Shown here: piece by piece, positions 1-64,000 of the stretch
Numbering within the stretch: the stretch's first letter is position 1
Layout of the letters: every line of letters starts with the position of its first letter
From: Dictyostelium discoideum
Taxonomy: Eukaryota
Reading direction: 5' to 3'
DNA length: 64,000 nucleotides
Assembly (NCBI GenBank): GCA_000004695.1
Contig: CM000153.2
Coordinates: 224,001 to 288,000 of the forward strand
The notes under the pieces: model-generated
Database searches by the model: none
The model's input: only the letters and a program-made list of their open reading frames with translations
What the model was told of the DNA's origin: nothing
Position numbers and translations under genes: made by a program

Positions 1-1308
1 TTTTTTTTCTAAAAAGTTTTAAAACTAATACTTTACTAAAGATTGACATTTTTTTTAAAATTGGTTTTTTTTTTTTTTTTGATTATTTAAAATATTTGAA
101 TTATTTTGTAATGAAAAAAATAAAAAATAATTGTTCCAATTTATAGTTTTTTAAATTTCAATTTTAATATATGTAAAGAAAAATATTTAATAAAAAATTT
201 AAAAATTAAATTAGAAAATAATATTATTGTTTGAATTCAAAATTAAATTCCTAGAAATCTTAAATGAATTAATTAAACAAAAAAATATACTGTATTTATA
301 ATAGATTTACTACCAAAATTTAAAATTACCAATGTTTATTGTTGTAAATCCCACGAATTTAGTTCATTAATTATCTAAAATTTAAAAAAAAATAAAAAAA
401 ATGTAAATAATAATTAAACGAATATATTTAAAATTAAATCTAATTTTAAAAAAAGTACCCTCAATGAGCAAAATGCAACATTGTTGGGAATTTAAAAATT
501 TAAATTGTCCCCATTTACTATTAATACCACATGGATGTTATTTTTAAATTATTACTATATATAGAAAAAATATAATTATTTCTTTTAAAAAAAAAAATAA
601 AAATTGAATAAAATAATATTTAATAAAATGAATTAATTATTATTTTTAAGTGTGGGTAAATGTCAAAATATATTTATTTAAACACTACCAATCTTACATT
701 ATTTTATAAAAAAAACAATTGTAAATTTATTTTACCACCTTATTATTTTTTTTTTTATTTAAGATAAAGAATACCCCCAAAAAAAAATATTATCTTTTAA
801 TTTCATTTTTTTTTTTTTTTTGGTATAGCCCCGATATTTTAGGGGTATAATTTTTTGATTTTTTTTTTTTTATAAATGTTCATAAGCCCAATATAGATTT
901 TTGTATTTTAATGCCCTCCCAATTTTTAAATATTTTGGATTTTTATAATGACAATGAGTTACTAAGATAGATTTTTTTTTTTTTTTTTTTTTTTTTTATT
1001 TAATTTCCATAATTTTACAAAAAATTATAGAAACAAATAATTTTTTATGTTTTTTTTCAAAGTGAACTAATAGATTAATTAATAATTGGAGATAATGATT
1101 ATTTTAAAACATTCTTAAAATAATATTATTTAAAACATTCTTAAAAACAAAAAAAAAAAAAAACAAAAAAAATTGTTTAAAGATTTATATTTATTTTTCT
1201 CAATAACCAATATTTACCAATGTGTTTTTTTTTTTTTGCTTTTTTATTTTTTTTATTTTTTTTATTCTTTTTTTTTTTTTAGTTTTGTTTCACATATTAT
1301 GAGTAAAA

Positions 1309-2956
<1,648 letters not shown>

Positions 2957-4373
2957 TTTAAAAAATGATATATATATAGATAGAGATAAAAAAAAATAAA
3001 GTAATAAGTGGGTGGGAGAAAAAAAAAAAAATTAAAAAAAAAAAAAAAAAAATATTGAGCTCACCAGTTTTTTAAAATTAAAATTTTATTTTCATTTTTT
3101 TTTTTTTTTTTTTTATTTTTTTTTTTATTTTTTTAATTCCCATCACTTTTAAACAAAAAAAAAAAAAATCAAAAAAAATCAAAAAAAAAAAATAAATCTA
3201 CATTTATACAACCAAACAAAAAAAAAAAAATAAAATAAAAATAAAAAAATATATATTTATTTATTTATATTTTTTTTTATTTGGTTTGATATATATTTTT
3301 ATTTTTTTATTTTTTTTTTTTCCAAAATTTAATCTCCGAAATGTCCCAATGCAAAAAAAAAAAATTGAACCCGTAATTATTTTCACGTTCACTGCGAAAA
3401 ATTTTTCATTGGCCATATTATTTTTTTTTTTTTAATTTTTTTCATTTATTCACAATTAAAATAAAAAATATAATAAATAAATAAATAAAATAAATAGTAT
3501 GATTGACAAAAAAAAATCAAAAATACCGGGGCTCAAATAAAGGATTTATTTTTTATATGTGGTTTTTTTTTTGAAGTTCCTTTTTTTTTCGAAGTTCATT
3601 TTTTTTATATTTTCTTTATTTCTCTATAAATACAACCAAATTTAATTCTACGATAGGTCTTAACAAATATGTTTTAATATTATTTAAAATTTTTGTTTTA
3701 AATAATGTGTTTTATTAAAAAAAACACATGAAAAGTGAAAAATTTTTCAAAATAACTGAATTTATTCTGGGATAACTCGATCTTTTTTAAAATATGCTGA
3801 GTTAATTATAATTAATTCAATTATCCACTGATAGGTCCATTATGATTAATTAAATTTTTATTTTTATTTTTATTTTTATTTTTATTTTTATTTTTATTTT
3901 TTTTTTTAATTTAATCTTTGGTATAATAGTAATAGTAATAGTAATAGTAATAGTTATAGTAATAGTATTGGTACCACGTAAACATCCAATACTTTTCAAG
4001 GCCCAACTAGTTATAGTAAAAATTCAATTGGGGTTGATTATTAAGCAATAAGAACTATTTATAGATTCATTTGTATCAGTAATCATGAACATACTGACCT
4101 TCAAGAATATCTTAATCAATATATTAGTGTGATAATTGAATATAGCACCTTCTCAAGTATTGGAACTTGATATTCTTTGCAAACATTGTGCATTACCTCT
4201 ATCCTATAGCAAGAAGTTAGTATTGATCATGATGAAAGAACTTCAATTAAATAGAAAAAGTAGAAAGTTTTCGCGGGTAAACATGATGCAACATTACATT
4301 CCTTGATCTCTTCTGTTGGGTAGAATGTCAACTGTCCTATCAAGAATTGCGGTTATCAACTCTTGGCAGAACG

Positions 4374-4497
<124 letters not shown>

Positions 4498-4582
4498 GTT
4501 AAATATCAAAATAATGTTTTTTTTTTTTTGTGTCAATTTTTTTTTATTGAAAGTTAATTTGGTAATTTTATTAATATTTTAT

Positions 4583-7500
4583 TTATTGAAGCAATATTGA
4601 TAATATAATAAAAAGAGTTGCAAGTAATTTGGAGAAAACTGAATGTAAACTAATATCATTGTTTAAAATTTCTGGATTAAATTTTGAATCATAAAAAAAG
4701 GTTTGGGTATATAATGGTTCAAATTCACCAGAGTTTCTTATTTGAATTGTAATTGGATCATCTTGAGAATATTGTGGGGAATATAGATAAAAACGACAAT
4801 AAATTTTTGTATTTGTAACTTGGTCATGAGTGTATTCACATTCGGTAGGAACTGAAAAAAGACCAGTTTCTTCAATTAGAGTAATTGTTTTAAAAGAGCC
4901 AAATATTTTTACACCAAAGAAACCATCACCACTTATTGTAAGACCTAGATCATTGATTGTTGATATTGAAGTGACTATTGGTTTTGTTGGATAATAGAAT
5001 GGGAATGAATTTGTTATTGTCTTTTTAATATTTTCAAAAGTAACAGATGCACTAAAATTACCAGAACCATATGCAAATGGTGCATTTATTTGATATTTAT
5101 AGTTTTGATCAGATTTTGATAAAAGTTGTTTTTTTGCTGAATGAATTGTACCATTGTCAAATTGAAATTGGAAATCGATATAATCAAAACCATTGTAACT
5201 ATCCATCAAGAAATCACCACTAACTATAATAGTATTATTACTGAAAGTTGAAAATTGAGCTGAATATTCATGAACTATTAAATTTGTAGGTAATGGTGGT
5301 TGTATAACTATTGTTTTTGAATCTTTAGTAAATGTAAAAATATTGTACTTATTAAAAATTGTTTTTGTATTAAATTGTTTTACAATTGTACCAATTTGAG
5401 AGAATTGAGAATCTTGATTACTTTGTGGATTGTCTATATTGATATATCCACCTAAACAATTACTACATGTAAATAATAATTGGTCTTGCTCGCTTGTAAT
5501 AGTTATATCTGGTACCTTAGTAAACGAATTTTCATCACTATAAACATATACATGTGAAGCCTGATTCATAATTAAACTTAATCTTGAAATATCGAAATAG
5601 GTTACTTGATCATAAGAAACAGCATTTTTAATATCATCAAGATAAAAATTATAATTTGACAATTTTGATAAAAAGAGACCCTCCATTGTTATTATATCAT
5701 TTTCAATTGAATAACTATAAATAATTGGACGGACTAATTAAGAAAATAATATTTTTTGAAAGTGTTAAAATTAAATGTTTTGTATGATTAATATAGTAAA
5801 AAGTAATAGTATTTACTTACAGTTTAATCCATTTGTTAAAGTTTCATTATGATAATCATCATTAAATGAAAACACATTTGTAGAATATGTATTTAAATTG
5901 AATGAAATGATATTTGGTTCAATTAAAGTATAGTCTAAATCTTTTCCATTTTTATCATTATATTTAATACTTGTTATTGGAAATAAAGAAAATGGGAATG
6001 AAAGATGTAATTGTACTTTTTCTTGATTTTGAGTGAATGATGATATCCATTTTAATGGTGGTTGATAATTAAATGCATTGGAATGAACCATTTTATCTTT
6101 AATATAAATTGAAAAATTACCATTACCATTACCACTTGGAATATTGAATTTACCTTCTGATAATAAATTATTATTCAAAGTATTATAATCCAAGTTATAA
6201 ATTGTGCCATTTGAAAATTCTAATTTTCCTATAATATATGCTTGATTATCATAAACTTTTGGAATGAAAAGGCCACTTATTGATACTATTGAACTACCAT
6301 TAAATTGAAATATTTCATTGTCACTAATTTTACGAAAATCAGTTGGTAATTGTAAGGCACCAGATCTTTTAAATGGATAAATTGGAGCCTCGAAATATAT
6401 TCCACCATTATCATTCAAAGTGATATCATATATGTCTACTTTAACTGCTTCTCCTCTATTTTTTGTATAATTTTTTGATAAACCCATTAAATTTGCACCA
6501 TCACAATTTATACAATCAATGTATAAATAATAATTAATAAATGAACGTAATTCCATTTGTTGTTGTGGTTTTAAAATTGGATAGCTTTCAGATTTATTTT
6601 CAAAGAGAGAAATAAAAAAGTTATTATCAACAAAGCCTGTAGAGTTTATTACCAATGTAGTTGAATTGAATGATATTATATTTGACGGGTCTATTGTATG
6701 TCCACCTTGGAAATTAAATGTATATTTTAATTGTAAATTTTTTAAAAATAAACCATTTACTGTAATTATATCACCATTATTTTCACAACTATTGATTATT
6801 GGCTCTAAAAAAAGGTTTATTATAGAATTTTAGAATTTTTATTTTAATTAAAAGTAGTAGTAGTAGTATATATAAATAATAAAAATATAAATTATACATA
6901 CTTATTGGTAAAACTTGAAAATCATTATTATCATTATTCACTGAAATTAAATTTGAAGAATTTTCATCCAATGAAAAACGTAAAATATTTGGTTGAATTA
7001 ATGAATATTTAATTGGTGTTATTTTGATATTTTTATATGGACATACATATTTTGTTTTAATATAAACATCTACATTACAATCATCAGAATATTTGGTTGA
7101 TGGTGGAGTAAAATTAAATTCTTGATTTTCATCACATTGGAAATAATAATTTCTTGTGGTACCACTCCTGTAATCTTCATTATTACCATTATAACAAACG
7201 CCGGAGGTAGGATTCTTATATGTTAATTTTAGTGCAAAATTATCAAAACCAAACCTACCAAGTTCAAAAGTTTCTGTATTTAAATTTCCAGTTATCCTAA
7301 TATGATCCGCGATGTTCCCATACAAAATTGCAACAACAGATTGACTCTTAAAACTGGGCATTTCGGAACAAATAGAGAAAAAGTGATAATACTATTATTT
7401 AAAAATAAAAGTTAATATAATATAATATTTATTATTTTTAATCAAGTTTGGTTATACTTACACTTGAACCCACTTTATGTTCAAAACGATATACAACATC

Positions 7501-7752
7501 TTTTAATCTTGTTAAATTCAAAGAATAAAAATTTGAATTAAAAATACACGAGTTCAAAACAGATGTACCATTTAGTTCATGATATAAATAATCTAAGCTT
7601 GTAATATTAAGTACATATAATGGTTTTGCTAATTTAATTTCTAAATCATTACCAGTTTGAGTAATTGAACTAAAGATTGATTCACTACTTTTTAAAGCTG
7701 TAATAAAAAATAATAACAAAATTGTTGATAATATTAAATTTGAAAAAATCAT
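4583..7752 (-). CDS. secreted N-glycosylated cell-surface protein with an IPT/TIG-like segment and a C-terminal hydrophobic (GPI-like) tail; at least 4 exons (ORF blocks ~7461-7752, ~6789-7390, 5813-6655, 4583-5686)
   Basis: The N-terminal block opens with a signal peptide (MIFSNLILSTILLLFFITALKSS). The four consecutive minus-strand ORF blocks are separated by short AT-rich gaps with GTAAGT donors (e.g. VGSS|gtaagtataacc and gtaagtaaat at ~5821). The protein has many NxS/T sites, an IPT-like stretch (ISGDGFFGVKIFGSFKTITLIEETGLFSVPTECEY...IYC) and ends in LLATLFIILSILLQ. Confidence 0.5.
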
Positions 7753-7844
7753 TTATTATATATAATAGTATATTATAATAATATATTATCACCTTAATCT
7801 GAAAAAAAACAAGAAAAAAATAAAAAAATAAAAAATAAAACAAT

Positions 7845-8195
7845 TTATTTATTTACCATATCACTGTAAACACTGCACACAATTGAATTTTTTCTAGCTT
7901 TGTTACCTCTGGTGCATTTGATGTTTTTGCATTTTCCTTTGTATACAAAAAAGTCCAAATATAATTCGTTTTCTATTACAGTTTTTACACAATGTTGGTG
8001 AAATTGTTTTGATTTTAATTCTAATGCTTCTAACATCATATTTGGATTTTTAACGATTAAAGCATCACCACTATTTACATATAGTACTTTGGCTGCTTTT
8101 TCGAGGAATTTAGTCAAATTTTCCTCTGAATCTAACTATTCTTCATTGCCATATTCAATGGCTAAATTTCTTAAGAGTTTTATCGAATCTATTAA
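7845..8195 (-). CDS. small hypothetical protein (~90-115 aa); an ATG-initiated 5' extension is interrupted by an in-frame TAG
   Basis: The track ORF 7845-8117 uses a TTG start. The same frame upstream reads ATG-MIEELIDSIKLLRNLAIEYGNEE-TAG-LDSEENLTKFLEKAAKVLYVNSGDALIV.... No usable intron donor lies around the TAG. The first in-frame ATG downstream gives only ~64 aa. Confidence 0.3.
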
Positions 8196-8443
8196 TTCTT
8201 CGATCATTCTTTTTTTTTGAAATTTTTTTTTATTTTGTTTTTTCAATTTTTTTTTTTTATTTTGTTTTTTCAATTTTTTTTAAGTTTTATTTTTTTTTAT
8301 TTTTTTTTATTTTTTTTAACAAATGTAATTTTTTTTTATTTTTTTCAATTTTTTTTTTTTTTTAATTTTTAATTTTTTTTTTTTTTTTTAATTTTTTGTG
8401 TTGATTTGTGTTTTTTTTGTTTTTTTGATTTGGCCACTTGTTT

Positions 8444-10752
8444 TTATTTTCTAATTTCCCCATACCCCCTTCTATTAATTGCAACCAAATCAAGTTCTAA
8501 TTTTTGTGTCCTTGTTAACTTTGTTTTTGCAACTTTTTTTGAAGGTATCACATTAACGATTTTTCCTATTGATGGTGATTTGGAAGGTGATTTAAATGGT
8601 GATTTAAAAGGTGAATTGGAAGGTGATTTAAATGGTGAATTGGAAGGTGAAATGGATGGTGATTTGGAAGGTGATTTAAATGGTGATTTGGAAGGTGATT
8701 TAAATGGTGATTTAAATGGTGAATTGGAAGGTGAAATGGATGGTGATTTGAGAGGTGATTTGGATGGTTTAGAATGTGATTTTAAAGGAGGTTTATTAAC
8801 AATTGGTATCTTATGAGGACGGCCTCTGAGACGTTTAACAGTTGTTACTATACCACTACCAGATTGTGGTATAGTATACGATGGTATTATTTGCACTTGA
8901 GGTATTGGTGGTACTATTTCTTTTAAATTCATATCCTTTCTCAAACAATTCATTAAATTTGGCGCTGTTGGATTATTATTTAAAAATGGGAGTATTTCTT
9001 CTTGTTCCATTTCATTATTGAGTTTGTGTTGAAATGGATTATCGTTAATGATAGGTGGAATATTTGATGGATTGTTAAGAGCATCTTCCAAAACCCTAAA
9101 TGGATCATTTTGTGTTACCAATTGATGCAAGTTGAAATTGGATAAATCCTTACCAAGATTTTTAATAAACTGAACCAGAAATTCAATAACTTTCCCATCA
9201 TTATTTAAATAAAGACCAGAAGTAAAAGAATCAATATCTTTTTGTATGTTTGGCGATGTTCTAAAAATATCAACTGTTGATTGTTTATAAAGAACCAACT
9301 TGTTACCTCCTACAAAACCAGAGTATAAACCTTTTTTTTGAAGGCTATTGATTCCATCTTCCAAAAATTCAAGTTTATAAAGTTGTTTAGTGTCTTCCTG
9401 TATTACCTTATGAATTTTACACAAAATCAATATTTTCTATTAGAATTAAATATAAAATTTGTTAATTATTACTGTTTCATATATTATTAATCTTTATGTT
9501 TTAATTACTTACATTATTTTTTTTAATTTCTAGAAAGAGTACAGTATCACCAACTTTCAATCCCTTTGGTGGTTTTGAATTCCATTGATTTTGGTAACTT
9601 GTGAGATTTTCAAGAATAATAGCTGTTCTTTCTTCTTTTGAAACATCTGAAACACCAATTGATTGAGAGTCTTGTTCTGATTGAACATTAATAAACAAAG
9701 GAACAATACCAACAGCTTGAGATGGTGTCATTTTAATTGTTCTTGTTTTTGTATTATTGTAATCATACAAAGCTTGTTTTAATAGTTCAGAAAGAGACCT
9801 AGAAGTACCATCAAGAAAACTAAAATTTATTTATAAATGATTAATTAATAAACATATCGATAATTTATATTGTTCACAATATCATACTCTTGTTGTTTTA
9901 ATTTTGAGATCCTCTCCTTGATAGTTCGATTCAATCTTTCTACCATACCTTGAGTTGTTGGTGTACGAGGAGCTCCATGTGCTGACTTGGAGCCTGGAAA
10001 AAGTTTTAGGAATTCTTTTTGGACTTTGTTTTTAAATTCACGTCCATTATCGCAGTGCCATACTTTCACAGGTTTGCCAAAGTACGTGAGAGCCAAAAAA
10101 TTGTATATGGGAACTGTTCTCTTTGTTGTCAAACATCTAAAAAATAAATGATAATTAAAATAAAAAAAGAAAACTAATAAATTAATAAATAAAAAATAAA
10201 TACCTTCCAGTAGCAAATTTTGTAAAAGAATCTATGCATAGAATAATGTAAACAACATCGGTGTCGTACGGTTGTACAGAGTCATATTGGATAAGATCAT
10301 CTAGTTTAGTTAGTATCTTTTCATTATCATCATCGTATGTAACTTTTTCTTTATGTTCACCTTTAATTGATGTTAAATCATAAACCAATCTTGAGTATTC
10401 CTCGGTATCTACAATTGGAGCAAAATCCTTTGTTATACCTATTAATTTATTTAAATTATTAAAAGAGTTTTAATATAAAAGTTACAAAACATCATATAAA
10501 AATGATTGATACCAAACCTTTTATTCTATTTCGTTGGCAAATGTCACACGTATCTACTGCATCAGATACAAAAGAATACAATCCCATATTATAATATTTA
10601 GTCTTGTAGTTCCCATAGGTTGCATCTCTTCCTATATGACCTTTATGCATTTCTTCCCAGAGTGATACCATTCTATAATCATTAATTACTTCTAAACACA
10701 CTTCTTTTGATATATTTCTATCTCCGCCACAATTCATGACTTTTTTTTTCAA
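8444..10752 (-). CDS. integrase-derived gene of the chromovirus (Ty3/gypsy, Skipper-like) type: HHCC zinc finger, DDE catalytic core, C-terminal GDxV/SH3-like region, chromo-like segment, AT-hook (RGRP) and SPxK repeat tail; at least 5 exons
   Basis: HIGRDATYGNYKTKYY...CDICQRNR is the HHCC finger. DTDVVYIILCIDSFTKFATG plus WHCDNGREF plus AHGAPRTPTTQGMVERLNRTIKE is the DDE core. ALYDYNNTKTRTIKMTPSQAVGIVPLF and LKVGDTVLFLEIKKNN form the integrase C-terminus. EFLVQFIKNLGKDLSNFNLHQ is chromo-like. RLRGRPHKIP is followed by an (SPxKSP)n tail. Three in-frame introns were verified by hand (gtttgg...taatag at ~10400-10490, gtattt...tttttag at ~10140-10205, and gtatga...ttttag at ~9790-9860), plus a GTAAGT donor at ~9519. 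Confidence 0.6.
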
Positions 10753-10957
10753 TTCTAAATAATTTTTCTTTTCTGTTTCTGTTTTTTATTGGTCAGAATT
10801 TAAAAAATGATTGTGTTATTGTAAGGAAAAATATTTACTCATCATGTAAAAATTTATAATTTTTATGTTTAGTATTTTCAAAATTATTATCTTCAATAAA
10901 TTTTAAATAATTTATAATTTCATTTATTTTATCTTGTTTCATTTTGGGAAAATGAAA

Positions 10958-10992
<35 letters not shown>

Positions 10993-11184
10993 TGTTGGGG
11001 AAAAAAAAAAAAAGTTTTGGCGCAAAAAAAAAAAAAAAAATAAAATAAAAAAAAAAAAAAATAAAATAAAAAAAAAAAAAAATAAAAAAACTTATATAGA
11101 ACTAATAATCAAATAAAAGATAATAATTTAATAAACTTTATTGTTTTTTTGAAAAAAAAAAAATTTAAGGTCAGTGATTTTTTT

Positions 11185-11246
11185 TTTTCACTACGCTACT
11201 GTAGTGAAATTAAATAATAAAATTCACTACGCTACTGTAGTGAAAT
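11185..11246. repeat. tandem pair of identical 22-nt hairpins (ttcactacgctactgtagtgaa: 8-bp stem, 6-nt loop)
   Basis: The exact sequence occurs twice, 35 bp apart, and is GC-richer than the surrounding poly(A/T). Confidence 0.8.
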
Positions 11247-11339
11247 TTTATGGAAAATTCCCTACAACATTTATAAAAAAAAAATTTGAATTAAAAAAAA
11301 AAAAAAAAATTAAAGTTTAGTTTTAAAAGGAATGGGGGG

Positions 11340-11650
11340 AAAAAATAGAATTCAAAAAAAAAAAAAAAAATCTTAGTATTTAAAGAAAAAACTTTTTCTT
11401 GGTTGTGCAAAAAAAAAAAAAAAAAAAAAAAAAAGGTTTCAACAATTTAAATTATTTTAAAAAAATCTTTTTTATTATAAAAAAATTTTTTTTCTGAGCT
11501 GTGCAAAAAAAAAATCTTTTTAGTGAACTTTTGACGAGAAAAAAAAAAAAAATCTTGGTTTTTAAAGAAAAAAACTTTTTATGGGTAGAGCGAAAAAAAA
11601 AAAAAAGGTTTTAAATTTAAATTATTTTAAAAATAATTTTTTTTTTTTTT
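11340..11650. repeat. promoter-proximal direct repeats (two ~100-bp units plus a partial third) just upstream of the 11690 gene
   Basis: aatcttagtatttaaagaaaaaactttttcttggttgtgcaaaaaa...ggtttcaacaatttaaattattttaaaaa recurs as aatcttggtttttaaagaaaaaaactttttatgggtagagcgaaaaaa...ggttttaaatttaaattattttaaaaa. Confidence 0.8.
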
Positions 11651-11689
11651 TTTTAACAATTTTGTTTTTTTCAAACAATCATCATAACC

Positions 11690-12349
11690 ATGAAATTTAT
11701 TTTATTATTTTTATTTTTATTTAATATATTTTTAATTGTATCATCACGTCAAGACGTATTTAAATTAAAAGCAAAGGGTTGCGATAGTAATACATTAAAT
11801 TTGAATGAATGTGGATCATTTTGTAATAAATATGCAAAAATCCAGAACGATGGAAACAATAAAAAAATCACATTCTATACAGATCTGTATTGCCGAACCA
11901 TTGGTAACTATCTTAACACAGACACTCCTTTTATTATTCCATTTAATTGCAATAATGAAATTAATCGTCTTGCATATGATGGGGAAGTTTCTTGTTCAAC
12001 ATTAAATCCAAAATTTAATTCTTTCAAATTTGTTAAAGGTTCTTGTGTCGATGATAAAAATGTTACAATTGGTTTATGTTCATCAGTATGTGGTACAAAT
12101 ATTAAAATCAATTATGATCCTTTCCAAAATTACTCTATTTCAACCTACACTTCTAAAGATTGTACTGGAATTGGAAGTACTGAGTCCTATGGTTCAATTG
12201 ATTGTAAGAATGATTTACTTTCAAAAGCTAAAAACAATCAATATTTATCTTGCTCCGAATCATTACCAGATTCTTCAACATCATCAAAATTAATTTCAGG
12301 CTATAATATTATATTATTGGCATTTTTATTAATAAGTATATTATTTTAA
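11690..12349 (+). CDS. small cysteine-rich secreted protein with a C-terminal hydrophobic GPI-type signal (219 aa, single exon)
   Basis: ATG start, signal peptide MKFILLFLFLFNIFLIVSS, about 18 Cys residues, and a terminal ...SSKLISGYNIILLAFLLISILF. A ponticulin-like family assignment is possible but was not verified. Confidence 0.6.
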   Translation: MKFILLFLFLFNIFLIVSSRQDVFKLKAKGCDSNTLNLNECGSFCNKYAKIQNDGNNKKITFYTDLYCRTIGNYLNTDTPFIIPFNCNNEINRLAYDGEVSCSTLNPKFNSFKFVKGSCVDDKNVTIGLCSSVCGTNIKINYDPFQNYSISTYTSKDCTGIGSTESYGSIDCKNDLLSKAKNNQYLSCSESLPDSSTSSKLISGYNIILLAFLLISILF

Positions 12350-12740
12350 AATAAAATAAAATAAATAAAATAAAATAAAATAAAATAAAATAAAATAAAA
12401 TAAAATAAAATAAAATAAAATAAAATAAAATAAATAAAAAAATATAAATTAAGAAAAAACATATTAAAGTCCATTAGTAATCCAATATTATAATATATTT
12501 AATCAAAAAAAAAATGTTTAGGAAAAAAAAAAAAAAGTTAATAGATTTTCAAATAAAATAATTCTCTGATGTTGTTATTGTTTAAATATCTTAAATTATT
12601 CACATTTATTAATTAAATCTTAAATAAAAATTAAAAAAATTGAAAAAAAACATAATATCAATTTATTTAATAGAAACAGTTCAAACATATTGTGATTTTT
12701 TTTTAAGATTTAATTAATAAATGCTAAATTTAACAGCAAA

Positions 12741-12778
<38 letters not shown>

Positions 12779-13162
12779 CACAAACAAAAAAAAAAATTAA
12801 TTATTTTTTTTTTTTTATTCATTTTTTTTTTTTTTTAAATAACAATATAGTTTTTATATGAATTATTTAAATAATAGTCAAAAATATAAAGAGTGATATA
12901 AAATATAAAAAAAATAAATGTAACTGTTGTGGGGAAATTTTAGATATTTTTTTTTTTTTTTTTTTTTGGATCATTCTTCAAATAATTATCCATTTTTATC
13001 TTTATTATTCTCGCTCAATCATTCTTATTCCAAAATATTAATTAAATCTCAAATGAATTTTAAAATAAAAAATAAAAAATAAAAAAGATTAATTATAAAT
13101 AAGTGATTAAAACAAATTTTTTTTTTTTATTTGACTGTAAAGAAAAAAATGAGGAGAGAATT

Positions 13163-14614
13163 TTAATGGATTTTAATATTTAATAAAGAAATTATTATTA
13201 AAATAATAGCTAACAATTGATATGAAACATATTTACTATCAACTGAACCATTTGGATGATCATCATCACCAGTGGTAGAAGTATGAGTGGTTTCACCGGT
13301 GGTTGTAATTGAAGAAGAGGTTGAAGATGTTGTTGTTGTTGTTGTTTTTTTAGAACAAACTGTTTTAGAACCAAAAGTTATAAAACAATCTTTACAAATT
13401 GGATTTTTTTCAAAAATCTCACTACCATTATTATTTGATGTAAATGAAATTGATGATCCTGTGCAATCAATTAATTGATCATCATTTGAATTGCCGGAAT
13501 ATTTAAAAGTATTTAATTCGTATATTACATTTGAATTCAATGATTTGATGATTGGTTTGTTATTACTATTTGAAAATTCGTTTGAAATGAATGAAATACT
13601 AGATTTATTTGATTCTACCAAAACACCATCAAAGTTATTAAAAGAATTTAATGTAATTGTAGCAATATTTACGTTATTTGAAATTTTTAACAAACAAGCA
13701 GGAGTTGAACTTTTTGGACCTATAATTTGATTAAAAGTTGAAGATTCAATTGATATGTCCTTTGCCTCAATAAAATATAACTTTTGGGTTTTAATACCAA
13801 AAGAAACTTGATTAAAAGCACATTCAAATATTGTTTTTTTTGAATCTATCTCTTCAACAATAAAAGAATCGTCAAATGATACTGAATTGAATTTTGTAAG
13901 TGTAAAGGATGTTGTGTAATTTCTGGAAAAAAATGAATTTTCTCTGAAAGTAACATTTTCAAAAATTGATCTTTCAAAACTAATTGAATTTACATCTTTT
14001 GATTCTCCATATCCTGAGAATCTCAAGTTTGTAGAATTTAAAAATTTACATCTCTCAAAAATATATTGTGTTTCCATCTTTCCATATACAGTATCTGAAT
14101 GTAAGATGTCATAGTCAAGGCTGAAAAAGTTTACAAAGGCAACATTGGATACTTTTAAATATGTTTTTGAAGAAGGTGGGTTATCACCTTTATTATCAAA
14201 ATCAATCAAATAATTTTGGATATCAGATCCATCAATAATGACATCATTAGAGTTTGAAGTGTATGTTGAAATTGTTATATTTAAACCCAATCCACTATGT
14301 ATATAATTTACTTTACCAGGATATGTTCCATCTGCTAATTTCAAAACCAATGTAGAATTAATGTTTTCTGGTTTGCTATTATATTCATGGAAATATTTCA
14401 CAGCGTCCACAATATTGTTACACGAGTCTTCAAAAGAACTACCACATTCACTTGAATATGAATTGATTTTGTTAGAATCAACAATTAAATTTAAAATTGT
14501 AGGGTTGGCATTTGGACTAGAACCTAAATTTGAACTGGATTTAATAGCAGAAACAAATAAAACACAAACTAATAATATGATAATATTAAATTTTCTTGAT
14601 AACATTTTTTTCAA
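13163..14614 (-). CDS. secreted/membrane glycoprotein (483 aa) with a poly-Thr stalk and C-terminal hydrophobic anchor; possible beta-helix repeats
   Basis: Single ORF with signal peptide MKKMLSRKFNIIILLVCVLFVSAIKSS. It has many NxS/T sites, the stalk ...CSKKTTTTTTSSTSSSITTTGETTHTSTTG and the tail ...YQLLAIILIIISLLNIKIH. Confidence 0.6.
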   Translation of the reverse strand: MKKMLSRKFNIIILLVCVLFVSAIKSSSNLGSSPNANPTILNLIVDSNKINSYSSECGSSFEDSCNNIVDAVKYFHEYNSKPENINSTLVLKLADGTYPGKVNYIHSGLGLNITISTYTSNSNDVIIDGSDIQNYLIDFDNKGDNPPSSKTYLKVSNVAFVNFFSLDYDILHSDTVYGKMETQYIFERCKFLNSTNLRFSGYGESKDVNSISFERSIFENVTFRENSFFSRNYTTSFTLTKFNSVSFDDSFIVEEIDSKKTIFECAFNQVSFGIKTQKLYFIEAKDISIESSTFNQIIGPKSSTPACLLKISNNVNIATITLNSFNNFDGVLVESNKSSISFISNEFSNSNNKPIIKSLNSNVIYELNTFKYSGNSNDDQLIDCTGSSISFTSNNNGSEIFEKNPICKDCFITFGSKTVCSKKTTTTTTSSTSSSITTTGETTHTSTTGDDDHPNGSVDSKYVSYQLLAIILIIISLLNIKIH

Positions 14615-14689
14615 TTTATTTTTTTTTATATTTAAATAAATGATTTGATGTTTTTTTTTTTTTTTTTTTTTTAAATTTATACTAAAATT

Positions 14690-15310
14690 TTTAATGTTGA
14701 TAAAAAAAGAATTCTTATTTTTTTTCTATAATCTTAGAGAATAAAGAATAAAAATTGGATACCAAACCACACTTTCAGATATTAATTTTTAAATTTACCG
14801 AAATAAGCCATATTTATAAAATTTTTTCCTTTTTTTTTCCTCAATGGTTTTTTTTTTTTTTTTTTTCTTTCAAAAGAAACCACCAAAATTTTGAATTTTA
14901 TTTGAAAATGTTATTTTTTATAATATGGTAATCTTTTTTTAATTGTTATATTGATCGAACTCTCTTGGAGAAGTGGATATATATTTGATTTTTTTTTTTT
15001 TTTTTTATTTTTTTTTTTTTTTAATAATCAAAGAAAAATGATTTAAAAATTTTTTTGGGTAAATGGAGATAAAATTTAGAACACCTTTCAAATTATTCTA
15101 AAATTTTATTGTTCTTTAAAAAAAGAATTAATTTTTTTTTTTCTATAATCTTGGATAATAAAGAACAAAAAAAATGGATATCCAAACACACTTTCAGATA
15201 ATAATTTTTAAATATACCGAAACAAGCCATAATTTAAAATTTTTTATTTTTTGCCACAGATTTTTTTTTTTTTTTTTTTTTTCTTGCAAAGGAAATCACC
15301 CAAAAAAAAA
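14690..15310. repeat. two ~200-bp direct repeats (14690-14900 and 15112-15310) in the upstream region of the 13163-14614 gene
   Basis: Both copies share ...ttctataatcttagagaataaagaataaaaattggataccaaaccacactttcagatattaatttttaaatttaccgaaataagccata..., at roughly 85% identity. Confidence 0.8.
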
Positions 15311-15628
15311 AAAAAAAAATTAAAAAATTTAGTCTTTTCAAGAGAAAAAAAAAATTAGCAATTTTTTATTAATGTTCCAGGGAAATTTCAATAAAATATC
15401 TTTCCACTGAGCAGTGAATTTTTTTTTTTTCATTTTATTTTTTTATTTTTTTTTTAAGTTTGTCACAAAAATAAGTGAATACTAAATAAGTGAATTAAGA
15501 CACTTTATTGTTGACACACATTTAAATAATAACAATAGTAATTCTATCAACTCAATATAAAATAAAAAATAAAATTTATAAAATATAAAGTTATCAAATT
15601 TATAGTAGTATTATTCAATCAAATAAAT

Positions 15629-15659
<31 letters not shown>

Positions 15660-16366
15660 TAATAATGAAAATATAATTTTCTCTGCTGATGGGAAAGGTT
15701 TATCATTTAGAAATTCAAACATTTACTCTTATTAGTTCATGGTAATAATTTAACAAAAGCTATCAGATATAGTTAGAAACTAATGTAACTGCAACAGAGT
15801 TACTTGAAGAAATCAAAGATAATTTTGGAATGGGAGATAGCGATGAATTAACTGAATTAACAAAGTTAGGTGAATATAGAAACAGAAGCACAAGCAACAA
15901 CAACAACATCAACAACAACAACAATACCACCAACAACACCACCAACATCAACATCAACAACAGCAATAGTAGCACCAACAACCAATTCAATAAGTTTATA
16001 AAGTTTAAATTCTGTTAATGGAGCAAATAGTATTGGTTGTGTATAAGAAAATAGTGGATATTAGTAATATTTTAGGTGGTAGAGAGGTCAGATTTTAGTA
16101 AATTTTTCAAAATCAAATTCAATAACATTATATTAGATTTGATAGTGTTAATGCAGCATCAGCACTAGTGATTGGTAAAAATCAAGATTTCCAATCTTTT
16201 AATAATAATGTGTAAACAATGAATAAATAAATAAGTTTTAATTCATTGTTAACTTTATTAAATTAAAACATAAATTTCTTTTTTCTTTTTATTTTTTTTT
16301 ATTAAAAATATTATTGTCATTTATTAAGTTAATTTCAATTCGTCTTAAGTGATCAAATGTCAACAA

Positions 16367-16430
16367 AGCCATATTAATTCATCCATATTAATTTCTAAAG
16401 ACAGGTTGTTTGTGCGTGCTGAAATTAATA
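16367..16430. repeat. inverted repeat/hairpin: ccatattaatttc ... gaaattaatatgg (13-bp stem, ~25-nt GC-rich loop)
   Basis: Perfect 13-bp reverse-complement arms are seen directly in the sequence. An extra partial copy, catattaattcat, lies immediately 5'. Confidence 0.7.
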
Positions 16431-17039
16431 TGGTAACTTTGGCATGGGACATATATTGGACCAAAAAAAAAAAAAAAAAAACAATTTTATTTGATAGAAA
16501 AAAAATGGCTCCCTTAATTATAATATTAAATTATCAAAATATTTTAAAAAAAAAAAAAAATTAAATTTATTGTCAATCAGACTATATAAATTGCTTTTTT
16601 TTTTCCAAATTATAAAAATAAAAAAATTTAAAACATAAAAAAAAAAAAAAAAAAAATTGGTGTTGTTGATGTTGCTTGTGCTTCTGTTACTAGTAAATAA
16701 ATTTGTAAAAATTGGCACAAAGGAAATTCTATGATTCCATACTACATTAAAAATTTAATAAACATTCTAAAAAATTCTTCTTTTGAATCTTTTTTAAAAT
16801 TTAAAAAAAAAAAAAAAAAACCCATTTTTTAAAGAATTAAACCCACGAAATAATGACATCATTAAATTTGGAAACTTATATATAAAAATAAAAATAAAAA
16901 TAAAAATAAAAATAAAAATAAAAATAAAAAAGGATTAACAATCTTCATATATCTTTTTTGGTAACTTTTATTCATTTTTTTTAATAATTTTTGAGATTAA
17001 TTATAATAAAATCAATTTGAAAAAAAGTTGCTCATTTAA

Positions 17040-18540
17040 ATTGAAACTACAATTTACATTAAAATATTAACCTTTTTTGAAGTCAGTTTCAATCTAAGTT
17101 CTTTTATTAAATTTCTATCATGTTTTTTCTTGTAGTAACTATAAATAGTAATTGTTGATACTGTGAGAATTCGTAAGAAACCACAAACTACAATTGCTGA
17201 AATTTTGGTTTTTGAAAAATTACTTGAATCATTTAATGAACAAATTGAATTAATAGAATTTTAAGGTGTACCAACTAATATTGAAAAGTTAGGATCAATT
17301 ATAATTTGTTTTTTGAAGTTTGGTACAGAAATACCAATAAATGATTGAGATTGAGATGCACTATCAACAATATTCATTGATGAATCTTATTGAACATTTT
17401 CAATTGATCTTGGAATTGAATCGATTAATGCACTTTTAATGAATCTACCATATAATGAATGATGGATTTGAAGAATTAATTGATGGTTGAGGAATAATTA
17501 CAATTTTAGACTTAAAATCATTCCTTATCCATGGTGAAATACATGAACAACCTGATGATAAACATACACCTTGTTCGGTCCACCACAATTATTAAAACAT
17601 TATTTTGGCGGGTTTGTTGTTATTGGTGCAAAGTATTGAAATAATTTTTCAACTTTAACTTGTAAATCTCTTTCTTGAAGTGAAACATCTTTAAAACCAG
17701 AACCTTCTCCTAAATCAAATTTAATTAAAGTTTCATTAATTTGTTGAGTATTATTGCAATGACTATCACGAATTTGAATAAATAAATTTGAAAATGTATT
17801 ACCAAAGTATCCATATAAATAAGCTGTTCCTCCATTTTCGTAAGTTGAGTTAATCGAGTCAATATAGATCCTTGGGTTTTCAACAACAGTTCCATTTGTT
17901 TGGTTATCACATGCACAAACACCAATTGATAAATCACATACACCGTGGGATTGAGAACAATTATTTAAGCACAGGGTAAATGTATATTCAAATAAAAATG
18001 GTGAAAGGTATGAAGATATTCCATCTGTTATTGTAATAGATTGATTGCCAGAACCTGGAGGTGTTAAAATTTCAATTTTCGTTGGATTTATTAATTTCGT
18101 ATATTCACATTTTAAATCTCCAATAAAAACTTCAAAATTTGGAACAATTGATCCAAAATCCCCAAATAAATAACCCCTACCACCATTGAGATTACTTGGG
18201 TAATATTGATTTTCAATGATTCACAAGTTTCACCAGTTGTATATTGATCACATTGACACTTTCCATTATAACAAGAGGAATGATTTTGTGCGCAATTATC
18301 ACAATCACAAAAATCTTTACTATCCATTCTAATTTCGTAGTGACATTGTTGGCTCTCTGATGCCGAAATAACAGATATACCCGAAACATTTTTTTTACAA
18401 TTAAAATGAAAATCTGTGACTCTTTTTAAATTTTCATTAGATACTGAACCAGGACATTCAATAACATTTGCATCTGATTTATATCTAATTTGCATAAATT
18501 TAAGAAAAAAAAAATAAAAAAAAATTACCTCACCCAACTA
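17040..18540 (-). pseudogene. truncated, frameshifted paralogue of the downstream IPT/TIG-EGF membrane protein gene (C-terminal TM exon and N-terminal Cys-rich region retained; internal ~490 bp and repeat units deleted)
   Basis: 17040-17470 aligns to 19310-19740 and 17470-17700 aligns to 20230-20440. 17700-18540 aligns to 20460-20760 joined to 21480-22000. The copy has in-frame stops (taaggtgtacc versus gaaggtgtacc) and indels (tttcaatgattcacaag versus ttttcagttgattacaag). Only short ORFs remain (18112-18537 encodes ...CHYEIRMDSKDFCDCDNCAQNHSSCYNGKCQCDQYTTGETC). Confidence 0.7.
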
Positions 18541-18597
18541 ATTATGTTGTAGAGAATATATTTCAACCCTACAGACTGTAGTGAAAAAGTCCTAAGG

Positions 18598-18721
<124 letters not shown>

Positions 18722-18989
18722 CAATAAATTAATAATATAAAAAAGTAATAAATTAAAAATAAATAATAATAATAAAATAAAAAAATAATAAAAATAATAA
18801 TAATATATAAAAAAATATTTAAAATAATAATAATAAAAAAAAATTACTTAAAAATCTTATCTTATCTAATAAAAAACCAAAGAAAATAAAAAAAACCAAA
18901 TTAAAAAAAAAAATTCTAAAAACCTAAGAAAACAAAAAAAACTAAAAAATATAATTAAAAACAAATTATATTAAATAAGAGTAGGCGTG

Positions 18990-19128
<139 letters not shown>

Positions 19129-19330
19129 AATAATTATTATTTAAATAAATAAATAAAAATAAAAAAAAAGAAAGAGATATAGATTTGTTACTACTTTTTA
19201 TTATTATAATTATTAATATTGTTATTTTCAATTAAATAATTATACTCTTAAAAAAAAAATTTTTATATCTCCAATTAATATTAAAATCTGTTTAAAATAA
19301 AAGTTGATCATTTAAATTGGAAACTAGAAT

Positions 19331-22238
19331 TTACATTAAAATATCAACTTGTTTTGTAGTCATTTTTAATCTTAGTTCATTTATTACATTTCTATCATGT
19401 TTTTTCTTGTAGTAGCTATAAATTGCAATTGTTAATACTGTGAGAATTCCAAAGAAACCACTAATTACAATTGCTGAAATTTTGGTTTTTGAAAAATTAT
19501 TTGAATCATTTAATGAACAAATTGAATTAAAAGAATTTGAAGGTGTACCAACTAATATTGAAAAGTCAGGATCAATTATAATTTGTTTTTTGAAGTATGG
19601 TACAGAAATACCAATAAATGATTGAGATTCAGATGCACTATCAACAATATTCATTGATGAATCTAATTGAACATTTTCAATTGATCTTGGAATTGAATCG
19701 ATTAATGCTCTTTTAATGAATCTACCATATAACGAATGATTATCAACTTGAACTTTTAAATAATTTGAATCATCTCCATTTGATGTTTCTCCAAATTCTT
19801 TATCTGCACAAATTTCACTTGTTTTATTTACTGAAATCGATGCTTTCATTATTAATTGTAGTTGATTTAATTTACTTAAAAATTTAAATTCTGAAATTTC
19901 AATTGTATATTTAATAGATGATGGGTTCATTTTAATAACTTGATTACCAAATTCAAAGTCAGCTTCTGTTTTAAACCATTGTAATGTTACTGTAACATTT
20001 GTATTTAATCCTGAATTTTTAAAGTTTGTTTTAAATTGGCTTGTTTCTGAATTTATTATTTTAAATTCCCATTCTTTAAATGTAAATGAATTTACTTCTT
20101 TAGAATTAAAATCTAATTCTCTTAATTTTACTATTGAAATTAAAGAAATAAATAATTTATTTTCAATTTCTTTATTTGTATTGTTAATTGATTCAAAAAG
20201 TGGTATTTCAGTTATTGGATTTGAATAATTAATAGATGGTTGAGGAATATTCACAATTTTATACATACAGTCATTCCCTATCCATGGTGAAATACATGAA
20301 CAACCTGACGATAAACATACACCTTGGTTGGGTCCGCCACAATTATTTAAACATGGTTTTGGAGCGTTTGTTGTTATTGGTGCAAAGTATTGAAATAATT
20401 TTTCAACTTTAACTTGTAAATCTCTATCTTGAAGTAAAACATCTTTAAAACCTGAACCAATTCCAACATAACATTTTATTAGAGTTTCATTAATTTGTTG
20501 AGTATTGTTGCAATGATTATCACCAATTTGAATAAATAAATTTGAAGTTGTATTACCAAAGAATCCATATAAATAAGTTTTTCCTCCATTTTCATCAGTT
20601 GGGTCAATTGAGTCGATATAGATTCTAGAGATTTCACAACCTGTTCCATTAGTTTGACTATCACATGTACAAAAACCCGTAAATAAATTACATTCTCCAT
20701 GAGGTTGAGAACAATTATATAAACAAGGAACATTTATATATTCAAATAAAATTGGTGAAAGATATGAAGATACTCCATCTGTTATTGTAACATTTTTAAA
20801 ACCAACTCCAGGAGGTACTGAAATTCTAATTGTTGTTTCATTTACCAATTCAATTTCAGTACCTAATGTTTCACCAACAAAAATAGTGAAATTTGGAATA
20901 ATAAATTGGAATTCACCATTTATATAACCAACTCCACCAATAATTGTTGTTGAAATTATTGAATCAATTTTAATATTTAAAAATTCACAACCTATTCCAT
21001 TGGTTTGATTATCACATGTACAAACACCTAAAAATAAATTACATTCTCCATGAGGTTGAGAACAATTACCTAAACAAGGAACATTTATATATTCAAATAA
21101 AACTGGTGAATCGTAGGATGAAATTCCATCTGAAATATTAACTTTTTTAAATCCATTATCTGGTAGTACTGAAATTCTAATAGTTGTAGCATTTACCAAT
21201 TCGACATCTGTACATAATGTTTCACCAACAAAAACTTTGAAATTTGGTGTCATAAATCGAAAATCACCATTTAAATAACCAACTCCACCATTAATAGTTG
21301 TTGATATAATTGAATCGATTCTTATATTTAATAATTCACAATTTGTTCCAAAAGTTTGATTATTACATGAACAAACCCCAATTGCTAAATCACAATTTCC
21401 ATGAGGAGGAGAACAATCATTTAAGCATGTAGTAAATGTATATTCAAATAAAATTGGTGAATGGTATGAAGATATTCCATCTGTTATTGTAATAGATTGA
21501 AAGCCAGAACCTGGAGGTGCTAAAATTTCAATTTGTGAAGGATCTATTAAACTCGTATATCCACATTGTATAACACCTATAAAAACTTGAAAATTTGAAA
21601 CAATAGACCCAAAATCCCCAAATAAATAACCCCTACCACCATTAATAGATGTTGAGATTACTTGGGCAATTTTAATTTTCAGTTGATTACAAGTTTCACC
21701 AGTAGTATATTGATCACATTGGCATCTCCCATTATAACAAGATGAATGAATTTGTGCACAACTATCACAATCACAAAACTCTTTACCAACCATTCTAATT
21801 TCGTAGTGACATGGTTGGGTCTCTAATGCGAAAACAACGGTTTTTTCGGGAACATCTTTATCGCAAGTAAATAGGAAATCGGTGACTCTTTTATATTTCT
21901 CATATGCTGTAGGGTCAGCACAAGTTGAAAGAGCTCCATCAACAACTGTGGCTTTATATGTAACTTGTATTATATTATCGCTAAAAATAACATTAAAAAG
22001 AGAACCTAAATCGAATATTTCACTTGAAGAAAGTTTTTGGCAAATATTAATCCCTATTCCATTACATTCAACCAAAGGGGAATTTGTACAAAAGTCAAAA
22101 TAAATATTAGATTCATATGTACCAACAAAACCCATATCAACAACATATCTTATATTTTTAAAAAAAAAAAAAAAATTAATAAAATTATTAATAAAAAACA
22201 ACTAAAATATATACTTATACTTACGGTTGGGTGGTTCT

Positions 22239-22287
<49 letters not shown>

Positions 22288-22513
22288 ATATAAAATTAAT
22301 ATATAATTATAATATAATATAAAAATTATTTTCTAACAACCTAAAAAAACTATATTATTATTGTTTTTTATTTTATTTTAATAAAACTTACAAATTAAAA
22401 ATTGGTTCAAAATCAATCACTGAATCTTTAATTGCATTTTTAAAACTACATATTGATCCATTGATATTAAAAAATGAACTAAAAAATATATAAATAAATA
22501 AATATATTTGCAT
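19331..22513 (-). CDS. type-I membrane protein with an N-terminal Cys-rich/EGF-like region, three or four tandem IPT/TIG-plus-EGF-like units, a TM helix and a short cytoplasmic tail (tgr-like architecture); exon 1 ~22392-22513 (signal peptide), exon 2 ~19331-22148
   Basis: Exon 1 reads ATG-MQIYLFIYIFFSSFFNINGSICSFKNAIKDSVIDFEPIFN, then a gtaag donor. The acceptor ...ataag|ATATGTTGTTGATATGGG joins in frame to the 956-aa ORF. The repeated unit is IDSIISTTINGGVGYLNGDF...FKVFVGETLCTDVELVNATTIRISVLPDNGFKKVNISDGISSYDSPVLFEY (IPT/TIG consensus) followed by CLGNCSQPHGECNLFLGVCTCDNQTNGIGCE (EGF-like). The TM segment is AIVISGFFGILTVLTIAIYSYYKKK. Confidence 0.65.
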
Positions 22514-23365
22514 TTTTCTTCTTCAAAAAAAAAAAAAAAAAAAAAAAAATTTAATTTTATATGCACAATTAAATTTTGTTGTTTGTAATTTTTTTTTTTT
22601 TTTAGAAATTTAATGATTAAGAAAATATATATATATTTTCTGTTATTATATAATTAAGGATTGGATTTGGTTTTTATGAAAAAAAAAAATTTATTTTTTT
22701 TTTCTTTTTTTTTTTTTTCTGCTATTCTTTTCTTTTTTTTTTATTAAACCCTTTCTTAAAAAAAAAAAAAATCAATTCCATTATGAAAACATTGTGTTAT
22801 TTTAAAGGTTTTCTCTTTTAGGTTTTAATTTTTTATGTTAGTGGACAGTTTTTGACCAATTAAAAAAAAAAAATTAGGCCATTTTTATTAAAAAAAGATT
22901 TTTTGGATTTTGTATGTTAAAAAAAAAAGAGGCAAACCCATCGGCGCACATAAAACCACCCTTAGGATTTTGAAAGTTGGCAACCAATCCATTTTTTTTT
23001 TTTTTTTTTTTTTATTAATTTATTTTCTTTTAAAGAATTACGGAAAACATTAAAAATTTATTTAAAGAAACACTATTTTTAGATTAATGTTTAGCAACAA
23101 GTTGTTTCTGAAAATTTGAAATTGATTAAAACATTTAAGACAACAACAAATAAAATGAATATTGTTTAATTATTTTGAAATAAAATTTTAACCATATTTT
23201 TATTTATAAATTTTGAATTTAATAATTATCTTTTATATAATTATTTTTATTATTTTTATTGTTTCTTTTATTTTATTTATTTAATATATTTTTCTTTTCT
23301 TTTTTTTTTTATTTCTTTTTCTTTTTTTTTTTTTATTTCCTTTTTTTTTATTTATTTATTTAAAT

Positions 23366-28971
<5,606 letters not shown>

Positions 28972-29405
28972 CTGATATATTTATATATATATGTATATAT
29001 TTCTATTTTTATATTTCTATTTTTATATTTCTATTTTTATATTTCTATTTTTATCTATATCTATTTATAAAATCTATCTATATCTATCTAATTATACAAA
29101 AAAAATAAAAAAAATAAAAAAAAAAAAAATCCCTTTTTTTTTTTTTTTTTTTTTCTTTATTCTAATAACTTCATAAATTGTTTGTGTTTTTTAAATGAAT
29201 AAAAAAATTATTACTTTATTTATTCTAAAATAATTATACGTATAAATTGTGTTTATTAGTATAAATAAGTTGTACTATATAAAATTAAAAGATATAAAGG
29301 GGTCAAAAAAAAAAAAAAAAATATAATAAAAAAAAAAAAAAATAAAAAAAAAAATGTGTGGGGTAAAAAAAAAAAATAAAAATAAAAAAAACAAAAATAA
29401 AAATA

Positions 29406-29437
<32 letters not shown>

Positions 29438-29542
29438 AAATGAAATACTATTTTTGATTATATGGATTTAAACCTGTGAATTATAGTTTTTTTATTATAA
29501 TTATTTTTTTGCAATTAATTTTATTATTATTACACACTTTAT

Positions 29543-29575
<33 letters not shown>

Positions 29576-29697
29576 CACCTAACAATAATATGTTGTTATT
29601 TTATTTTATTTTTTTTTTTTTTTGTTTTTTTTAATTTTTTATTTTATTTTTAATTATTTTTTTAATTATTATTATTTAAATCTCGATTTTATGGTTT

Positions 29698-29805
29698 TGT
29701 GTGTGAGTGTGTGTGAGTGTGAGTGTGAGTGAAAAATAAAAAATGTATAATGTGTCATGGTGTCTTTTCACCTCTACCACTCTCTCTTTCTCTCTCTTTT
29801 TCTCT
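29698..29805. repeat. (GTGTGA)n-like GT microsatellite plus a CT-rich tract in the PI3K upstream region
   Basis: gtgtgtgagtgtgtgtgagtgtgagtgtgagtg, then ctctctctttctctctctttttctctg. Both are unusual in otherwise >85% AT intergenic DNA. Confidence 0.9.
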
Positions 29806-30129
29806 GAAACTACCACTAACCAACTTAAACCTTCATATGATTATTATCATTTTTATTTTATTTTATTTTAGTTTTTTTTTAATTTTTTTTTTTTTTTAAT
29901 TTTTTTTTTTTTTTTGATCACAAAACTGGAATGTGGTGGGTGAGTGTGTTGTCGTTGGGCTGTTGTTATTTTATTCAAATAAAAAGATAACAAAATATAT
30001 ACAATATATAAAGTAAAAATAAAAGTAAATAATAAAAATGAATTGTTTCTTTACTTTTTTTTTTTTATTGCTATCAAATAAAAATTCTTTTAAAAAAAAA
30101 AAAAAATCTGACTGCAATCGTTATTAGCC

Positions 30130-30160
<31 letters not shown>

Positions 30161-30269
30161 AAAAAAAAAAAAAAAATCAATTTTTTTATTTTTTTTTTTA
30201 TTTTTTTTTTTTTTTTTTGTTCTTTTTTTTTTTTTTTTTTTTGGTTCTGTTTTTGGGTACCATAAATAA

Positions 30270-30310
<41 letters not shown>

Positions 30311-30486
30311 AAATTGAGGGGTGGTTAGAATATATAAAAATCTCTGCATTAAATATTTCTTATTTTAAAATAAAAAAAAAAAAAAAAAATAATATGTATT
30401 GATTTATTTTTAAGCTTTTATTTAAAAAATATTTTACACACAACCAAACATGTTTGGTTTTTCTTTTTTTTGATACTTTTATAATA

Positions 30487-31258
30487 TTATAATTCTAAAT
30501 TTGAAAGGTAATTTTTATAAATTGAATGAGAACTATTCAAAATTATGAGAGCTAAATGTGATGTGTCTCTTCCCTTTTCGTAATATCTATCGGCCAATCT
30601 TAATGATTTAATATATTCATCATTATCAGCAGAAATTGGTACTGGAAATGGGAAACCGTATGAAAACAGTACCAAATTAGCCAAGATACGGCCCATTCTA
30701 CCATTACCATCAATAAATGGATGTATGCTAACAAAAGCATGTAAGAGCCAAGCTGCAACTGCATATGGTGATGATTTAGTCGTTGGTCGGTATTGATTGT
30801 ATTTCTGGACCAACCCCAACATTGTTTTCTCGATAAGCTCAGGTGTCATAAATATTCTTTGTCCTGCAAAAACATCTTCTTCTCTGTACACTCCATCACT
30901 CACAATAATACCTTTCATTAACATGCTGTGCCATTTCTTTATACTCTCTACAGTAAGCATATCATGTCTTTGTGAAAAAAGAAACACTTCTTTCAATACC
31001 ACATAATGTTGTATGATCTCTTGTTTTCAATGCACCCGAATCTAAACTTGTACCATTACCAATAAAGTTTTGAATCATTTCGGTTGTTTCCTCAATTGTG
31101 TGGTTTATATTTTCAATTTTGTTTGATTGATAAACACAAATAGCAGCAGCAGAATTCCAAAAATTTATATCACCATCACACTTGAATGATGATTCATTTT
31201 CCTTTATTTTACATTCAATTTCACTGGTTTTATCTTTATTATTTGGTTCTTTAAACAT
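30487..31258 (-). CDS. Fic-domain protein (class II Fic/AMPylase-type with N-terminal inhibitory helix), ~257 aa; reading frame broken by 1 nt in a T6 run at ~30975
   Basis: The ATG block 30962-31258 contains SNKIENINHTIEETTEMI, the (S/T)xxxE(G/N) inhibitory motif. The block 30487-31002 contains the HPFIDGNGRMGRILANLVLF core. The two blocks overlap in adjacent frames; removing one T from cttttttc joins them as ...GIERSVSFSQRHDMLTVESIKKWH.... Confidence 0.6.
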
Positions 31259-31287
31259 TTTTAATAATTATTATTAATTTGATATCA

Positions 31288-31322
<35 letters not shown>

Positions 31323-31870
31323 ATGTTGTTTTTTTTATTTAAAAAAATTTTTTTTTTCTGTGAATAATAATAATTATTCTTTTGAAAAAGTAAATTTGTT
31401 GTACATAAAAAAAAGAATTTTTTTATTTTTATTTTTTTTTCTATTTAAATATTTTTTTTTTTATTTATTATTTATTTTTATATGTGTTTTGTTTTTTTTT
31501 TTTTTTTTTCGTTCTCCATTCTATTTAAATTTATTAATTGTCATAAATGTTTGTAAACTTTTTCTCATATACCTTTCCAATAAAATTGTAAAGTCTTTCA
31601 TAACAAATGAACAAATTACAACTGAAAAGAATTCACCAACACGACGCAAACGATTTGAAAGACTACTATGTCCAATACTTTCACAACAATTCATCCAACT
31701 TTCTAAAAATTGACTTTCTTCAAAAACTGAATTTAATAAACCTATATAATCTTGACCTTCCCTATATATATATTATATATTATATATTTTTATTTTTTTT
31801 ATTCATTAATAATTTAATCATTATAATGATGATGACGATGATGATGACTATTTGAATAATAATAAACAAC

Positions 31871-32559
31871 TTACAATTTTGAAGAAGGAGCTAAACGTAC
31901 AGCACCTTTTGCTAAAGAGTTACCAAACTTTTTCATTTTATTTGCCCAACCTTTTTCATTAACTTTTTCAATTTTAATCTCTGGTATAAATGAAAGATGG
32001 AAATGTAAACTATTTTGAATGATATCTAATTGTGAACAGAATGAATCTGTTTCTTTTGAAACTGTTTCAATATTATTTTTATCAAAAGGTAATGAAGAAT
32101 GATTGTGTTGTTGTTGTGATTGTTGTTGTTGTTGTTGTTGTGATGATTGTTGATCGGATTGATGTGATGATGGTGGTGTATGTTGTATATGAAGTTTTTT
32201 TAAATTTTGTAAACATTCTTGTAAAACTTCTAAACTTTTAATTTTAGTTTCAACGGCTGTAAATTTACAACCGGTTTGTTGCCAAATCGATTTTGGTATG
32301 TAGAGACGTGGTGTTAAATATGCACCACTCTTTATTGTTTTACTAAGTACTCTCATTAGCCAAAATGGTTTATATGATGGAAAAGCTGGTATTGGGTCTA
32401 AAAATCCTGATGATACAATTGGTATCTCTTCAACAAATGTAAAGTTTTCTTTAGTTGATGTTGCACCACCTTGTTGACCTTGTAATAATTGTTCTAACAT
32501 ATCTGCTCTATCTAAATATTGTTTTGACTTTCAAAATAAAAAAATAATTATTTAATATA

Positions 32560-32590
<31 letters not shown>

Positions 32591-32804
32591 TTATTTATTT
32601 TAATAAACCTACTTTTTCAATCATAGTTTTATAATGTTCATCATTTAAAGTTGATAAATCCTCTGAAGCATTCAATAGATTTGATGCTTCTCTATAATTA
32701 TGAATTGCAACTGCATAATCGCCTCTATTATCTGCATTTACACCAATTCTTGCAAGTGCTAAAGCTTGTCTAACTGAATTTAATACTGTTGGATTTTCGC
32801 TCAT
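31871..32804 (-). CDS. MIT-domain protein (MITD1-like size), 2 exons (~32596-32804 and 31871-32508)
   Basis: Exon 1 reads MSENPTVLNSVRQALALARIGVNADNRGDYAVAIHNYREASNLLN...MIEK, a MIT three-helix signature. A GTAGGT donor and gaaag| acceptor join it in frame to SKQYLDRADMLEQLL.... The C-terminal domain is Q-rich. Confidence 0.5.
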
Positions 32805-33273
32805 TTTAAAAAATGTATTATGTGTATGTTACAAGTTATTATTATTATTATTATTATTACTAATTTAATGTTTATTATTATTATTATTATCGATTATAAT
32901 AAATAAATAAGTGAATGAATGAATGAATGAATGAATGAATAAATAAATAAATATAGCTTTACAATAAAAATAAAAAATTAAAAAAAAAGGAAAAGTTTGA
33001 ATAATTTTTTTTTTTCTTTTTTTTTTTTTTTCTTTTTTTAAATTATAAATAAAAAACAAATAAAACAAAATGTTAATTGATTGGTTTAGTTGTTAATTAT
33101 TTGATATTGTTATTATTATTATTAGTAATAATTATTGATAATGTTTAAAAAAAAAAAAAAAAGATTTTTTTTTTATTATTTTTTTTTTGTGGTGGGTGGA
33201 TTTTTTTTTTTTTTTTAAAGCGGTCTTAATACAAAAAAAAAAATTTATTTATGTTTAATTTATAAATATATTA

Positions 33274-33323
<50 letters not shown>

Positions 33324-33952
33324 AATTACAGATTTAGTGTTTGGTGATTTTTATTTTTATTTTTATTTAATTATTTTATTTTATTTTATTTGATTTTAAA
33401 ATTTTGGTATTAGTATTGATTACTTTATACTAATCCCTTTTTTTTTTTTTGTGTAGATAATTTTTTTTTTTTTTTTTATGATGTGATGAGTGTAAATAAT
33501 AATTATTATGATGATTAATTTTACTATAAACAAACACACAAATTAAATATTTTTATTTTATTTTATTTTTTGGATTGCGAATCCTAATATAATATACACA
33601 TTCACCAATATCAAAAAAAAATAAAAAAAATAAAAAAAAAAGGGTGCAAAAAAAAAAAAATAAAAAAAAAAAAAATCTTTTTTTTCAAAAAAAAAATAAA
33701 AAATAAAAATAAAAAAAATAAAATAAAAAAAACCAAAAAAAAAAAATAAAATGAAAAAAAAAAAAAAAACCAAAATTTTGGGTTGTTCTACAGTCATTTT
33801 AATTAAAAAACAAAAAAAAAAAAAGGAAGGAATAGATAATAAACAAATAAATAAATAAAAAAACAAATAAATAAATAAATAAATAAATAAATAAAAAAAC
33901 AAATAAATAAATAAATAAAATTTTTTTTTAAAAAAAAAAAAAAGGTAAAACC

Positions 33953-35085
33953 ATGGAGGAAGATAAATATCAACTCGTTTTACACAATGATGATTTAGAG
34001 AGGATGGTATTATATGACCCAAATAGTAAATCATTATTAGTCAGAAATTCAACAGATATGTTAAGACAAAAGAGTAAACAATTAGTACTTCAACAACAGA
34101 TTGAATCACCTTATTCTCCAATGCCATCTTTAAGATCACCATCTATACCGACAACACCTACATTAGTTGGTGGTTTAAGTAGTCAATCTCACAATAATAA
34201 TCATCCTTCAACTTTACATATAATGTGTCCATATTGTAAACGTTCATATAATAATAATAATAACAATAATATTAACAACAATATTAGTACTAATAACAAT
34301 AATATCAATAATAACAGTAGTAATAATTTAAATAATTTAAATAATAATATAAATAATATAAATAATGGTATTTTTAATAATAATAACAACAATAATAGTA
34401 ATAGTAATAATAATAATATCAGTGGTGGTAATAATAATACAATGGATATTAATGGAAATAGTATTGTTAGTGGTGTAATTGCACCATTTAATCCATCACC
34501 ATATTATCGTTCACCAATTTCAGAACCACCATTCATATCAAGAGATTATTTCTTATTACTTCAAGATTCTTCAAAGAGTGGTGTTAATAATAATAATAAT
34601 AATAATAATAATGATTCTACAACAACAAATAATAATAATAATAATAATACAACACCACCACAACAACAACAACAACAAAATAGTAGTGGATTAAATAGTG
34701 AATTTTTAAATATTGGATATTATAAAAAATTCTTTAAAGAAGATATAAAGATTGGATCAGGTGGTTTTGGATCAGTTTATCTTTGTAGACATTTAATTAA
34801 TGGTGTTGATTTAGGAGAATTTGCAGTTAAAAAAGTACCAGTTGGTGAGAATCTTCCATGGTTATTTAGAGTTTTAAGAGAGGTTAAAGCATTGGAAACC
34901 CTAACAAAACATAGAAACATTATCAATTATAAACATTCTTGGTTAGAATATGATCAACCTGCTGATTTTGGTCCAAAAGTACCTTGTTTATACATTTTAA
35001 TGGAATATGCAAATAATGGAAATCTTCAAGATTATATGGCTGAAAAAAGAGATTTAATACCTGAAAATGAAATTTGGAGTTGTAT

Positions 35086-35175
<90 letters not shown>

Positions 35176-37035
35176 TATTATTTATTATTAATATTTTACT
35201 AATCTATTATTTAATTTTATTTAGTTTTTATTGATTTGTGTCATGGTATTGGTTATTTACATCATTCAGGTATAATTCATAGAGATATTAAACCACCAAA
35301 TATTTTAATTCATCAAAGTTATGATTCAATAACAGATAGAGAAGTAACACATTTAATGATTAGTGATTTTGGTACATGTGATACTATTGGCCCATTGGAA
35401 TCATTGGCACCACCACTATATAAGAATAATATAAAGAGAACTGGTAATACGGGTACAATTGAGTATTTAGCACCTGAACTATTACAAAAGGGTGTCAATG
35501 GTGAATATAATAGTGATTATGATGAAAAATGTGATATTTGGTCATTGGGTATCCTATTGTATCAAATGGCCTATGGAACATTACCATATCGTTACTCTGG
35601 TGACCCATTCATTGATGAAGATCCAAATAGAAATTTACCATCGCTAATTGATGAGATTGCAGGTTTCTCTAACAATAGATTAATATTCCCACAAATTCCA
35701 CAACGTTCACGTGATCTAAAAGATATGATCACAATTTTATTACGTGCAAAACCTCATGAACGTCCAACCATTTCACAAATTCTCTCTACTCATTTCATTC
35801 AATCAAAAACTAAACATTATACAATAAATCCAATTCATTTACCATTTACAAAGAGAAATAAATTTAAAAATACTTCAGTACATAATACAACTGCATCAAC
35901 TATTAAATTACGTAGAAAAGGTTCAATTAGTACAACTAATTCAACAACATCATCATCATCATCAACAGCAACATCATCGTCGTTATCATCAACCACAATA
36001 GCAACAACATCATCATCAAATGCTATTAATAATACTACAGCAACAACAACTACTAATTCAAATTTGGGTAATAATAATAATAATAATACAAATGCTTTAA
36101 TTAGTAGTAGAATTAGTCCAATTAGAAAAACTCAACTTGTTGAGGAGAATTCAGAAGATTCTTCAAATGAAATTGCAAATATTAATCCAAATAGGTCATT
36201 AATTCAACCAATAGTTTTATCAGATACTGATAATGATGATATTATAATTGATGATGATGATGATGATGACGACTCAACAAATAATAATGATACAAACAAT
36301 ACTGATAATACTGATGACGAGATGAATAGTGGTGATGTTGTTGGTATTGTAAATAATAAAAAATCATCATATAGTAGATCATCATCAATTAGATCACCTT
36401 CATCTTCAAATAAATTAAGACAAAGAACCATTTCAAATAGTGGTGGTAATAATGGTATAAGGAAAGCATTACCATCTTTAGAAGCACCAAGAAGTGGTAG
36501 ATTTAAAAGAGCAGCAATAGTAATTCAAAGAGGTGTTAGATCATCAGCAGTTTATCAAGCATTCTATATGTTACAGGCTTTATTTCAAGTTTGGTTATGT
36601 TTTGATCAATGTTCGACTTGTCCAAATACTTTTCCTAGTCCGATTTTATTATATCCTTTATTATTATTATCTTTAATTCCAATTTTAGTTGTAAATAATA
36701 ATAATAATAGCAACAATATGAATAACAATAATAACAACAATAATATAAACAGTAATGGCCAATTAGCACATCTTAATGGTAGTGGTGGTGGTGGGATTAT
36801 CAATAATGGAAATAGAGATACAAAGAAAATTAATACAATAATATCAATAATTAGATTTATTTATTATTTTGTTATTTCAGTTTTATTACCAAAAGAAATT
36901 AGTTGCAAATCAACGTCACACATCATCCCAATTTTACCACCAATCGCTGATTATGTCGTTTTCCCATTATTATCACTTTTCAAGAATCTTACTCTATTAA
37001 TTATAAATTTGATTTTCATATTTTATAGAGATTAA
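33953..37035 (+). CDS. serine/threonine protein kinase with N/Q-rich inserts and a C-terminal hydrophobic region; 2 exons (33953-~35086 and ~35224-37035) separated by a (TAT)n-rich intron
   Basis: Exon 1 carries the Gly-loop IGSGGFGSVYLCRH, the catalytic lysine in AVKKV, and YILMEYANNGNLQDYM. Exon 2 carries GYLHHSGIIHRDIKPPNILI, the DFG-equivalent ISDFGTCDT, GTIEYLAPE and DIWSLGILLYQMAYGTLPY. Putative TM-like stretches lie near the C-terminus. Confidence 0.75.
35087..35168. repeat. (TAT)n microsatellite inside the kinase intron
   Basis: Pure tattattatt tract; it is read as poly-Tyr in the track ORF. Confidence 0.95.
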
Positions 37036-37128
37036 ATTCAAAAAATAATAATAATAATAAAAATATAAATATAAATAATAATAAAGGAATGGTTTTTTTT
37101 TTTTTTTTTTTTCTTTCTTCAATATAAA

Positions 37129-37173
<45 letters not shown>

Positions 37174-37194
37174 TATTATTATTATTAAAGTTAT

Positions 37195-37708
37195 TTAAAA
37201 TATATCATTTCTTGTTTTAAAAGGAGTTTGATTAAATCTATTTATTGATGGTGAGAAACTGTAAACATCAGGTTGTAAAAAGTTTTTAAATGCTGCTGGT
37301 GTTTGACCTTTGGGTAATGGAGTTTTCTCCATTAGTCTTAACATATCTTTATCTTCTTCTGATAATACACGAGAATCATCATCGTCATCGTCAAATACAT
37401 CATCTTTTGAATTGTGATTTATTGGTTTAGTATTTTGAATTATCGGTTTAGGTTTAACATTTTTAGGATTATTATTGTTAAAATTATTGGATTGTTGTTG
37501 TTGTTGTTGTTGGTGTTGTTGTTGTGGAGAATCTTCGTTGTGAATATATTGATAAAATTCTTGATTTTGTTTTTCTTGTTCATTTTGTTGTTCTTGTTGT
37601 TGTTGTTGTTCTTGATGTTTATTATTATTTTGAGGTTGTTGTCTATTTTGTGTAGGTTGATAGAGTTTAGGTTGTGGTGGATTATTGTTGTTTGGGTGTA
37701 TATAGAAA

Positions 37709-37759
<51 letters not shown>

Positions 37760-38122
37760 GGTTGATTAAAATGATGATTTTGAGGTCTTTTTGAAATGAA
37801 TTTATTATTTGAAGGATATGCTCTGAATATTGGTTGATTTGAATTTATATCGAATGGAATATGATTAATATTATGATTGCTATCAATTTGTCTAGAAAGA
37901 TCAGATATTTTATTTTCAATCAATTGTATTTTATTATAAACTACAGAGGGTTGATTTTTACCACTATTATAATAAAACTTTCTTTCATTTGTATCATTTG
38001 TAAATTTCTTTTGTAAAACTGTAGTGGTAACCTTTTTATTATTATTTCCAATATTTCCAATATTTCCAATATTTCCATTATTACCCTTTTCACTATTTTC
38101 ATTATTTAAATAATTTTCATTG

Positions 38123-38207
<85 letters not shown>

Positions 38208-39057
38208 CCTCACTATTATCTCTAAAAGTAACAGTTTTCTTTATGCATGATGGATTGCTTGAATTATTATTATTTTTTGGTGGTGGAGGTGGTGTAATAT
38301 ATACATTTTTTGGGAAATTACTATTATTATTATTGTTATTGTTATTGTTATTATTATTATAATTTGTAATACCATTTTGAGTTTTAATCATAAAATTTGT
38401 ATTTGTTAAATCATTATTAATATCACAATCAAAAAATAATGGCCAACTAGTTGATAATGTATTATTACGATTAGAAGTGAAACTAGTTGAACGAGCATTA
38501 CTGTTATTAGTTTTAGTTAATTGATTAAAATCTAAAGAATTATATTCCAATTTCTTTGGGGTATCAATAACTATTGGAACTTGATTATCTGTATAAATGA
38601 TTTGAGTTGGTGCAGATGGTATATCACCTTGACCATGTAATGATATTTGTTGAATACCTTCATCTTCTGATGCAATTGATAATAGTGCTGTAAAATTACC
38701 TGGATGTAATGGTGTAAATGATATACTACTTTCAAAATCCATATTTGGTGGTATACTAATTGGAAATCTATTACTACTATTACTATTACTATTACTATTA
38801 TTACTATTACTATTATTATTGTTGGTGGAAACAATTGAAAATATTGGTTCTTGATAATATTGTTGTTGTTGTTGTTGTTTCATTGTATCATTCATTAAAA
38901 TAATTGGTTTAATTGATTGCTGTAAATATAAATCTGTAACTACAAATGGTGTTGAATTTGTATTTGCCACTTTATTTATTTATTTTTAAATTCAAGAAAG
39001 TAATTGGAAATTAAAAAAAATTAAAAAAAAATTAATTAATATTATGATGATGGTAGA

Positions 39058-39089
<32 letters not shown>

Positions 39090-39277
39090 AAACATGTAAA
39101 TTTTACAATTCTTTTTTTACCAACATTAATTCTATCAAAATCAATTCCACCAATCATCACAATGCCAGCATGTGATGATCTTAATAAATATTGATTATTA
39201 TTAAAGTTTTCATTTGAAATTATTTGTAGTTGTTGTTGTTGTTTAATTTGATTTTGTTTCTGTATATTTGAAATCAT
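37195..39277 (-). CDS. Q/N-rich low-complexity protein, 2 exons (~39103-39277 and 37195-~38974)
   Basis: Exon 1 reads ATG-MISNIQKQNQIKQQQQ...IGGIDFDRINV. A GTAAAA donor and aaataaag| acceptor join in frame (G|TG gives Val) to ANTNSTPFVVTDLYLQQSIKPII.... The rest is poly-Q/poly-N, with a short ordered N-terminal region. Confidence 0.5.
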
Positions 39278-39649
39278 AATAAATTTATGTAATTTTCAAT
39301 GGATTCATATATATGGTTTTCATTAAATTGAAATACCAAAAAAAAAAAAAAAAATTAAAAAAATTAAAAAAAAAATAAAAATTTAATTTTGTGAAAATTT
39401 TTTAAAAAAAGGAGGGAAAAATTTCAAAAGATTATAAAAAAAAAAAAAATAATATATTTTGGTATAAGGTGGGAAAATAATAAAAAAATATAAATAAATA
39501 ATAAATAATAAACAATAAAATAAATAAATAAAAATAGTAATATTCACAGAAAATTAACAGTTTCGTTTTATCGTTTTTTAAAAAAAAAAAAAAATCTCAT
39601 AAACTTCCCAAAATTTCAACACAAATATGAAAACATTAATTTTAGTTTT

Positions 39650-39695
<46 letters not shown>

Positions 39696-39706
39696 AAAAA
39701 AAAAAA

Positions 39707-40369
39707 ATGTCCACAACAACAACATCTACATCATCATCAACACCAACAACATCAGTAAAACAAAAATTTAAATATTTAATAGTTTTAGATTTTGAAGCAA
39801 CATGTGAAAAAGATGTTAAATTTCCAAATCAAGAGATTATAGAATTTCCAAGTGTTATAATTAATACAGAGACATTAGAAACGGTTTCAACATTTAGAGA
39901 ATACGTTAAACCAATAATTAATCCAAACTTAAGTAAATTCTGTACAGAATTAACAGGTATTAAACAAGAAACTGTTGAAAATGCAGCTTTATTTCCAGAC
40001 GTTTTAAAAAGTCATTGCGATTGGTTCTTTGAAAGTTTACCAAAAGATATTCAATCTGATGAATACTGTTTTGTTTGTTGTGGTGATTGGGATCTTTTAC
40101 AATGTTTACCAAAACAATTAAAACTTTGTAATAATTTATCAAAACCATCATACCTATCAAAATGGATCAACATAAAAAAACAATACACTCTTTTCTATAA
40201 CCGACCTTCCTTCGGTATGACAAACATGTTAAGAGAATTAAATATTCCATTAGAAGGTAGACATCATTGTGGTCTCTCTGATTCCTTAAATATTTCTAAA
40301 ATTTTAAAAAGAATGATTGAAGAAGGTTGTAATTTTGATTTAGTTTCAACAATGAAATCAGTAAAATAA
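39707..40369 (+). CDS. ERI1/THEX1-like DEDDh 3'-5' exoribonuclease (220 aa, single exon)
   Basis: YLIVLDFEATCEKD...EIIEFPSV is Exo motif I, and GRHHCGLSDSLNISKIL is Exo III with the DEDDh histidine. Confidence 0.7.
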   Translation: MSTTTTSTSSSTPTTSVKQKFKYLIVLDFEATCEKDVKFPNQEIIEFPSVIINTETLETVSTFREYVKPIINPNLSKFCTELTGIKQETVENAALFPDVLKSHCDWFFESLPKDIQSDEYCFVCCGDWDLLQCLPKQLKLCNNLSKPSYLSKWINIKKQYTLFYNRPSFGMTNMLRELNIPLEGRHHCGLSDSLNISKILKRMIEEGCNFDLVSTMKSVK

Positions 40370-40435
40370 CACAAAATAAAACAAACAAACAAAACAAAAC
40401 AAATTAAATTAAATTATTATATTTTATTATTTTTT

Positions 40436-42040
40436 TTAAACTTTTTTAGTTTTTCTTTTTGTAACTTTTGAAGATGATGTTGATTCTTCCTCTTTTTCTT
40501 TTTCTTCTTCTTCTTCTTCTTGTTTTTCCTCCTCTCTCTCCTCAACCTTTTCTTTAATTTCTTTTTTATCTTGTTGTTGTACTTCTTCAGCTTCTTCAGA
40601 ACCATAATGTGATCTCTTTTTATCAACTGGATAAATCCATCTTTGATAGAGATAAACTATAAAGATAATATCATCACGAAGACAACTTAAACGATGAAGT
40701 AATGGCATTTTAATGATGAAAGCAAATAGATCATCTATAAAGGTATTCAAAGCACGATACATGAATACTCTCCAAGGTAAATGTGAAACTGATTTTAATT
40801 TATAATTGATGAATAATTGTGGTGTCATCATAATGAATTCAAAAGTGTAAACGGTACGTACTAAACTTGAAACTACCCAAGAATACCAACTCTTATGCTC
40901 GTGATAGTATAATGAGTAAATGGAAGTACCAATAACCAATGGGAATAGTAACCATGATAAATACTTCATTGCCATATCATCATATTGTTTAGTTTTTGAC
41001 ATGTATTCATCCTTATTAATGAATTCAATACGTTTTGGTAATGGTAAACTTGTCATCCATGTAATTTTAATTGTCATTGCTTTACCTAATTTCCAAAATT
41101 CAACTAAAAATCCAAATCCACTACTTGCTAAAATCATATAACTAGTTTCATTATCTAATAAATATAAAAATATAATACCCATGCAAACACAATTTAATGT
41201 AATAGTTTTAACTGATAAACCTTCCATTGATTTATTATTTTTCCAAAATTGAATATCTAGTAATAATAAAATAAAAAATAAATAAAATAAAAAAAATTAA
41301 TAATTTATTTATAACTATTTATAATTATTTATAATTATTTATAATTATTTATAATTTACCATTTTTAAAAGCTAAAAATTCAAAAATTGTATGTAAAACT
41401 GATACAATTAAAGTTAAACCTAAAATCCAAGGATCATTATCAGTTAACATTCTTTTGAATTCATCACCAACGCTAGCACCACCCATTGCAGAATTACCAC
41501 CACCACCAAATGATTCTTGCATATCTAATGATTTTTGCATTTGAATTTGTAATTGCCATTTAAATAAACCCATTGATGAATAGTTAATTTCAATACTTAA
41601 TTGTTTAACTGTTTCATTAACTGGTTTTAAATGTTCTCTATATAACCAAAATTCATTACAATAAATAATTGGCGAATAAAATCCATTTGTTATATTAAAA
41701 TCTAAAAAAAAAAAAAAAAAAAAAAAGGGGGTATTAATAAATATATATATATTTATATTTTAATAATAATAATAATATATTTTTTTATGAAATATTCTTA
41801 CAAGATACTATTTCTTTTGGAATTGAATCAGGTGGATAAATTGTATGATCAACAATAAGATGTAATGATAAAGTTGGTTTCCAATATGAAATTAATTCAG
41901 TTGGATCATATTCGACTTCTGGTTCATCTTTTGATTTTTCTTCTAATAAATTTTTACCCTTTGGTTTTGGTTTTGGTAAATAAACAATTAATGCTATTTA
42001 AATAATATATAAAATAGAATTAAAAATTAATAATTAATTA

Positions 42041-42097
<57 letters not shown>

Positions 42098-42640
42098 CAA
42101 TAAATTAATAATAATAATAAATAATAATAACTTACGATGAACTTTATGTAATTGTGATTTTGGTTGATTTAAATAAGCACGTCTTGAAGTTATAATGTGA
42201 GCGAATAATGAGCCATTATTTTGTAAATAAGGTGTTGTATCAAATGTAATGTTTTTAGTTGGAATTGTGTTACTATCTTTCCAATCATAAGATAATTTAT
42301 CTTGTTCCCAAACTAACCAATCTCCAACAGTTTCATTTGAAGTTGATAGATAAACTTTCATATTAAATTCAATACCTTCTGGCCATGAATTTGCTAATCT
42401 AACTGAATTTGATGGTATTGATGTATTTGTAGTACCATTATTATTATTTAAAACAACACCTCCATTATTATTATTATTACCTGTACCTAAAAATTTGGAA
42501 AAAGCAAAACTTGCAATATAATAAATTGCCATAAATCTAATTAATGTTGAAATAATTCCCATTATACCACCTTGTTGTTGTTGTTGTTGAGCTTGTGGTC
42601 TTTGGCCATTTGCTGCAACAGCTCCGCCTTGATTATTCAT
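40436..42640 (-). CDS. cnrB: CLPTM1 (cleft lip and palate transmembrane protein 1) homologue; at least 4 exons (~42137-42640, ~41815-41985, ~41350-41700, 40436-~41228), acidic Glu/Lys-rich C-terminus
   Basis: Key stretches align closely to human CLPTM1: FEFLAFKNGKLDIQFWKN, DDMAMKYLSWLLFPL, MTPQLFINYKLKSVSHLPWRVFMYRALNTFIDDLFAFIIKMP and LRDDIIFIVYLYQRWIYPVD. There is a GTAAGT donor at ~42131 and an (ATT)n-containing intron. The symbol is tentative and from memory. Confidence 0.8.
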
Positions 42641-43047
42641 TTTTGTGTGTATTATGAGTTCACTTTTCGTTTTGGCGATAAAATATGAAATTAAAAAAAA
42701 AAAAAAATAAAAAAAATAAAAAAAGTAAAAAAAAAAAAAAAATTAAAAATTAAAAAAATAAAATAAAATAAAAATAAATTAAAAAAACGAATTTAGATCT
42801 TTTAAGCAATGATTTTCTATTTTTAGTTAAAAATTATTATTGAACCTTTACTATTAAAATTCTAATATAAAATATATATATTTTGGAGACAGGCATGAAT
42901 ATAAGAAGATTTATGAATATATGTATATAAGGTATACTAATATAGTACCCAATTTTATTTATTAATTATTGCTTTTATTTGATGTTGTATTTTTCTTTTT
43001 CTTTTTTTTTTTTTTTTTTTTTTTTTTTGATTTATAAACTTTCCTAT

Positions 43048-44345
43048 TTAAATATTTAAAGAGAATGATCTATCATTACTACTGTATGTTGTATCTGTAT
43101 TTGAACTAAAACTATTTAAATTATTATTATTATTATTGTTATTGCTATTATTATTATTAATAGGATTATCAAAACCAGCACCAATACTATTTTCTAAAAG
43201 TGATTCTCTTTCTTTTCTTCTTTTAATATTATTTCTTTCAGTTTCAGTTTGATCTCTTCCATTATTAGTTGGACTTTTTGAACCCATGAAAAACATTAAT
43301 GCAGATGTTACTGCAATTGCTTCAGGTAAATAATTTAATGCATATAAATCCCATATACTCGATTGAAATGGTTTATCTAAATTAATTATATAATGTGCAA
43401 TCTTTACATCCAAACAAACTATAAAAATAAATGATAAAACTCCAAACTAAATTAATAAATATAAAATTTGTGTTAGTAATAAAATCATTATTAATTTATT
43501 TAATTTAATTTATTTAATTTATTTTTATAATAATTTATATAATTACTTTTCCTAAAAATCTAACTCTATTTGTATGTAAATTATTTGGAATTGACATAAT
43601 CATACGATGTAATCTAATCCAATATACCAAGAAAGCAATTGATAAACAAAATGAGAATGCTGAAATTGATATTAAACCATAACCAAATACATCCTCTGCA
43701 ACATCCATATCACTTTTAGTATAACATGCACTAACTATGAAAATTACTAATATGAATACTGCCGTAAAGATACAAAATAAATTTCTCCATCTCTTTATAA
43801 TATGTTGACCATGTCCTAAATTATGTACTAAATGTATTACCTCTATCCATGAGAACAATACAATATCATACATACAATAATAAGTTATCATTGATATCAT
43901 CTCTGCAAAATCAAATATTGTAACTGATAAATTTGTCGCATTCTCTAAACAAACAATAAATATTATATTTGAAACTATTTTTGCTATATAATATAATATA
44001 ATATAATTTAATTTATTTATTTATTTATTTAAATATGTTAATAAAATTAAAAGTGATTTAATTATTTAAATAATAATAATTTTATTTTTTTTTTTTTATT
44101 TTTTTTTTTAAAAATATTAATTTATTTTTTTTTTTAATTTTTCTAATAATTATTACTTACCAAATGAGTGAACTAAAATTATAATAAATACAGTATATCC
44201 TAAATTTGTATAGGATTTTTTATTTCTAACTAAATGAAAACATACTAAAAATAACATTGAATGCCAAATTGAAAACAATGTTTGAAATACTAATTGTATA
44301 CTTTTTGAAAGACCAGTTCCATCTCCAAAATAAATAAGGCTTATT
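43048..44345 (-). CDS. seven-TM-type multipass membrane protein (~330 aa), 3 exons (~44163-44345, ~43552-43960, 43048-~43440); possibly THH1/TOM1/TOM3-like
   Basis: Exon 1 starts with ATG and reads MFEVISLIYFGDGTGLSKSIQLVFQTLFSIWHSMLFLVCFHLV.... A GTAAGT donor follows. Exon 2 reads ...NATNLSVTIFDFAEMISMITYYCMYDIVLF...AFLVYWIRLHRMIM. Exon 3 reads FGVLSFIFIVCLDVKIAHYIINLDK... followed by a hydrophilic N/S-rich tail. About 7 hydrophobic helices can be counted by eye. Confidence 0.5.
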
Positions 44346-44413
44346 ACCTCAAACATATTTAAGAGATATAATTTTTTTTTTTTTTTTTTTTTTAATTTTT
44401 TTATTATTATAGG

Positions 44414-44448
<35 letters not shown>

Positions 44449-44542
44449 AAACGTAAATCAAATTTTAATAAAAAAACAAACGTTGAAATTTTATATTATA
44501 TTTGTTTGATTAATTTTTTGTTTTTTTTTTTACTCGAGTAAC

Positions 44543-44579
<37 letters not shown>

Positions 44580-44954
44580 TTTAATTCGATTATTTTTTGT
44601 GTGTGGGTTATTATCTTCTTTTTTTTTTTTTTTTTTCTTTTTCTTTTTCTTTTTCAACAAAATTATTCTATAATTTTTTTTGATTAAACAAAAGTTCCTT
44701 TTATTTTTAAAATTGATTCGAATCTGATTAAATTTCTTTTTTTTTTTTTTTTTTTTTTTTATTTTTTTTATTTTTGCGCAAAAATTTAGAAAATAAAAAA
44801 AAAAAAAATAAAAAATAAATAAAAAATTAAAAAAAAAAAAAAATAAATAACAAAAAATTGAGATAATTTTTTTTTTTTTCATGTATCCAAAAAGTGTAAA
44901 TATAGATCCCCCAATACCAAAATTAAAAACAATTTTATTTTAATTATTTTTTTA

Positions 44955-44986
<32 letters not shown>

Positions 44987-45714
44987 GTCGGTAACACACA
45001 CAACTTAAATGAAATCATAAAATAAAGATCATTTGAATTTTATTTTATTTTTTGATGATCTACCCTCCTTATTTTTTCACATAAACTTAATAATTATTTA
45101 TAGTTTTTTTTTTTTTTAAAAAAAAAATAATTTAATTTAATTATTAATAACTCCCATAACCAAAAGTAAATTTTTTATTCCAATTTTTTATTATAATTAT
45201 TTCATTATTATTTTTTTTTTTTTTTAATATATATTTTAAAGATTTTTTTTTTTTTTTTTTATGTTGGAAATAAAAATAGTGAGCTGGAATTATTTTTAAA
45301 AAAATCTAAAAAAATAAAATATCTTTTATTGGAAAATTCCCACCACCAAAATTACCATTCCATTAACTTTTATTAGTTAAATCCTAATAAAAAAAAAATT
45401 ATAATTTCTTATGCCAAAAAGAAATCAAATAAAATTTAAATTGTTTAATTAATAATCCAGGAGGGGAGGGTATTTTATTTTTAGAAATTAAAAATAAAAA
45501 AATAAAAAAATAAAAAATATTTATAAATAAAAAAAAAATAAAAACAAATATTTTAAAATATAATTTATTTTAGAAAGTCCAAATAAAAAATGAACCTTTT
45601 TTTTTTTTTTTTTTTTTTTAAAAAAAATAAAATAATTCATAAATATAAATGTTATTGATATTTATGTTGATTATTATTTTATCTTTTTTCCTTTTTTTTC
45701 TTTTTTTTTTTTTC

Positions 45715-45790
<76 letters not shown>

Positions 45791-45842
45791 GTTTTTAACT
45801 TTTTTTTTTATGTATAGGAAAATACATATAGTTTTAATTTTT

Positions 45843-45873
<31 letters not shown>

Positions 45874-45910
45874 CAAAATTTTTTTTTTTATTACTATTTT
45901 TTTTTAATAC

Positions 45911-48275
45911 TCAATGCCCATTCTTGTTCACTCCATTACCATTAGTATGACCATTATTATTTATATTATTGTTATTATTATTTATATTATTATTATTATT
46001 AAGATTTATATTTGAATTTGAAGTTTTAATTGGTAAACCTTTTTTTTGTCTAATAAATAATTTTAAAAGTTCTTGAAAATCTTTAATTGGAGAAGAAGGT
46101 TGTAATAATTTAATGAATTGATTGATAACTTCTTGAGAGACATTTAATTTTGGTAAAAGGATAGTATTCATATAGGTTAAGAATTCATCACCATACTTTT
46201 GAGCGATGGCTCTTAGGGATTTACCAATTTCCAAGAGAATTTGAGTTGAAGTGAAATCAGACATATTGAATTGATCAGATAGGGGTACTTGGAAGCAAAG
46301 GGGTACCACTTGATCATAGATAAAACTTTGGAAACCATTTACAGCATGTGGACCACCAGGAGAATAATCGTCAATCATTTTCTTCAAAATGACAAAACAA
46401 ACCTTTTGAATGGACTCTGAATGACTGCCACTAGCTTGACAACCACCAATAACTGTATTGAAAACCTGTTGAAATAGTAAAGGTAAATTGAGGGTTGAAG
46501 TTAGGGTAGAAGCTAAATTATGAGTAAACAAAGCTTGAATCAATTGGAAATAAGATTTCTTCAAATCATTTAACGCTCTTTCGGCATCTGAATGCTCGAC
46601 GGGTGGGATTGTGGTATTCAAAGATTTGTAAATTCTATCAACGATTGGACAAAGTGTTGGATTGATGACATCGAATAGCTCCTCTTTATACTTTGAGATT
46701 AGTTGATTGTAAAACACCAAAAACTCCAACAATATGTCTATCGTAGTTGCATGGTCCAATAGGATGGGCAAGATTTTCACTAACAATGGCTTCAAATCCT
46801 TTCCCAACACATCCACCATACGATGCATATAAAAGAAGGTTCTAGACTTGATATCCTCATTTGAGGGTATCAACGAGGGCAATTGAATGATCGACTCTAA
46901 CGAACGCTTGAAATAAACCTTATAGGTGCAATAGGCGTCGGGCTTCAACTGACCATTTGTAGCATTGAACGAGCTGAAACCCTTACTAAACGTACCAATC
47001 ACATTGATCAACTGAGTCAACTGAACTGTATAATAGAATTGATTCTCCTTTGTGTCACCTTTATATAACTGTTTTGCAATGATCTCCTCCATCTTTATAA
47101 TTGGATTATTTAATATCTTTTCAATATACAATGCCTCCTTCTCAATGGGTAAATTTGCACCACCAATTAAAAATCCTAATGATTCATAAAAATTCAATTG
47201 TTCTTCGAATGGCACCTCTTTTTGAATTTCATATGAAATGATTAAATGATTCTTCAAGGCATCAATGATATCATTAATGTATGGAAACATTTGAACTTTC
47301 AAATATTTTGCCAACTTATTTAACAAATAACCAGCTTTACTTCTAACCAAAGCATCCTTATTATGAATACCTCTTTCATCCAAGAATGATTTTAAAACTG
47401 ATGATAGATATTGTTGTTCATCCATTGGTATATACTTTGCATATCTAACAATAGTTTCAAAATAAATTAATGAAACAACTTGATGTTCTGTAATTGAAAT
47501 TGAACTTTGTGATAAAACTACAACCATTGAACCAAAGAATTTCTCAAATGATTTTAATGTTTCCTCTGATGTTGCTGATATACCTTCACCCATTTGAAAT
47601 AATAAATAAATTGAAACTTCAATATCTGAAAATGACATATCATCATCATCCTCCTCATCCTCATTATTATTATTTTTAATATTATTCGCATTTTTAACAT
47701 TATTTTTATTTGTATTATTATTATTATTATTAGTCGTATTATTATTTATATTATTTGTATTATTATTTATATTATTCGTGTTGTTGTTGTTATTATTATT
47801 CGTTTTATTTATATTATTATTTATAGTACCATTTTTACTATTTGTCGTATTTTTATTTTTATTATTATTATTTTTATTTTCTACAATTCTTTGAATATTT
47901 GTCGCTATAAAACTACCAACCATTTCTGGACAAATCCTAAATATATTTCTAAATAAATTTGATAAATCTTTTCTAAAATCTGCAAATTTAATATCACTTT
48001 CATCATCATCCTCTTCAATTCTACTTGTTTTATATCTCATTTTATTTCTAACTATTTGAACCAATAATGTAATATGTTGAATTTGTTTTTCATTTAAAAC
48101 TTTAATATTCTTTAATTTTTGAACATAAAGTGATGCTAAACCATAAACTGAATATGAAACATCATTCGATTCATTATTAAAGAATCGAAATAATAATTGT
48201 AACATCTCCTCTAATAATATTTCACCACTTTGAAATTTTTTATCAAATCCTTCTTGTTGTAATGTTTGAATCTAA

Positions 48276-48312
<37 letters not shown>

Positions 48313-49800
48313 TAAATATAATAATTATTAGTATGATTGATAATGATAATGATAATGATGATGATGATGATGATGATTAATTAATTAATTAATTAATTAA
48401 TTTATATAAAACTTACAGATTCTAAACTTCTTAAAATTTCCATACCAGTTAAATTAATTAAAGCACCAACTCTAATATTAAATTCTTGATCATCTAATTG
48501 AGCAAAATTAATGATATTTTTAATTTCCAATTGTTGAATTAATGTTAACTTTGCGAATGGATCCATACCTTTGTTTATGATCTCTTTGAAACAATCACAA
48601 ACTTCATCTCTAACAACTCTAACACCAAGATATTTACAAAATAATGGAATGAATTTATCATTAACAATCAATGAAATATCAATCCAACCAACATATGTTT
48701 TAATATTTTGTAATGTCATATTAATTAATGGTGGTGATTGATGATGAACTAAAATTTCATACCATGATGCTACAATCTTTGTAATTGCATTCTCTCTCAT
48801 TGTATCTTTCTATAAATATATAAAATAAATAATTATTAATATTAATAATTATTATTATTATTAAAAAAAAAATAAAAAATAAAATAAAAAATAAAAAATA
48901 AAAAATAAAAAAAAACCTTACAATAAATGTATTTTGAGCTAATTCAGCAGGACTTCTATGAACATCAAATGAAACAACTTCTTCATCAATTGATTTACAA
49001 ATTCTTAAGAAAATATCAATTGATGAATTACCTGGGCTTAACATTGATAAGAAATCATCAAAAAATGTTAACCAATTCTCCAAATACTCTTGTTTAAATA
49101 ATAATACCATAACTTGTGCATATTTATTTTTGATTGCTATAATAAAATTTAAAAATTTTAAAAGTTAATATAATAATTAAAATAAAAATAAAAAAAAATG
49201 TAGAAAGAAAAAAAAAAGGAAGTACAAGGTGACGTAAAAAAAAAATAAAAAAAAAAAATTTCGATTTTTTTTTTTTTATTTTTTTTTCGAAAAAATTTTT
49301 GCATAGGGAAAATATGAGAGAAAGTTTATAAACTTACCAGATTCTTCTTGATTGTTTACTAAATAAAGTCTGAACCAATTCATTAAACCTGTTCTTAAAT
49401 TTAATCTATCTGTTTTGCTTAATGTTTCATATCTTTTTTGAAAAAAATAAAAAATAAAAAAAAAATAAAAAAAGTGTATAAAAAAGTTAGAAAATTTATA
49501 CATTATTATAAAATGAATGTGAAATAATGTATAAAAGAATAAAAAAAAAAAATAAAAAAAAAAAAGATGATAATTATAATAAAAAGATAATAAATACCTA
49601 TGTAAGATAATTTCTTGAAAAACTTGTAAACAAAAGAATTTGACTAATACAATTTGAGTTTTTCCCAATCTTTCTAAACAAAATAACCATGCTTCTGGTG
49701 CAACTTTAATTGATTCTGTGTATGCTAATGCCTTTTGTTTAATGTCTTCTGAAACATTTGGATCAAAACAATAGATGATTGCTTTTTCAAATTCATCCAT
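45911..49800 (-). CDS. xpot: exportin-T (tRNA exportin, Los1/XPOT family); 5 exons (~49608-49800, ~49338-49430, ~48945-49135, ~48418-48806, 45911-~48273)
   Basis: The sequence is collinear with human XPOT. MDEFEKAIIYCFDPNVSEDIKQKALAYTESIKVAPEAWLFC...VKFFCLQVFQE aligns to the XPOT N-terminus. FLRICKSIDEEVVSFDVHRSPAELAQNTFIKDTMRE aligns to YLRILMAIDSELVDRDVVHTSEEARRNTLIKDTMRE. WIDISLIVNDKFIPLF, VRDEVCDCFKEIINKGMDP and FETIVRYAKY also match. The introns have GTAAGT/GTATTT/GTAAGG donors. A poly-N insertion sits in the large exon. Confidence 0.85.
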
Positions 49801-49901
49801 TTAGATTTTATTTTTGTTTTTTACTTTTTTATTTTTAATATATATGTGTGTGTGTTGTTTCTTTTATTTTTTAATTATTTATATTAATTATTTATATTAA
49901 A

Positions 49902-49935
<34 letters not shown>

Positions 49936-50075
49936 GGTATTCCCTTTTTTTAAAATTTATTTTTTTATTTTTGGGGGGGGGGGGGGAAAAAAAAAAAAAG
50001 GGTTAAAAAAAAAAAAAAATATTAAAAAAATTAAAAAACTGTTTGTCGGTCGTTGTAGTAAAATTTTTTTTTTGG

Positions 50076-50112
<37 letters not shown>

Positions 50113-51078
50113 CAAAAAAAAAAAAAGCAAAAAAAAAAAAAAAAAAGGAAAAAAAGCAAAAAAAATTAAAATAAATTTTGAGAAGATAATTGTGAAAAAT
50201 AAAAAAATAATAAAAAAAATAATAATTAAAATAGAAAATAAATAAAAAAAATTAAAAAAAAAAAAAAATAAAAAAAAAAAAAGAAATTAATAATAATAAT
50301 ATAATAGTATAATAAATTTTCTTCCAAAAGTTTAAGTTTTTATTAAATTTAATTGCTTAATTATTTTTAGTAGTGCTATATGATTTTAAAAAATTTTATT
50401 AATTCACAAAATAAAAACAACATGTTATTTAATTTAGTAATAATTTGTATAATATTATATAAAAAATTATGATGTTTAATAATTTTTTTATTTTTTTTTA
50501 ATAATAATAATAATAAAAAAAAAAAAAAAAAAAAAAAGATACAATTTACCATCAATGAATTCAAGTGTTATTAGTACTACAACTATTTCAAAATCAATTA
50601 TCGTCATTTTAAAATGAGAAATAAAAAAAAAAAAAAAAAAAAAAAAAAATATCTTTGAAAACATTTTATATATTAAGATTTTTATTTTATATAGATTTTT
50701 TATTTTTAATTTTTTTTATAAAAATAAGAAATCATTCTAATAATATGAATTTCATATTTTTCTTTAACAAACAAATCTTCCAATTAATGTATTTTTGGTT
50801 TAAAATCTATTTTTGAGTCAACATCACTGATTGAGTCAATTACATTCTTTTTTTTTTTATTTTTTTTTTTTTTTTTTTTTTTTATTTTCAGAAATTGATT
50901 TTCTTTTTTTTTATTTTTTTTTATTTTTTTATTTTTAAAATTTCAAAAAAACAATTAAAAACGATAACTTTTTTTTTTTTTTTTTAATTTCTGTGTGTTT
51001 TTTAATTTAAAAAAAAACTTTGTTTCTTTTTCACACTATTTTTTAAATAATAATTTACTATATATAAAATAAATAAAA

Positions 51079-51497
51079 ATGTCAGGTCAACAAGAATTTG
51101 GTAAAATTATTGATGGTAAAGAGATATCAAGTCAAGTTAAAGAATCAATTAAAGATGAAATTACATTAATGAAAGAGAAAGGATTAAGAGCACCATGTTT
51201 AGTTGTAATTTTAGTTGGTGATAGAAAAGATTCACAAACCTATGTTAGAAATAAGAAAAAGACAGCATCAGATTTAGGTATTAATTCAATTGATATCCTC
51301 TTACCAGAACAAACTACTCAACAAGAATTAATTGATTTAGTTCAATCTTATTCTAAAAAAGATGATGTTGATGGTATTTTAGTTCAATTACCATTACCAT
51401 CTCATATTAATGAAGAAATTATTTTAGTAAGTCCCCCCTCTCTCTCCCCCTCTCCCTCTCTCTCAAAATAATAATAATATTAATATTTTCATTTTTA

Positions 51498-51588
<91 letters not shown>

Positions 51589-52215
51589 GTTATGTATAGA
51601 CCCAAATTGATGAAAGTAAAGATGTTGATGGATTTCATCCAGTTAATATTGGTAAATTAGCAATGAGAGGTAGAAAAGCAGATTTTGAACCATGTACACC
51701 AAAAGGTTGTATTGAAATGTTAGATAGAAGTGGTATTGAAATCGCTGGAAAGAATGCTGTTGTATTGGGTAGATCAAATATTGTAGGTTTACCAGTTTCA
51801 ATGTTATTATTAAGTAGAGATGCTACTGTTACAATTTGTCATTCAAAAACTCCAAGTATGTGTGTGGTGTTTTTTTAAAAATTTATTTCCAATCTATATA
51901 AAAAAAAAAAAAAATACTAATATTATTATTTATTGTTTAGATTTAAAAGAAAAATGTAGAGAAGCAGATATTTTAGTTGTTGCAATTGGTAAAGCAAAAT
52001 TAGTTAAAAAAGATTGGGTTAAAACAGGTGCTGTTGTAATTGATGTTGGTATGAATACTGATGAAAATAATAAATTATGTGGTGATGTTGATTATAATGA
52101 AGTTAAAGAGGTTGCAAGTTATATTACACCAGTACCAGGTGGTGTTGGTCCAATGACAATTGCAATGTTAATGAAAAATACTCTTGAAAGTGCAAAAAAG
52201 AAATTATTAAAATAA
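51079..52215 (+). CDS. methylenetetrahydrofolate dehydrogenase/methenyl-THF cyclohydrolase (FolD/MTHFD family); 3 exons 51079-51426, 51600-51855, 51941-52215
   Basis: The protein reads [83 protein letters not shown] and [26 protein letters not shown] donor ends exon 1 and a GTATGT donor ends exon 2. Intron 1 contains a (TAT)n tract. Confidence 0.9.
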
Positions 52216-52429
52216 AATAAAATAAAATTAATTTCAAAAAATAAAATAAATTTTTTAAAAAAACAACACCTTAGACATAAAATAATCTCAAACAAAACCT
52301 TTTTAAAAAATGAAAAAAAAAGATTTAATTTGAGATATTATTTTTTTTTTTAATTCATTTATGGGGGTTTGAATTTAATTAAAAAAAATGTTCAAAAAAA
52401 TATTTTTTAAATCAATTTGATTTTTTTAT

Positions 52430-52640
52430 TTAAAATCATTAACAAGGGGGTATTAATCAATATTAAAATATTTTTTAAAGGGTTTGATAAAATACAAATT
52501 TTTTTTTTTTTTTTTTGTAAATTAACAAAAAAGTACTAAAAATAAATGAAGCTTACAACCCATTGATTATAAACAAACCAAAATATTATTTTATTATAAT
52601 TTAATTTTTTTTTTTTTTATTTAAATTTGTATTATGAAAA
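52430..52640 (+). repeat. copy A of a dispersed ~200-bp repeat (copy B at 57225-57440), ~80-190 bp upstream of a plus-strand gene start
   Basis: ...gggtttgataaaatacaaattttttt...aaattaacaaaaaagtactaaaaataaatgaagcttacaacccattgatt...aaccaaaatattattttattataatttaatttttt...atttgtattatgaaaaaaa matches 57270-57440 at about 80% identity. Confidence 0.8.
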
Positions 52641-52712
52641 AAAAAAAAAGTATAAATTAATAAAGTTTTTTTTTTTTTTTTTCATTTTTAAAACTTTAAT
52701 TAAAAAAAAAAA

Positions 52713-54420
52713 ATGAATAAATTATTAGTTTTTATATTATTATTGTTATTATTAATTAATATTTCTTTTGCAAGAAAAAGATCATACATTAAAAACACAG
52801 ATGCTTCAATTGTTGTAACTCAATTTGGTGCAATTAAGGGTATTGTTGAAGATACTCATCGTGTATTCTATGGTGTTCCATTTGCTCAACCACCAGTGAA
52901 CCAATTAAGATGGGAAAATCCAATTGACTTAAAGCCATGGGAAAATGTTAGAGAAACTTTAACCCAAAAATCACAATGTGCTCAAAAATGTAATCTTGGT
53001 CCAGGTGTTTGCTCTCCAATTGGTACTTCCGAAGATTGTTTATATCTTGACGTTTTTACTCCAAAAGATGCCACACCAAATTCAAAATACCCAGTAATTG
53101 TTTATATTCCAGGTGGTGCATTTAGTGTTGGTAGTGGTTCTGTACCTCTTTATGATGCTACTAAATTTGCTCAATCATCAGTAATAGTTGTTAATATTAA
53201 TTATAGATTAGGTGTTTTAGGTTTTATGGGAACTGTAAGTTTTAATATACATTATTAATATATGTGTAATTTAATAAATATATTAATACCTATTATTTTT
53301 TTTATTGTTATTATCTCTTTTAATTATTAAAAAGGATTTAATGCATGGTAATTATGGTTTCCTTGACCAAATTAAAGCATTAGAATGGGTTTATAATAAT
53401 ATTGGTTCCTTTGGTGGTAATAAAGAAATGATTACAATTTGGGGTGAATCTGCAGGAGCCTTTTCAGTTTCAGCTCATTTAACATCTACCTATTCAAGAC
53501 AATATTTTAATGCTGCCATCTCATCATCATCACCATTGACTGTTGGATTGAAAGACAAAACAACCGCCAGAGGTAATGCTAATAGATTCGCAACAAATGT
53601 TGGTTGTAATATTGAAGATTTAACATGTCTTCGTGGTAAATCAATGGATGAAATTCTTGATGCCCAAGAAAAAGTTGGACTTACCTTTGGCGATAAAATT
53701 CTAGATGCTTTTACTATTTGGTCACCAGTTATCGACGGAGATATCATACCAATGCAACCATTAACCGCTGTAAAGGAAGGTAAAACATATGATGTTCCAA
53801 CCATTATTGGAAATGTAAAACATGAAGCTATCCCATTCATTTATTCATTTTTCCAAGATAGTGTTGGAATCGATTACTATAGAGTTCTCGTTGCTATTGT
53901 TTTCCCATTGAATGCTATGAAGATTTTACCATTATATCCAGCCGCTCCAAGAGGTCAAGATTCAAGACCAATTTTATCTGAATTAATCACTGATTATTTA
54001 TTCAGATGTCCAGATAGATATCATACCGTTACAAATGCCAAAAAGCTTTCATCCCCAACCTATCATTACCATTATGTTCATGTAAAATCAACTGGTCATT
54101 CATTGGATGCCTGTGATGATAAAGTATGTCATGGTACCGAATTATCACTATTCTTTAATAGCTATGAATTAATGGGTGAAAGATTGGATAATGATGAAAA
54201 GGAATTAGCTATTGATATTAATAACTATATAGTTAACTTTGCAACTACTCATAATCCAAACACTGGTTTAGATGTACCAGTCCAATGGAGACAAGTCACT
54301 TCTACTCAAAACTCAACTTTAATTTTGGAAACAACTATTGAAACTAAAGATACTTTTACAAATGATCCAAAATGTAATGCTTTAGATTTGACTTACTATA
54401 GAAATCAAGTTAGACCTTAA
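52713..54420 (+). CDS. secreted carboxylesterase/cholinesterase-family (type-B) esterase, 2 exons (52713-~53235, ~53345-54420)
   Basis: It has a signal peptide [20 protein letters not shown]. Family motifs are GVPFAQPPV, EDCLYLDVF, VIVYIPGGAF and the nucleophile elbow GESAGA. A GTAAGT donor follows ...LGFMGT and the acceptor is aaaaag|GATTTAATGCATGGTAATTATGGTTTCCTTGACCAA. Confidence 0.85.
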
Positions 54421-54622
54421 ATAATAAAAAAATTAAATTTAATTTTTTAATTAAAAAAAATAATATAAATAAAATTTTTTATATTTCATTTTATTTATTT
54501 ATTATAATTTCTTATGTAATCAAAAATAATAAAATTAATTAGTATTATTTTTTATTTTTTATTTATTTTTTTTAAAAAATTAAAACGATAAAAAAAAAAA
54601 AAAAAAAAGTGTAAAAACTTAC

Positions 54623-54754
54623 ATCATGAGTACCATGTGAAAAGTTGAGTCTACAAACGTTCACACCAGTTTCAATTAATTTAATTAAAGCTTCTTCACT
54701 CATTGTTTTTGGACCAATTGTACAAACAATTTTGGTTCTAACAAACACTTTCAT
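54623..54754 (-). pseudogene. pyk: orphan pyruvate kinase first exon (44 codons: ATG ... FSHGTHD|gtaagt) with no downstream exons present
   Basis: [44 protein letters not shown] is the canonical PK N-terminus ([10 protein letters not shown]...NVARLNFSHG), followed by a GTAAGT donor. The minus-strand downstream region 54421-54620 is AT-rich non-coding. 52713-54420 is the plus-strand esterase and 51079-52215 is FolD. Confidence 0.55.
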
Positions 54755-55293
54755 TATAATTTTATTTTATTTTTTTTATTTTATTTTTTAATTTTAATTT
54801 TTAGATATTGATAAAAACACAAAAGAAAAAAAAAAAAAAAAAAAATATTTTCGTTTTTATTTTCTTTTATTTTTTTTTTAGTATTATATAAAAAAAAAAA
54901 TAATTTAATTGTTTTATTTTTTTATTTTTTTTTTTATTTTTATTTTTGTTTTATTTTTATTTTTTTTTCATTTTTTATTTATTTTTATTTATTTATTTTT
55001 TTTAATATCAAAAATAAAATATCCTCTCGTTATTCTTTAAAATAAAATATAAAAAACAAATTTAGTTTTTGATTGAAAAAAAAAAAAAAAATTAAATAAA
55101 ATTAAATAAAGTTTTTATTTTTTTATTTATTTTTTTAAGACTGACTTAAATTGAGATTATTTTTATGGAAATAATTATTCAGTTGGATAAATTTCAAAAT
55201 ATTCAATGGCATACTTATGATGAATGATTTATTTTTAAATTAGTACAACTTTTTTTTAATCAATGTAAAAATATTGAATAATGTAATATAATT

Positions 55294-55960
55294 ATTATAA
55301 TACTTCTCTAAGTTCTTCACGTGTAATACATTTGTCATCATCAGAATCCACATCTTCAAACATTGAGTTGGCCAAGACTTTAGCTTGAGCTTCATTTGAA
55401 CCACTAGTAATGAAATATTGTCTGGCCTCATCCCAAGTAATTTTATTATCTTTATTTGAATCAGCCTATAAAATTTTATTTATTTTTTTATTTTTAAAAA
55501 TATTAAATTTCAATTACTATGTTTTTATGGGAAAGATTAATATTTATATATTTAATATATATATATATATTACCTTAAAAATAATATCAACGAATTTTTT
55601 TAAACAAGTTTCAGCTTCAATAATATAATCTACAAGTACTGCAGTTTTAACTTCATTAACCGAAAGTTTTCCATCTTTGTCAAGATCAAATAGTTCAAAT
55701 AATGAATTGGTTGCCAAAGTTGGGTTTGGGTATTTGCATTTCTTGTACATGTCATTAACTTCTTTCTTTGATAATTGGTTATCACCATTTTTATCAGCTG
55801 CTTTAATTGCTTCATTCTTTAATTTAAAAATATAAAATAAATTTTTTTTTTTTTTTTTTTTAAACGTTAAAAAAGTTTAACATATTAGTTAATAAATATT
55901 TAAACAACACTTACTGTTGCATTTGTTAATTCTTCAAGAAATTCCTTTTTAGTAACCATT
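55294..55960 (-). CDS. EF-hand calcium-binding protein (~150 aa), 3 exons (~55914-55960, ~55575-55819, 55294-~55464)
   Basis: Assembled by hand: [15 protein letters not shown] | [60 protein letters not shown]...IIFK | [18 protein letters not shown]...[57 protein letters not shown] and [14 protein letters not shown] are EF-hand loops. The donors are GTAAGT and GTAATA. Confidence 0.75.
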
Positions 55961-57224
55961 TTTAATTCTTTTTTTTATGTTTAAGTTAATTTGTTAATAA
56001 AAAAAAAAAAAAAAAATTAATCTTAAATACTTTTTTTTATTTTTTTTTTAAAAAATTATTAATAATTTATAATTTTTTTAATACCAATATTTTGAGCAGT
56101 TTGGCAGTTCAATTGTTTACCAAGATACAAATTTAGATTAAAAAGTGTGAAGTAAAAGGGTTGAATTTTTTTTTTTTTTGTAAAATTTTGATTGGGGTGT
56201 GGGAAATAAAAACAGTTTTGTTTTTTTTTTTTTTTTTTTTTAATAATATGGTATGATTTGATTATCAAGACTAAAAAATAGAACCACAGTCACCCCAATC
56301 AATAAATTTAAATAAAATAAAAAAATAAAAATATAAGAACCCACACCAAAAATAAAAATTATTTTAATTCCCATTTTTTTTTTTTTTTATTTTTTCCAAA
56401 TTATATTCATTTTCTAATTTTTTACCCATTTAAAACAGTTTAAACAGTTTTCAAAATCACAAATCACCAATTGAAAACCTAATGGATCTCAATGAGGGTG
56501 GGTAAGAGTGTTTAAACATTTTTTTTTTTTTATTTTTTTTTTTTTATATTTTTTATTTCCTTATATTGATTTTGTTTTTTTAAATTTAATTATTATTTTT
56601 TTTTACAAATTGATTTTTTTTATTATTTTATTTAAAATTATGTTGAATTTATGATTTTATATAATTTTATAATAACAATCTTAACTTCACCACTTTAAAT
56701 CTAACAGATATATATATAAAAAAATATATTTTTTTTTGAAGTTTTTTGTAAAAATACACTTTAAATAATATTTATGGCTGGTAATTAAAAATGAAAATTC
56801 TTTTTCTTTAATTTCTTTATTCATTTAACTACAATGAAATTTATTATCAAAAAAAAAGAAAAAGACCTAAATAGCAAGCTTATAACTTGTTTATTATATA
56901 ATATAATTTATTCTAATGTATATCAATTGATGGTGGCGTAAAAACTGGTTATAATGTATTTTGAAGACTATTTTTATAAAATTCATGGGATTAGTTAAAG
57001 ATAAAGATATTAAATATTAATTTTCATTTTTTTGATTATTTTTTTTTTTTTGTTTTTACCTTCTTGATTGTTTTAAATTTTTTCACACCCCAAAACTGTT
57101 TTCCCCATTATTAACCACACAAAAAAAAAAAAAAAAAAAAAAAAATTAAAATTACCAAATTACAAATTACAAATTAAACTCCCAAATCAAAAAAGGATTT
57201 TATTGGTAATGTTTCATTTTCCAA

Positions 57225-57440
57225 TAACAATGCCTTGATTAATTTTTAATCATAATTTTTTATTTTTTTGGGGGTTTGGTGAAATACAAATTTTTTTTTT
57301 ATTTATTTTTTTGAATTAAATTACAAAAAAGTTCTAATAATAAGTGAAGCTCACAACCTCATTGATTTTAAAAAACCAAAAAATTATTTTAATTTTAATT
57401 TTATTTTATTTTTTTAATTTGTATAATGAAAAAAACAATT
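57225..57440 (+). repeat. copy B of the dispersed ~200-bp repeat (see 52430-52640), ~310 bp upstream of the 57753 ATG
   Basis: ggtttggtgaaatacaaattttttt...aaattacaaaaaagttctaataataagtgaagctcacaacctcattgatt...aaccaaaaaattattttaattttaatttt...atttgtataatgaaaaaaac. Confidence 0.8.
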
Positions 57441-57651
57441 CTATTGTTTTCATTTATTATACCATTTTTTTTAATTAGAAGAATACAAAAATAAATTTTT
57501 TGAGATCTAATCTTAATAATTTTTAAAACCAATTTTTTTTATTTGGAACTTTGGTTAAAAACCCAATCAGTTTCAGATTTAATCTAAAAAATTCTTCAAT
57601 TACAATTTTTAACTGACTCCCAATCCATTTTTCATTTAATAGCCAATTATT

Positions 57652-57692
<41 letters not shown>

Positions 57693-57752
57693 ACAAGAAA
57701 AATTATTATTATTTTAATATTATTATTGTTAAACAATAAATCAAATTAAAAA

Positions 57753-58121
57753 ATGACTTTATCAGTGGAACAAATTTCAAAATTGGAGGAGTCTAAAATA
57801 AGAGCCAAGAAAGTGTATGAAAATTATGATGAAAAATTAAATAATTTTTTAAATGAACAATTGGTTGAATTAAAGAAACAAAACAACTCAATTTCAAATT
57901 TTAGTGAGAATGAAATTAAAGATTTGAAAATTTCATTCCAATCAATTCAATCTGAAAAAAGTGCCAATGAACTTTACAGTGAATTCCCATTTGAAGAAAT
58001 GTGGGCAATAATGGGTCTTGCATTGAGTGCTGATCCATCAGGTGTTGCTCCAATTATTTTCGGTGCTATTAATATTCTTTTTAATAGTCTCGGTTTATTT
58101 AATTCCCAAGAAAGATTGTAA
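57753..58121 (+). CDS. hypothetical 122-aa protein (may be exon 1 of the 58275 gene)
   Basis: ATG start. The N-terminal half is a coiled-coil-like, K/E-rich segment. The C-terminal stretch is hydrophobic (MWAIMGLALSADPSGVAPIIFGAINILFNSLGLF). The stop overlaps a possible GTAATT donor, and the acceptor ttttag at ~58260 would join in frame to FFKQIMEAVEK.... Confidence 0.4.
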   Translation: MTLSVEQISKLEESKIRAKKVYENYDEKLNNFLNEQLVELKKQNNSISNFSENEIKDLKISFQSIQSEKSANELYSEFPFEEMWAIMGLALSADPSGVAPIIFGAINILFNSLGLFNSQERL

Positions 58122-58274
58122 TTACTTAAAAACAATTAAAATAATAATTAAAAAAAAAAAAATATATTTAAAAGAACTAATATAATAAATTTAAATTTTT
58201 TTTTTTTTTTAAAATAATAAAAAAAAAAAAATTAAAAAAAAAAAAAATTTTATGGTTTTAGCTTTAAACAAATA

Positions 58275-59095
58275 ATGGAAGCAGTTGAAAAATTAATTGA
58301 CCATAAGTTAAGTCAAGAAAGAGAGAGACAATGTATAATTAAATTCCAACAACTTCAAAAAACTGGCGATGACTATTTTGTATTAGCTGAAGAATATTTT
58401 TCAAGAAATGGAAATAAAAATGTTAGTCGTAGTATTATTCCAAATGATATTCAAGTAATGACTAATGAACAACTTAATTCTTCACTTCAATTTCAATTAA
58501 TGATTTATCGTGATAAAATAACTGATGGTTTAATTTATTTTAAGGAAGAAAGTGAATTAGTAAGTTTTTTAATATTAATTCATTTATTATTAAAAAAATT
58601 TTTATTAATTATTCTTTTTTTAAAAAAAAAAAATAAAAATAAAATTAATAAAAAAAAAAGATTAATACCATTGGTTTTTATATTTTAACAGCTTCACAAT
58701 ATCTTTGTTTACAAAGAGATTGTCATCTTTATGGTAAAGAATGGGGTTTCAGTGATTTTGATGTTGAAGATGCAAAAAAAAAAATTCATGATTATACAAT
58801 AGAATTTTTTGAAATCACTGTTAAATCAGGTTGGAAACTTTCCCGTCATATGCATAGCGAAGAAACTTCCCCAATTTTTGGTTATTATAGACCACCATAC
58901 TTTGATGTTGTAAGAAAATTCAAAAATGCAGACTTTACCTATTATCCTCATAGAGCATTTGATTACCAAAGAAATGTTGGTGAAATTCATTTTAATTGTG
59001 GTGATGAAAGAGGTTCCCATTTACTTTACCCAGGTTTAATTGTAGGGTTTTCTCAAGTTACCAATAGTTTATCTTCTGGGTTTAAAGTAATTTAT

Positions 59096-59133
<38 letters not shown>

Positions 59134-59546
59134 TAAAATTTATATTAATTTATATTTTTATTATTTATTTTCCAATAAAGGGACTTACCGCAGGAACTTT
59201 AAATTTACAAGTAACTTTGATTGTAAAGTTTGAAAGTATTAAAAAAAGATCATTTAAAGTTAAGATACATCATCATATTAATGGCAATGCTACGTGGGTT
59301 GTTGAAAGTGGTCCTGTCTCAGAAGTGTTAAGTTTTAATCAAGGTACTGAAAAAGAATTTAGAAACTCTTACTTTGTTTATAATGAAAGTTTGCAAAATC
59401 CACCACATGCTACTAATGAATCCAAGCTTATTACAGTAGAAAATGAACAAGTCACATTTAAATGTATTAGATCTATGAATGGTGGTACAAAAACTGGGTA
59501 TGATGCAGGTTCAAAACTATATTTAATTGAACTTATTTTTGATTAA
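58275..59546 (+). CDS. hypothetical protein ~360 aa, 3 exons (58275-58559, ~58661-59088, ~59180-59546), beta-rich C-terminal domain of unknown family
   Basis: ATG-MEAVEKLIDHKLSQERERQCIIKF...EESEL is followed by a GTAAGT donor. Exon 2 reads INTIGFYILTASQYLCLQRDCHLYGKEWGF...HFNCGDERGSHLLYPGLIVGF...SGFK, followed by a GTAATT donor. Exon 3 reads GLTAGTLNLQVTLIVKFESI...TFKCIRSMNGGTKTGYDAGSKLYLIELIFD*. Confidence 0.5.
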
Positions 59547-59813
59547 TTGGAAACACAAATGGCCTCTTGGTTGTAGATTGATTTGATGATGTACTCATAC
59601 ATCCTATTAAGTCCTATTAAACTAAAAATAAAATAATAAATTTAACTTTTGGCACTTTTTTTGAAATTGTTGTGAAAAAAAAAAAAAAAAAGTTTTACAC
59701 ATATTAAATTATTTAAATTATAATAGTAAATAATAATAAATTATTTTATTATTTTATTTTTATCGTGTTGTTTTTTTTTTTTTTTTTTGAAACATATATA
59801 TGGGTGTTTAATT

Positions 59814-60771
59814 TTAAAAGATATCAATTTTAACACCTTTACCATTCCAAATGTAAGTACCTGATGAACCAGAAGAACCAGATGTATAAGATGGACCATC
59901 TGATGAATCTGGGAATGAATCAGATTGTGAACCTGCTGTGGTGGTTGTGAATGAATCTGATCCTGATTCAGATTGTGATTGTGATTGTGATTGTGATTGT
60001 GATTGTGAGCCAGATTCAGATTGTGAGCCAGATTCAGATTGTGAATGTGAACCAGATTCAGATTGTGAGTGTGAACCGTGATGACCAGAGGTTGCATGTG
60101 ATGATGATGATGTTGATGGACCTGTTGTATGACCACCACCAGTTGTTGATGCGTGAGTGGTAGATGGACTTGTTGAACCACCACCAGTGGTAGAGGTTGT
60201 GACGTGAGATGTTGAACCACCACCAGTGGTAGAGGTTGTAGCATGGGATGTTGAACCACCACCAGTGGTAGTTGTAGTTGTTGGAGTTGGATAACCAACA
60301 TAAAAACCAAAATTAGCAATAACATTCTTTAATGGGACAGTATTATTATAAACTGCTTGAGTTACGTATGTTGCACCTTTGAATAAACTAACTACATTAT
60401 CACAACTACTCATTTTAACTAAGAATTTATCATTATAAACTGGTAATGATTTACAAATTACTGTGTTTTGACCATTCATTTGTTCAACAAAACTTAAACT
60501 AATAATACCTGGTGATACAGATGCTTGGAAATCCATTGCTTCAGCATTTGAAATCCATGGAATTGAATTTTGAATAACAAATCCTGTACCTGATCCTTGT
60601 GGTACACTAAATGTTGAGAAATTTGAAACTACTGATGTTGCAGTTCTTGTTAATTTAACAATGGTTTTACTTCCACTATTCTCTTCCCATTTCATATAAT
60701 ATGCAATACTAATATCTTGTGGTTCAACATTTAATGCATAAATTGAAACTGTTAAATTTAAATTTCCCCTA

Positions 60772-60812
<41 letters not shown>

Positions 60813-61242
60813 TTAGATATTTTTAAAATCAAAATCTAAAAATCTCTCACTTTTGGGAAAAAAAAAAAAAAAATGGTGGGGGAAAATTGATTTTTTTTTT
60901 ATATACATACGAAATTTGAACTAAATATGGTGATGGGAAAACTAATTGATTTTCAATATTTGAAGCAGTGAATGATACAATTTTTCTACCACTACTTGTG
61001 AAATCAATTGTGCATGTAGAAATGAAGTTATGGTTAAAAGCTTGATTTGATGTTTTATTTAAAATGACAACTTGGACACCTTCCAAATTAAATGATGATG
61101 CTGGAAGTGCAATATTTGAAAAAGTTTGACTAACAAATTTACTTTTTGAAACTAATCCAAAATCAACTATGTTTGAAAAAACATCCTTTTAAAAAAAAAA
61201 AAAAAATTTATTAATGTTTGGAATTTTTTTTAAAGTAGAAAG

Positions 61243-61283
<41 letters not shown>

Positions 61284-61337
61284 CATACAGCATTGATTAA
61301 GGAGATTAAAGAAATAACAATAAATAATAAAGAAAGA
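59814..61337 (-). CDS. secreted protein with a Thr/Gly/Ser-rich mucin-like linker and SQSE/SQSQ repeats; 3 exons (~61281-61337 signal peptide, ~60920-61192, 59814-~60780)
   Basis: Exon 1 reads ATG-MKTLSLLFIVISLISLINA, then a GTATGT donor. Exon 2 reads DVFSNIVDFGLVSKSKF...SPYLVQI, then a GTATGT donor. Exon 3 reads SGNLNLTVSIYALNVEPQDISIAYYMKWEENSGSK...TTTTGGGSTSHATTSTTGGGSTS...SQSESGSQSQSQ...IWNGKGVKIDIF*. Confidence 0.6.
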
Positions 61338-61385
61338 GTCTTCATTCTTTGTTTTTTTTACAGATAGTCACAGATATTATTGAAG

Positions 61386-61425
<40 letters not shown>

Positions 61426-61638
61426 GTTTTAAAAAAAAAAAAGAAAAAAAAGAAAAAAAAAAAAAAAAAAATAATCCCCTGATATTTTTAAATTTCCGAC
61501 CTTTGACCTTTTAAAATTGAACCCCTGGTAATCACTTAAAAATTAATACCAAAAAATTTTAAAAAAAAAAAAAAAAACTATTATCATTTTCTTTTTTTAT
61601 TACTACTTTTCATTTAATAAAGATCATCTATAAAAGTA

Positions 61639-61674
<36 letters not shown>

Positions 61675-62154
61675 AGTTATACATTTTTAATACCAAAAAA
61701 AAAAATAAAAAATAAAAAATAAAAAATAAAAATGATGACAAAAAAATAAATTTCAAAATATTAGATCCAACAAGCAAATATGGCAACATTTATAATTTAC
61801 AAATAATCAAAAAAAAAATAAAAATGAATAAAAAAAAGTATATATTTGCATATAACCCAATAGTATTTATTTTATTTTAATTTAATTATTTTTTTTTTTT
61901 TTTAATAAAATTCATTATTATGAAATATCGCATATTAAAGATTTCACTATAATTTTTAGTATATTAACGTGGGTACCAATTTTTAAACAAATTTTAAAGA
62001 CAACCTTTATTTTCGATAAGTGGGTGTACCAAGTGAACTTTATATAAAAAAGTAACAATCCTTAAAAATTGATTTTTTTAAATTTTAATACAAACTGTTT
62101 TGAAAAAAAAAAAAAAAAGTAAAAAAAAAAAAAAAAAGTAAAATTTTTTAGAAG

Positions 62155-62185
<31 letters not shown>

Positions 62186-62559
62186 AAAAAAAATATTACA
62201 ATAAATTAAATCATTAAATTAATTATTAATAAAATATCCTTTTACATGTAAATATTCATATATTTTAATTTTTTTTTTTATTTTATTTTGTTTTTTTTTT
62301 ATTTTTATTTTTATTTTTATTTTGTTTTTTTTTATTTTTTTTATTATTTTATTTTTTTTTTTGAATTTTTTTTATTTTTATTTTTCATTTTTTTATTTTT
62401 TTTTTTTTATTTTATTTTTTTAATTTTTATCCAACAGTTATAATTTTTTTATTATTTTTTTTTTTTTAAAAAAAAATAACAAAACTCATTAAGATAAAAG
62501 AAAATATATAAATTATTATAAAAAAAAAAAAAAAAAAAAAAAACAAAAAAAAAAAAAAA

Positions 62560-62591
<32 letters not shown>

Positions 62592-63109
62592 AAATATCCA
62601 AAGAAATTCAGGGTATAAAAAAAAAAAAAAAAACAAAATAAAAAAAAATTAGAAACACCAATATGTGGAGTTTAAAATATAAGAACATAAAAAAATAATA
62701 AATAAAATAAATAAAATTCTTTTTTTTTTTTTAATACTATTTACTTAAACTTTTACATATACCTAAAACATACTCAAGTTTATACAAAACATAAAAAAAA
62801 AAAAAAAAATGGAAAATGGTATGCTTTTTTATATTATTTCATAATATAGGGCATCATTTTTATAATGATTTTATCGTATTTTTATATTAATACATTTTTT
62901 AATTTTAAACTTCTATATTTAAATTTTAAACTTTTTTATTTTTATTTTTATTTTAATTTTAATTTACTTTCCTTTTTTAATTTATTTTTTTCTTTATTTT
63001 TTTATTTTTTTTAATTTTTAATTTTTTATTTATTTATTTATTTATTTAATTATTTATTTATTTATTTTTAAAATAATCAAATAAATAAAAAAAAAAAGAT
63101 GAAAGAGCT

Positions 63110-63490
63110 TCATTAATAAATAATAATTATGATAGTGCTGAAAATGAAAGTGATTTTATTAATGAAAGCTTAGATAACAATAGTAATGAAACTTTTGAAG
63201 TGAATGGCAGTGGAAGAATTAATAATTATTACAATTTAATTAAAACTCCATCAATATCATCATCACCCCTAATTGAATCATCATTATCCTATCAAAAACA
63301 ATCACCACCGCCACAAGAAAAACCACCAGATACTCAACTACCATCATTACAAGAACAACAACAAGAACAACAACATCAACAATCACAAGAACAAAAACAA
63401 CCATCACAAGAACAAGAACAACAACTTCAAGAACAACAACCTACAATATTTAAAAGAATGTGGGATCTCTTTTTTTCTTCATCGCCTCCA

Positions 63491-63565
<75 letters not shown>

Positions 63566-64000
63566 TTAAATAATAATATAAATAATAAAAAAACCGATAA
63601 TAGCCCTATTAATAGAAATTTAAACTCATCTATGGAATTTGTAGATGAAAATCAAAAACATATGAAAGAACAAAGAAATGATGATGATGAGGCTTCATCG
63701 TCATCATCAGCATCATCATCATCGTCATCAAGATTCAGGCAAAATAATAATAATAATAATATCAATAATAGTAACAATAGAAACAATAGTATAAATAATA
63801 GTGATCAAGAGAGAGAAAAGGATCACGAGCAAGTGAATAGAATATATGATTTATTCTTTTCATTATCAGCAATAGGTAATGATGAAGACAATGATGACGA
63901 TGATGATGATGATGAAGGAGAAGAGCAAGATGATAATAGAATATATAAACAAGTAAATAAAAAGAATGTAAATAGAACAAATATAAAATATAATAATTTA
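63110..64000 (+). CDS. partial ORF (runs off the window end) encoding an N/Q/D/E-rich low-complexity protein with a repeated R(M/I)(W/Y)DLFFS motif
   Basis: One open frame with no stop from ~63110 to the window end: ...QEKPPDTQLPSLQEQQQEQQHQQSQEQ...TIFKRMWDLFFSSSPP(N)n...EQVNRIYDLFFSLSAIGNDEDNDDDDDDDEGEE.... No in-frame ATG was identified, so the start probably lies in an upstream exon. Not in the ORF track. Confidence 0.3.

Follow-up and report, generated by a model that had tools for sequence, protein, structure and literature searches.

Co-regulated developmental genes of Dictyostelium carry conserved upstream blocks, among them the G-box and CA-rich elements bound by GBF and the homologies of the discoidin I family, and small ncRNA genes carry the Dictyostelium upstream element (DUSE), the consensus of which is WCCCAYAA. 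Partial promoter-only duplications occur in tandem clusters and segmental duplications. Short repeats near genes may also be mobile, as in the case of MITEs and of thug-S, a small Dictyostelium element that has been presented as an intron-containing DNA transposon (PMC4894637). We analysed a window of 64 kb, which is the whole stretch of Dictyostelium discoideum DNA presented above, and compared with these systems a repeat that an initial annotation had placed upstream of two different genes, the copies of which are here called A and B.

As in promoter-only duplications, the collinear homology at this locus exceeds its conspicuous core, sister species have the parent copy at the orthologous position and only one lineage has the daughter, both copies were later taken to a second locus by a segmental duplication, and other partial duplications of the cluster are found in neighbouring species. 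Unlike in typical cases, copy B consists of upstream DNA only, ends 4 nt short of the TATA box and accompanies an unrelated gene, and the parts designated A2 and B2 exhibit exon-like conservation between paralogous loci. The repeat is also similar to the GBF- and discoidin I-type blocks in that G-/C-rich boxes (GGGTTTG, GGGGTGTGGG, CACACCCC), as candidate elements, are followed by long T-runs, 5' of a developmentally regulated gene and with conservation between species. It differs from such blocks in that its sharing by two genes comes from one duplication and not from independently maintained sites.

Extent of the A/B homology and the genes downstream

In a BLASTN comparison with low-complexity masking off, 52469-52643 and 57261-57435 matched over 182 columns with an identity of 82.4% and a score of 125 bits, whereas the next-best non-self match of the repeat query was of low complexity and reached 62 bits. 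The Smith-Waterman score of A versus B was 65, as compared with 14.7 +/- 2.3 (maximum, 24) for dinucleotide shuffles and 17.9 +/- 3.5 (maximum, 30) for a background of 209 real AT-rich tiles of the window. The two ~200-bp copies with ~80% identity that had been reported initially were thus confirmed to be real and well above the AT-rich background, and each of the two GC-containing cores noted in them was present exactly twice in the window, the chance expectation being 0.00 and 0.03. A 1-nt insertion in the second core distinguishes the copies (ACAACC-CATTGATT vs ACAACCTCATTGATT). The homology is in register over ~178 bp (A2 and B2 in Table 1); the intervals first proposed, 52430-52640 and 57225-57440, hold homologous DNA except in their first ~35 nt, and the duplication as a whole is larger than the ~200 bp given initially, B1 also being esterase promoter. 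Both copies are on the + strand and end 67 nt (A, ATG at 52713) and 313 nt (B, ATG at 57753) before a start codon, in keeping with the common orientation and the distances of ~80-310 bp given earlier.

Table 1. Features of the window considered in this study.
Feature	Position	Strand	Details
A-specific middle esterase promoter	52276-52468	+	~230 alignment columns not in B; second GGGGGTTTGAAT box and AAAATCATTAACAAGGGG
Copy A2 (distal D2 esterase promoter)	52469-52646	+	82% identity to 57261-57440; GGGTTTGATAAAATACAAA, T18 run, GTACTAAAAATAAATGAAGCTTACAACCCATTGATTATAAAC, AATTTGTATTATGAAAAAAA
Esterase core promoter	52650-52682	+	GTATAAAT (52650-52657), then TAATAAAG, then T17 run (52666-52682)
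D2 esterase gene (DDB_G0283085)	52713-54421	+	cAMP-regulated D2 protein, 535 aa; intron 53235-53334
2.2-kb piece specific to D2 locus	54513-56712		between esterase and copy B
Pyruvate-kinase 5' fragment in 2.2-kb piece	54754-54623	minus	Pfam PK E = 4e-15, 44 aa
EF-hand gene in 2.2-kb piece	55959-55298	minus	EF-hand gene called at this position in L010
Possible third copy, very degenerate	56184-56297	+	nhmmer, 7-sequence profile
Right-hand block of segmental duplication	56713-59561	+	shared with DDB_G0276969 locus
Copy B1 (far-upstream esterase promoter copy)	57040-57255	+	alignment to L004 A1; CACACCCCAAAAC, CCCCATTATTAACCACAC, A-run, ATTACCAAATTACAAAT
Copy B2 (A2 paralog)	57261-57440	+	313 nt 5' of delta-endotoxin-domain gene ATG
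Putative core promoter of delta-endotoxin-domain gene	57655-57695	+	T-run of ~30, then ATATAAAAA
N-terminal delta-endotoxin-domain gene (UniProt Q54RI3)	57753-59546	+	484 aa; introns 58118-58261, 58560-58660, 59087-59180

The gene following copy A, correctly called an esterase, is D2, the spliced translation of which was identical to P0082 / UniProt P18142 and the precomputed Pfam assignment of which is COesterase. The supposed hypothetical gene following copy B turned out to be the first exon of a delta-endotoxin-domain gene, the splice model being an exact match to EAL65892.1 / Q54RI3 and the Pfam match being Endotoxin_N (29.2 bits, E = 1e-6). At the level of annotation, this gene and the assignment of the repeat to esterase promoter DNA are the corrections to be made. 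Dictyostelium core promoters have a TATA-plus-oligo(dT) architecture. In the esterase core promoter, the TATA box begins 4 nt past the end of the repeat, and D. cf. discoideum, D. citrinum and D. firmibasis all retain AAAAAGTATAAAT. The sequence at 57655-57695, conserved in L004, L006 and L007, is likely to be the core promoter of the endotoxin-like gene.

The similarity between A and B is part of a longer collinear homology and not a self-contained unit. At the paralogous DDB_G0276969 locus, which is of the chr2 type (L004), a second pair of segments, A1 (9389-9543) and B1 (12168-12317), was found with 90% identity, in the same order as the A2 and B2 segments with 83%. B1 in the window is matched by L004 A1 (87% identity between L004 9389-9565 and window 57079-57255), and its A-side counterpart is found only at the chr2-type locus, having been lost from the window. 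Conservation of the blocks of the A-specific middle part extends to D. cf. discoideum and D. citrinum. No copies other than those at the paralogous positions came to light in the 64-kb window and ten loci (~250 kb of dictyostelid DNA), and a metagenome search with the repeat gave no match. The possible third copy listed in Table 1 has the same block order as the repeat (G-box GGGGTGTGGG, T-run, ACTAAAAA and CACCCCA), with an nhmmer E value of 1.6e-6 on the window but 11.6 bits and a bias of 27.

Orthology of copy A and lineage restriction of copy B

Orthologs of copy A are located at L006 9684-9933 in D. cf. discoideum (E = 1e-25) and at L005 9575-9957 in D. citrinum (E = 2e-19), and orthologous blocks of A2 are present upstream of the esterase in L004, L007, L006 and L005. 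Both D. cf. discoideum and D. citrinum have A at the orthologous position and are without B; B2 was found in L004 and L007 and is missing from L006 and L005, so that, among the loci compared, copy B is confined to D. discoideum-labelled sequences. In the spacer of D. cf. discoideum B is missing, yet ~800 bp of this spacer differs overall.

A 7-sequence alignment of the A and B copies, which was used for diagnostic states and for the nhmmer profile, exhibited a tree-like split, the A copies sharing one set of states and the B copies another; identities in segment 2 were 91-99% for A-A and B-B and 80-84% for A-B. B retains states in common with the A copy of D. cf. discoideum (GGTGAAA, AAGTGAAG and GATTTTAAA). 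This pattern points to a single duplication from an ancestral A, after which A and B apparently were not homogenised in segment 2. The A-B identity was ~90% in segment 1 and ~82% in segment 2, implying different ages and, hence, a hidden gene conversion or two-step history. The copies have also changed individually: B2 in L004 has insertions of 10 nt and 6 nt, one of which interrupts the GGTGAAATACAAA core, the conserved TACTAAAAATAA block is altered to TTCTAATAATAA in all B copies, and A2 in L007 has a 16-nt deletion removing CATTGATTATAAAC.

The initial annotation had offered a small non-autonomous repeat family inserting near promoters as one explanation. Two copies in the same orientation, both 5' of genes, would suit a MITE- or SINE-like unit of ~180 bp, and the repeat resembles MITEs and thug-S in being short, AT-rich, close to genes and provided with an inverted repeat (11 nt; AATACAAATTT ... 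AAATTTGTATT within each copy). However, the homology runs >20 nt further left and ~12 nt further right of this inverted repeat, which is therefore internal and does not mark the ends of a unit, and, unlike MITEs, the copies have no terminal inverted repeats, no target-site duplication at the homology ends or flanking direct repeat, no dispersed relatives in the ~250 kb and no clean empty site, the whole D. cf. discoideum spacer being different. They are embedded in the collinear duplication of A1/B1 plus A2/B2, relatives have copy A as the orthologous esterase promoter, with ordinary sequence divergence, and the stability of the hairpins was no better than that of shuffles (z = 0.43 and 1.47). 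From thug-S, the sole known small Dictyostelium element checked, the repeat is set apart by description only, namely that of an intron-bearing DNA transposon (PMC4894637). A transposon is thus highly improbable. Least probable of all is a two-copy gene for a small structured RNA or miRNA precursor, for which the compact, conserved GC-containing cores amid very AT-rich DNA and an ACCCA-resembling motif (ACAACCCATTG), reminiscent of DUSE-bearing genes in AT-rich intergenic DNA, might speak. This motif is interrupted by an insertion in copy B, and, unlike in the DUSE genes, there is no exact WCCCAYAA match in or near either copy and no conserved foldable RNA body, neither copy folding better than its own shuffles; searches of the whole window gave no Rfam family at the gathering score (0 hits), and no tRNA was found.

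The repeat therefore appears to be an ordinary local duplication and not a mobile element, since a piece of the esterase promoter has been copied 5' of the neighbouring toxin-like gene. Most probably, it represents two paralogous copies of the upstream promoter of a D2-type carboxylesterase, and a local segmental duplication remnant, initially named as the outcome that would speak against a regulatory module or repeat family, is the best description of its origin. Copy A (52276-52646; repeated part, 52469-52646) is the native esterase promoter, ending 4 nt before the TATA box, and ~550 bp of it (~-610 to -65) would have been duplicated into the spacer 5' of the delta-endotoxin-domain gene, the central ~230 bp being subsequently lost from copy B or never copied. 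This duplication probably took place in the D. discoideum lineage, near the split from D. cf. discoideum.

Segmental duplication and divergence between the paralogous loci

The chr2-type locus L004 has both copies (9718-9939 and 12378-12571) and is collinear with the window except for the 2.2-kb piece, which is neither in this paralog nor in any other locus compared. The identity to the window was 97.7% for L004 9561-11797 (window 52276-54512), 91% for 11797-12331 (56713-57247) and 94.5% for 12360-14698 (57249-59561); on the left, the ~5-kb segmental duplication breaks off at 52276. L004 is from the same genome as L010, which is 99.3% identical to window 47722-64000. Since the segmental duplication between the DDB_G0276969 and D2 loci carried both copies, one genome has four or more copies, distributed over two paralogous loci. 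The gene order of the chr2-type locus (COMM, AICARFT, ComC_SSD genes, esterase, endotoxin-like gene and Dus) is common to the loci of D. cf. discoideum and D. citrinum and, hence, this locus is considered ancestral. The array of A, esterase, B and endotoxin-like gene would accordingly have been copied from there to the D2 locus after the A-to-B duplication, with A1 removed at 52276 and the 2.2-kb piece separating the halves at the D2 locus only.

Between the paralogous loci, substitutions were few in A2 (3/176, 1.7%) and B2 (2/179, 1.1%), which is at the level of exons (0.3-3.6%), whereas introns, spacers and B1 together had 81/1449 (5.6%) and the immediate flanks of B2 had 5-6%. Pooled, A2 and B2 (5/355) have changed ~4 times less than the flanking non-coding DNA (Fisher p = 0.0004), as counted from small numbers of substitutions in short AT-rich sequence with uncertain alignment of homopolymer runs. 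The ortholog comparison of L004 with L007 gave the same direction more weakly, with divergences of 9.9% for B1 and 8.0% for B2 as compared with 15.6% for the esterase intron and 12% for the flanks; large indels have occurred in the flanking spacers. The lower change between loci relative to the flanks suggests that A2 and B2 are constrained regulatory DNA, and we lean slightly towards both being working cis-regulatory DNA under purifying selection. The low divergence between the paralogous loci could instead reflect short gene-conversion tracts. The shared cis-regulatory module proposed at the outset is therefore upheld in so far as the repeat is promoter DNA with cross-species motifs and both copies are more conserved than their flanks, but the sharing itself stems from local duplication.

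Possible regulatory role of copy B

D2 is a tightly regulated, aggregation-stage gene induced by cAMP pulses (PMC2116030), and such tight regulation leads one to expect regulatory elements in the DNA 5' of the gene. Copy B might give the endotoxin-like gene part of the aggregation-stage, cAMP-pulse-dependent expression of D2, which we consider possible but somewhat doubtful. It is rather unlikely that B is, on the contrary, a dead remnant with no regulatory role, for example a promoter left after deletion of a second tandem esterase, its similarity to A being due to recent duplication and nothing else. D. dimigraforme still has two tandem esterases before the endotoxin-like gene (esterase-esterase-endotoxin-like-esterase), and partial duplications are abundant in the cluster, such as the duplicated endotoxin-like 5' end before a ComC_SSD gene in D. 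dimigraforme and, in D. purpureum, a fragment of 600 bp from the 3' part of the endotoxin-like gene, located 5' of the first esterase. The endotoxin-like genes of D. cf. discoideum and D. citrinum manage without B, B itself shows indels and no longer contains the TACTAAAAATAA block, and B1 has changed between paralogs at the neutral rate (5.7%). This reading is opposed by the low substitution count of B2 relative to its flanks, with A2 behaving similarly, by the persistence of B1 and B2 intact in three D. discoideum-labelled sequences in which adjacent spacers were replaced or deleted, and by the lack of any trace of esterase coding sequence downstream of B2.

A bolder and improbable extension of a regulatory role is that B2 would be an enhancer captured recently by D. 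discoideum and missing from D. cf. discoideum and D. citrinum. A delta-endotoxin-domain protein that resembles Cry toxins and was probably acquired horizontally would then have joined the cAMP-pulse, aggregation-stage programme of the ER-crystal-forming esterase, and selection for co-expression would explain why A2 and B2 are conserved to an exon-like degree at both loci. If this were true, promoter duplication would have rewired regulation in a single species at a datable point, and sister species would serve as natural "minus-B" controls. As found, the repeat is what the rapid evolution of a tandem gene cluster, together with a segmental duplication, ordinarily leaves behind, here in a well-studied genome. 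Promoter capture can also be studied in it as a natural experiment, as one genome holds four copies and sister species have no copy B.

Several short blocks are candidates for cis-elements of the cAMP-pulse-induced D2 promoter, namely CCAAATTACAAA, TACTAAAAATAA, CATTGATTwTAAA and the G-box plus T-run. The first three, together with the TATA block, recur 5' of D2-type esterases in 3-5 species and have few or no matches in the rest of ~210 kb; this cross-species conservation applies to copy A, and B retains two of the three blocks. Short motifs of copy A are still present in D. firmibasis, D. dimigraforme and D. purpureum. In the ~210 kb, searched on both strands, four species have TACTAAAAATAA 5' of their esterase and just two matches lie elsewhere, CCAAATTACAAA was found only in B1 and 5' of esterases (D. 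discoideum, D. cf. discoideum, D. citrinum and, at -119, D. purpureum), and CATTGATTwTAAA was found only in B2 and 5' of esterases, including that of D. dimigraforme at -24.

Extent and copy number of the repeat

The window has an A+T content of ~78%, with spliced genes, and the detection of the repeat was based on unmasked BLASTN, nhmmer, and Smith-Waterman nulls. BLASTN without masking aligned 52469-52643 with 57261-57435 at 82.4% identity over 182 columns (125 bits), the runner-up non-self match of the same 421-nt query in the window being a low-complexity one of 62 bits. The Smith-Waterman score of the copy upstream of the D2 esterase gene (copy A) against that upstream of the delta-endotoxin-domain (endotoxin-like) gene (copy B) was 65, compared with 14.7 +/- 2.3 for dinucleotide shuffles and 17.9 +/- 3.5 (maximum 30) for 209 AT-rich tiles taken from the window itself. 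Both GC-containing cores that the initial annotation had described as shared were found in the two copies, each occurring exactly twice in the window, for which the chance expectation is essentially zero. Because the alignment and the Smith-Waterman score lie far over the nulls and the cores occur exactly twice, the ~200-bp same-orientation repeat is real, as had been claimed; the limits first given for it overlap the true ones, but the latter are slightly narrower, at 52469-52646 (A2) and 57261-57440 (B2). A2 and B2 contain a GATAAAATACAAA plus T18 segment.

When the window was searched with a profile of the two copies, nothing qualified convincingly as a third; a low-scoring match at 56184-56297 (11.6 bits, with high bias) has its blocks in the order of the repeat but is not convincing as a copy. 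A generic repeat finder, applied to the entire window, gave output dominated by low-complexity AT repeats, none of them usable. Sharing of the module among related esterases was tested at the crystal-protein locus and the DDB_G0283087 locus, and neither the repeat nor its motifs were found there. The core motif had 0 matches in metagenomes, such data being uninformative for a Dictyostelium genome. An RNA gene was also considered and rejected, with 0 Rfam and 0 tRNA matches, plus-strand folds of both copies no better than those of shuffles, and no DUSE in or near the repeats.

The suggestion that the sequence belongs to a dispersed, non-autonomous repeat family, and hence is a mobile element, was not borne out on the present evidence: its sole inverted repeat lies inside the homologous stretch, neither a target-site duplication nor an empty site was found, and no extra copies turned up in the window or in ten loci, among them those of the crystal protein and of the DDB_G0283087 esterase. 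A small Dictyostelium element from the literature, thug-S, is described as a DNA transposon with an intron (PMC4894637).

Paralogous loci and the origin of copy B

A second D. discoideum esterase, DDB_G0276969, is 99% identical to D2 and lies on an 8.48-Mb chromosome record, in a locus (L004) that is collinear with the window across three blocks (Table). This locus carries both repeat copies (9718-9939 and 12378-12571) and comes from the same assembly as the D2 locus L010, which is 99.3% identical to window 47722-64000. Thus, at least four copies are present in a single genome, at two paralogous loci. Moreover, a stretch of L004 lying farther 5' of the esterase (9389-9565) is matched in the window by 57079-57255, which immediately precedes copy B. 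Within L004, this farther-upstream part (A1, 9389-9543) matches the part preceding B2 (B1, 12168-12317) at 90%, and A2 (9779-9936) matches B2 (12412-12564) at 83%, indicating that the duplicated segment is ~550 bp of esterase upstream DNA, of which copy B is without the central ~230 bp in the alignment. The window has no A-side partner of B1, as the breakpoint of the segmental duplication is at 52276, 60 nt past the end of the coding sequence of the THF-dehydrogenase gene upstream.

Table. Features of the D2 locus and their counterparts at other loci (L001, D. dimigraforme; L003, D. purpureum; L004, DDB_G0276969 locus)
Feature	Window	Other loci	Strand	Description
D2 esterase gene	52713-54421, intron 53235-53334			Spliced product identical to DDB_G0283085 / P18142 (cAMP-regulated D2 protein)
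Delta-endotoxin-domain gene	57753-59546	L001 7304-9233; L003 7796-9527; L004 12899-14683		Four exons; 484-aa product exactly Q54RI3 (N-terminal delta-endotoxin domain)
EF-hand gene	55959-55298		minus	Three exons; 162 aa as called in L010
Pyruvate-kinase (PK) 5' fragment	54623-54754		minus	44 codons, isolated gene start, ...SHGTHD; Pfam PK E = 4e-15
Collinear block	52276-54512	L004 9561-11797		97.7%
Collinear block	56713-57247	L004 11797-12331		91%
Collinear block	57249-59561	L004 12360-14698		94.5%
G-box / CA-rich element	56188-56200			GGGGTGTGGG
G-box / CA-rich group	57083-57125			CACACCCCAAAAC ... CCCCATTATTAACCACAC

The gene order at L004 (COMM, AICARFT, ComC_SSD genes, esterase, endotoxin-like gene, Dus) is common to a divergent D. 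discoideum strain (L007), D. cf. discoideum, and D. citrinum; therefore, that locus is ancestral, and the D2 locus, which we take to be on chromosome 4, is derived. Copy A lies 5' of the esterase in L007, D. cf. discoideum (E = 1e-25), and D. citrinum (E = 2e-19, extended profile), and copy B was detected only in the window, L004, and L007, all of them labelled D. discoideum. Aligned together, the 7 sequences fall into two groups, A and B, each with its own states common to every copy (e.g., GTACTAAAAATAAATGAAGCTT vs GTTCTAATAATAAGTGAAGCTC); copy B also keeps some states that are found in copy A of D. cf. discoideum. Pairwise identity in segment 2 (the A2/B2 part) was 91-99% for A-A and B-B and 80-84% for A-B. 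This is the pattern that would be left by one duplication from an ancestral A, older than the split of the strains and than the duplication that gave the two loci. Segment 1 (the A1/B1 part) looks younger, with an A-B identity of ~90%, so that some gene conversion or a two-step history is possible. The esterase-to-neighbour spacer of D. cf. discoideum differs across ~800 bp and hence offers no clean empty site for B. Esterase coding remnants were looked for 3' of B2 and none were found, and the spacers had no detectable homology to anything else. Taken together, the repeat is a duplicate of part of the D2-type esterase promoter, located 5' of the delta-endotoxin-domain gene; it is confined to D. 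discoideum and was subsequently carried along with both genes to the derived D2 locus, an event of a kind already known.

The otherwise collinear ~5-kb duplication is interrupted by a 2.2-kb piece (54513-56712) present only at the D2 locus, with its junction within TATATA-like sequence; it may represent an insertion there or a deletion at the other locus. The EF-hand and PK sequences were absent from all other loci compared. The PK piece ends at a GTAAGT splice donor, with no further PK exons found between it and the esterase 3' end, and looks like a truncated gene fragment. Between L004 and the window, the esterase half differed by 0.4-1.1% in exons and 4.1% in the intron, and the endotoxin-like half mostly by 3.3-3.6% in exons and up to 8.4% in introns, its exon 2 being nearly identical (0.3%). 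Such a patchwork of divergence suggests that unequal selection or gene-conversion tracts have acted between the paralogous loci.

Promoter elements and probable sequence constraint

In Dictyostelium, the usual core-promoter layout is a TATA-like block, a T-run, and the ATG. That of the esterase consists of GTATAAAT (52650-52657), 4 nt after the end of A2, followed by T17 and, 31 nt later, the ATG. The blocks upstream are conserved among D. discoideum, D. cf. discoideum, and D. citrinum in the alignment, and D. firmibasis keeps part of their order (G-box, T-run, TACTAAAAATAAA.GATG, ATGAAAAAAAAGTATAAAT). No 7- or 8-mer with at least 3 G/C was common to the esterase upstream regions of at least four species; the only blocks common across species were longer, AT-rich ones, which were seen by eye and then searched in ~210 kb on both strands. 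CCAAATTACAAA, a block of interest alongside CATTGATTTTAAA, occurred there only 5' of esterases (including that of D. purpureum, at -119) and in B1, and CATTGATTwTAAA only 5' of esterases (including that of D. dimigraforme, at -24) and in B2. TACTAAAAATAA was present 5' of the esterase in four species and in two unrelated places, and is replaced by TTCTAATAATAA in all B copies. Classic-looking G-box / CA-rich elements (Table) occur in the 1.8 kb that separate the divergently oriented EF-hand and endotoxin-like genes; the group at 57083-57125 lies within B1 and is therefore derived from the esterase promoter. The MEF2-type MADS-box consensus is CTA(A/T)4TA(A/G), and it fits CTAAAAATAA in copy A (52534-52545; conserved in four species) and CTAATAATAA in copy B (57332-57343), a match regarded only as a lead because the pattern is common by chance in such AT-rich DNA.

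The substitution divergence between the two paralogous loci was 1.7% (3/176) for A2 and 1.1% (2/179) for B2, compared with 0.3-3.6% for exons, 2.4-8.4% for introns, 6.2% for the spacer, 5.7% for B1, 4.7% for the A-specific middle, and 5.1% for the segment from B2 to the T-run; pooled A2 and B2 gave 5/355 vs 81/1449 (Fisher p = 0.0004), on tiny substitution counts in AT-rich sequence. Between L004 and L007, B1 and B2 differed by 9.9% and 8.0%, respectively, the esterase intron by 15.6%, and the alignable flanks by ~12%, and the adjoining spacers were mostly replaced or deleted. These values give moderate evidence that A2 and B2 are constrained at both positions, to be read with the two insertions in L004 B2 and a 16-nt deletion in L007 A2; short gene-conversion tracts are an alternative explanation of the low divergence. 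The proposal of a shared cis-regulatory module stands in so far as the promoter elements are conserved and A2/B2 divergence is low, but the sharing arose by duplication. The repeat may serve as shared regulatory DNA, and the esterase and the endotoxin-like gene may be co-regulated.

The esterase and endotoxin-like gene cluster

D2 is the 56-kDa component of crystals enclosed in the endoplasmic reticulum (ER), and its expression at aggregation is triggered by pulses of cAMP (PMC2116030). Its neighbour, initially annotated as a hypothetical gene, is indeed present, but what had been noted was only exon 1 of the four-exon Q54RI3 gene. As a protein query, the 122-aa exon 1 gave no match, and the gene was identified via a splice model and exact protein look-up, Q54RI3 having a Pfam Endotoxin_N match of 29.2 bits. 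Endotoxin_N genes are among the candidate horizontal transfers into Dictyostelium (PMC3188802). The adjacency of the two genes is conserved: in D. discoideum, D. cf. discoideum, D. citrinum, D. dimigraforme, and D. purpureum, this Cry-toxin-like gene (delta-endotoxin N-terminal domain) lies beside an ER-crystal-forming, D2-type esterase.

Rearrangements in D. dimigraforme and D. purpureum show the cluster to be unstable in general. In the former, three esterases surround the endotoxin-like gene, and the 5' end of that gene is duplicated, which is a further promoter-plus-5'-exon duplication within this cluster. The D. dimigraforme duplicate (85-95%; L001 7250-7363 / 12998-13115 and 7605-7664 / 13142-13201) comprises the upstream region and the first ~120 codons and sits at the start of the next gene, which encodes a 917-aa ComC_SSD protein. 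D. purpureum has two esterases, with a 3' fragment of the endotoxin-like gene (600 bp, 81%; L003 2734-3341 / 8985-9593) 5' of the first; this position shows that the tandem unit there was the endotoxin-like gene plus an esterase.

Follow-up and report, generated by a model that had tools for sequence, protein, structure and literature searches.

The locus and its gene content

The stretch of Dictyostelium discoideum AX4 chromosome 4 analysed here, 64,000 nucleotides long and referred to as the window, has a G+C content of about 22%, which is typical of Dictyostelium. Its minus strand contains an open reading frame (ORF) of 60 codons, in which 44 codons, 41 of them encoding pyruvate kinase (PK) residues, are followed by 16 intron-encoded codons, with a GTAAGT donor (54622-54617, minus strand) placed directly after codon 44. 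The ORF matches the Pfam PK barrel family PF00224 over profile positions 3-42 of 328 (E = 4.5e-15, with a score above the gathering cut-off). When the whole 64-kb window was searched by tblastn with E. coli PykF at E <= 10, a single match was returned, at 54739-54626 (68% identity, E = 2e-12). The PK-like segment is real, far beyond chance, and because this one match is all that PykF finds, the body of a PK gene is absent from the window. A preliminary description of this DNA had reported just such a PK N-terminal coding piece on the minus strand that ends at a GTAAGT, with the remainder of the gene missing and about 200 AT-rich nucleotides downstream before the plus-strand esterase and FolD-type genes, and this part of its account holds. 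The coordinates of all features are collected in Table 1.

A PK enzyme is characterised by a full PF00224 barrel together with the PK C-terminal domain, PF02887. The fragment does not have this combination, and no match to PF02887 is returned by Pfam for the 60-codon ORF. Residues 4-44 of the ORF correspond to PK residues 19-59 with the exception of M49V. The pyk-derived remnant is identical at 121 of 123 nucleotides to the parent locus described below (L002), and at 122 of 123 to a spliced RNA-seq contig of the pyk mRNA (L004), where the lone mismatch is a minus-strand G at 54664 that gives Val31 in place of the Met49 of pyk. The dictyostelid N-terminus MATLSRNLRL..., which is found in six amoebozoan PKs (from four dictyostelid species and a Physarum-like transcript), is missing from the fragment, and MKV from intergenic DNA stands in its place.

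The 60-residue translation is 100% identical to DDB_G0283123 (EAL65891, XP_639250, UniProt Q54RI6) of D. discoideum AX4, and the ORF is therefore already present in the public annotation, in both GenBank and UniProt, a fact that had gone unnoticed in the preliminary description. The UniProt entry is automatically named pyruvate kinase and the UniRef name is likewise "pyruvate kinase". Searches with the 44-residue peptide returned only short fragments or cluster representatives that are at most 76% identical, and a short-query search of Logan-derived proteins found no identical or longer product of the ORF. A full-text literature search found nothing relevant on DDB_G0283123 or on a Dictyostelium pyruvate-kinase pseudogene.

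Table 1. Features of the window and of the parent locus L002 (window positions unless L002 is stated; a dot marks a feature without strand)
Feature	Position	Strand	Comment or evidence
thfA, FolD-type gene	51079-52215	+	beside the 7.3-kb block
7.3-kb block, AX4-type genome only	52311-59636	.	compared with seven thfA loci
Carboxylesterase gene	52713-54420	+	inside the 7.3-kb block
AT-rich spacer, block end to esterase stop codon	54421-54521	.	no counterpart at the pyk locus
pyk intron 1 remnant	54522-54622	-	equals L002 10178-10295 save two indels (2 and 15 nt)
60-codon ORF, 44 codons up to the donor then 16 intron-encoded codons	54572-54754	-	translation
pyk-derived coding remnant	54623-54745	-	41 PK residues, pyk codons 19/20-59 (FVRTK...SHGTHD)
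464-bp deletion junction	54742-54745	-	TTT(T)G microhomology on both sides at the parent locus
Fortuitous start ATGAAAGTG	54746-54754	-	from intergenic mini-ORF ATGAARGTGTTTTGA
Distal cbpD1-pyk intergenic copy	54755-55174	-	92.8% to L002 9056-9578 excluding gaps; several indels
cbpD2 (CBP4b), 162-aa EF-hand protein	55175-55959	-	exons 55959-55915, 55816-55574, 55465-55304, 55213-55175
cbpD upstream-region copy	55960-56704	-	96.7% to L002 7531-8265
Multi-exon gene, no Pfam match	57753-59546	+	inside the 7.3-kb block
pyk exons at L002	9987-10177, 10314-10618, 10756-11891		three exons; spliced RNA-seq contig L004
pyk intron 1 at L002	10178-10313		136 nt, phase 0, directly after ...SHGTHD; cDNA L004

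The genuine pyk gene

A full-length PK probe, 99% identical to the D. citrinum representative, retrieved a cluster of dictyostelid PKs, and it is the retrieved sequences rather than the probe that serve as evidence. The D. discoideum member of this cluster (P0377, that is, KPYK_DICDI or EAL65862, of 507 aa) has the N-terminus MATLSRNLRLSLDTPTSTFVRTK..., and the same N-terminus is found in the cluster representative (P0257, the D. citrinum PK), at locus L002 and in the L004 mRNA contig. L002 was read from the D. discoideum assembly GCA_054883475.1, which encodes PK and thfA proteins identical to those of AX4 and is not the AX4 reference itself. The identifier of the pyk gene is presumably DDB_G0283247, on which the full-text literature search likewise found nothing relevant.

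The gene at L002 has three exons and, according to the cDNA, a 5'UTR of at least 14 nt. Its genuine exon 1 begins MATLSRNLRLSLDTPTSTF... and contains 59 codons, of which the window holds only codons 19/20-59, so that the piece is not the whole first exon that it had been taken to be. Intron 1 interrupts the gene in phase 0 after SHGTH[DE], a position shared with the amoebozoan PK gene L001, and for this reason the GTAAGT in the window can be recognised as the genuine ancestral pyk donor. L001 is a Logan contig of 1709 bp (SRR30000140) that carries a fragment of a PK gene from an amoebozoan with moderate G+C and introns of about 50 nt, and the N-terminus that it encodes closely resembles that of the Physarum-like PK transcript P0266.

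The canonical donor at an ancestral intron position is also what would be expected if the fragment were exon 1 of the working pyk gene, spliced over a very long intron or in trans in a nested-gene arrangement. The chance that this is so is vanishingly small. The working gene possesses its own exon 1, complete with the 18 conserved N-terminal codons and followed by an intron of 136 nt, and the pyk mRNA contig has an A (Met49) where the fragment has a G at 54664, two observations that refute the nested gene, the long intron and trans-splicing. In addition, there is no PK exon in the 54.6 kb that lie downstream on the minus strand.

Some 400 nt upstream of pyk, within AT-rich surroundings, is a GC-rich motif (TGACCGACTCCGATTAGGAACAGGGGTTGTGGTTGTC...GGGTCCAGG; L002 9594-9660) that is also present in the isolate locus L003 (9581-9650) and that could be a promoter element. 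An Rfam scan of the parent segment that included this motif gave nothing credible.

Anatomy of the duplicated block

The PK fragment is the tail of a dispersed duplicate of the cbpD1-pyk locus, a block of 2.2 kb that occupies approximately positions 54522-56704 of the window on the minus strand. The block, which had been overlooked in the preliminary description, contains a whole EF-hand gene, cbpD2/CBP4b, together with the distal intergenic DNA, a partial pyk exon 1 and the greater part of pyk intron 1. By blastn, L002 7531-9590 aligns with window 56704-54743 over 2077 columns (90.7% with gaps counted) and L002 10055-10304 aligns with 54745-54512; nothing in the window corresponds to the segment between them, L002 9591-10054. 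With gaps excluded, identity is 96.7-100% in the 5' flank, in the cbpD introns and in cbpD exons 1, 3 and 4; the figure is 93.8% for cbpD exon 2 and 92.8% for the distal intergenic region.

The copy can be delimited at both ends. The outer boundary is sharp, at 56704/56705, with no similarity to L002 beyond it. The inner one falls within pyk intron 1, where homology to L002 stops at about 54522-54512; the intron remnant ends some 18 nt short of the acceptor and the 3' splice site is missing.

The earlier suggestion of a duplicated 5' gene fragment is thereby borne out, as the full three-exon pyk gene is at L002, with L004 as its cDNA, and the copy retains intron-1 sequence. The check that had been proposed, namely to find the full gene elsewhere and compare the flanks, leads to L002 and to homology over about 2 kb upstream that includes cbpD. 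A full pyk at another locus and retained intron-1 sequence together mean that the fragment is a DNA-level duplicate and not a product of nesting, of a long intron or of mis-assembly. A processed pseudogene or retrocopy is excluded in the same way, since the copy has kept intron 1 sequence as well as 2 kb of DNA upstream. The bacterial-style MKV...TKIVCTIGP of the translation had raised the possibility of horizontal transfer from bacteria, which is out because the intron remnant and the flanks match the D. discoideum pyk locus.

The D. discoideum genome is AT-rich, repeat-rich and hard to assemble, which lends some plausibility to an assembly artefact in which reads from the 5' end of pyk were misplaced beside the esterase gene, a possibility raised in the preliminary description. 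Nevertheless, copy and parent are set apart by around 3-4% substitutions, by numerous indels, by the loss of 464 bp and, in cbpD, by 16 amino-acid differences, and the gene that accompanies it is the independently cloned and published paralogue CBP4b. An artefact of this kind can be accorded almost no probability.

An internal deletion and the origin of the start codon

The segment of L002 without a counterpart corresponds to an internal deletion of 464 bp. At the parent locus both of its end points lie at TTTTG, the first reading GGTGTTTTG^ACCG... and the second ...CAACTTTTG^TTAGAACC (continuing ^TTAG), where the caret marks the end point. Across the junction the window reads AGTGTTTGTTAGAACC / GTGTTTGTTAG, with the joint itself at AGTGTTT^GTTAGAACC. 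The junction is the signature of a microhomology-flanked deletion. What was removed comprises about 410 bp of proximal pyk upstream DNA, the GC-rich motif conserved between L002 and L003, the 5'UTR and codons 1-18; the Rfam scan described above covered these 464 bp. The preliminary description had supposed that the fragment had likely been copied with its promoter, a view that is not supported, given the loss of the proximal upstream region and the 5'UTR.

The start codon of the ORF has a separate origin. In both L002 and L003 the window sequence ATGAAAGTGTTT aligns with ATGAA[G/A]GTGTTTTGA (ATGAA[G/A]GTGTTTTGACCGACTCC at the start site), and the source of the ATG (ATGAAGGTGTTTTGA) is an intergenic mini-ORF of four codons, situated some 420 nt upstream of the genuine pyk start. 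The deletion has placed the intergenic ATGAARGTGTTT in frame with pyk codon 19. As the ATG comes from an intergenic mini-ORF, the "intact ATG" that had been reported for the fragment is an accident of the deletion: it is intergenic at the parent locus and is not the real start.

cbpD2, the gene carried along

The gene within the block is intact, with a spliced model of 162 aa in four exons and EF-hand matches in Pfam, and 16 of its 162 residues are different in the pyk-linked copy (L002 8266-9055). The literature describes two such genes, cbpD1 and cbpD2, both of 162 aa with three introns each and located on chromosome 4 (PMC1634994). A peptide of CBP4a was used for a published anti-CBP4a reagent, and CBP4b differs from CBP4a there by a single G-to-A residue (PMC3637376). 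Over residues 20-34 the pyk-linked L002 copy is the published CBP4a peptide and the window copy has the G-to-A form of CBP4b; on the basis of this peptide and the G/A difference, the pyk-linked gene is cbpD1 and the window gene is cbpD2. The window gene thus unites 162 aa, three introns, a location on chromosome 4, A for G in the peptide and the opening MVTKKEF, with which both cbpD proteins begin. In vegetative cells CBP4b mRNA is reported to be roughly eight times less abundant than that of CBP4a (PMC3637376). As cbpD2 is the real cargo of the block, the PK piece is the trailing edge of the duplication behind it.

The comparison of cbpD2 with cbpD1 gives pN/pS = 1.66 at pS = 0.028, and the exons are more diverged than the introns. 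One cluster of differences reads EVNDMY in the window, ELYELF at L002 and EINDMY in isolate L003; because the window copy keeps the EINDMY-like state of L003, it is the pyk-linked copy that has changed. Judged by these sequence differences, the change could reflect either positive selection or gene conversion. A further difference concerns the donor of the last cbpD2 intron (window approximately 55298-55303, minus strand), which has lost 2 bp relative to cbpD1, turning GTAAGT into GTATTA. If this intron were left unspliced, the protein would end ...REVL, followed directly by a stop, and its last 12 residues would be gone.

Age and distribution of the block

The pS between cbpD2 and cbpD1 is 0.028, and that between either copy and isolate L003 is 0.13. 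The duplicated block is young, with a neutral divergence of about 2-3%. The 1-2 substitutions in the 123 nt of the pyk remnant fit this figure and are too few to test selection or to show neutral decay.

The site was compared with seven thfA loci, one each from D. firmibasis, D. citrinum and D. dimigraforme, two from isolates labelled D. discoideum and two from isolates labelled D. cf. discoideum. All seven run collinear with the window as far as about 52250-52270 and again from about 59640-59710, with around 100 bp in between, and no part of window 52311-59636 was found at any of them. In orthologous DNA, identity to the window is only about 88% for the two isolates that bear the label D. discoideum, which makes them fairly distant lineages. 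The 7.3-kb block is therefore restricted to the AX4-type genome and, being absent at 7/7 thfA loci, arose in the AX4 lineage after its split from all seven.

A source has been traced for only the middle 2.2 kb of the 7.3-kb block, and for this reason the whole may be a mosaic insertion. Neither the esterase nor the gene at 57753-59546 had a tblastn match in any of the fetched loci, and an Rfam scan of the entire 7.3-kb block gave nothing credible.

The relatives also bear on the direction of the copying. In D. firmibasis only four locus tags separate pyk from thfA, which places pyk close to thfA historically, and a full pyk might once have stood at the present site and lost its body once a complete copy existed at another locus. 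This course of events is very unlikely. The gene for eIF2B-epsilon, which lies upstream of cbpD1-pyk in L002, is about 9 kb beyond thfA in D. firmibasis, so that it is the pyk-linked arrangement that has been conserved. Moreover, the seven relatives have the roughly 100 bp and nothing else between thfA and the next gene (g411-g432), which means that the site was empty ancestrally. The proximity of pyk and thfA in D. firmibasis had also prompted the idea of an inversion with staggered breaks, which would duplicate the sequence at the breakpoints; this idea is rejected, since the relatives have an empty site and neither of the copy's junctions is ancestral.

The interval between pyk and thfA has been rearranged and expanded. 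The two genes are separated by 4 locus tags in D. firmibasis and by 15 to 48 in the D. discoideum, D. citrinum and D. dimigraforme assemblies, and in isolate GCA_054859355.1 the orientation of pyk relative to thfA is reversed. At L005, the D. firmibasis locus, a gene encoding a TgrO1-type Ig domain lies at the left end. Window positions 4512-7828 and 11637-12378 show 75-87% nucleotide similarity to L002 13660-20479 and 17555-21561, downstream of pyk; these stretches represent paralogous gene families near both loci, and the region looks rich in duplications. Within thfA itself, intron 1 (window 51427-51599) begins with a C/T-rich tract, CCCCCCTCTCTCTCCCCCTCTCCCTCTCTCTC, after which comes an unbroken (TTA)n microsatellite of about 100 nt.

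Origin and functional status of the fragment

The PK piece is very probably a truncated, unprocessed partial duplicate of pyk, generated as a by-product of the copying of the cbpD1-pyk locus that made cbpD2. It has the marks of an unprocessed duplicate, with a near-identical parent, homology that extends into the intron and the flanks, truncation, and absence at the orthologous site in relatives. Relative to the parent, codons 1-18 have gone, together with everything from the intron-1 acceptor onwards, that is, exons 2 and 3.

In the proposed sequence of events, about 2.7 kb of the cbpD1-pyk locus was duplicated into another position on chromosome 4, beside thfA, giving rise to the paralogue cbpD2 (CBP4b). 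Because the duplicated segment ended within pyk intron 1, no more of pyk than exon 1 and the greater part of that intron came along. Either during the copying or afterwards, a deletion of 464 bp between the two TTT(T)G motifs took away the proximal upstream DNA, the 5'UTR and codons 1-18, and in doing so joined an intergenic ATG in frame to codon 19, thereby creating the 60-codon ORF DDB_G0283123.

The fragment is most likely functionally inert, a non-functional truncated duplicate, judging by its sequence: it has no acceptor, no further exons and neither the 5'UTR nor the proximal upstream DNA of pyk, and it covers 40 of 328 profile positions (about 12%). For an inert fragment, the annotated 60-codon ORF would be a chance product.

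A functional fragment is conceivable, in the form of a young chimeric ORF composed of a non-coding start, 40 PK codons and 16 intron codons that might yield a micro-protein, or of a transcript that begins in cbpD2 or in the retained distal intergenic DNA and is antisense to the 3' end of the esterase gene. The ORF is intact, and the AX4 annotation lists it as a gene. It shares its strand with cbpD2, about 420 nt downstream of the cbpD2 stop, and CBP4b mRNA is reported to be detectable (PMC3637376). Read-through from cbpD2 would be one route to transcription of the fragment. The esterase gene is convergent, with its end some 100 nt past the block. On the other hand, the 464 bp that held the pyk 5'UTR and proximal upstream DNA have been deleted, profile positions 3-42 of 328 cannot form a barrel, the short-query search of Logan-derived proteins gave no identical or longer product, and the element is missing in 7/7 relatives, so there is no conservation. 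A function of this kind is improbable. In a broader version, the 60-codon ORF would be a newborn chimeric gene whose product is a micro-protein or an antisense RNA directed at the esterase gene, and the 7.3-kb block would be a mosaic put together from several loci in one step by template switching; this, too, might be the case, with only a slim chance in its favour.

Comparison with related systems

As a truncated duplicate, the fragment resembles the unprocessed pseudogenes and truncated genes found at the edges of segmental duplications, in that intron and intergenic DNA are kept, the gene is cut at the end of the segment, a near-identical parent is located on the same chromosome and the copy is lineage-specific. 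It departs from typical fragments of that type in being very small (2.2 kb) and in having a second, internal microhomology-flanked deletion that made an in-frame start from non-coding DNA. It is because of this start that gene finders call the fragment protein-coding.

The block is also the cbpD duplication itself, as the gene in the window matches CBP4b and the pyk-linked gene matches the CBP4a peptide. In PMC1634994 and PMC3637376, CBP4a and CBP4b are treated as paralogues only, with no mention of the pyk 5' end or of a block that is missing in relatives. Two other D. discoideum gene fragments, CBP4c and CBP13, have been described as probable pseudogenes (PMC1634994). Like these, DDB_G0283123 is a truncated gene copy that is still in the protein set of D. 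discoideum, but whereas CBP4c and CBP13 are fragments of cbp genes, here the fragment comes from a neighbouring housekeeping gene.

With respect to KPYK_DICDI, which contains both PF00224 and PF02887, the forty residues are PK residues 20-59 save for M49V and represent the N-terminal end of the barrel, including the NFSHG motif. In contrast to the enzyme, about 90% of the protein is gone, including most of the barrel and the whole C-terminal domain, and no PK function would be expected of what is left.

Significance

What is new here is the origin of the fragment, its exact boundaries and the recognition that its automated name, "pyruvate kinase", is misleading; the ORF itself was already in the databases. 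Knowledge of pyruvate kinase and of glycolysis is unchanged by the fragment. In metabolic or comparative analyses, however, DDB_G0283123/Q54RI6 could be miscounted as a second PK gene, and this 40-codon relic should carry a pseudogene-fragment flag. Beyond the matter of annotation, the block provides a dated, breakpoint-resolved example of a small dispersed duplication in the D. discoideum genome, at about 2-3% neutral divergence, and illustrates how an ORF that looks intact can arise through a microhomology-flanked deletion.
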